Part shown: in pieces, positions 1 to 45,067 of the stretch
How positions within the stretch are numbered: position 1 is the first letter of the stretch
Layout of the letters: every line of letters begins with the position of its first letter
Origin: Nemertoderma westbladi
Taxonomy: Eukaryota; Animalia; Xenacoelomorpha
NCBI GenBank assembly: GCA_032718475.1
Contig: JAUCBJ010008651.1
Coordinates: 1 to 45,067 of the forward strand
Length of the DNA stretch: 45,067 bases
Reading direction: 5' to 3'
Program-made: the position numbers and the translations under genes
Notes under the pieces: generated by a model
Told to the model about the DNA's origin: nothing
What the model saw: the letters and a program-made list of their open reading frames with translations, nothing else
The model's database searches: none

Positions 1-410
1 TTACTCTTGAGTGTGAAATCGGATTAGCTAATAATTTCTACATGGCTTGCCCTTGAGTCAGATTGACACATGCCACTCAAAATGTAAAAATCACATTATT
101 AGTAGTTGAGGCTAGCTGGAATGTTACAATTACAGTGTGTTGTATGATCGCCTCATTAATAAAAAACACAACAGAACTGACGATCCATACACCCTGACAT
201 TCCATTTGTTAATTTTACACCCGTAAGTGTATACCTACATACATATTTATAGCCTTAAACAAACATTGCTCTTAGAAGGTTCTCCCTACAAATTAGCTGC
301 TATCGCTGTGAGTTTCTCAAGCAATAATTTTGTTATGAATTATTAATGTGTTACTCGTAATGATTATTTCTGGGTTTGGGTGGCAGCCCAGTAGCACTAC
401 GGCAACGTAC

Positions 411-562
411 ATGGTGAATGAATCAGTTGCGTTTACAAACAACCAAACCGAGGCAACAGCGTCCCGACCCCCAGCCCAATGGTCAATGTTAGTTTTAGGG
501 GTGATCAGCGTTGCTACAATCTTTGGAAATGTCTTGGTCTGTCTTGCAATATGCAAGGAAAA
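411..562 (+). CDS. HTR2: Aminergic GPCR (5-HT2-like serotonin receptor), coding exon with N-terminus and TM1
   Basis: MVNESVAFTNNQTEA...WSMLVLGVISVATIFGNVLVCLAICKE has two N-glycosylation sequons (NES, NQT) and a TM1 with the class-A GN motif. It ends at the donor AA|GTGAGT (563, phase 2). The start codon is uncertain and an upstream exon is possible. Confidence 0.8.
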
Positions 563-1250
563 GTGAGTTTGATTATAATATTATTATTAACTAATATTAT
601 GATAATGGTCACTGATCATAATACTATGTAAGCATTACGTAATACTCTAGTCGAAACTGAAACACGAAATTTAATTTTTTAAATACTGTGCACTTGATAA
701 ATGATAATGTTATCCGTTTTCACTTAACTATCACATAACCTGATAATTGTTATGCAATTTGCAAGTTAATTTAATTTCATGAATGCTTACATTGACTGAA
801 TTATTATTATTGTTATTATAATTAAAGAAACACTCTGAACAGCTTCAAATCCTTACAGCCTTTGATCCTTCCATAGTCGATAACATTGGGAAGCATGGTA
901 ACTCTGGATGCCAGATTACATTTAAACATGGAAGATTACGCATCGCCTTGGAAGATTGGAGGGATGGGGGGGGGGGGGGGGGGCTTGGGTGCTGGGTTGC
1001 AATCAAAATTCATCCCTCCCCATGGGAAGGGAAAATCGATTGAAATAACAGCTGATTGCTCTCAAAAATAAAACTGTAACGTGTTCTATTCTTGCGGATC
1101 GAATGAGAATATTCTTAATTCTGTGGGATAATTAGAACCACCATTGCATTTGTTCTGTTCCACTATGCTGTTTCCATAGCACCTACCTCAAATAAATTGG
1201 CGTTTGCGTTTCAAATGAGACAAATATGAGCTCTATAATAAAAATGGATT

Positions 1251-1341
1251 GAGGGTGGAGTGAGGTGGAGTGGGTTGTGGGGTGGAGTGGGGTGGAGTGG
1301 GGTGGAGTGGGTTGTGGGGTGGAGTGGGGTGGAGTGAGGGT
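1251..1341. repeat. G-rich 10-bp tandem repeat (GGGGTGGAGT / GGGTTGT variants)
   Basis: About 9 imperfect copies read directly from the sequence. Confidence 0.85.
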
Positions 1342-2999
1342 GAATTAAATATATATAATGACAGTACGATGATGTTCTCCATAGTGAAAAATATCAACTG
1401 ACCCTCAAACGAGGGCGTTTTTATAATCACCCTAATGCATACATATGGATGACAGCCACCTATGATGGTAATGAAGTGACATTTACTATTTATTTCCGGA
1501 AAATTCGATCTTCGAATTTTCAGTGGTGAAAAATAGATCTGAGTTTTCAGAGATAGATTCATAATGGAGGCAATTTTAATAGGCCTAGCAATTTGTTTAT
1601 CAGACTAGAAAGAATATTGACTATTATCTGATCAGCTGTTAGCTGATCCTCACAGCACTGACAGCTAGATGATCCACTCAAAGATGATCCACTCTCTAAG
1701 TCTTTAAATTTCAATATCGACTTTTCATAAAATAAAATAAAAATAGAAAATGTCCCTCCATTAAATTTATGTACAGTACTCACGATTATTTGTAAACAAA
1801 CGCGAACACCAATTGGATGTCGATTACTGCTGCAGCATCGGTAGCCCATCACCGAAATTACACGCAATAAGTATCTCCAAAGCTTCCCCTTTTAACCTCC
1901 ATAAATTATGTTCTGGCTGAATGAATTTCTTCACAACCCTCCGGCATCAAATGTAATTACTTTTCAAATCCGAGTCACTCCGGTGCAACGGAGCAAGGAA
2001 AACTAGGCGCTAATGGCGAGAAAACGAAATCAGCCCACATTCTGTTCCAATGCGAGGGACATGTGACAGTTAGGGAATTAAAGGATGAATACAGTGTTAT
2101 TTGGTTCTACAGGGATGAGTTACATAGCGATGGCAGTGTGTAAATCGATTTATATAGATGGCAATAGGCAGGACATTGGGAAGCCTAATTTCAATAATGT
2201 ATCTGCTGGTCGAAATCAATATAATTTTATTAAGATGCAGAGGTGCCAATTCACCTAAACCTTTGATGAGGCTTGGGAAATAACCAATCCGGTTTTGTAT
2301 CAAAATCATTGATCAAAATTTTTCTGAGAAATCTAAATTTAAAATATGTATAAATATTTAATAATTAACATAATTAATTAGCCTATTTGTAGGTAATCGG
2401 GCCTTTCCACCTGTTTAAACTATCTATGAACAAAAGCATTTCATTGTGATATAACAAATAAAAAATGAACCATTGATTTAAATTATCAAAAATGTCATTT
2501 GCTAAATTGCAACCTTCATATCGCCACCATTCTTCCTTATTCCTTATTGGTGTGATTTATTTTTGCCATTACCAACTTATACACTAGAGTCACAAGAGTA
2601 CAATAGAGTCAAACCACATTACACATGCAGCGCTTACAAGTCTATTTCTGAATATATTATGATAACTTACTCGTAAGAAAAATACAATTCTATTAAGTAA
2701 TTTAAACATGTTTAACCTGTTTAAATTACTTAATAATTTATACAATCTATGGATGTTAAAACATATAGTCAATAAAATACAATACTATTTTACAAAGCCA
2801 AATTTCTCAGAACTAGAATTAACACAGATGATTTGAAATGCAAGAAGTTTTTGTGTAGAAATTTAAATAAGATTTACTAGTCACACCACAACATAGTTCA
2901 TATTACCAGAATAGAGGTAATATAATATTTATTTCCAGATCTCTACACAACCGAATATAGTACATATTACACGTAGGCTGCGACTGAGGATTGTTTGCA

Positions 3000-4500
3000 T
3001 CCCAATTAGTTCACAAAGTGTCCGCGGAACCGAGAGGATCTAATGTCGCTCTATTTAACACAAAATATGTATCATTAGCCCCGCATTAGCAATAGTGGTT
3101 GTCCTTGGCCACCACCCTTTATCCGATTGGGAACCCCAGTTCGACGAAACTCACAGTAGTTGTTTACCCATTGGTAGAAATAACTCTTGTGGAGCGACTT
3201 CAGCAACATACTGCCCCCCAAACTGGAATAAACAAATTTCTCTGGAGAAAGGCCATAAATTTTAAATAACATGCATCACAACATCTTCTCGACGTTGTGC
3301 TCATTTGCGACACACTTAGATAACGATGAATTTTGATGAATGATACTTACAAGATATGTATCCTGATTCATATTCGAAACAAGTAAAATTTCAATTTATC
3401 ATTTTGCTGAGCAATGAATGACCATAATTAGGTTCTTTTTTAAATTTAGTTTCATTCCATACTCTTTGAAATATTTTCTTAGAATATTTAATTGGGGTAT
3501 AGACAGTGTGTCTGCCTGTTGAATGAACACAGCATCATTCATAAATAGCATAGAACTTAGAAAACTAAGCCAACCATTGGTCATTGGGTGGTAATTGGTT
3601 TAGCAACCAAACTTACTTACAGTTGATCCGAATCAGTAAATCAGTAAATCCGAATATACTACTGGGTGCTCCTTGTTTTACAGTACTCACTCGGGATTCA
3701 TTAAAAAAACGTTTATACAAGAAGTTCAATGTATTACTTTAAATAGCCTTCAGAGTTCCCAACATCTTCGATCTGCAACCTAATTCTTTAAGAGCTTCAA
3801 GCAACTTAAATCTCACTACATTTTCATAGCCTTCTTCCAAGTTATCAATCGACTGGATTTTTTTCTTGGCTGAGCAGTTTATGAATCGGGGAGATAATAT
3901 CTGTTCAATACAATCCCGCATCTTTTGCCCACCTGCCTGTTCCGGAGTTGACTTGAATCATTAAGATAATCGCTGCTTAGAATCACTTCATATTGTCTCT
4001 CTAATCCATCCATTGTGGATGGATATCTCATGGTAATTCCATGGTGATAATATGTCCCTTTCTTCAACAGGAATACTAATCTAGAGGTTGCCCATTCCAC
4101 TGGTAGTATTGATCCTGAACAAATCAAATTGAACAAGATAAGAAAACAGACCATCCAATTAATGGGCAATCATCTTATAATTAATCCCTTGTGGTACTCC
4201 ATTGGGATCGCTAGCTGAACTAACTTTCATTTGCTTAACTGAGCATCCATTCATCTGCTTAATTGTTCATGCATTGTAATTAGTTAATCTAATAGGGGCA
4301 TATACACTGTCGAATGGATTGAGTTCATATTTTAAAACATATGAGGGTTCAACAGGGCTTCTATAAGCTGCTTGAATTGAACAGGTGAGGGTGTAGCTCA
4401 TCCCTAAAGAGATTATTGTTAATACGATTATGCTACCTACCATGTTTTGTTTACTCTCTCCATAGGCCGCCAATTCACAAGATCTGGTCCTCAGGGCAAA
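3000..4500 (-). mobile_element. Degenerate LINE reverse-transcriptase remnant (clade not assigned)
   Basis: Broken minus-strand frames give ASDPNGVPQG, LPVEWATSRLVFLLKKG, LLEALKELGC, VKQGAPSS, SMLFMNDAV (decayed xxDD site) and GMKLNLKK in the expected RT order, with many stops and frameshifts. Boundaries are approximate. Confidence 0.7.
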
Positions 4501-5799
4501 AATAGTCCTGCTAAGTGGAGGTGGCCCGGTTTAAATCAAGCTTTGGGAACGAATGAAGCACCTCCGATGCTGTGAAGAGTCTGTCTGGAGATGTATTCAT
4601 TGTACAATGATCCCAGCATATCATATTTATTTATTTATGTGCTACACAGATATGTGGTGTCATTAGCCAGGATAGACTATCGACTCATGTGCAGTGCACC
4701 TCTTCTGCTTCTCTAAATAATACTATTTACATACTTCTGTCTGTGCAAAGTATCTCTTTACAATGTATTAACCCGATTGGTGTCTTACAAGTAATTAAAT
4801 TCCAAAATTGTAACATTATGAATCGACTGGATGATAAACTGTGTGAAACTAATGTTGTTAAAAAGAAGTGTAATATTTTGGGTATGCATTAATGCCTCAA
4901 AATTAATTGTGCCTAATTTGGTAAAAAAAAAACACTAATGTTTGCTAATGAGTATCACAGTAAGCTGATCATGCGCGTTGTACATCAATCTCTACTGTGT
5001 ATATTTGTATTAATTAAAATTAGCAGAAATATTTCGAATATAAATCACAATGCTTTACTTAAATGCCCGCACACCATTACTATTATCCACAAAATAAATA
5101 ATTTATTGGATACTTTATTGGAAGTTTTTTCTTCAGCACAATTAGTTTTATCTGATAAATTACCTGATAATTTCTCAGCATACAATATGAGTTGGACTGG
5201 TTTGATAAGGATGCCCAGAGATCAATAATTTATGAAAAATATATCGCAAATATTGGATCATCCCACGCACAAATCGATTAGTCTGCTAAATCCAGTATAT
5301 TAACCAACACTGCTAAACACTAATGTTACCGGGACACTACACAAAATATTATCAGCAATATATGTGACAGCTAATATAAATGCATGTCTAGTCCACAACA
5401 TTGTATTTTCGGACAAAGAGTTTACTTACTGTGTTTGTCTCAAAAAAACTCTCCAAATCGATGTTGTAATATTTTTTTTTTCTTCTTATTTCAATATTAA
5501 AATTTCTGTCAAACAGCAATATCCGTTTTCATCATTTTGCTGCTATTCGATTAAAATGGAGGAAAAATCAATAGTTTCCATGTCTGAATTGGAGAAACAG
5601 GGAATGGTGGGGGGCTTGACGAAATCACATATCGGCGAATTTAAATCTCCTTCCTAACAGGAATACCAATGTTAATTAAGGGAATGGAACACGTTCGTGG
5701 TGCGTCGCGCAGCACTCGAACTTGAGCAAGTTCGAAACAAGTTCGATTTGATCTGGAGTGATGTGATAAATATCACGATTAAAAGATTTCGCGAGAAGA

Positions 5800-6150
5800 A
5801 AAATATCGAAAATATCATGAGTAAAAATATCGCAAGTAAAAATATGGCGAGTAAAAATATGGTGAGTAAAATATCGCAAGTAAAATAGTAATATATTTTT
5901 TTTCACATCTTTTTTTTTTTACTCTCGATATTTTTACTCTCGATATTTTAACTCTCGATATTTTTCAACTCTTGCTATTTTTACTCGCGATATTTTTACA
6001 CTCGATATTTTTCAATTCTCGATATTTTCAACTCTCGATATTTTTTCTCGATATTTTTACTCACGATATTTTTACTCACGATATTTTTACTCACGATATT
6101 TTTACTCACGATATTTTTACTTGGGATATTTTTCATGTCTTGATATTTTT
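5800..6150. repeat. Foldback array of a 15-bp unit (AAAAATATCGCGAGT copies facing ACTCDCGATATTTTT copies); MITE/foldback-like
   Basis: About 5-6 forward units at 5800-5887 and about 15 reverse-complement units at 5915-6150. Confidence 0.8.
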
Positions 6151-6256
6151 CAACATAACCCTATTATTTATTGCTATTTTTATTTGTAATGATATTCTAC
6201 ATTCAACAACAGCGTATAATATTTTTGCACTATCACATCATTTTTTTCATTTTCAG

Positions 6257-6360
6257 AAAACTCCAAAACATGACTAATTATTTCCTCTTGTCGTTGGCAA
6301 TAGCGGATCTCTTCGTGGCTATTCTTGTGATGCCTCTAGCGGTTATGGTGCTGGTTATAG
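6257..6360 (+). CDS. HTR2: 5-HT2-like receptor, next coding exon (ICL1 and TM2)
   Basis: Polypyrimidine acceptor TTTTCAG|A at 6256/6257. The phase joins the previous exon to give CKEKKLQNMTNYFLLSLAIADLFVAILVMPLAVMVLVIG, closely resembling vertebrate 5-HT2 EKKLQNATNYFLMSLAIAD. Donor G|GTAAAT at 6361. Confidence 0.85.
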
Positions 6361-7784
6361 GTAAATTATTATATTTCGCTAATATTTCGTAAATTAGTTC
6401 CAATATATTATTATTTTTCATTCTTTAATTATAACATTTACATAAATCAGCCACACCGCCAGGATGCATTGATCACCACGCGGCACGGTAATGCAACGTT
6501 TCTCGACATGTAAATCATCTGCATATCGGTCAGTCACTGTCTTTTAGACATTTATAGGAAGGGAAAACACAGCTTGCCAACACATTGTTACTGTCTTTTA
6601 GCAGAAGATTCAGAAATGTCAATAGGTGACCACAACGTTGTTCCCTCTTAAAGGATGCCTGCAATAGAACAATATCATGTCGGATGATCTACAGGATGTT
6701 CTACCAGCAGTACCAGCTTCAGTTCTACCGCAGTGGCTGCTGCTCTCATTCATTGTCCCTGTAGTAGTTGGGATTCCTAATAATTTAACGAAGTTTCACA
6801 CATACTATTTTTTTTTTTTTTACATACAATTATCACTAATTTTAAATTAGCAATTAATCCTATTCATTAATCCTGCATATTATTCTTGCGTATGTAGCAA
6901 GCCATCTAAGGTTTTATGGGGTAAGACCCCCAGGAGGATAAGCACAAGCTTTTCTGATTTTCCCGAAGTTTACATAAGCAAAAACCAGAGGCGTAGCGAT
7001 CCCTTCTAGCGCACAGGGGAATGCCCCCCCCCCCCCCCCCCCCTTTCAATAAGTTTAAATTTTCTTTTATGACGTTGTTTTCTTAAATATTATACATCTA
7101 ACAGTGTACTGTATATATAACTATATCAAATCTATTTTACACAAGTTTGATATAGTGTAGTGCACTTATATTATATAGACTGGCGAGCGAAGCGAATATA
7201 ATCCGACTAATCCGGAACTAATCCGACCGAAGTTGTTCCAACTGTCAATAATACAAAATCTGTTCCAGGGGGGAAAATTAAAAACAAAAAGAAAAAAAAA
7301 ACATCAGAAAAAATATATCTCCAAACAAACCGGGCGGGGAATTTAAAATGATAATTGAACTGACAATTTGACTGAAAATTCTTTACTTCGGCTTTCATTG
7401 TTGTAGTTTGTAACTGTTGTAGTTGGCAAGTTGGTCGAAAGAAAAAGGCGCTTAACCAAATTCCTTCAGTTTCTCCTTTATTATTTTTGTTTACACGAAG
7501 CACGATACAATTTATCTTATTTGCTATGCAGTATCTATCTAGGTTAGTAAAATGCTCACAGTTGTAGAGGTAATAGTAGTTCTTAGTCGAAACAAAAATA
7601 TAAATGGTTATTTGAGTTATTGGCAATGAGTTATTTCTTTTTCTGATAAGTTTATTATCGAATTATTATATTTATTAGGGAATTGTTAGGACAGAATATC
7701 GACGATTTATTGTAATTGTAATTCAATTTTTGATTTATAATAAATTTTAATATTTTGTTTATTATTAAAAGCTGATGGTTGTAT

Positions 7785-8422
7785 TTATTCGAGTAAATCA
7801 TAAAGCCCATCAGAGTTATTAGAGTCCACTGTTCCCACGATAGATGCGGCGTTACCCATTAAGATCGCTATTAACAGCCTCTGCAACAATCGATGGGATC
7901 GTGGCACCATGGTAGCGTTGTGGAGTCGTCTTCCTAGGTCATTCAGGAATGTTGCAGTGGCTGGTCCGGGTCCGCCAAAGGTCTCAAAGGCAACAGGAGT
8001 AAATTGATAACTACGGTCTATAAGATCCTGTTACTTTCGTATTTTTATTTTCTCCTGTTCCTGAGCAACGCGTCCTCCCTCAATCTGGCTGGTGGATAAG
8101 TGGCTTGGTGCGAGAGGGTCCACCACAGAGGCGTCCCAGGTCAATGTCTTTCCGCTCTCCCAAGGCACTAGAGTCATCCCATCCACCCGTTTACCATCTG
8201 TTCTAGAGAGGCCGGGTGGTTCTAGAATAGAGGGGATTTTATAGCTGGCTATCCACGCTTCACGATCTCATTCAACATTGAATGGCGGGCGAATCGGCCA
8301 GCAATCTTCTGGCAATAAAGGCCGTGCAGTCCATCCTCATGGACTGGGCTTCCACACCTGCTGCAGGAGTGGGGCTCGGTTAATTTGCAGCCGAGGCGGG
8401 TTGTGATTGATATGCGGAGTTG
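7785..8422 (-). mobile_element. 5'-truncated, decayed CRE-type non-LTR element (zinc finger and restriction-like endonuclease end)
   Basis: Manual translation: LRISITTRLGCKLTEPHSCSRCG...GLHGLYCQKIAGRFARHSMLNE / LEPPGLSRTDGKRVDGMTLVPWESGKTLTWDASVVDPLAPSH...PVAFETFGG...LQRLLIAILMGNAASIVGT. One frameshift and one stop. Confidence 0.85.
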
Positions 8423-10475
8423 AGAGTAAACTTAGGTTTTGTTGATTATTAATCAACACTCAACACATTCTAGAAGTCTTCGTGGTTGTATTTATAATTA
8501 TGGTTATATTACATAAACCATTTTGACATCATATTAAACAGTCAATTACCGCATATATTGCTGCACTGGCAATGATTTACGAATTATATAGGAAACACTA
8601 ACTTTAGTATTTCATTGACACACTATATTGTGCGATTTTTTTTCCAAGTAAGTACCATCAATGTAAGTTATACTGATAAGTCAGTCTGACTACCCATACG
8701 TCGGTCGTACCAAGTATAATGACGTGGTACTTGTGAATTTGAATTGCTTTAAACACCACCCACACCCCGCCCACTTGTCACAAACTGTAACGATTTTGAA
8801 ACACCCCTTAATAGAAAGGAGCACATAACAGTGGTAGTCTTTTCTATAAAATACAAATTATTTAAATATAAATTGTAGTATTGTTTTATATTTATTATTT
8901 TTATTAATCAACTAATAGCCTACACCAGCACAACTTGTAAAAGCTTTAGACCCTACAAGTCAATTTACCACGAGTTTTGCGATGGTGTAATGATTAATTT
9001 ATTCCTATTATCCCTTGATACATAAATTAAGATCATAATTTAATTGCAGGTAAGTAATATAGACAGACACTTTTATGAATAACTGAACTTCTGAATAACT
9101 TAACTACACCCATACTGCATCAGTTGTTAGCCTTCACTAATAATTTATTTTGTTACTGGTGTTTTGGGTCAATGATATAACTAATATTCCAGTTTCATTT
9201 CACATGTTAAAATTTAACTGCTGGTGCTAACCAAAAACATTAATCGTTCTTTAAATTTTTTTTTTTTTTTTTTTTTTTCCAATAACTATATTTTCATTTT
9301 AAATTTTTTTTTTTTTAGTCAAAAGTACATAATTTAATCGGTGGGTAAATATTATAAAAGTACTACTTTCAGTGTTCATAAATCACAATAAAAGTTATTT
9401 AAATAGTTTTCTCAGTTATAGCTAATTTCTTCAAATTTACATCAAGATTATATCCTAGTTGTGCTCGGAAGTTGGGTAGTTAAAAAGTGTTCTCCATTGC
9501 TAACACGTGAAACTAATTAATCGAATCACTGGCACTTGTGAAACACATCAATTATTATTTTCATTGTGGTTGATGGATATTTACAATAATTTTTATATTA
9601 TATATAGGCCAATCTCACGAGCTTGGCGAATTATCCATTTTACTTGAAAGCCATTTAATTCTCCTGTTGATGTTGGTGTGCATTTGTGACCCATTGTAAT
9701 AACTCTATTCTAATTTATTAGGTTTATATGAACGCTTTGAATCGTTCTATCATGAATAATTAAATAATATTACCAAAAGTCTTTTTAAATAAATTATATG
9801 TATTATTACCTATTGCTGTGTGATTAGGCCATGGTATCATTTCAACTGATTTTTTCATGATTATAAATGCTTTTGATTTGTTTTGTTATGAATAATGAAA
9901 TTAATTATGCCAGTTATCTTTGTAAATAAAATATTGTAAATTATTGGATAAGCGTAGCTTAATCCTTTAAACCTACATACAAAATGTAGTTTGAACATCA
10001 TTATAGAATATTCTTCGAGATTATATCTGATTGAGTGAATGGCTTTTCGGCCTGTCAATGTCTCTTATTTATCAATATTCCTTTGTCGCCCTCGTTGAAT
10101 TTGATGATTCGCCAAAGTCAGCGGGGGTTTGACCTCCCGCATCCGTACTGAACTCTACGACAATCGTTATATCTCCTCCGTTTTAATTGAGTTGTTTACT
10201 CCGAATGGTGGCTATTGTTATACAACTTGTATCTTGCCCTATTATTTTATTTATTCTTAGAGGTGGACTGTTGCTCAAAATTGCTTGAACTATATTAATT
10301 GCATCTTGTGCAACTAATTAATAGCCCTGTCAGAATGATGACCATTTTGTACAATATCCCCTATCAATTCAGAATAATCAATTTTAATCGCCTAATATTT
10401 TAGATATTTTATTTTATCAATAATTTATTACACACTGAGAAAAAATCGTAAACTTATTTTAAACATTCTAAAGTA

Positions 10476-11480
10476 AAGTACAAGTACAAGTATAAGTATA
10501 AGTATAAGTATAAGTATAAGTATAAGTATAAGTATAAGTATAAGTATAAGTATAAGTATAAGTATAAGTATAAGTATAAGTATAAGTATAAGTATAAGTA
10601 TAAGTATAAGTATAAGTATAAGTATAAGTATAAGTATAAGTATAAGTATAAGTATAAGTATAAGTATAAGTATAAGTATAAGTATAAGTATAAGTATAAG
10701 TATAAGTATAAGTATAAGTATAAGTATAAGTATAAGTATAAGTATAAGTATAAGTATAAGTATAAGTATAAGTATAAGTATAAGTATAAGTATAAGTATA
10801 AGTATAAGTATAAGTATAAGTATAAGTATAAGTATAAGTATATGTATAAGTATAAGTATAAGTATAAGTATAAGAATAAGTATAAGTATAAGTATAAGTA
10901 TAAGTATAAGTATAAGTATAAGTATAAGTATAAGTATAAGTATAAGTATAAGTATAAGTATAAGTATAAGTATAAGTAATAAGTATAAGTATAAGTATAA
11001 GTATAAGTATAAGTATAAGTATAAGTATAAGTACTATACTTATAAGTATAAGTATAAGTAATAAGTATAAGTATAAGTATAAGTATAAGTATAAGTATAA
11101 GTATAAGCATAAGTATAAGTATAAGTATAAGTACAAGTACAAGTACAAGTACAAGTACAAGTACAAGTACAAGTACAAGTACAAGTACAAGTACAAGTAC
11201 AAGTACAAGTACAAGTACAAGTACAAGTACAAGTACAAGTACAAGTACAAGTACAAGTACAAGTACAAGTACAAGTACAAGTACAAGTACAAGTACAAGT
11301 ACAAGTACAAGTACAAGTACAAGTACAAGTACAAGTACAAGTACAAGTACAAGTACAAGTACAAGTACAAGTACAAGTACAAGTACAAGTACAAGTACAA
11401 GTACAAGTACAAGTACAAGTACAAGTACAAGTACAAGTACAAGTACAAGTACAAGTACAAGTACAAGTACAAGTACAAGT
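10476..11480. repeat. Hexanucleotide microsatellite: (AAGTAC)2 (AAGTAT)~107 (AAGTAC)58
   Basis: Read directly; the switch to pure AAGTAC is at 11129. Confidence 0.97.
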
Positions 11481-11636
11481 TTAATCTGTTTCAGTATAAA
11501 CTAGCTCCGATCTAGCACCTAGTGTACCTTTGTAGTTTGCCGATAATTGGAAGCGATCCGCCCCTTGTGAGTGCTGCGGTTTAAAAGAACAGTCGCGGAC
11601 AAGGATAGTATATAGTAGAGACGACTGAATCTTTCG

Positions 11637-14600
11637 ATGGTGGTCTGTTGCGGTTGCAACCCTAAAGCGGGCCGATGTTTGAAGTGCGTGTGCGCCCGTA
11701 CGGGCAGAAAATGCACAGACTGCGCGCCTTCTAAGTGGGGAAACTGTACGAACTCTGGTGGACAAGTAGCGCGGTCCTCCAGTGCGGTCTCTCAACTTTC
11801 CTGCTCACAACCCCAGCCAACTAGAGACGCCTTGCAGATGCCTGCGCTAGGGACCATTTCTCAGCCAACGGATAGCGCATTCGGTATATCCGGCAACGAC
11901 ACTCTGTTAGACTTAGACGATACCATAAATGGGGACAAAGTAAGCCAATCCCATCCTCTAATATCGGTTCCTAGCCAGTCGGATCCCCCATTGTCGGTTG
12001 ATGCTCTGTCGGGTCCCCCAGTGTCGGTTGGTGCTCAGTCGGGTCCCTCAGTGTCGGTTGGTGCTCAGTCGGGTCCCCCAGTGTCGGTTAGTGCTCAGTC
12101 GGGTCCCCCAGTGTCGGTTGGTGCCCCGTCGGGTCCCTCAGTGTCGGTTGGTGCTCAGTCGGGTCCCCCAGTGTCGGATGGTGCTCAGTTAGGTCCCACA
12201 GTGCCGGCTGGCGCCCAGTCGGGTCTCCCAGTGTCGGTTAGTGCTCAGTCGGGTCCCCCAGTGTCGGTTGGCGCTAAGTCGGGTCCCCCAGCGTCGGTTA
12301 GTGCTCAGTCGGATTCCCCAGTGTCGTTTGGTGCACAGTCGGGTCCCCCAGTGTCGGTTGGTGCTCAATTGGGTCCCCCCGTGTCGGTTGGTGCTCAGTC
12401 AGGTCCCCCCGTGTCGGTTGGTGCTCAGTCGGGTCCCCCAGTGTTGGTTGGTGCTCAGTCGGGTCCCACAGTGTCGGTAGGTGCTGCGTCGGTTCCCCTG
12501 GTGTCAATCGGTGCTCATTCGGGTCAACCTGTGTCGGTTGGTGCTCAGACGCGTCCCCCTGTGTCGGTTGGTGCTCAATCGGGTCCCCCCGTGTCGGTTG
12601 GTGCTCAGTCAGGTTCCCCAGTGTCGGTTGGTGTCCAGTCGGGTCAACCTCTGTCGGTTGCTGCTCAGTCGGGTCCACCTGTGTCGGTTGGCGCCCATTC
12701 TGGTCCCGATGTGCCTGTTGGTGCTCAGTCCAGTCCCCCAGTGCCGGTTAGTGCTCAGTCGGGTCCCCCAGTGTCAGTTGGTGCTCATTCGGGTCCTCCA
12801 GTATCGGTTGGTGGTCAGTCGAGTCCCGGAGTGTCGGTTGGTGCTCAGTCCGGTCCCCCAGTGTCGGTTGGTGCTCAGTCGGGTGGTACTCAGTCGGGTC
12901 AACCTGTGTCGGTTGGTGCTCCGTCTGGTCAACCTGTGCCGGTTGGTGCTCAGTCGGGTCCCCCAGTGTCGGTTGGTGCTCAGTTGGGTCCCATCATGCC
13001 GGTTGGTGCTCAGTCGGGTCAACGTGTGTCGGTTGGTGCTCAGTCGGGTCAACCTGTGCCGGTTGGTGCTCAGTCGGGTCCCCCAGTGTCGGTTGGTGCT
13101 CAGTCGGGTCCCCCAGTGTCGGTTGGTGCTCAGTCGGGTAAACCTGCGGCGGTTGGCGCGCAGTCCGGTCACCCAGTGTCGGTTGGTGCTCGGTCGGGTC
13201 AACCTGTGTCTGTTGGTGCTCAGTCGGGTCCCCCAGTATCGGCTGATGCTCAGTCTGGTCGACCTTCGGCGGTTGGTGCTCAGTCCGGTCCCCCAGTGTC
13301 GCCAAACACTACAGTGCCTCCTACCGCCAGGGGGCACGGGTCTAATGCTGTTGCCTGGTTTGGGACCAGCTTACATTTAGACGTGTTCGCCGAATCAGTC
13401 CATAAGGTGCACGACGCGATCGTACATTGGCGCCCCAACCTATTCCTCCTACCCCCCGGTGCGATCGGACGCGAAGTGGTTCAGGAGATGACTCGGCTGC
13501 TAAATATGTTTAATGCAGGGTCACTATCTGGCGAGGCGGCGCTCACCGCGCAATTTATCTTACCCGCTCTGCTGCTACAGAAGCCCAGCCGCACTTCAAC
13601 CACCGCGACCCACCGGAGAATTCTAGAACGCCGTATTTCTTCGTGGAAGTCAGGCGAGATTATCGAGCTGTTTAACGAGGCCAGGGCCATACAATCCCAC
13701 CTCCCAAAGGTTTCGGCCCGGGCCAAACAACTCAGGAATACCGCGGCGGAGAGGGCTTTCTGTAAGCATATGTTAACGGGAAACGTTTCTGCGGCAGTGC
13801 GTACGCTGGATGAGATGGCCAAGGGTCAAGTGTTGAACCTGGATGAGGTAATCACCGACAAACATGGGGTTCGCAAGTCGGTTCGCGAGTTCCTCCTGGA
13901 CAAACACCCCCCTCCAGCTCCAGCCCACGAGTCCACCCTTATCGGTGAGTCTGATGACGCTCCCGAATATCACAGCGTCATATTCGAGAGGATAGACGCT
14001 CAGTTGATCCAATCGATGTTTCTGCGCTTCCGGGGAACAGCAGGAGGGCCATCTGGTCTCGATGTCCAGGGCTGGAAGCACCTCGCGACACGGTTCCGCA
14101 ACCCTTCTGTCGACCTGTGCACCAGCATCGCAAATACGGCGAAGAGGATGGCCCAATCTTCGAATGACCCGCGCGAGCTGGCATCCTTGCTAGCCGCCCG
14201 TCTCGTCGCTATCGATAAGTGTCCCGGGGTCCGCCCAATAGGAGTCGGAGAGGTCTTGCGGAGGGTCATCGGGAAGGCTATCATTAGCTGTATCTCGGAG
14301 GATCTCCAGAGCGTGGGCGGTACCACCCAGATGTGCTGCGGCCAGAAGGCAGGTATCGAGCACGCCATCCACAGCCTGAATGACGCGTTTGCGAGCGACG
14401 ACTGCGAGGCGGTGCTGCAGGTGGACGCGAACAACGCGTTCAACTCGTTGAACCGCGCCGCAGCACTGCACAATATCCGCCATGTCTGTCCCTCTCTCCA
14501 CACCGTTGTATCGAACTGTTACTCCCTCCCAACGAAGCTTTACATAGGCGGGGAGTTCATATTATCGGCCGAAGGATCAACCCAGGGCGACCCCATTGCT

Positions 14601-16190
14601 ATGCAGATGTACGCGATGGGATCGATGCCGCTGATCGGCGAGCTGGACGACGCGTCGGAGGTCCTTCAGAAGTGGTATGCCGATGACGCGAACGCGGCGG
14701 GAACATTGGTAGAGCTCCGTAAGTTCTGGGACCTGTTGGCGGAACGAGGGCCGCTGTACGGTTACAACCCCACAAAGTGTCACTTGCTCGTAAAGCCGGA
14801 TCTGCTGGAGGAAGCTAAGCGGATGTTCCCCGAGGAATGTTTTACCATCGGGACTGCTGGGAACAATCTCCTCGGTGGAGTGATCGGGAACGCTGAGTAC
14901 CGGGAGGAGTTCGTCCGGAAGAAGGTCGACGAGTTTGTCGCCCAGTTACATCAACTCAGCAAGGTCGCAGCAATCGACCCGCACTGTGCCTACGCCGGCC
15001 TAGCTATCGGATTAGTTGCTCGATGGAGGTTCATCGCAAGGGTTGTCCCGGGGGCCATGGATTTCTTCGAGAAGCTCGAGGAGTCCGTCGTCCAGTTCCT
15101 CCAGGGCCTGACCAACCGCCCCGTCATCACTCCCGAGGAGCGCGGGCTGCTCTCGCTACCAGTTCGCCACGGCGGGCTAGCGATCCCGACTCCCGAGGAC
15201 TTACGAATCGAAAACGGCAACTCCAGGTGGATCTGCGAACCGTTTACGGAGGTCGTGGAACCGGTCGCTATAAGGGAGGCGCAAAAGTTCATCGCCACCC
15301 GGATCAAGGCGAGGGCCGTGCCGGCACTGAAGGAGAAGGTGGAGTCGGTTAGTTCGGACCTACCCGAGAATCAACGGAGGTTGACGGAGCTCGTGGCGGA
15401 ACCTGGCGCCTCGGCCTGGCTCAACGCGCGCCCCATAACCCTCCACGATACCCACCTAACTAAAGAGGAGTTCCGCGACGCATTGTGTCTGCGTTATGGG
15501 TGGCAGCCCGAGTCGCTCCCAGCCCGTTGTGCCTGTGGGACAAGATTTTCAACAAACCACATCTTGTCTTGTCCCACCGGCGGTTACCCGTCAATTAGGC
15601 ACAACGAGCTCCGGGATTTCGTCGCCACAACGTTAACCGAGGTCGCTCATAACGTTGCCATCGAGCCGCACCTGCAGCCAATCACCGGCGAGCAGTTCTC
15701 CCGCACGTCCACTTCCGTGGACCAACAAGCTCGGTTGGACGTGTCGGTCTCCGGGTTCTGGGGGAATCGATATCAAAAGACGTACATAGATGTATCCGTC
15801 TTCAACCCCCTCGCCCCGACCAACGCCGCAATGGACGTCGACGCAGCCCACCTATTCCACGAAACCCGGAAACGCAACAAATATCTGGAACGGATCCGGG
15901 AAGTCGAGCACGCCACGTTCACCCCGCTGATATTCTCAGCGTTGGGGGGAATATCTCCCTCCACGACGCTGTTCGTGAAGCACCTCGCTTCAAAGCTGGC
16001 GGACCGGCGCGAGCTGCGCTACTCGGAGTGCGTGAGCTGGGTGCGGAGGCAGTTCAGCTTCGCGCTGCTGCGGGCCTCCCTGATGTGCATAAGAGGGTCG
16101 AGATCGGCACGGAAACGCCCAGTATTTGTTGGGGCAGAAGCATCGCCGTCCATCTTGCTGGCCAACGCCGACACAAGGGTGGGACAGTAG
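11637..16190 (+). CDS. CRE-like retrotransposon protein (Cys-rich N-terminus, repeat linker, RT, CCHC finger, RLE), 1517 aa
   Basis: GPSGL, GVRPIGVGEVLRRVIGK, VDANNAFNSLNR, STQGDPIAMQMY, WYADD (14676), LSLPVRHGGL, CACG...HILSC...RHNELRD, RLD...D, E..KRNKY, FTPLIFSALGG. Confidence 0.95.
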   Translation: MVVCCGCNPKAGRCLKCVCARTGRKCTDCAPSKWGNCTNSGGQVARSSSAVSQLSCSQPQPTRDALQMPALGTISQPTDSAFGISGNDTLLDLDDTINGDKVSQSHPLISVPSQSDPPLSVDALSGPPVSVGAQSGPSVSVGAQSGPPVSVSAQSGPPVSVGAPSGPSVSVGAQSGPPVSDGAQLGPTVPAGAQSGLPVSVSAQSGPPVSVGAKSGPPASVSAQSDSPVSFGAQSGPPVSVGAQLGPPVSVGAQSGPPVSVGAQSGPPVLVGAQSGPTVSVGAASVPLVSIGAHSGQPVSVGAQTRPPVSVGAQSGPPVSVGAQSGSPVSVGVQSGQPLSVAAQSGPPVSVGAHSGPDVPVGAQSSPPVPVSAQSGPPVSVGAHSGPPVSVGGQSSPGVSVGAQSGPPVSVGAQSGGTQSGQPVSVGAPSGQPVPVGAQSGPPVSVGAQLGPIMPVGAQSGQRVSVGAQSGQPVPVGAQSGPPVSVGAQSGPPVSVGAQSGKPAAVGAQSGHPVSVGARSGQPVSVGAQSGPPVSADAQSGRPSAVGAQSGPPVSPNTTVPPTARGHGSNAVAWFGTSLHLDVFAESVHKVHDAIVHWRPNLFLLPPGAIGREVVQEMTRLLNMFNAGSLSGEAALTAQFILPALLLQKPSRTSTTATHRRILERRISSWKSGEIIELFNEARAIQSHLPKVSARAKQLRNTAAERAFCKHMLTGNVSAAVRTLDEMAKGQVLNLDEVITDKHGVRKSVREFLLDKHPPPAPAHESTLIGESDDAPEYHSVIFERIDAQLIQSMFLRFRGTAGGPSGLDVQGWKHLATRFRNPSVDLCTSIANTAKRMAQSSNDPRELASLLAARLVAIDKCPGVRPIGVGEVLRRVIGKAIISCISEDLQSVGGTTQMCCGQKAGIEHAIHSLNDAFASDDCEAVLQVDANNAFNSLNRAAALHNIRHVCPSLHTVVSNCYSLPTKLYIGGEFILSAEGSTQGDPIAMQMYAMGSMPLIGELDDASEVLQKWYADDANAAGTLVELRKFWDLLAERGPLYGYNPTKCHLLVKPDLLEEAKRMFPEECFTIGTAGNNLLGGVIGNAEYREEFVRKKVDEFVAQLHQLSKVAAIDPHCAYAGLAIGLVARWRFIARVVPGAMDFFEKLEESVVQFLQGLTNRPVITPEERGLLSLPVRHGGLAIPTPEDLRIENGNSRWICEPFTEVVEPVAIREAQKFIATRIKARAVPALKEKVESVSSDLPENQRRLTELVAEPGASAWLNARPITLHDTHLTKEEFRDALCLRYGWQPESLPARCACGTRFSTNHILSCPTGGYPSIRHNELRDFVATTLTEVAHNVAIEPHLQPITGEQFSRTSTSVDQQARLDVSVSGFWGNRYQKTYIDVSVFNPLAPTNAAMDVDAAHLFHETRKRNKYLERIREVEHATFTPLIFSALGGISPSTTLFVKHLASKLADRRELRYSECVSWVRRQFSFALLRASLMCIRGSRSARKRPVFVGAEASPSILLANADTRVGQ
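11960..13300 (+). repeat. Coding 30-bp minisatellite (~44 copies, consensus peptide VSVGAQSGPP)
   Basis: Unit GTGTCGGTTGGTGCTCAGTCGGGTCCCCCA; the frame is preserved throughout, including one short in-frame irregularity near 12885. Confidence 0.95.
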
Positions 16191-16321
16191 AGTCAGGAAC
16201 TCATACCGGTATCATAAACAATTTCAAAATCAGTTTGGTTATTTTATATTATTTAATTCCCTTGTATGGTTTAAATTTCCCGCCTTTTGCTCATTTGATA
16301 ATATAAACAACAAGAGGGTAC

Positions 16322-16664
16322 AGTACAAGTACAAGTATAAGTATAAGTATAAGTATAAGTATAAGTATAAGTATAAGTATAAGTATAAGTATAAGTATAA
16401 GTATAAGTATAAGTATAAGTATAAGTATAAGTATAAGTATAAGTATAAGTATAAGTATAAGTATAAGTATAAGTATAAGTATAAGTATAAGTATAAGTAT
16501 AAGTATAAGTATAAGTATAAGTATAAGTATAAGTATAAGTATAAGTATAAGTATAAGTATAAGTATAAGTATAAGTATAAGTATAAGTATAAGTATAAGT
16601 ATAAGTATAAGTATAAGTATAAGTATAAGTATAAGTATAAGTAATAAGTATAAGTATAAGTAAT
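16322..16664. repeat. Hexanucleotide microsatellite: (A)AGTAC x2 then (AAGTAT)~55
   Basis: Read directly; abuts the 3' end of the CRE element. Confidence 0.97.
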
Positions 16665-19600
16665 ATACTTAAATTCACAACTGAATTTTGATGATCTGGT
16701 TTAAGAGGCTTTTGTTTGCATATTATTGCAAGTGAAATTCTTTGAATTTAATTTCAACGTTCAACACTAGTAGGTTTAGTATAAGGCGTGGCGCACATGA
16801 GTGAAATTATTAATCAGGGCCTATGTGTCCTGGGATAGTGACTTAATAAACTTACAACCGTTTCTCTATCTCCCCTTAATTTCCATACAAATGAAATTGC
16901 ATGAAATTTTAAATTCCTAGCACGTTTGAGAAACTAGAAATGTCACTAAAAGAAAATCGCTGAGAATTGAAAATATGGCGAGTAGTGGCGCATTGCGAAT
17001 TCACACAGTGAAAGGGGTTATACAAGAGGAAGGCCTTAATACAGCTAGTGCGCTATAATACAACCAATGTAGCCTATCCTTGCACAGTATTCTGTCACAG
17101 AATGGCTCAATTTAGGGATCTCTATTTTTTATACAATTTAACTATTTCCGCGTTTGAATCCAATTATTAATATAATATTAATTAATATATTGCCAAAGGT
17201 ATACAATTAACATGTTGAATTATTTTAAAACTTGTACAATACAAGTAAATAATATATAATACATAATACACATTGCTGGAGTGAAATCCTAATAGAAATT
17301 AATGTTTAGTTTTCTGTATCGTACGTATACAACAAAAAATGAAGCTAAACAAATCTTAACGGAGTGGGAGCGCGGGGGGGGGGGTGGGGGGTAAGGCTAT
17401 TAATTAATTAATTAATTAAATTCATGGTGATATAATGTTGTTTCCAGCAGCAATACTGCATTCCAAGGTGTTTGACTATGGTCTGACGGTAAGGCCTACA
17501 GATTATTATATTTAAATTAACAATAAACTTTTAATACCGGTCAGCCGCTACTATAATACAGTAATAATTGGCAGTAAGCTACACTTGCATATTAAAAAGT
17601 CGCCGGTAAACCCAACAAGAGTAAAGCAAGGGTAAGTTGAAGTTGAAGTAAAGCTGCAATACTCAGATAATGCAATAGGCTGATAGTCAAGCGCTTGCTA
17701 ACCGGTAGGCAAGGAATTGCTGCCTATCCGTCAGGAATTTTGTTGAGTTTGCAAATGTGAAAAGCATTTTAACAATCCTTCTGGTCGTGAATTTAATTAA
17801 TTGTGGTGTCAAAAGACGCGCAAGAATTTCCGCTTTCAATTGATATAAGCCACGTGCGAAATGATTGAGATTTAATATGTATTTGAATCGATCGAAAATC
17901 TCTACCCATAGAAACCAAAATATTAAATTATCAGAGCACTTTAATGATGTCATATAAGTAGTAGCCAATCACAGCCGATTTTCAAAATTGGCTTCCCGCT
18001 CTTACTTAAACCCGCCATTTAGACCGTTTCGTCATGTTTTTACAAAAAACACACCCCGCTACTCGATTCAGAGCATCTTGTTCTCCCTTATTCAATTGTT
18101 TCCATCTCAACAACTTTTTCGCGCACCAACCCTATTTATCACGATAGAGGGAACTTATATTTATTTATTTAACATGTGCGTTTGTGCAAACATTAATTTG
18201 CTTCCCAATTGTTCAAAATGAGCAAAAAAAGGCGGGAACTTTATCGTAGAAATTATTGGATTCACAATCCAAAATTTATAAAAAAATATATCTCACAATC
18301 TCACTGACCAAAACATTAATTAAATTATTATTTATAAGCTATGGCCTCTTCTGTGTGGCTGCTGGCCTCGAAATGTGAAACCGGCTAAAAAAGTTATAAA
18401 TTATTTACATAATATTTATTCTGATATCATATCACCCATTAAAATTGCATCATAATTGGATTCATGAAACTTTGCCAGTTTCGTAAGGTATATATTAATA
18501 AATGGGGCAATTCTTTAATTGTTAGGTTCTCAAGTCATTTACCGACGAGTCACAGTAAATGATTAGGCAATACAGTTTATAGTTACCATGTCTTACGTTC
18601 TATCCATCATACAGTTGTTAATGTTAATATTAGTTTAGTAAGGGGTAATGGATATAAGGCAACTTAAATCTAATGACTACTAAACATTCGAGTGCTATCT
18701 TAATTGTTCATTGTTAGAATGAGTGGTCAAGTGGAATGGCAGAATAGGACAAAAGAGTTACCAACAAAAGATCAAAATCGTCTTTAGGATTATTTCATTG
18801 TGTCGCAACTGCCAAGATTTTCTATAAATTAATAATTCGGGTTATAAGCCTTAATATTAACGTGTTAGACCTTAAGTGATAAATCAGCCCGGGGCGAACT
18901 TTAATCTTGGATTGCAATAAATCATATGCCACATATTCATTCATTTAGGATTCCAGCATTCTCTATTGCATTGTGGGCACAAGGTTTAGTTCCAATGCAC
19001 GTACATTCTACACAGCAACTCTGTGCAGCAATATATGTTTATCTCAATTTCCCAATTTTTTCACTTCTACTTCTCCGTCCAAGTGATTTATTGTGTCGTT
19101 CTTACGTGATCTGTATTTGGAACATTAATGTAGCGGTTCCGAGTGGATACAACATCTTAACAGCTTTCAAATTAATGTTTGGTGGCGCAGCAAAGAGGCT
19201 TTCGCAGGAGGGGTAATAAAGAAAGGTTTGGGTAGTTATGGAGTGCTCATTCTTGAGAGTTAGCATATGACCTGGTAACAGCCAAAAGAGAGGAGACGTC
19301 GGGTTGCTTCCGGTGGTGTTTATGTTTCAAACGTTCAATGAGCACATTTTCATTTGTTCATCATTTAACGAAATGGGGATCGGAACATTATGCGTCAGCG
19401 TGGAGTGAATCCTTTAATGTTAAAGTGGATCTATTGAGGATACGGTTTGCGATGCATCCTAGTTGTGTGCCTGATATATGATGTACGAGTACGAACTACC
19501 GGTTCCACAAACCACGATAATATGTCCACAAATTTACCAATTAAGTTTCATGTTCTAAGAAAGAATACCTTTCTTGAAAATATAAACTGCTGATGAACAT

Positions 19601-21014
19601 TTTTGTTTGCTGTTTACAATAATTTTGCTAACCGTAGGTTCACAGTTATGTTTATCGATTTATGCAAAACGACTTATTAATATATTTAATTTATTTCTAG
19701 TTCTACCAATCTTAAAAATTAAAGCGCTTGTGTACTGTGTATATTTTTTTGGATGAGTTGTATTAAATTGTTCTAGATGCTGATGTGCGCTTTGGAAAAT
19801 ATCAATATCGCTGAGATCTCTCTGAAAAAACGCCTTCCCGCCTAACTGCCTAGCCATATAACTGTGTTAAAAAATAACTGTTAACCAAAAAAATCAAAGT
19901 TGTTAAAAAAATATTAAAAAAAATGATCATAGCGTAATGATATTTGAATTAACTTGAATGTATAAATCAGGGTATATCCCATTGTTGTTCCATGAGTACC
20001 ACATGGGTTCCTGTCTGACCCGGCAGGCAGGAGGGTTTTCAAAGTAGTTAATGTATTGCTGCTTATGACTGTCCGTCCATTCTGAATAATTAGTAATCAA
20101 GAAATCGAATTAGAGTGCTGATTATGGAATGTTGATCCATCTGAAAGAGATATCCATTTTCTTAAATTCAATAGATATATATATTTGTTTGTGACTAGGC
20201 AGGTCAGACAGTTGCTTATCTATATATACACGTAAATCAACATTGTGAATGGTAATCTCAGGAATCGAATATAAATGCGACGTATTAACTTTCCTTGCGA
20301 AAATTATAATTTTACTATTAATGAATTTTAAATAATAATAATAATTATTATTATTATTATTTGTCATTATAGGTAGAAACTAATTTAAATTTAACATTTA
20401 AGAAATAATTCAATATTCTACTGTAACTTGTGATCAAATGGAAAAAAACAAATCAAACAAAAAATAAATTCTAAACTTAGTTAAGAAATGGCGGTAGAGT
20501 TGTATTATTTTGAAAATGCAAAATGTCATTCCGAGATATATTCCTGATAAATGCCAAGAAATTGAAATTTCCCAGTAAAATTCTGAGGATTTATTAGGAA
20601 GTTAATACTAATACGTTATCTACCTACACTTATATTAGCAATTATTATTATTAATATAATATTAACAGCAATAAAAAAGTACAAACAACCTTATTATTAC
20701 ATGTCAATATATCGAAAATGACAATTTTTAGGAAAAAAATATTCTTAATTTGTTCTAGAATATATTGAGCCTTGCAATGTGGGCTGAATAAAATATTCAT
20801 GAAAATTACGGAACTTTCGAACACATATTATTTAAATTCTATATTAGTACGCATTTTTGAATTTATTGGCCAAACCGTTTCGATACATTTTCAAATATCA
20901 TACAATCTCATCAAGAATTTTAGAAGAAATGACGGGTGGGGGGGGGGGGGGGGGGTTGTGTATTTGACTTAAACGAAACACCAGTATCAGGGGGGGGGGG
21001 GGGGGGGGGGGAGA

Positions 21015-21610
21015 ATTAATTTTCGGAGATGGATTTCGATGTCGTTGCAATAACCGAAACTTGGTTTACTGGAACAGTTGTGGACATTGTACCTGCGACC
21101 ATTGTATGTCCCAAAGATTCCAATTACCATATGCATAACAATCCCAGAGTTCCATCAGCAACTGAAGTTGCAGTGGTGGCGTTGCTTGTGTTTTCAACAC
21201 TCGCCTGAAAGTTAATAACTGCATCGAATACAAATTAGCTATTCGTCCTTTGAGTATCTAGAGAGAACAATACATGTTGTGTCACATTAGTGCTCCTATT
21301 CATAATGTATTGCGCATCTCCTTCGAGTCAAAATGGTCTAACTGCGCGGATCTTTAGTGATCAGTTTGCTGATTTTTTAGAATGAGTATCCATCAGGTCG
21401 GGGAAACTGAATATAATTGGAGATTTTAACTTTCATGTTAATGATGATATGAGTTAAGAATGACAACAGACTGGCAGCCGATTTTCTAGATATGTGCAAG
21501 TGTTTTGGTCTACAACAGTTTGTTAGTGGACCCACCCACCGATCGGGGAATACCTTGGACTTGGTTCTCGCCCATACTGAAAATTAACATCTGTAAAAGC
21601 TTCTGTGGGA
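21015..21610 (+). mobile_element. Decayed CR1/L2-type LINE apurinic-endonuclease fragment
   Basis: Broken frames give DFDVVAITETWF, SGGVA, SFEYLE, IIGDFNFHV, LQQFVSGPTHRSGNTLDLVL. The fragment stops just before the expected SDH motif. Confidence 0.85.
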
Positions 21611-22899
21611 TATAACTGGCCCTTTTGCTTCGCAATCCAGTTTCCCCCCTAGGCGCTGGAATACTCTAAAAGGCTCTATAACTATATATAATTTCCCCTC
21701 GCCCGCAAGGTACCGTTATAGGTGTTTTAACGGACATAAAAGTCATTCTGCTATATACGTGTTTTGGCGGACATGGTAAGGCAAAAAACCTGCAATGCAC
21801 CAAATACCTTTACACAGCTTAGCCTTGATGATTCATATTACGACATCTAGCAGCTGGTTGCTGGCATGGAAACAGCCATTGGACGCATGGTTCTTTGTTT
21901 GGCTTGAGCCAATCAGAGCGATTTTTTCTGTCGACGTGTAGATATTCGGCCGATCATACTAGGAGTGTTCAGTCTTACTGTTTTTTGTGATACTGTTGTG
22001 TTGTTGCTATCTAGGCCAGGAACACCGGCTCTAGAGTCAATTCGTTTTCATACTTTAGAAGAAACATTAGTAGGCTTAAATTATAGAGCGTATAACTGTT
22101 ATCGGTGCAACTCCGTTCAGTTTTGCATTATCGGTTCAACATACATTATTATACTGCTATTTACTGTTGTGTTTTGGTTGAATATTATTTGGAGAACATT
22201 TATAAAGAACCCAAATTTCCCAATTTTCTTGATACACTACAGGTTAGAGAGACGGGTTATATATAGCGATTGCGACTTATATTGTTGTGGTTTGTAGTGA
22301 ATTTAATGCTATTTGGTAAGCCCTACATGAGTCAATTGCTGTTCGCTTTATATATGATAAAATTCATTGACGGTCGGCAAATTAGTGAGCAGTATTGTGT
22401 GTTACCGGTAGTGTGCCTGATTGTGACTGATAACTAAGCATTTCCTAAAGAATGCGCCTCATACGTGAATCATAAGCCTTACCGACTTACCGTTGTGATT
22501 AGTATAAGACATATCTCTGTTTACCTAGATAGAGCGCCACGTCCTAAAGGAACTGTTAATATTTCCCGAAAGTGAATAATATTAGTCAGAAATTATTTAT
22601 TAACGATCAATCGAATACATACAGTAAGCTTACACTGCAATAATAATCTAAGCCCTCAGAATCCAGTCTCCCGGGTATATCCAGCGGGTGAATGGACGCG
22701 CACTAGGCTGGCTTCTGCTAATGTTGTGTTTATTGGTATTAAATATTTGTCATCTTCTAAAGTCTATTTATAAACCAAAAGACATATAAATTTTGGCAGG
22801 TTAAACTGCTAAAGGTCTTCAAAAGCGCGTACAATAAAAGTTATTGACTTTATTGCAGTAAGCAATAAAGTTGAAAGTACCGGTCGACCGGTAAACCTG

Positions 22900-23025
22900 A
22901 ACCGGTACTTCTGTAGGTCAGTAGGCCCAACTGCCAGAACCGGTACTGCTGTAGGTCCGTAGGTCCAACTGTCAGAACCGGTACTTCTGTAGGTCCGTAG
23001 GCCCAACTGTCCTAACCGGTACTTC
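22900..23025. repeat. 38-bp tandem repeat, 3.3 copies
   Basis: AACCGGTACTTCTGTAGGTCCGTAGGCCCAACTGTCAG-type units start at 22900, 22938, 22976 and 23014. Confidence 0.92.
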
Positions 23026-23199
23026 CAGTATAAGTACATTAGTATTATTCGATTTTTGATTATTGTATACCGGTAGGTCTCGATATTAAATCGGGGACGC
23101 CTGGTTTTTATTGGGATTTTACTTAGGTCTATTTCTGTCAGTTTTATTTCCTAGTAAGTTAATATTGAGCTGAAGACGTGTAAGTCTGCTCAGATTGTT

Positions 23200-23780
23200 C
23201 AGATAACTGTAGGCCGGACTGTTGTCGGATTGTTGTTGAGTTTGGAGAGATTGCGGCGTGTGTAGAGTTTGTCCGATAGAGTGCCAGTTAGTAAGTTGGG
23301 GCAGCCATAGCTGTAAGGTCAATCCCCTCTTAAAGAATAAGTCGTACTACCGTGTTAGAACGCATACTAACTAACCATTTTGGAATCTGCACATACTGTA
23401 GTTTATTTAGGCTTGACAGTATTCTGCCAGCGCTTTGGCCTGTGTTTGTTTGTGTGGTCTGTTCAGGTACCGTAATAGTTATTACTCAGATATTTTGTAG
23501 GCTGGATTGTTGTCTAGCTATTATTAGGTCTGAAGAGATTGCTGCTTGTGTAGAGTTTGTCTGATGAAGTGCCAGTTAGTAAGTTGGGGCAGCCATAGCT
23601 GTAAGGTCAATCCCCTCTTAAAGAATAAGTCGTACTACCGTGTTAGAACGCATACTAACTAACCATTTTGGAATCTGCACATACAGTAGTTTATTTAGGC
23701 TTGGTGGTAGTCTGCCAGCGTTTGGTTTGTATTTTGTTTGAGTATTCTGTACGGGTAGCGTAATATTTATTATTCAGAGT
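23200..23780. repeat. 288-bp tandem duplication within the outer LTR
   Basis: GTGCCAGTTAGTAAGTTGGGGCAGCC...GGAATCTGCACATAC is identical at 23281 and 23569; the flanks are more diverged. Confidence 0.9.
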
Positions 23781-25012
23781 TTATGCGATTATTCGCAACA
23801 TTCATGTCCCCAAGTTTATTCCTACAGTAATTGTGCTTGTTACACATACCGTTATAGTTAAATTAACCCCGGTACTACACGGGCTGCTTGGCGTAGGAAA
23901 AGACTGGTGACTTTGTGCTTCGGTCACTCCAGCAGATGCCGTGGTTCTTTTAACTGTTCAAGTATATTTAACTACTGATTATTTGTTGTACCAGTACTTG
24001 TACCTAATTTAGGGTTTAGTGTACAGTGCTTTCCGAGGGTAATTAGTGTAGGCAGTATATTTGTGTTGTAAAGTGGTTAATAGGCACGTTGGATCTGGTA
24101 GTCCGCGGTAATTAACTTCCAGGTAGGAACACTCCGTGATACATAACGTAGTACCTATAGCGATACGGCTATAGGTCGTCAGGCGGTGGTATTTTCCTAT
24201 CTGGACAGTGCAATATATTTACTACTACTTGTTATTTTCAAATACCGTAGTACCCTGTCCTTTGTAATAACCAGAAATCTAACCCTTTGTTAGGCTGGTT
24301 TGTAGACTTCCTGTAAAATTACCCTAAAAAATTCGTACGTAATATTTTGTTGTGTTTAATTAGAGATTTAATCTCACCCGTATCGTAAGTAATTTGTAGT
24401 ATTAAGTAACTTAGGTAAATTAGAATTATCTGTTTTAGTGTCAAATAAGTAGCACTTCACTGAGAGCGCACAGCTTCTGTGTAGTGACTCCCCCAGAAAT
24501 AATAACATTTATTTCAAATATTGACAAAACCCATTTTAAACGGGTATATAAATATTATAAATCAACTCAAACGATTTATAAATAGTAGGCCTGCCATACA
24601 ACAACTAGGTCTCAATATCAGTTGGACTACTGCTTAAATAACGGTAATAAAGTAAGTTAAAGTAACCAAGTAACCCTAAAATATTCAGAAATTCAATTAT
24701 TCTAAAATAATTGACATACCGGTATTTACCATAGGCTTATTATATTTATTTCTATAAATTTGGGCTGAAATCATACCGGTATTCTGTAATTAATTCTAGT
24801 TCATAATTGTACTTATATATACTATAAGTGTAAGCTGTATACCGGTATTCACGATAGGCCTATTATATATTTATATATATTTGTGCTAAAATTATATACT
24901 GGTACTCTGTGACAAAACTAGTTTACAATACTTATATATATTATAAGTGTATACCGATATTCTAATATACTGTAATAAATTAACGGTACTAGGCCAATGG
25001 TCATACTGAATT

Positions 25013-25017
25013 ACTAG
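25013..25017. other. Target-site duplication ACTAG (left; right copy at 41208-41212)
   Basis: The same 5-mer lies immediately outside both ends of the LTR-bounded element. Confidence 0.9.
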
Positions 25018-26925
25018 TAATTGAAGAGACAGCAACAATACCTGCAATATCCTACTGTAAAGTTTGTGAATCAAATCATAAATCCGACCTTCTCACCAAA
25101 ACAGTAAACTCTAAGTAAGCGAATATATTGCAGTATCGATCTCTTATAACCGGTGAGGCAGAAAACAGTCTACGAGCAGACAAACTTCGATAAAACAAAA
25201 TCCCGCGCAGCGAATCCTAAAATCAGGCTGACTCACTGACGGACTAAGGGGCTCGTATACTTTGCCGCGGTGTGATTTATATGGTTGGGCAAAGGGACGC
25301 TAGCTAGGTACAGAGGCAGAGATTTGGAGATGTCTAACTAGCGAGCAAAGTGCAGTAAGGACGAAAGTTAATTTTATATATTTTGAGGTGTAAATAATTT
25401 CTAACGCGCGTGTGTTAATTCTGAACGGTCAAAAGCAGTTTTGCTCCTTCACATATATAATTACTGGGTACGGTGTGCATTTTACGAATATTCTAATTTT
25501 GTAACTTGTAGGTCTAATACTCACGAATGATAAAGTTCCTTCCCCTCTTGCGTATTTCCAGGACTCAAATTCAGGCATAAGGTTAATACTACGCCCAGAA
25601 TTCGGCAATTTTAGGTACCAGGTCCCTGATACTAAGAAGAGATGTGTTAGTTTACTACTGTAGGCGTACGGGTACTAATAGCTATCCTGGCTCCTATCTA
25701 GAATTTTAGTCACCCAGGTAGTCCGGGTAACTTCCTATTAGGGCGTTGGCGGGGACACGGTAGATGTTAGTATCCCTAATAGCCTCAATTTATTTGCGCC
25801 TAGTGTAAACTGCCCTACCGCCTGAACGGTACAATCCTAATTCAGGTGAAAACACAGCAACCCCCCTAGCCTACAAGTTCTAATGCAATGGACACCGTTG
25901 CACGGCAAATAGTCACAGACGCACCTGTACTTAGCAAGAGTTAAGCGTACAGTTTGCTGCACCCTAACCAATGTGTATGCCTTGTACCGGTGTGCCTACG
26001 TCCTATCTGCGTACTAGTATCTGCCTGCACTCTCCCCCCCCCCCCCCCGTAGGAATATGAAGGTCTACTGCGGTTTTTCCTGAATCAAGACAGTACAGTC
26101 CCTTTTGATGTAATTTTAGGCTTACAGCGTGTCACTACGTCTACCTTTTGATCTTTTGGTCTTATACTTAGGTAGCAAGGATCGAACGCTGTCTAACCTT
26201 TCAGGCGATGGGCGAATAACTCTAAATGGTATTGCGGGTTGTCTCTCGTCTACATTCCCGTGATGTTCCCGTTCATTGCTGCGGCCCGATCTCTAGCCGG
26301 CCATCCTGTCCCTGAGTTTGTTCACCGTAGTGAATCCATAGTAAAACAGATAGAAAAGCTGAGAGAATATTCTGACTTTATTACAGAAGATACAATTATA
26401 ATACAATGTAATCTGAGAATAAACTAAGCACGACAGAATATTGATAAGATAATCTGAGAAAGATTGAGATATAAGATATAGTGTGATAACTAATGAACAA
26501 ATCGCACCTTTATATAGCAAATTTGTGCCGCAATCAATCGAGAAAATTCTCGATTGTTCTATGGGTTCTAACAAGGTTTTAAAGATAGCTATTGGTCCAG
26601 CTAATATATAACTTGCACGACATTGGTTACAATCAAATAACTACAGCCTCATTGGTACAGACAAATGCAATTAATTTGTAGCGGTTAATTTAAATGAGTT
26701 GAAATTCTGCACAAAAAATAATTCGCACTTACTAGGATTCGAACTCAATACCTACTACACATATAATTTCCAACGCTCTACCGACTGAGCTACTGAACCA
26801 CTTGACCGATAGATGTACAAATGATAGAACCAATACGAATGAGAACTTAAAGCAATCTTTACAAAGTTAATCCGAATAAAATAAAATTTTGAAAATCCAC
26901 GGCATTTAGGGAATATAATTCTATA
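25018..26925 (-). repeat. 3' LTR of the inner BEL element (1908 bp)
   Basis: Direct repeat of 39303-41207. By eye there are only two substitutions (26029/40314, 26807/41089) and a C15 versus C12 run. Confidence 0.96.
26713..26799 (-). ncRNA. tRNA-derived Pol III-like cassette in the LTR (3' LTR copy)
   Basis: Minus strand GGTTCAG-TAGCTCAGTCGGTAGAGC (A box, perfect D arm)...GAGTTCGAATCC (B box)...TTTTTT. Acceptor and anticodon stems do not pair. Confidence 0.65.
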
Positions 26926-26935
26926 CCGCTCCACG
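26926..26935 (-). other. Putative short polypurine tract
   Basis: Minus strand CGTGGAGCGG directly precedes the 3' LTR. It is imperfect and the call rests on position. Confidence 0.5.
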
Positions 26936-27550
26936 AAAACAGGATATTATCGTGCATAAAATATACGGTTTTCACCAATAATCAATCAAACTATAAAATA
27001 CTTAGGGCGTACTTACATATTTACAATTAAGTTTCAAACAATACTTCCTTTCTACGTAATGATTCGATACAAAAATAATTACAAATTTAAACTTTACGTA
27101 TTTTAAGGCTTTACTAAGTAAGTACAATATAAATCTAAATTAAATTCACCAATATAAATCTATTGCATCTCAATATTGCATAAATTCAAACAATTACAAA
27201 TACAAATAAATGAAAACAATAAGAAAGGCTCGCGAGTCTTCCATCTACTATTGCATCTCAAATATTGCATAAATTCAAATAATTACAAATACTTTCGTAC
27301 CTAAATGTAGATTGCATAAGTTTGGAATAATCACAAATATAAAATATAAATTCTTACAAATATAAGTCTTACTAAATATAAGTTTTACTAAATATAAGTT
27401 CTTATTTCTAAATTTCATAAATTCGGAACAATACAAATTGCATAAGTTCGGAATAAGCACAAATTTTCTAAATATAAAACATATAATTCAAAATAAATCA
27501 CAAATCATAAGAAAGGCTCACGAGTCTTACGTCCACCCTTGCCCTCCCTT

Positions 27551-29065
27551 TTATCGCTTAGTTGATCGAGCCCTGCCGCGTCCTCGAAAACTGCGCACAG
27601 GTGACTTTGCTCGCGATATGGGACTAATGGGGCGAGTCACTGGTTTACTTGGGACGTTGAGAGACGGTGCGACTATTTCCTCGCAAATTCGTCTATTTGG
27701 CATCCCAAAACCTCGACCGATTCCTCGTGACCGATCAGTCGTCACTACAGTTGGTAGAACGTCTGGGAACGCGCGAAAGGCGGACGACGCAGACCCAAGA
27801 GTAGCTTGCGCCCCCTGTTGATCAGCTGGTGTATGTCCCGATCCTCCTACTGGTTCTCTTGGAAGTGATACCGTATCCCGAGTAACTCGAATAGTCGGCT
27901 CAACTCCCTTGCGTTCTTCTACATTAATAATTTTCTTTAATTGTTGGCCCACTTTCTGGACCCGTATGATCCTACCCTGTCCGTCCTCCCGAGGGTGACG
28001 TGCAGACGGCGCAACCGGAGTGGCTGGTATATTTGTCGCCTCTAGGACCTCCTCTTCCTCGAATACGCTCGCTCGTATACGTTTATGGTAAAACGCGGCT
28101 CGGTACGCCCATGCGACGGTTAACCAAGCTCCTTTATTCCGTTTTTCAGTTCGGAAACGATCGAATTCACCATACGTAATCCGATTAACGACTTTCTGAA
28201 AATTCCACGTGTTTTTGTTATCCGGGTGAATCTGTAGTAGATACTCGCGCACCACTCGGAATCCACTGTCGTGGGGCAAAATATCGACAACCTCGATAAG
28301 TTCGTCATATTGGGGCATAGCGGAGATATATCCTTCCGACATCATCGTTTGAGGATTTACCGCCCAAAATCCGAGATGCGCCCTCATCGGAAACCGTCTT
28401 CTTTGTGCCGATACATGTTCGTCGGCCAAATCTTCCCACTCATCAAATAACTTCCTCACGAGTTTTACAGATTCATGTTCATAAGGTATGTCCCTTAGTT
28501 GGCATTCAGATGCTCGATGTCCCTTTATATTGCAATAAGTACATTGGGCCATAAATCTCCAGCAAGTATAAAAGGTATGAGACCCTTGATCCCCACACCA
28601 TCCACAGATTAGCTGAGTCGTAGTAATGTGCTTTCCACTGCACTTTGCCATATGATGTCCAGCGACGCCACATTTACTACACATCGTATTGGCAGGGTAC
28701 CACACTCGTTCGTATATAAGATCTCCAATCGGTCGAGCGCTTCCTCCCATACTATAATCGTAATCATCTGGGTCTATGGGTTGGTAGGTTTCTGAAGGTT
28801 GTATACAAACTATAGCATCTGTTGCTTCAAGTTGTCGAATCTCCGTCTGAGATTTCTTCGGGAGGTTCCTTTCTATCTCAAGAAGTTCCTCTAAAGGATC
28901 GTCGGCGATCGTAGTAGTTACTTCGAATTCATCACCAAGGTGACCGATAGGCGCGCGCGTCTGCCGTGATTCATCCGTAATCTCCACGATACGTTCTCCT
29001 TCATAGGGTAACAATGTAAACATAGATGGTCTTTCGATAAGAGATCCCGCACAGCGAAGATACAC
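27551..29065 (-). CDS. Extra ORF in the env position with three CCHC zinc knuckles; function unknown
   Basis: 504 open codons (first ATG at 29023). Contains CSKCGVAGHHMAKC, CGWCGDQGSHTFYTC, CTYCNIKGHRASEC and a basic RG-rich C-terminus. No obvious signal peptide or TM segment. Confidence 0.8.
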   Translation of the reverse strand: MYLRCAGSLIERPSMFTLLPYEGERIVEITDESRQTRAPIGHLGDEFEVTTTIADDPLEELLEIERNLPKKSQTEIRQLEATDAIVCIQPSETYQPIDPDDYDYSMGGSARPIGDLIYERVWYPANTMCSKCGVAGHHMAKCSGKHITTTQLICGWCGDQGSHTFYTCWRFMAQCTYCNIKGHRASECQLRDIPYEHESVKLVRKLFDEWEDLADEHVSAQRRRFPMRAHLGFWAVNPQTMMSEGYISAMPQYDELIEVVDILPHDSGFRVVREYLLQIHPDNKNTWNFQKVVNRITYGEFDRFRTEKRNKGAWLTVAWAYRAAFYHKRIRASVFEEEEVLEATNIPATPVAPSARHPREDGQGRIIRVQKVGQQLKKIINVEERKGVEPTIRVTRDTVSLPREPVGGSGHTPADQQGAQATLGSASSAFRAFPDVLPTVVTTDRSRGIGRGFGMPNRRICEEIVAPSLNVPSKPVTRPISPISRAKSPVRSFRGRGRARSTKR

Positions 29066-29253
29066 GTCTCGAAATATACTAAATCCTGCTCGAGTAAAGG
29101 CATTGCTGTCTTTGCGAGCTTCGCTGTACTTTCTGATAATTCCTTTATACCAAATATAGTGTAGTCCTTGGCTCCAAATCTTTCGAATGGCGCTGCTGCC
29201 TCCTCTTGGATATCATATCCCCATCTCGGCTCTCTTTGTATCCCTTTCTCCAT
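28918..29253 (-). CDS. Small ORF overlapping the start of the zinc-knuckle ORF (separate protein or frameshifted N-terminus)
   Basis: ATG at 29253, MEKGIQREPRWGYD..., 111 aa, coding-like composition, no recognisable motif. Confidence 0.35.
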   Translation of the reverse strand: MEKGIQREPRWGYDIQEEAAAPFERFGAKDYTIFGIKELSESTAKLAKTAMPLLEQDLVYFETCIFAVRDLLSKDHLCLHCYPMKENVSWRLRMNHGRRARLSVTLVMNSK

Positions 29254-29914
29254 AATTAGAGGTGTAGTTACATAATCATTACTACTAGAGGGAATACAAC
29301 AGAGTTTGTGGTTAGTTGTGAGGAGACGTGAGAGTTTCGTCTGCCTTTTGGGCTTCGACAACGCTCTAACCTCCTACCCATAGCCTAAGATCTAGGGTTT
29401 CTTTAATGACACGCTGCTTCTTATCTAAAATTTTTTTGCCGAAATAAAAACGAATTTGGGCTAAACTGGCCGTGAGTCTAAAATACTCACTTTTTGATCC
29501 CAAACTATTATCAGAAAATAAGCAGTCAAGAATTAGTAATAAATATAGGGGAGTCTATTTTGAAGTAACTTATTGAAACAAGACCGTGTAAAATTTAATT
29601 AAAATTTTAAGAAAGGCTCGCAAGTCTTCCTCTCTTGTTTCTCTAATTTTAAGTTCCACCCGACTGTACCCTGAAATCTATTCACTGGAGAAAATTTTAA
29701 AAATTTTTCAAATCCAAATGGATTGTCTAAAATTTCGAAAATGTCTCAATATTGTGAGTTCCAAGTAGAATTCCATTTCTTATACCTACAAATCCCGCTC
29801 CTATGTGACACATAAGGGTACTACCCTCAATGTTCACATATAAAGGCAATGGAATTCTACCGCTGTCCTTACTACGGTGTACAGGTACGTGGAAATCTAT
29901 TTGTAAACTCCTAA

Positions 29915-32900
29915 TTATTTACTAGTATTAGGTGGAGATTTGTAGTCTCCAGACTCGTTACGAGTCTCTTCAAGAAGTACGAGACGTTGAGTCGGTCTGT
30001 CTACTGTTCGACCGTCAATTGTCCGTACTGTCACAGTCCTTGTCACTCCATCCATAGATGGATGTGTGGCTAAAATTACACCTGTTATCCAGAAGCGTCT
30101 TTTTAGATTCACTTCCGCTAACAGCACGTGATCTCCCGGCTTTAATGCGCGGGTGTTATTGTACCAGTTTGTTCTGGCAGAAATAGAGGGCAAATAATGG
30201 TTTTGCCATATTTCCCAGAATTTGTTAGCTAGTACTTGCGTGATTTTCCACGCTTTTCTACCGTAGCTGTCGCTTTCTATTGGAATAGAAATCGGCGTCA
30301 AAGTAGTCGGTGCCTGCATAAGCAGGTGTGCCGGTGTCAAAGCGAACTGAGATTGTTTGTCATCGGGTACTAATACTATTGGTCTAGTATTTAGTATTGC
30401 CTCGATTTCAACAAACAATGTTGTCAGTTGGTCGTCTGTCAGTATGTGGTTTACTGGAATGACCTTTGCCATGGCTGTCTTTATAGATCTAATCAATCTC
30501 TCCCAGACTCCGCCTCTCCAAGGACTATCTGGAGGATTAAACTTCCAAACAATCTTGTGAGGTTGCAGTTCGTTCGAGATTTGATCATGATCTAATTTCT
30601 TAAAGGCTCTAGCAATCTCATTCCGAGCACCAACAAAGTTTGTCCCTTGGTCTGAGTACAAGCATTTTACTAGTCCGCGTCTAGCGATAAATCGCCGCAG
30701 TGCTAGTATAAACGCGTTGGTGGAAAGATCCATCACACGTTCAATGTGAACTGCCCTACTGGACATACATGTGAAAATCAGTCCCCAGCGTTTTACTAGT
30801 ATACGTCCACGTTTCGTATGGATTGGACCAAAGCAATCAATTCCAGTCTCTGTAAAAGGTGGTCTGAATGCTTGAAGTCGTGCTTGTGGTAGTTCACTCA
30901 TTTCCTGGGTACCTATTCTAGAATGTACCTTTTTACAAATAATACACGTACGTGTCACTGAACTTAACGCTTTACTGGGTCTAATTTATACAAATCTAGT
31001 ACGTAAGTAGGAAAGACAGTGGTGTCTTCCAGCGTGTTTCAGATGTAAATGTGCGTCCAGTATCATTGCACGTTGTAGTTCGTGATGTTGCGGTATTATT
31101 ATTGGGTACCTAAAGTTTGTGTTAAAGTCAATGTTTTGAAGCCGAGATTTATGACAAATTAAGCCATTATAAATAATCGGACTCCAACTCAGTATTGGTG
31201 ACGACTTGATTGGTTGACCTTGATGTATAGATGTGAATTCGCGCGCGAAATATCGCAGTTGGTAATGGCGAATTAATTTAATCTCACACCTGTCAATCTC
31301 AGCCAATGTAAGTCGACGTGTAAAGTCATGTTTGCCTTTTACGTATTGTACAAAACGTACAATCCACGCTAACTTTCGGCAAGCGTTTGACCAAGAGTCT
31401 GTTAAGTTTACAATACGATCGACGTGAGTATTTGTGACGTCATCAGGTAAGTCAATGGAGATTTTGGAAGGTTTTGAATTACTAGAAGGGCCCACGGGTC
31501 CGCCGGTAGGTATTCCCTTGTTGACTGTTGATCCGTCCGGGTCTACAAGTAATTTGTCCTTCTTTGTCTTCTTACCTTGATTGTCGGTACTTTGTAAGTC
31601 GATCGTTAATGGTGGTTTGAACTCTATGGGGTCAGCAGGTTTTGGTAAGCTTAATTTTCTGCCGACATTAATCCCAGGTTTCACCATAGGTTGTAAGTTC
31701 GGTATGTCTCTTGAGCGCAGAGTAACACCTGTATTTACATTAGCGTAGGTACTACCCACATCTGTAATACATGAGGTTTCACCGTGCTTATGGTTGCTCA
31801 AGTGTGTCAAAATTGGTAGTTTGTCAATACAAGGCCGCTCCAATAGGGAAACTGCGGCTTTACTGTTAGTCAATACATTACTAATGTCCGGTAGAACATT
31901 TTGTGATGTTTCTGACAAAATGTCTAGTCGACTGTCTAGTAATGTGTCTGGCGATACGTCTGGTAACGTATCTGGTTGTTTGTCAATAGAAGGCCGCTCC
32001 AATAGGGAAACTGCGGCTTTACTGTTTGTCAGTGTGTTACTAGCGTCTGGTAGAATGTCTGGTTGACCGTCTGGTAACGTGTCTGGTTGACCGTCTGGCG
32101 ATATGTCTGGTGTAGAAAGGCTCGCAAGTCTTCCTCTCTTGACCTTTGAAGTTATATCTTTCCATTTCGCCTTCGGTTTCTTCTTGAGTTTCGCCGCCGT
32201 CGTCTTTTTCTTTGTCTTCCCCTTTTTTGGTTTCTTGATTTCGGCGTCCTTAGGGATAGTATTAGATTTGTTGTCGTATAACGGAGGCCAATCTTGTGTC
32301 GATTTCTGCAAGAATTGGGGTCCGTGTTGCCAAAATTCTTTGTTCTCCGGTTTACAGAATTCCTCAGGCATCATTCCTCGCGACGCAATATCGGCTGGGT
32401 TTTGTGGTCCGGGACAATGTCGCCAATCCTCTTTTATTGAACGGTCTAGAATTTCCGCGCGACGGTTAGCTACGAATGTCTTGAATTCGAGTGTGTCGTT
32501 GTTTATGTAAAATAAAACCAACGTCGCGTCAGTCCAATAAAATATCTGTAAACTCGACTGTAGTTCTGTCTGTATGAGGTTCACGATGGTGGTTGACAGG
32601 GTTGCGGCTTGTAGCTCGGCTCGTGGTGTCGTCATATACTTAGTAGGCATGGTCTTAGCCTTAGAAGTAATGAGCGAAACATCGAACTCGTCTGATTCTA
32701 CTTGTCTGCGCAAGTACGCTGCCACACCAAAACCGTTGTCACTGGCGTCAGAAAAACAGTGTAGTTCCAAGTTGTCAGGAAATGTACTTTGTAATGGAAA
32801 GTAAACCCTGGGTATGGAATAATCCTCTAGCGAAGATAATTCTGCCTCCCAGGTCTTCCATAAGTCCACTTGGTCTGATGAGATCGGCTCGTCCCATGTT

Positions 32901-35900
32901 AGTCCATCCTTCCATATACTGCGCATATAAATGCGGGCTTGCAGTATCACTGGACTGATGAATCCTAACGGATCGAACAATCGGCTCAACTTTGACAAGC
33001 ATTATCTCTTTGTCAGTGTGTTCTCTTGACTGTCCAGTCTCACTTTCACTCGAAAGTTGTCTGTGTTTGGGTCCCAAAAGAGCCCCAACACCTTAGTCGT
33101 CGGTAGTGGTTCGAACTCTAGGTCTATGTCACCACCTCCACGCTCAGTCGTCCCGAATGAGTCTACTAATTCGGCACTGTTTGAGGCGAATTTGGTGAGG
33201 TTAAAACCTCCGCTCGCTAAGCAGTCCCGTAATTGATGTGCTACTGTTGTAGCACGTTCTACTGTGTCGCAACTCTGTAAACCGTCGTCTACATAAAAGT
33301 CACGCTCCACAATCCTAATTATCTCTGGGTCATATAGGTGTTTCTGATCTCTAGCGGCTTGTTTTAGGGCGTACATCGTGCAATTTGGGCTGTCTCTGGC
33401 ACCGAAAACGCGAACTTGCATTTGGTAAGTCGCCGGTGGTAGACTTAAGTCTCCTTCCGGGTACCAGAGGAACCGCAAACTGTCTCTGTCTCGCTCTAAC
33501 GCTTTCACTTGGTGAAACATCGCTTCAACGTCGCAAGTAAAAGCTACTTGACGCTGACGGAAGCGCATAATCACCCCCATAAGATAATTATTCATGTTTG
33601 GTCCATCCATCAACTCACTATTGAGGGACATTCCCTCAAATAGAGCCGCACAATCATTGACTACGCGTACTTTATCTGGTTTGTCGGGATGTCTCACATA
33701 GTGATGTGGCAGGTAGTATGTCTGGTTAGTCACTATCTCTGGGTTAGTCATTCGGATAGCGTATCCCTTAGTCAAATACGTCTCCATCTGAGTGTTGTAC
33801 TGCAGATGGGCCTTCTCGTCCTTTAATAGACGTTGCCGTATTGAGTGTAGACGTCTCAAGGCTAGTGGATAGTTGTTTATAAGTTTAGGACTTTGGCTAC
33901 GCCATAACATCCCTACCTCATAATGTCCGTCTTTCGTCTGGTGGATAGTATCTTCCATGATCTTCAGAGATTGTTTCTCCTGTTCCGACATACAAGGTTC
34001 GTAGCTACCAGGTTCAGCTGTATCTTGTTCTAACCACCTGATAGTCTTCTCCGTTAATTCCTTGTCTAGTACAGCTTGTTCCAACTGATGATTTCTCAAC
34101 GCGTCATCATCGATCTCGACGGGCACTGTTGAGGTTATTGGGGTAGGTAGACTCGCAAGCCTATCATCTGTCGTCGATGGAATCTCTAGCTGACTCGTCT
34201 TCTCCCCAAGTTCTAGACTCACCTGGTGAATTAGCTGCTCCTTGTGACTTATCATACTAGTTACACGTCTGTTATGTTTTGTCGACTGTAGTGTAGTATG
34301 GTTCACGTCATGTGAGAAGGAATGAATTGAATTTGTAGTTAATAAACTACATGTACTCTGTACATCGTCTTCCTCGTCACTTACGTCTAGTGTGCGCACA
34401 GGCGCTCGAGTATACCACCCTATCGGCATTCTGCAGGCGTATGCGTTTCCCGCTACAACTGCCGATGGTCTGGTTTCCCACACCTGATGTAGGTTGAATT
34501 GGTCCGTCCCGATCAGCATTGCTACCGATCTATAATTGACAGGACATTCGGGTACACCAAGGTGTCTGAAATACTTACGGTCCTCTAGAGATTGTTCCGG
34601 CACTGGACCTAGTAGGTTACTAAAGTCCTTCGTGGCCGCAAAGGTTAGATCTCTAAAGGGTAACAAAGACCTCTCCCTCTCGCTGTGTTGCGATTTTGGA
34701 AGAAGAGAGTCTAAGTTTAACTTGACTCGTGTCACTGGTATTGCACGCTGTCCGTGCATACTACTTACGGTATAACTGACGCGCTTACCTTGTTTAAGAT
34801 CCGTCACTACGTCAGCTATCTTTTCATCCACGTAGCTATGAGATGAGGCTGAATCTAGAATCGCATAGATCCTCTTGCTCCCCTTTGTGCCAGTAACCTT
34901 AATCGGAATTACACTGAATCCCTTCAGTTGGTCAGTAGTCAGAAGCGCGATCGACGGTTGTTCGTCTCCATTGGAATATTCGTCGTCGTCTTCTAACTCT
35001 TCGTCCGACGATCCGGATTGTTCTGAGAAGCAATCCTCAATATGGGTCACGAAGGTTGGAGTCGTTTTCGATTCTCGTTTTCGGTAGGCCGCATCACATC
35101 TCGCTGCTGCTTCCGGGTGTTCCCTGGCGAAGCGTTTCGTCGGCGTGTGGCTGTCTGTGTGGAGCAGACCGTCGTGGTTGCGTCCACAGGATGGACAAGT
35201 GTCGGTATTTGGGCAATCTTTACGGACATGTCCGTGTCGCGTACACCGCCAACAAGAGTCCAATGGCCGTATTTGCAGCCGTCGTTCTTCCGAGTTCAAC
35301 TCGCGAAATTGTCGACAACCTCGTAACTTGTGACCAATATACCGCTTGCCTAGATGCTCGCAGTATTGGCAGCCGCTGAAGTCGGTACTAAGTTGTTGTC
35401 TCGTCTGTTTTGTCCCAATGGGCGCAGATACCCTACTACCGTCCGAGAATTGTCGTGATTCCGTCGGTGTGGCGTAAGTGGCCGTCTTAGTGGATGTTGT
35501 TTGGGGTTTTTGTCGGTTGGAGGATGGCAATGTGATTCCTTCTGCCACGATGTGCTGGTCGGTGTAGTTAGATCTAGTTTCTACTACTGCCTCCCTGGAT
35601 ATTAAAAGGTACACATCTTCTAATTTTAAGAATCCTCCCCGCTCTTCTCGCTGGTATTCGACCTTCCTCCACTCCCGACGAAGTCGATGGTGGAGTCGTC
35701 CTATGATCTTTAATAGGACTGTAGGGGTATTCCCGTAATCAAGTTGTCCAATGGATCTTAAGGTAGTGATAGCGTTCTTGATCTCGTCAGCTAGTTTTAA
35801 TAAGTCGACGGGTTTAGTGATAGCCCCCTCCCTTACAGAGTTCCTCTATTACTGACCTGGCCATGCTCACTGTACCTCCGTATATCGAAGTTAAACGATC

Positions 35901-38495
35901 GTACGCTAGTTCGAAGGCGTCCGGTACACCAACGAAGGTCTCTGCCAAACGTTTAGGTTCTCCTGACAACGTTTGAAGCAGGTAATTGAACTTCTCCCGT
36001 GATGTAAAGGCGCACACGGCGATCTGGGATTCGATATAGTCTACGAAAGTATGCCAGTGTTTTGAGCTACCGGAAAACTTCGGTGGTTGTTGTACCGGCA
36101 ATCCCTGTCTGGCTGCGAATTTCGCTATCTCCTCGGCAACGTTCAGAGTTTCGCGTCCTTGGTTGGTAACTTGGTTGATATCCCTTCTTGGCGCTTTTCC
36201 CTGATACGATGTGGGGTTTGAAGGTACCGGTCTTTGTGGTTCCTTCGGGTGTCTATTGTGTTCGAATTCGGAATTTCTCGAACTGTCGGTGTAACCTTCC
36301 TCCAGACGTTCCTCGATCTGAGCCAACTTGTTAACAACTGGTCGCAGGATGTCGGCGAACTGTTGTGTACTAATTGCGTCCGTTGGTTGTAACGCCTTCT
36401 GTGTTGGTGTATTCTGTGGAGGATTGTCTGCAAAGGAGTTGTCTGAACGCTCGCGTTTGTATTCATCGGCCGCCCCTGTTCTAAATACCTCGCGTTTCGG
36501 GTAATCCGATTCGCTCGAAGTACTACTATCATCTGGATATGGTGGTCGACGTGCTCGCGTCCGTTGCGTCGTTCGAATTCTAACGTTCCGTTTCGGAACA
36601 TCGTCCACTGATCTCCGTTGTTCGGTAGGCTCACAAGTCTTCCTCGAAGTCGTAGATTGCGATGTAAATTGGTTGAACGGTCGCGTAGACACTGTTCTCC
36701 GTTGTTCGGTAGGCTCACAAGTCTTCCTCGAAGTCGTAGATTGCGATGTAAACTGAATCGGTGGGCGAATGACAGCATTTGAAACAACTGGCCTTGAAGG
36801 TCGAAACGTCATTGGGTAAGCGTAGTGTGTAACGGGTTTAGGTGTCGACGGTGGACTCACCTGTTTTGTCGTCAGTAATACAGGTTCGACTAATAAACTA
36901 CTACGATCTGTAATCGGTGGGTTACTTACCTTGACTTTCGGAATAGGCGACGACGTTGCTCTTGGCGGTGTAAACTCGTCCGGAATAACAAACCTGTGTT
37001 CCGTCGCACCATGGATAGGAGAAATGTTACTACTACCCGCAATCGAAACAGGTTCCTTAGTCGTAACCGGTGCAAACATATGAGTTACCTGTGGGAATCG
37101 TTGACACAAGTCCTTTACTAATTGTCGTTCCCGTCCGGGTGCTCCTACGCTTCCTTCCTTCTTTCGTTCCTGAATTTGGCGATGTCTTACCTCTATCTGG
37201 TCCAAGTCATGTCCGTCTCGAGATCTCATCGATCGATCGCGGGCTTGTAGATCCAGATCTTCCTTGGCGTTGGCTAATTCTCTCGCCTTCCTCCCGAGTT
37301 CGAAATGAAGTTTAACTTCCTTCTCGCGTTGTTCCGTTTGTTGTTGTTGCGCCTCGAACTCTGCTTGTCGTATAGCTGACTGAGCCTTTATTTGCCGTTT
37401 TTTCATCTCAGCTCTCGCTTCTGATACTAACCTCTGTCGCTCTAATTCAGCCGCTGCCGTTCGTTGCGCTAACTCGGCCGCTGCTGCTTGTTGGGCGATG
37501 TCCAACTCCAACCTTTCCATCTCGGCCGCTTCCAACTCGGCTTGTTCTTGCAGATGAGAGATTCTTGCAACATTCGCAACACGTAGTTTTTCTTCTTCTA
37601 CCGCCGCTTGTGCCGTCAACAATTGAGCTTGTTCCTCCGCTTCCCGTTGTTGTCTATCATGTTGTTGTTGCTGTCTGGAAATTTCTGACGTCACGATACT
37701 TATCTCGCCAATTTCGCTGCGAATACTCACTAACGATTGGTCCAGTATTCCCAGTGCCGATTCGATTTGTGCGAGCGAAGTTTCCCTCGTAGCCTCCGGC
37801 ACGGTTTCCCAATCTCCGACGTCCTCGCCGCACATGCGTAAGTGATCCGTCAGGTGTTTCAATTGTCCATCCAGTCGGTACAGTTCCTGTTCTTCCTCGG
37901 GCTGTAATAATTCGTCCGAAACTGACTCACCTAACAACTGGTCCGCTTGTTCCTGTTGTATGTGTCTAATCGTCGACTTAAACTGAATCAGTTTCTCTCT
38001 AGCGATCATTAGTTTCTCGAGGATTCTAAGTTGAGTATCCATGTCCTGTCTCTGTCTAGCTAGATCTTGTAGGCCAACTAGATTATCTACGGACTTATAT
38101 ACTTTACTCTGTACTCTCACCTGGAGGGTGTAGAACTCGAATCGAGACATCGGCGCGGTCAACCCGTCTAATATGCGTTGGCCTTCTCCAATACTCCTGG
38201 TAATATGCGCCATGTAACCGCCGACGCTCCTAACAACGCTTTCCTGACTTCCTGCTGAACTTACCATGTCCGATTCCCTATATCTAGGTTGCGGAACAGT
38301 TAGAAAGTCCTCGGTCCTGCCGTCGCCTCGTACTACGGCATCCGGTACTCCCGGTGGATGTACTGGTGACGCACACGGTGTAGGTTCGGTAGGCTCGCGA
38401 GTCTTCCCCTGTTGTTCTTCCGCTGCTGACTTATCCGCGTCACATGAGTCATAGTCGGTTTGTGTATTTTTCGTATAGTCTTGTTTGTCACTCAT
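29915..38495 (-). pseudogene. BEL gag-pol polyprotein (~2860 codons) with one frameshift and two in-frame TAA stops
   Basis: Gag PPKFSGSSKHW; knuckles CWRCTRHGHVRKDC and CPSCGRNHDGLLH; protease AILDSAS; RT YYLPHH, DVEAMFHQV, FYVDD; RH FDPLG, LHCFSDAS, NPADIASRG; IN GIDCFGP, SDQGTNFVG, GGVWERLIRSIK. An extra base in the run at 35824-35828 and TAA at 33002-33004 and 30986-30988 explain the four ORF-track pieces. Confidence 0.92.
36613..36755 (-). repeat. 84-bp in-frame tandem duplication in gag (QFTSQSTTSRKTCEPTEQRR x2)
   Basis: Visible in both DNA and protein. Confidence 0.9.
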
Positions 38496-39291
38496 TTCGG
38501 TAGTTGTAAGTCAAGTAAAGTGAGTGTCAAAGTATCAAACTTACCGTATTTTATCTAAACGGTACTAATTACAGTCTTATAAAATTAGCCTACCGGCCGA
38601 TTTTATAGCAGATGGATAAAATTAGCCTAAACGGCCAATTTTACAGCAAATAAATGTCACGGAATAAGTATATAATAAAATTAGCCTAGCGGCCAATTTT
38701 ATAACAAATAAATCGGATAACGATATGCGTTATCAAAAGGTAAATTAAATACAATAATACGGACTAATTCAGCAATGAACAAAGAAATCATACGGAATGC
38801 ATAAATACTTGAGACAGTGGAACCCACAATAATTTTAACTAATACGGTAATGCCTAACTTATTTATGCAACTTTTCGAACTCACCCACTCCAATAATTCT
38901 CCAGAAAAACAGATTCCCAGATACAAACCGGACGTGAACCTTTCCGTTTTTAACGTTGCGGACGAAACGCGATTTTCCCAACCAAAGTTGTTGAGTTATC
39001 TATCTCCCAAACTTGCTAAACACGGTCTTGCTCCCGTTACAGTCTAGAAATGAGTTCTGAATCCTGAAAAACAAAAGAGTTAGGTTTTACTTTTCGAAAA
39101 TTTTGTACCGGTACAATATGGTATTTAAACCCTTTTAAACACCGGTATTCAATTCCAAAATATTTTACACGCGGTTCAAATCAAATTTTTATTTCAAAAA
39201 ATTAGCACTTAGCTAATCAAATACAAATTTTTACCTCAAAATACAGAATTTTCAAATAACTTTAGTCCTACCGAACCGTAGTTCAGTAAAA

Positions 39292-39302
39292 CATATTCCT
39301 AC
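39292..39302 (-). other. PBS position of the inner element: GTAGGAATATG, not tRNA-type, complementary to LTR 40331-40341
   Basis: Lacks TGG. Exact reverse complement of an 11-mer in the same LTR on the same strand. Confidence 0.7.
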
Positions 39303-40764
39303 TAATTGAAGAGACAGCAACAATACCTGCAATATCCTACTGTAAAGTTTGTGAATCAAATCATAAATCCGACCTTCTCACCAAAACAGTAAACTCTAAG
39401 TAAGCGAATATATTGCAGTATCGATCTCTTATAACCGGTGAGGCAGAAAACAGTCTACGAGCAGACAAACTTCGATAAAACAAAATCCCGCGCAGCGAAT
39501 CCTAAAATCAGGCTGACTCACTGACGGACTAAGGGGCTCGTATACTTTGCCGCGGTGTGATTTATATGGTTGGGCAAAGGGACGCTAGCTAGGTACAGAG
39601 GCAGAGATTTGGAGATGTCTAACTAGCGAGCAAAGTGCAGTAAGGACGAAAGTTAATTTTATATATTTTGAGGTGTAAATAATTTCTAACGCGCGTGTGT
39701 TAATTCTGAACGGTCAAAAGCAGTTTTGCTCCTTCACATATATAATTACTGGGTACGGTGTGCATTTTACGAATATTCTAATTTTGTAACTTGTAGGTCT
39801 AATACTCACGAATGATAAAGTTCCTTCCCCTCTTGCGTATTTCCAGGACTCAAATTCAGGCATAAGGTTAATACTACGCCCAGAATTCGGCAATTTTAGG
39901 TACCAGGTCCCTGATACTAAGAAGAGATGTGTTAGTTTACTACTGTAGGCGTACGGGTACTAATAGCTATCCTGGCTCCTATCTAGAATTTTAGTCACCC
40001 AGGTAGTCCGGGTAACTTCCTATTAGGGCGTTGGCGGGGACACGGTAGATGTTAGTATCCCTAATAGCCTCAATTTATTTGCGCCTAGTGTAAACTGCCC
40101 TACCGCCTGAACGGTACAATCCTAATTCAGGTGAAAACACAGCAACCCCCCTAGCCTACAAGTTCTAATGCAATGGACACCGTTGCACGGCAAATAGTCA
40201 CAGACGCACCTGTACTTAGCAAGAGTTAAGCGTACAGTTTGCTGCACCCTAACCAATGTGTATGCCTTGTACCGGTGTGCCTACGTCCTATCTGCGTACT
40301 AGTATCTGCCTGCGCTCTCCCCCCCCCCCCGTAGGAATATGAAGGTCTACTGCGGTTTTTCCTGAATCAAGACAGTACAGTCCCTTTTGATGTAATTTTA
40401 GGCTTACAGCGTGTCACTACGTCTACCTTTTGATCTTTTGGTCTTATACTTAGGTAGCAAGGATCGAACGCTGTCTAACCTTTCAGGCGATGGGCGAATA
40501 ACTCTAAATGGTATTGCGGGTTGTCTCTCGTCTACATTCCCGTGATGTTCCCGTTCATTGCTGCGGCCCGATCTCTAGCCGGCCATCCTGTCCCTGAGTT
40601 TGTTCACCGTAGTGAATCCATAGTAAAACAGATAGAAAAGCTGAGAGAATATTCTGACTTTATTACAGAAGATACAATTATAATACAATGTAATCTGAGA
40701 ATAAACTAAGCACGACAGAATATTGATAAGATAATCTGAGAAAGATTGAGATATAAGATATAGT

Positions 40765-40937
40765 GTGATAACTAATGAACAAATCGCACCTTTATATAGC
40801 AAATTTGTGCCGCAATCAATCGAGAAAATTCTCGATTGTTCTATGGGTTCTAACAAGGTTTTAAAGATAGCTATTGGTCCAGCTAATATATAACTTGCAC
40901 GACATTGGTTACAATCAAATAACTACAGCCTCATTGG
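40765..40937 (-). promoter_or_regulatory. Putative Pol II LTR promoter (3 CCAAT boxes, palindrome, TATA)
   Basis: Minus-strand CCAAT at 40933-37, 40904-08 and 40873-77 (~30-bp spacing), inverted repeat CAATCGAGAA-AA-TTCTCGATTG at 40817-40838, TATATAAA at 40791-40798, AATAAA downstream at ~40659-40664. Confidence 0.6.
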
Positions 40938-40994
40938 TACAGACAAATGCAATTAATTTGTAGCGGTTAATTTAAATGAGTTGAAATTCTGCAC

Positions 40995-41081
40995 AAAAAA
41001 TAATTCGCACTTACTAGGATTCGAACTCAATACCTACTACACATATAATTTCCAACGCTCTACCGACTGAGCTACTGAACC
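40995..41081 (-). ncRNA. tRNA-derived Pol III-like cassette in the LTR (5' LTR copy)
   Basis: Same sequence as 26713-26799. Confidence 0.65.
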
Positions 41082-41263
41082 ACTTGACAGATAGATGTAC
41101 AAATGATAGAACCAATACGAATGAGAACTTAAAGCAATCTTTACAAAGTTAATCCGAATAAAATAAAATTTTGAAAATCCACGGCATTTAGGGAATATAA
41201 TTCTATAACTAGACTTGCTTTAACTGTAACTATAGCAGTAAGCATTCAACTGTATAGTTAAAC

Positions 41264-44200
41264 ATGTCTGACACCCAGCAAAACCTGTCAGACAGTCTAA
41301 TTGATACAACCATCTGTGACACAGATAGGAGTGTGGAGCGATTAAGAAAGGAGTTCAGCTCACCTCCTACTGAAAGAAAGGTCATCCCTCCAGTAGTAGT
41401 ATCAGACCCTAAGCTAATCCAACACCGTAGGTCTATCATCGGCACTCGGGCCCAAGTCAAACGGAACCAGGAAGCAGCTGTCCCACAGCAGCAACAGCCT
41501 AGTCAAGAAACTTGTTCCCAGCGATCCGATAGCTCCAGTAATTCGGATACTGTCGAGCTGACCCCCGAACGCGGATTGCAGATGGCGGCTAAAGCCTACT
41601 CGGACCCCCTTCTCACCCTTCCTGCCGCAGTGCTAACTACTATATTGATTGCGGTCGAGGAACATCAAGCCGATTGGGCGAGAAATAAGCGAGCGACCCA
41701 AGATAATTATGCGGAATACGCCAGGGAAGAATTGATGTCTATTGTCGAGTCACAATGGAACTTTCCCGGACCCGGACTCCCGTTAGATCTGTCCGAGGCT
41801 ACTTGGGAAGATATACACAGGATGGGAGTGGCTAAAGATACGATGGATCCAGCTGTTTGGAAGAGGTCGGCAGCAGGATATGTGCAGGGATTCTTCGGCT
41901 CCTTAGAGCGATTAGAAGAACAACTGTTTCGACAACCCCAAGGACCTCAAGAGCAGGAAGAACTGCTATATCAAGTACGCGAAAGAACCCTACGCATTAG
42001 ACTAATCCTATCAGCCTTTGAGGAAACTTCCAAAAGAAGACAGGACACGTCGCTGCAGGTTGCTGTCAAAACTTGGTTCCAGCGGGTAGGTCTCAAAGTA
42101 CAAGAAACAGACCAGTGGAAATCCCAGTTGTCTGAGAGACTAACCTATGACGAACCAACCGATGTCACCCTTCCTCAAGTGGAAGGCGAAGAGACCGCAG
42201 AGAGACCACGAACGAGAGACGCCATCGACATTTATCTGTCCGACTATCAGCGATTCCTAGGAGACGAAGAGTTGAGGAGACGGCTGTCTGGACTTTCCCC
42301 TAATAGTGAAGGAACCCAGCGTGTGTTAGACTCAGTCGATGCTGAAATGTTAGCGGCTAACCAAGCTGAGTTTGATGAAAAACTTCGCCTCACTAGAGTC
42401 CAAGAAGAACTAGTAAAGAAAAAACGGATAGAGGACCGAAAGGCAGCTGCAGTAACAGCGGCAATGGCCGAAGTGGAAGCGGAAAGAAAAGCAGCGGCGG
42501 CAGAAGCAGAAGTAGAAAGAAAAGCAGCAGAAGCAGAAAGAAAGGCAGCGGCGGCAGAAGCAGAAGCAGAAAGAAAAGCAGCAAAGGCAGTGGCAGAAGC
42601 AGAACGGAGAGCCTCTGAGGAGACTACCCAACTGGAGTTGGAAAATCTGCAAGAGACGCAAGACAAAATAAATAAACAGTTAACTGCTAGTCACATGCAG
42701 ATGATGAGAAAATCTACTCCCAAACGCCAGGGATATACGTCATCGGAGGAAAGCGAAACCACCGATCCTGAAGGCGGAGGAAATAGATCTCATCTAAGCA
42801 GGCGTAGAAAAACATCTTACCGTCACAAATTGCCTGATTTGCCTCCAGCTGTTAGAAGACAACTAGCTAGCACAGACTTAAGTAGTATAGAACCTACAGA
42901 CCAAATTATTAAGGTCAAAAAACTTCCTACTATAGTTGATGAGCCTGAAATAATTACGCCTGTCGTTCCCAAAGTCACTCCTGTGTTAGAGACCCCTGTA
43001 CTTCCAGAGCTTAACTCTAAATTCCCTTTACACAGTACTACACTGCCTGTGCCCGGTAGAACAGTCCATGAGAATATCCCTGTCCTGGAAGCTGAGAGAG
43101 AAATCAAAGATTTGTCTCCCGTCGTCCCACGTCAGCCCGCTACAATGTTGGCGACTCCCGCTTCGGCGGTCGAGTGGGTAGAGGAGGGACGGCGGGGGAT
43201 GAATCTCCTGCTCGGACAGATGCAGGAGACTGTCTACCAACTTAAGGGAACAGTAAGGGAAGGTAGGGCCGAATTGCAAGAAGTGCAGCAAAGTATCGCG
43301 CTAGAACGCGACAAATTAGTCAATATCCAAAGGGGAATACCAATACCCCCTGTAAAATTGTGTCAACCTGTTAGGTCTGAAGTATTACATGCGCAAGGTG
43401 TGGAGCCTACACGCATCTATACTGCTAGTGAAGTAGAAACTCCTATAGCAAACCCTATTAAGGGTGATTATAGACCTGTTATTAATGATACCCCTTATAG
43501 ACCTGACAATGATCCGAGAAATTTATATACCGATAATTCGATATTAAATAACACGATGGCCCAAGAAAGCTTTACGCGTCAGATGGCTAGAACAGAAGCC
43601 CGCCAAGCGGTCAAAGTGGGAGAGATCGTCAAATTCAATGGAGATGAGATGAAATGGTTACCTTTCAACGAATATTACAAAGATAGCATACAAAACTCTG
43701 TACTATCTAACGGAGAGAAACTTAGGTTCCTCATCAAGTGCTTGGAAGGACCTCCCAGGTTAATGGCGTTAAAGTTTATTGGACATCCAGAAGGATTAAG
43801 ACAAGTATGGGATACATTAAACATCAGGTATGGTAACAAGGATAACATAGCTAAGTATTTGTATGCAAAATTAGTAGCCCCCCGACACTTCCTTAGTAGC
43901 GGGATTATAGAGTTTTCCGATGAAATTCAGGAGATCTGTAGACAATTGGACTGGTTAGGTAAGTCTCATGAATATCAGAGTTCCATGGTTATTGGAGCAG
44001 TAGTCTCTACTTTACCCAAGGGTGGAGTATGTACACGTTGGGACAAGAAAGTGTTGTACATGAATGAACAACAACGACGAAGCCCTACCATGACTGATCT
44101 CATGTCCTTCTTAGATGGTGAAGTAAAACTACAACTCATCAAGCAGTCCAGAGAGAAAACATCGGAAAATAAGGTAAGTGAGAAACCCGCTTCTAGGAGA

Positions 44201-45067
44201 AGAGTAACACCGGTGTGTTACACTGACGACGGCGAAAGCCAAGCTTCTCAAGAAGAGGACAGCGGGAAAGACACTGAGAGATCTAACTACGTTGAAAAAA
44301 CCTCAAAAGATGTAAGTAAATACAAGGCTCGAAACAACGATAGGAGAGAACAGGTTGCCAAGACCCCTCCTCAGTCTCCTAACAGAATGCACCGAAGAAA
44401 ACCCGAAGAAAAAACGAGAGTGCATCAAGTTACCCAAGGTAAAGTGAGTAACATAAAACCTAACTGTGCGCTGTGCGACGGGACCCACCGTTTGAGTGCG
44501 TGTGCTGAATTTCTAAAGAAATCCCTTGTAGACAGACGTGCAGTCGTGTGGGACAAGCGGTTATGCTATAATTGCCTCAGACCAGGACACCAACGGCGAA
44601 CCTGTTTCTCCGACATAAAGTGTGCAAAGTGTGGCGCGAAACATCACATCTTGTTACACAGTGAGTTCGATCGAGACAAACTGAGTCAGGTAAGTGAGCC
44701 CGAACTACATGTCCAATTCAGTGATGTAAACGACACTGATCAAGAATCTGAGATGGAAGGATTCTATACTGACGAATTCTCCGACGCCAACGAATCCTGT
44801 TATCTAATCAATACCGCAGTGTATCGAGCACTTACTTATGAAAAGGACACCAACAATGAGTTTCCCCCAACTACTTTTGCCAAACAACCATCTTGGAAAG
44901 CTCCAACTTCCAACGTAGGAATCAGAGAATTTCCTGTAGTGCAGGTAAGAGTTCACGGTCTTAACAAAAGTTACATAGTGAACGCCCTCCTTGACTCCGG
45001 CAGCACAGGAACATTCATCGATCAAGAACTAGCCGAAGATATCTTTGCTGGACAACCCAAGTTCCGG
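41264..45067 (+). CDS. Outer BEL gag-protease polyprotein, partial (runs off the window; absent from the ORF track because it has no stop)
   Basis: ATG at 41264 (MSDTQQNL). Spot-checked in the same frame: AEAERKAA coiled-coil repeats, VKFNGDEMKWLPF, CALCDGTHRLSAC, CYNCLRPGHQRRTC, CAKCGAKHHILLH and protease ALLDSGS, ending ...PKFR at 45067. Confidence 0.9.
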   Translation, partial: MSDTQQNLSDSLIDTTICDTDRSVERLRKEFSSPPTERKVIPPVVVSDPKLIQHRRSIIGTRAQVKRNQEAAVPQQQQPSQETCSQRSDSSSNSDTVELTPERGLQMAAKAYSDPLLTLPAAVLTTILIAVEEHQADWARNKRATQDNYAEYAREELMSIVESQWNFPGPGLPLDLSEATWEDIHRMGVAKDTMDPAVWKRSAAGYVQGFFGSLERLEEQLFRQPQGPQEQEELLYQVRERTLRIRLILSAFEETSKRRQDTSLQVAVKTWFQRVGLKVQETDQWKSQLSERLTYDEPTDVTLPQVEGEETAERPRTRDAIDIYLSDYQRFLGDEELRRRLSGLSPNSEGTQRVLDSVDAEMLAANQAEFDEKLRLTRVQEELVKKKRIEDRKAAAVTAAMAEVEAERKAAAAEAEVERKAAEAERKAAAAEAEAERKAAKAVAEAERRASEETTQLELENLQETQDKINKQLTASHMQMMRKSTPKRQGYTSSEESETTDPEGGGNRSHLSRRRKTSYRHKLPDLPPAVRRQLASTDLSSIEPTDQIIKVKKLPTIVDEPEIITPVVPKVTPVLETPVLPELNSKFPLHSTTLPVPGRTVHENIPVLEAEREIKDLSPVVPRQPATMLATPASAVEWVEEGRRGMNLLLGQMQETVYQLKGTVREGRAELQEVQQSIALERDKLVNIQRGIPIPPVKLCQPVRSEVLHAQGVEPTRIYTASEVETPIANPIKGDYRPVINDTPYRPDNDPRNLYTDNSILNNTMAQESFTRQMARTEARQAVKVGEIVKFNGDEMKWLPFNEYYKDSIQNSVLSNGEKLRFLIKCLEGPPRLMALKFIGHPEGLRQVWDTLNIRYGNKDNIAKYLYAKLVAPRHFLSSGIIEFSDEIQEICRQLDWLGKSHEYQSSMVIGAVVSTLPKGGVCTRWDKKVLYMNEQQRRSPTMTDLMSFLDGEVKLQLIKQSREKTSENKVSEKPASRRRVTPVCYTDDGESQASQEEDSGKDTERSNYVEKTSKDVSKYKARNNDRREQVAKTPPQSPNRMHRRKPEEKTRVHQVTQGKVSNIKPNCALCDGTHRLSACAEFLKKSLVDRRAVVWDKRLCYNCLRPGHQRRTCFSDIKCAKCGAKHHILLHSEFDRDKLSQVSEPELHVQFSDVNDTDQESEMEGFYTDEFSDANESCYLINTAVYRALTYEKDTNNEFPPTTFAKQPSWKAPTSNVGIREFPVVQVRVHGLNKSYIVNALLDSGSTGTFIDQELAEDIFAGQPKFR

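Follow-up and report, generated by a model that had tools for sequence, protein, structure and literature searches.

A BEL/Pao retrotransposon of Nemertoderma westbladi with a primer-binding site complementary to its own LTR, a candidate for internal self-priming

The window analyzed here, a stretch of 45,067 nucleotides of Nemertoderma westbladi DNA, contains a 16.2 kb BEL/Pao element on its minus strand. The primer-binding site (PBS) of this element is the exact complement of an 11-nucleotide sequence (11-mer) in its own long terminal repeat (LTR). This complementarity, its register, a matched pair of variants, and the same arrangement in relatives form the basis for the proposal that the element primes reverse transcription by its own RNA in some form, to which a probability of about 0.9 is assigned. 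The arrangement is real and very probably functional. A full internal route in cis, with the primer cut from the same RNA, is considered probable, with less confidence than self-priming as such.

The two LTRs were defined by self-alignment (Table 1) and differ by two substitutions and by three G in the G-run. The element is a young jumping gene. Both LTRs begin with TATAGA and end with CAATTA (minus strand), and contigs of the empty site in public runs have loose ends that break at 41208, as expected. The LTR termini, the CTAGT flanks, and these empty-site contigs establish that the TA...TA ends given in the preliminary description are real. The LTR end, ...CA-ATTA, is flush with the PBS (39303-39307, 41207), while relatives have CA followed by a spacer of 0-4 nucleotides, for example TTA. 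This TA terminus may have arisen when such a spacer was absorbed into the LTR, in which case the integrase would process the ends differently. One related locus (L031, 6973-13998) has TG...TA ends and a 5-bp duplication.

Table 1. Positions of the features of the element within the window.
Feature	Position	Strand	Remark	Basis
5’ LTR	39303..41207	-	1905 nt, TA...TA ends	LTR alignment and boundary check
3’ LTR	25018..26925	-	1908 nt	LTR alignment
Target-site duplication CTAGT, 5’ side	41208..41212	-	5 bp	Boundary check
Target-site duplication CTAGT, 3’ side	25013..25017	-	5 bp	Boundary check
tRNA-like A box, B box, and T6 in U3	40995..41074	-	Same place in 3’ LTR	Motif matches
Promoter block: three CCAAT (40937, 40908, 40877) and TATA (40798-40791)	40791..40937	-		Motif matches
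Upstream AATAAA	40659..40664	-	Missing in some family contigs
Predicted self-primer 3’ end	40331..40341	-	Exact PBS complement; variant 40339 partners 39294
G12-AGAG purine tract past predicted cut	40315..40330	-	Can pair with pyrimidine-rich LTR end
Downstream AATAAA, predicted poly(A) signal	40074..40079	-	251 nt past the 11-mer
U5 end, predicted partner of 40324-40301 (second helix)	39308..39327	-	Weak support
Primer-binding site	39292..39302	-	11 nt, no TGG, variant at 39294
Predicted 11-bp leader hairpin, C(UACG)G loop	39266..39291	-	Abuts PBS; p=0.07 against local windows
gag, first part (DUF1759)	35814..38510	-	Frame break at end
Rest of gag, protease, RT (YVDD), Peptidase_A17/RNase H region, integrase, DUF5641	29915..35845	-
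Extra ORF, 553 codons, three CCHC-like knuckles	27551..29212	-	After integrase
PPT, short purine-rich tract before 3’ LTR	26926..26934	-
11-mer copy in 3’ LTR	26049..26059	-	Followed by G15

The gag-pol region contains one frame break and two in-frame stops (33002-33004 and 30986-30988). Pfam identifies DUF1759, Peptidase_A17, and DUF5641 in the element. A search with the reverse transcriptase (RT) returned 75 proteins at E<=1e-20, the best with 44% identity, nearly all of which carry PF05380. The named matches come from a nemertean, a limpet, tunicates, fishes, a mantis shrimp, and an acoel. Motifs that we take to be the acidic residues of an RNase H are legible in the Peptidase_A17 region of this copy. 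The extra ORF has no Pfam hit and is not envelope-like by Pfam. Its matches in the Atlas score below 0.9 and are to fungal CCHC proteins only, and no counterpart was found in the LTR or in the 79 related loci described below.

According to the ICTV profile of the Belpaoviridae, the PBS is 18 nucleotides long and serves tRNA-Arg or tRNA-Gly, the LTRs measure 0.2-1.2 kb, and the genomes measure 4.2-10 kb (PMC8742986). The element agrees with this metazoan-type family in its gag, its Pao-type RT, the PR-RT-RH-IN order, the Peptidase_A17, DUF1759, and DUF5641 domains, the LTRs with a target-site duplication, and the PPT. It differs in its 1.9 kb LTRs, its total length of 16.2 kb, its zinc-knuckle extra ORF, and the absence of a tRNA PBS, in place of which it carries a PBS that matches its own LTR.

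The PBS, GTAGGAATATG at 39302-39292, lies flush with the 5’ LTR, and there is no TGG in the 102 nucleotides after this LTR. Its exact complement, CATATTCCTAC at 40341-40331, is followed by G12 and stands in the register needed by a primer, with C40331 opposite G39302. These observations repeat those of the preliminary description in full. The chance of about 5e-4 given there is correct for the exact register, where 3 of 5000 dinucleotide-shuffled LTRs reach at least 11 nucleotides at offset 0, but not for offsets 0-5, where 28 of 5000 do so. The chance of an anchored match is 0.0006-0.006. Perfect inverted 11-mers are ordinary when no anchoring is required (four in the 2.7 kb between 41207 and 38500), and the match is therefore notable for its position alone. 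The energy of the 11-mer duplex was likewise equalled in 16 of 60 shuffled LTRs. Four unanchored matches of this kind are what a reading of chance complementarity can call upon. That reading is extremely improbable and is effectively refuted already by three separate tests, namely the anchoring, the covariation of the partners, and the seven of seven relatives described below.

Covariation was examined on contigs from three public runs (X1, X3, and X4, from three studies) that cover 39245-40375 and are at least 90% alike. The element is present in public runs at very high summed depth, and one of the three runs is possibly the source of the window itself. Variants were counted from a share of at least 9%, the shares being of summed contig depth and not allele frequencies. 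There are 22 variant places in the 1131 nucleotides. The sole variant in the PBS, at 39294, accounts for 15987/51673 (31%) in X1, 14573/50764 (29%) in X3, and 19.6/63.2 (31%) in X4. The sole variant in the 11-mer, at 40339, accounts for 20859/95604 (22%) in X1, 29963/121660 (25%) in X3, and 775/775 (100% of one contig) in X4, a thinly covered run whose two shares disagree. The two positions are partners in the helix and change U-A to C-G. The chance that 22 random places include both partners of one of the 11 pairs is 0.004. The variants are unphased, as they lie 1045 nucleotides apart and the contigs are too short. The comparison of the runs thus yielded one unphased compensatory pair within the family, a result in favour of self-priming, and the upholding of the pairing by compensatory change, a mark of Tf1-type priming, is also seen across families.

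In LTR replication, every cycle copies the primer into the PBS, and a host primer would reset it. Covariation is therefore doubly expected under self-priming, from selection and from this copying. Covariation by itself shows pairing and not priming, which suits a reading in which the pairing is real and structural (packaging, translation, or poly(A) control) and the primer is some host RNA or tRNA fragment. A fixed host primer, however, would rewrite the PBS to one sequence per cycle, and the variant makes up about 30% of the depth. The PBS letters also vary freely among the families, always match the LTR of the same element, lie 0-4 nucleotides from the LTR end, and start with GT or AT in nearly all relatives. 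Host priming is for these reasons improbable, and self-priming is preferred.

Related loci were taken from metagenome contigs, with the RT aligned with 22 matches serving as the query. The set comprises 79 loci (L001-L079) from the best 80 of at least 478 confirmed, and their RTs are 36-44% identical to that of the element. Seven loci have LTR ends defined by the repeat on both sides. None of the seven has a TGG in the first 8 nucleotides, and in all seven a stretch of 11-15 nucleotides at offset 0-4 has a complement in the LTR of the same locus, compared with 5 of 2100 control windows drawn from their own internal regions. The complement is contiguous in L052, as in the element of the window. 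In the other six (L017, L030, L031, L036, L053, and L075), the complement forms only when an LTR intron is removed; the donor is of the GTAAG or GTACGT type, the AG acceptor is pyrimidine-rich, and the two are 76-186 nucleotides apart. The preliminary description had named a lack of complementarity in related families as a result that would speak against self-priming; the complementarity is kept there, with entirely different letters.

A scan of all 79 loci gave matches at an LTR-end-like site in 27 (21 spliced and 6 contiguous). These were picked by eye among matches that included chance ones; they represent about 22 lineages once near-identical RTs are merged, and L016 and L076 are the least secure. 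Evident chance matches were also returned by the unanchored scan. Relaxed rules, applied to six further loci, added L005 (13 nucleotides) and L028 (10 nucleotides), while L015, L022, L039, and L067 gave no call even under these rules. No call was made in 50 of the 79 loci, mostly those without an LTR end in the contig.

Two of the loci, L002 and L003, have near-identical RTs, are sisters on the tree, and share an identical 11-mer. The 11-mer is whole in L002 and is split in L003 by a 168-nucleotide intron that is cleanly missing from L002, the ends matching exactly. The L002 sequence may represent either a DNA copy without the intron or assembled spliced RNA, and the junction is real in either case. 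The contiguous and the intron-split form of one 11-mer place the pairing at the RNA level. An intron in the R region whose splicing is needed for the primer is nevertheless kept in both DNA LTRs of L003, L017, L030, L031, L036, L053, L075, and others.

Details were compared in 23 relatives, which are the 27 loci minus four near-duplicates. The PBS starts with GT or AT in 22 of the 23. The corresponding primer ends, AC or AU, probably reflect a preference in cutting. A poly(A) hexamer lies 6-93 nucleotides past the primer in 20 of 23 (a count without a shuffled control). An upstream TATA match is present in eight of 23, at 124-203 nucleotides from the primer in six, at 31 nucleotides in one (L009/L017), and at 491 nucleotides in one. 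These upstream positions suggest that the primer is usually internal. The contiguous form is seen in L052, L002, L041, and L077. None of the 23 relatives has a G-run following the primer; a general role for it is not borne out, and the G-run was rejected as a general cut signal and is family-specific.

The related loci resemble the element of the window in their self-complementary PBS and in the poly(A) hexamer past the primer. Most of them differ in having TG...CA ends, LTRs of 0.4-0.7 kb, an intron-split primer, and no G-run. On the RT tree, the element of the window forms a long branch just outside the clade of these loci (FastTree support 0.84 and 0.93). The tree has 111 rows, with short matches left out and no named BEL/Pao references. 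Inference from the 79 loci to the element therefore rests on relatedness and not identity. By this position, the element belongs to the group as a distant member, one that has the contiguous form. No relatives were found in two scans of viral contigs.

The start of transcription is predicted from the promoter motifs to lie near 40770, about 430 nucleotides before the 11-mer. Both a TATA and an AATAAA upstream of the 11-mer were found, as stated in the preliminary description; the second AATAAA, downstream at 40079, was not part of it. In the proposed route, the RNA would start near 40770 and the genomic RNA would end past the AATAAA at 40079, placing the 11-mer in R, about 430 nucleotides from the cap. 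The 11-mer would fold back on the PBS about 1 kb away, between the predicted leader hairpin and a predicted helix of the G-tract with U5. If Tf1 is a guide, the element’s own RT would use its RNase H to cut after C40331 and release a capped fragment of about 440 nucleotides, the last 11 bases of which would serve as the primer. Minus-strand strong-stop DNA would cover 39303-40330 and jump to the 3’ R, after which U3 and the 11-mer would be copied from the 3’ LTR. The PBS would be rewritten from the primer in every cycle, so that a change in the primer would be carried into the PBS.

This route restricts the position of the poly(A) signal. If the primer is cut in cis, strong-stop DNA is limited to 39303-40330, so the terminal redundancy must pass 40330, which favours the AATAAA at 40079 over that at 40664 as the signal. 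With a genomic RNA that ends at the AATAAA at 40664, cutting in cis could not support strand transfer. The poly(A) hexamer past the primer in 20 of the 23 relatives is what cutting in cis requires. The AATAAA at 40664 does have a U-rich stretch behind it and looks usable as a poly(A) site. It is missing from some family contigs, all at low depth, by a joint of 40640 to 40770 in one X4 contig and by a loose end at 40640 in four X3 contigs.

The self-primer could also come from another molecule or another end. A packaged second RNA, or a short transcript of the LTR with its 3’ end at 40331, would then prime an uncut genome in trans, with R possibly at 40770-40640 and the upstream AATAAA in use, or the 3’ end of the genomic RNA would stop at the 11-mer of the 3’ LTR. 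Such an origin suits the canonical-looking order of CCAAT, TATA, and AATAAA (40937-40664) and explains the covariation equally well, and two RNA species would make it easier for relatives to keep an intron in DNA while the primer needs splicing. The hexamer past the primer in 20 of 23 relatives puts the end of the RNA beyond the primer, however, and the family contigs without the upstream AATAAA, despite their low depth, point the same way. An origin in trans or at the 3’ end is unlikely on this evidence.

A strict Tf1-type arrangement, in which transcription begins at 40341-40340 without a TATA and the RNA thus opens with the 11-mer, is less likely again. The preliminary description had noted a YYANWYY initiator on the 11-mer. 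The match is present at 40342, but is weak evidence because the LTR contains 21 such matches. Also in line with this start are the leader hairpin, which begins exactly at the end of the pairing, the TATA match 31 nucleotides before the primer in L009/L017, and the pairing 5’ of the 11-mer, which is not significant. Against it are the three CCAAT and the TATA 457 nucleotides upstream, the TATA match 124-203 nucleotides upstream in six relatives, and the spliced primers, which require an upstream exon. These last two observations also back the suggestion of the preliminary description that the primer is probably internal, and the internal route in cis remains the preferred reading.

Several other pairings near the PBS were considered. 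The second helix is equalled by 1.2% of LTR windows on the primer side and 8% on the template side (local p=0.06). Relatives lack it (Fisher p=0.99), and it was rejected as a conserved feature. The G-run variant at 40320 improves this helix, and that at 40314 breaks one pair in its lowest-energy register. A longer pairing of the sequence 5’ of the 11-mer with the leader was rejected, since 34% of LTR windows equal it and a local hairpin competes. Pairing of the tRNA-like box in U3 with the leader was among the top duplexes and was not above the null.

Additional features were observed within the LTR. Just upstream of the 11-mer (40407-40362, minus strand) lie a GTAAGC donor and, 46 nucleotides from it, a CAG acceptor rich in pyrimidines; the two possibly bound a small intron that would leave the primer unaltered. 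The tRNA-like boxes in U3 could be a pol III unit or an insulator. ARAGORN found no tRNA anywhere in the window, and Rfam gave three matches at E 3-8 for 39000-41300, none of them relevant. In run X4, the summed depth of 40763-41167 is far above that of the rest of the LTR, as if the promoter block were common to another repeat family. A further run, X5, which may be RNA, is without coverage at 40196-40438, a gap that carries no information. One X4 contig over 39446-40148 has 95 differences in 701 nucleotides, with dense plus-strand T>C (A>G on the sense strand), and resembles a copy in which ADAR-type hyper-editing became fixed. Loose ends at 39294-39314 in X1, X3, and X4 carry a head-to-tail repeat of about 28 nucleotides similar to the end of the LTR followed by PBS bases 1-9; repeated priming or slippage may have produced it.

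The element is inserted in the leader of a second, outer BEL/Pao element on the plus strand, the gag of which begins at 41258. The outer element spans 41258-45067 and about 21700-25012 (both plus strand) and is multi-copy according to the empty-site contigs. Contiguous and spliced scans of it for self-complements gave nothing beyond chance, all matches being AT-rich or unanchored, and its LTR end is not defined in the window. A 9-nucleotide match (21962-21970 with 24127-24135) was rejected as out of register. With no anchored complement above chance, the covarying outer element of the preliminary description was not confirmed. Positions 11619-16190 (plus strand) hold a GC-rich non-LTR RT ORF of 1523 codons, with a 12-nucleotide array before it and a TAAGTA array after it (10428-11515 and 16330-16660). 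From its resemblance, it is presumably a microsatellite-targeting CRE-type element.

Self-priming is known from another superfamily. The Tf1 primer is 11 nucleotides long and is freed by RNase H cleavage of an RNA duplex. In the accessible text of three sources, Tf1/Tf2 of Schizosaccharomyces pombe, Tj1, the Tf1/sushi group, and Tcn1 have a PBS complementary to their own LTR RNA and no tRNA PBS (10.1101/2022.12.06.519325, PMC4600332, PMC6317226). The Tf1 primer is described there as the 5’ end of the RNA in a three-duplex “pretzel”, both flanking duplexes of which join bases adjacent to the PBS to LTR bases past the primer (10.1101/2022.12.06.519325, PMC4600332). The element of the window likewise has no tRNA PBS and has, 0-5 nucleotides after the 5’ LTR, a PBS complementary over at least 10 nucleotides to its own LTR RNA. 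Tf1 is a Ty3/gypsy chromovirus, whereas this element has BEL/Pao domains and no chromodomain hit and falls outside Tf1/sushi. Its primer is predicted to be internal, with promoter motifs about 430 nucleotides upstream, and not the 5’ end of the RNA. The three-duplex pretzel is not reproduced: one flanking duplex is weak and unconserved, and a local hairpin stands in place of the other. Further differences are a loop of about 1 kb, LTRs that end in TA and not CA, and, in most relatives, a primer assembled over a splice junction.

Self-priming has also been predicted for Tcn1 and for the TAR lineage of plant Ty1/copia (Houba, Osr-1), the latter from matches of at least 10 nucleotides located 0-5 nucleotides after the LTR (PMC6317226, accessible text). 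The element shows the same relation of PBS to LTR. The TAR lineage differs in its copia domain order and its plant hosts, and the accessible text describes neither covariation nor splice dependence for it.

An element-encoded primer in the nematode element Cer7 would be a possible precedent, but a literature search on it returned nothing relevant. To our knowledge, the replication of BEL/Pao elements has hardly been studied. No report of BEL/Pao self-priming was found in the literature searched; subscription journals, Repbase reports, or supplements may hold one. The accessible parts of PMC554778 (Sinbad) and PMC3118150 (a BEL/Pao survey) contain no text on a PBS, tRNA, or self-priming, and those of PMC3601003, PMC8220671, and PMC3286476 contain nothing on BEL/Pao priming.

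The odds are judged slightly better than even for the broadest reading, in which a large and old animal branch of BEL/Pao swapped tRNA priming for an internal self-primer. This primer would be the end of a capped 5’ fragment of 100-440 nucleotides cut inside R, with the pairing end assembled by host splicing in most families and contiguous in others that have lost the intron, the element of the window among them. The branch would represent a third self-priming superfamily, after Tf1/sushi-type Ty3/gypsy and one proposed plant copia lineage, with a route unlike that of Tf1. The window contributes a compensatory pair within one family, drawn from read data, a coding element whose R-U5 is very long, and a connection between the contiguous and the spliced forms. 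Under self-priming, minus-strand DNA should be attached to an RNA whose 3’ end lies at 40331, and the two natural alleles of one base pair provide a ready-made control. An internal or splice-made primer, if true, would involve a logic of RNA cutting and strand transfer that is undescribed for Tf1. Self-priming would also explain how such elements escape PBS-based annotation, and it may free them from the supply of tRNA and from defence by tRNA fragments.
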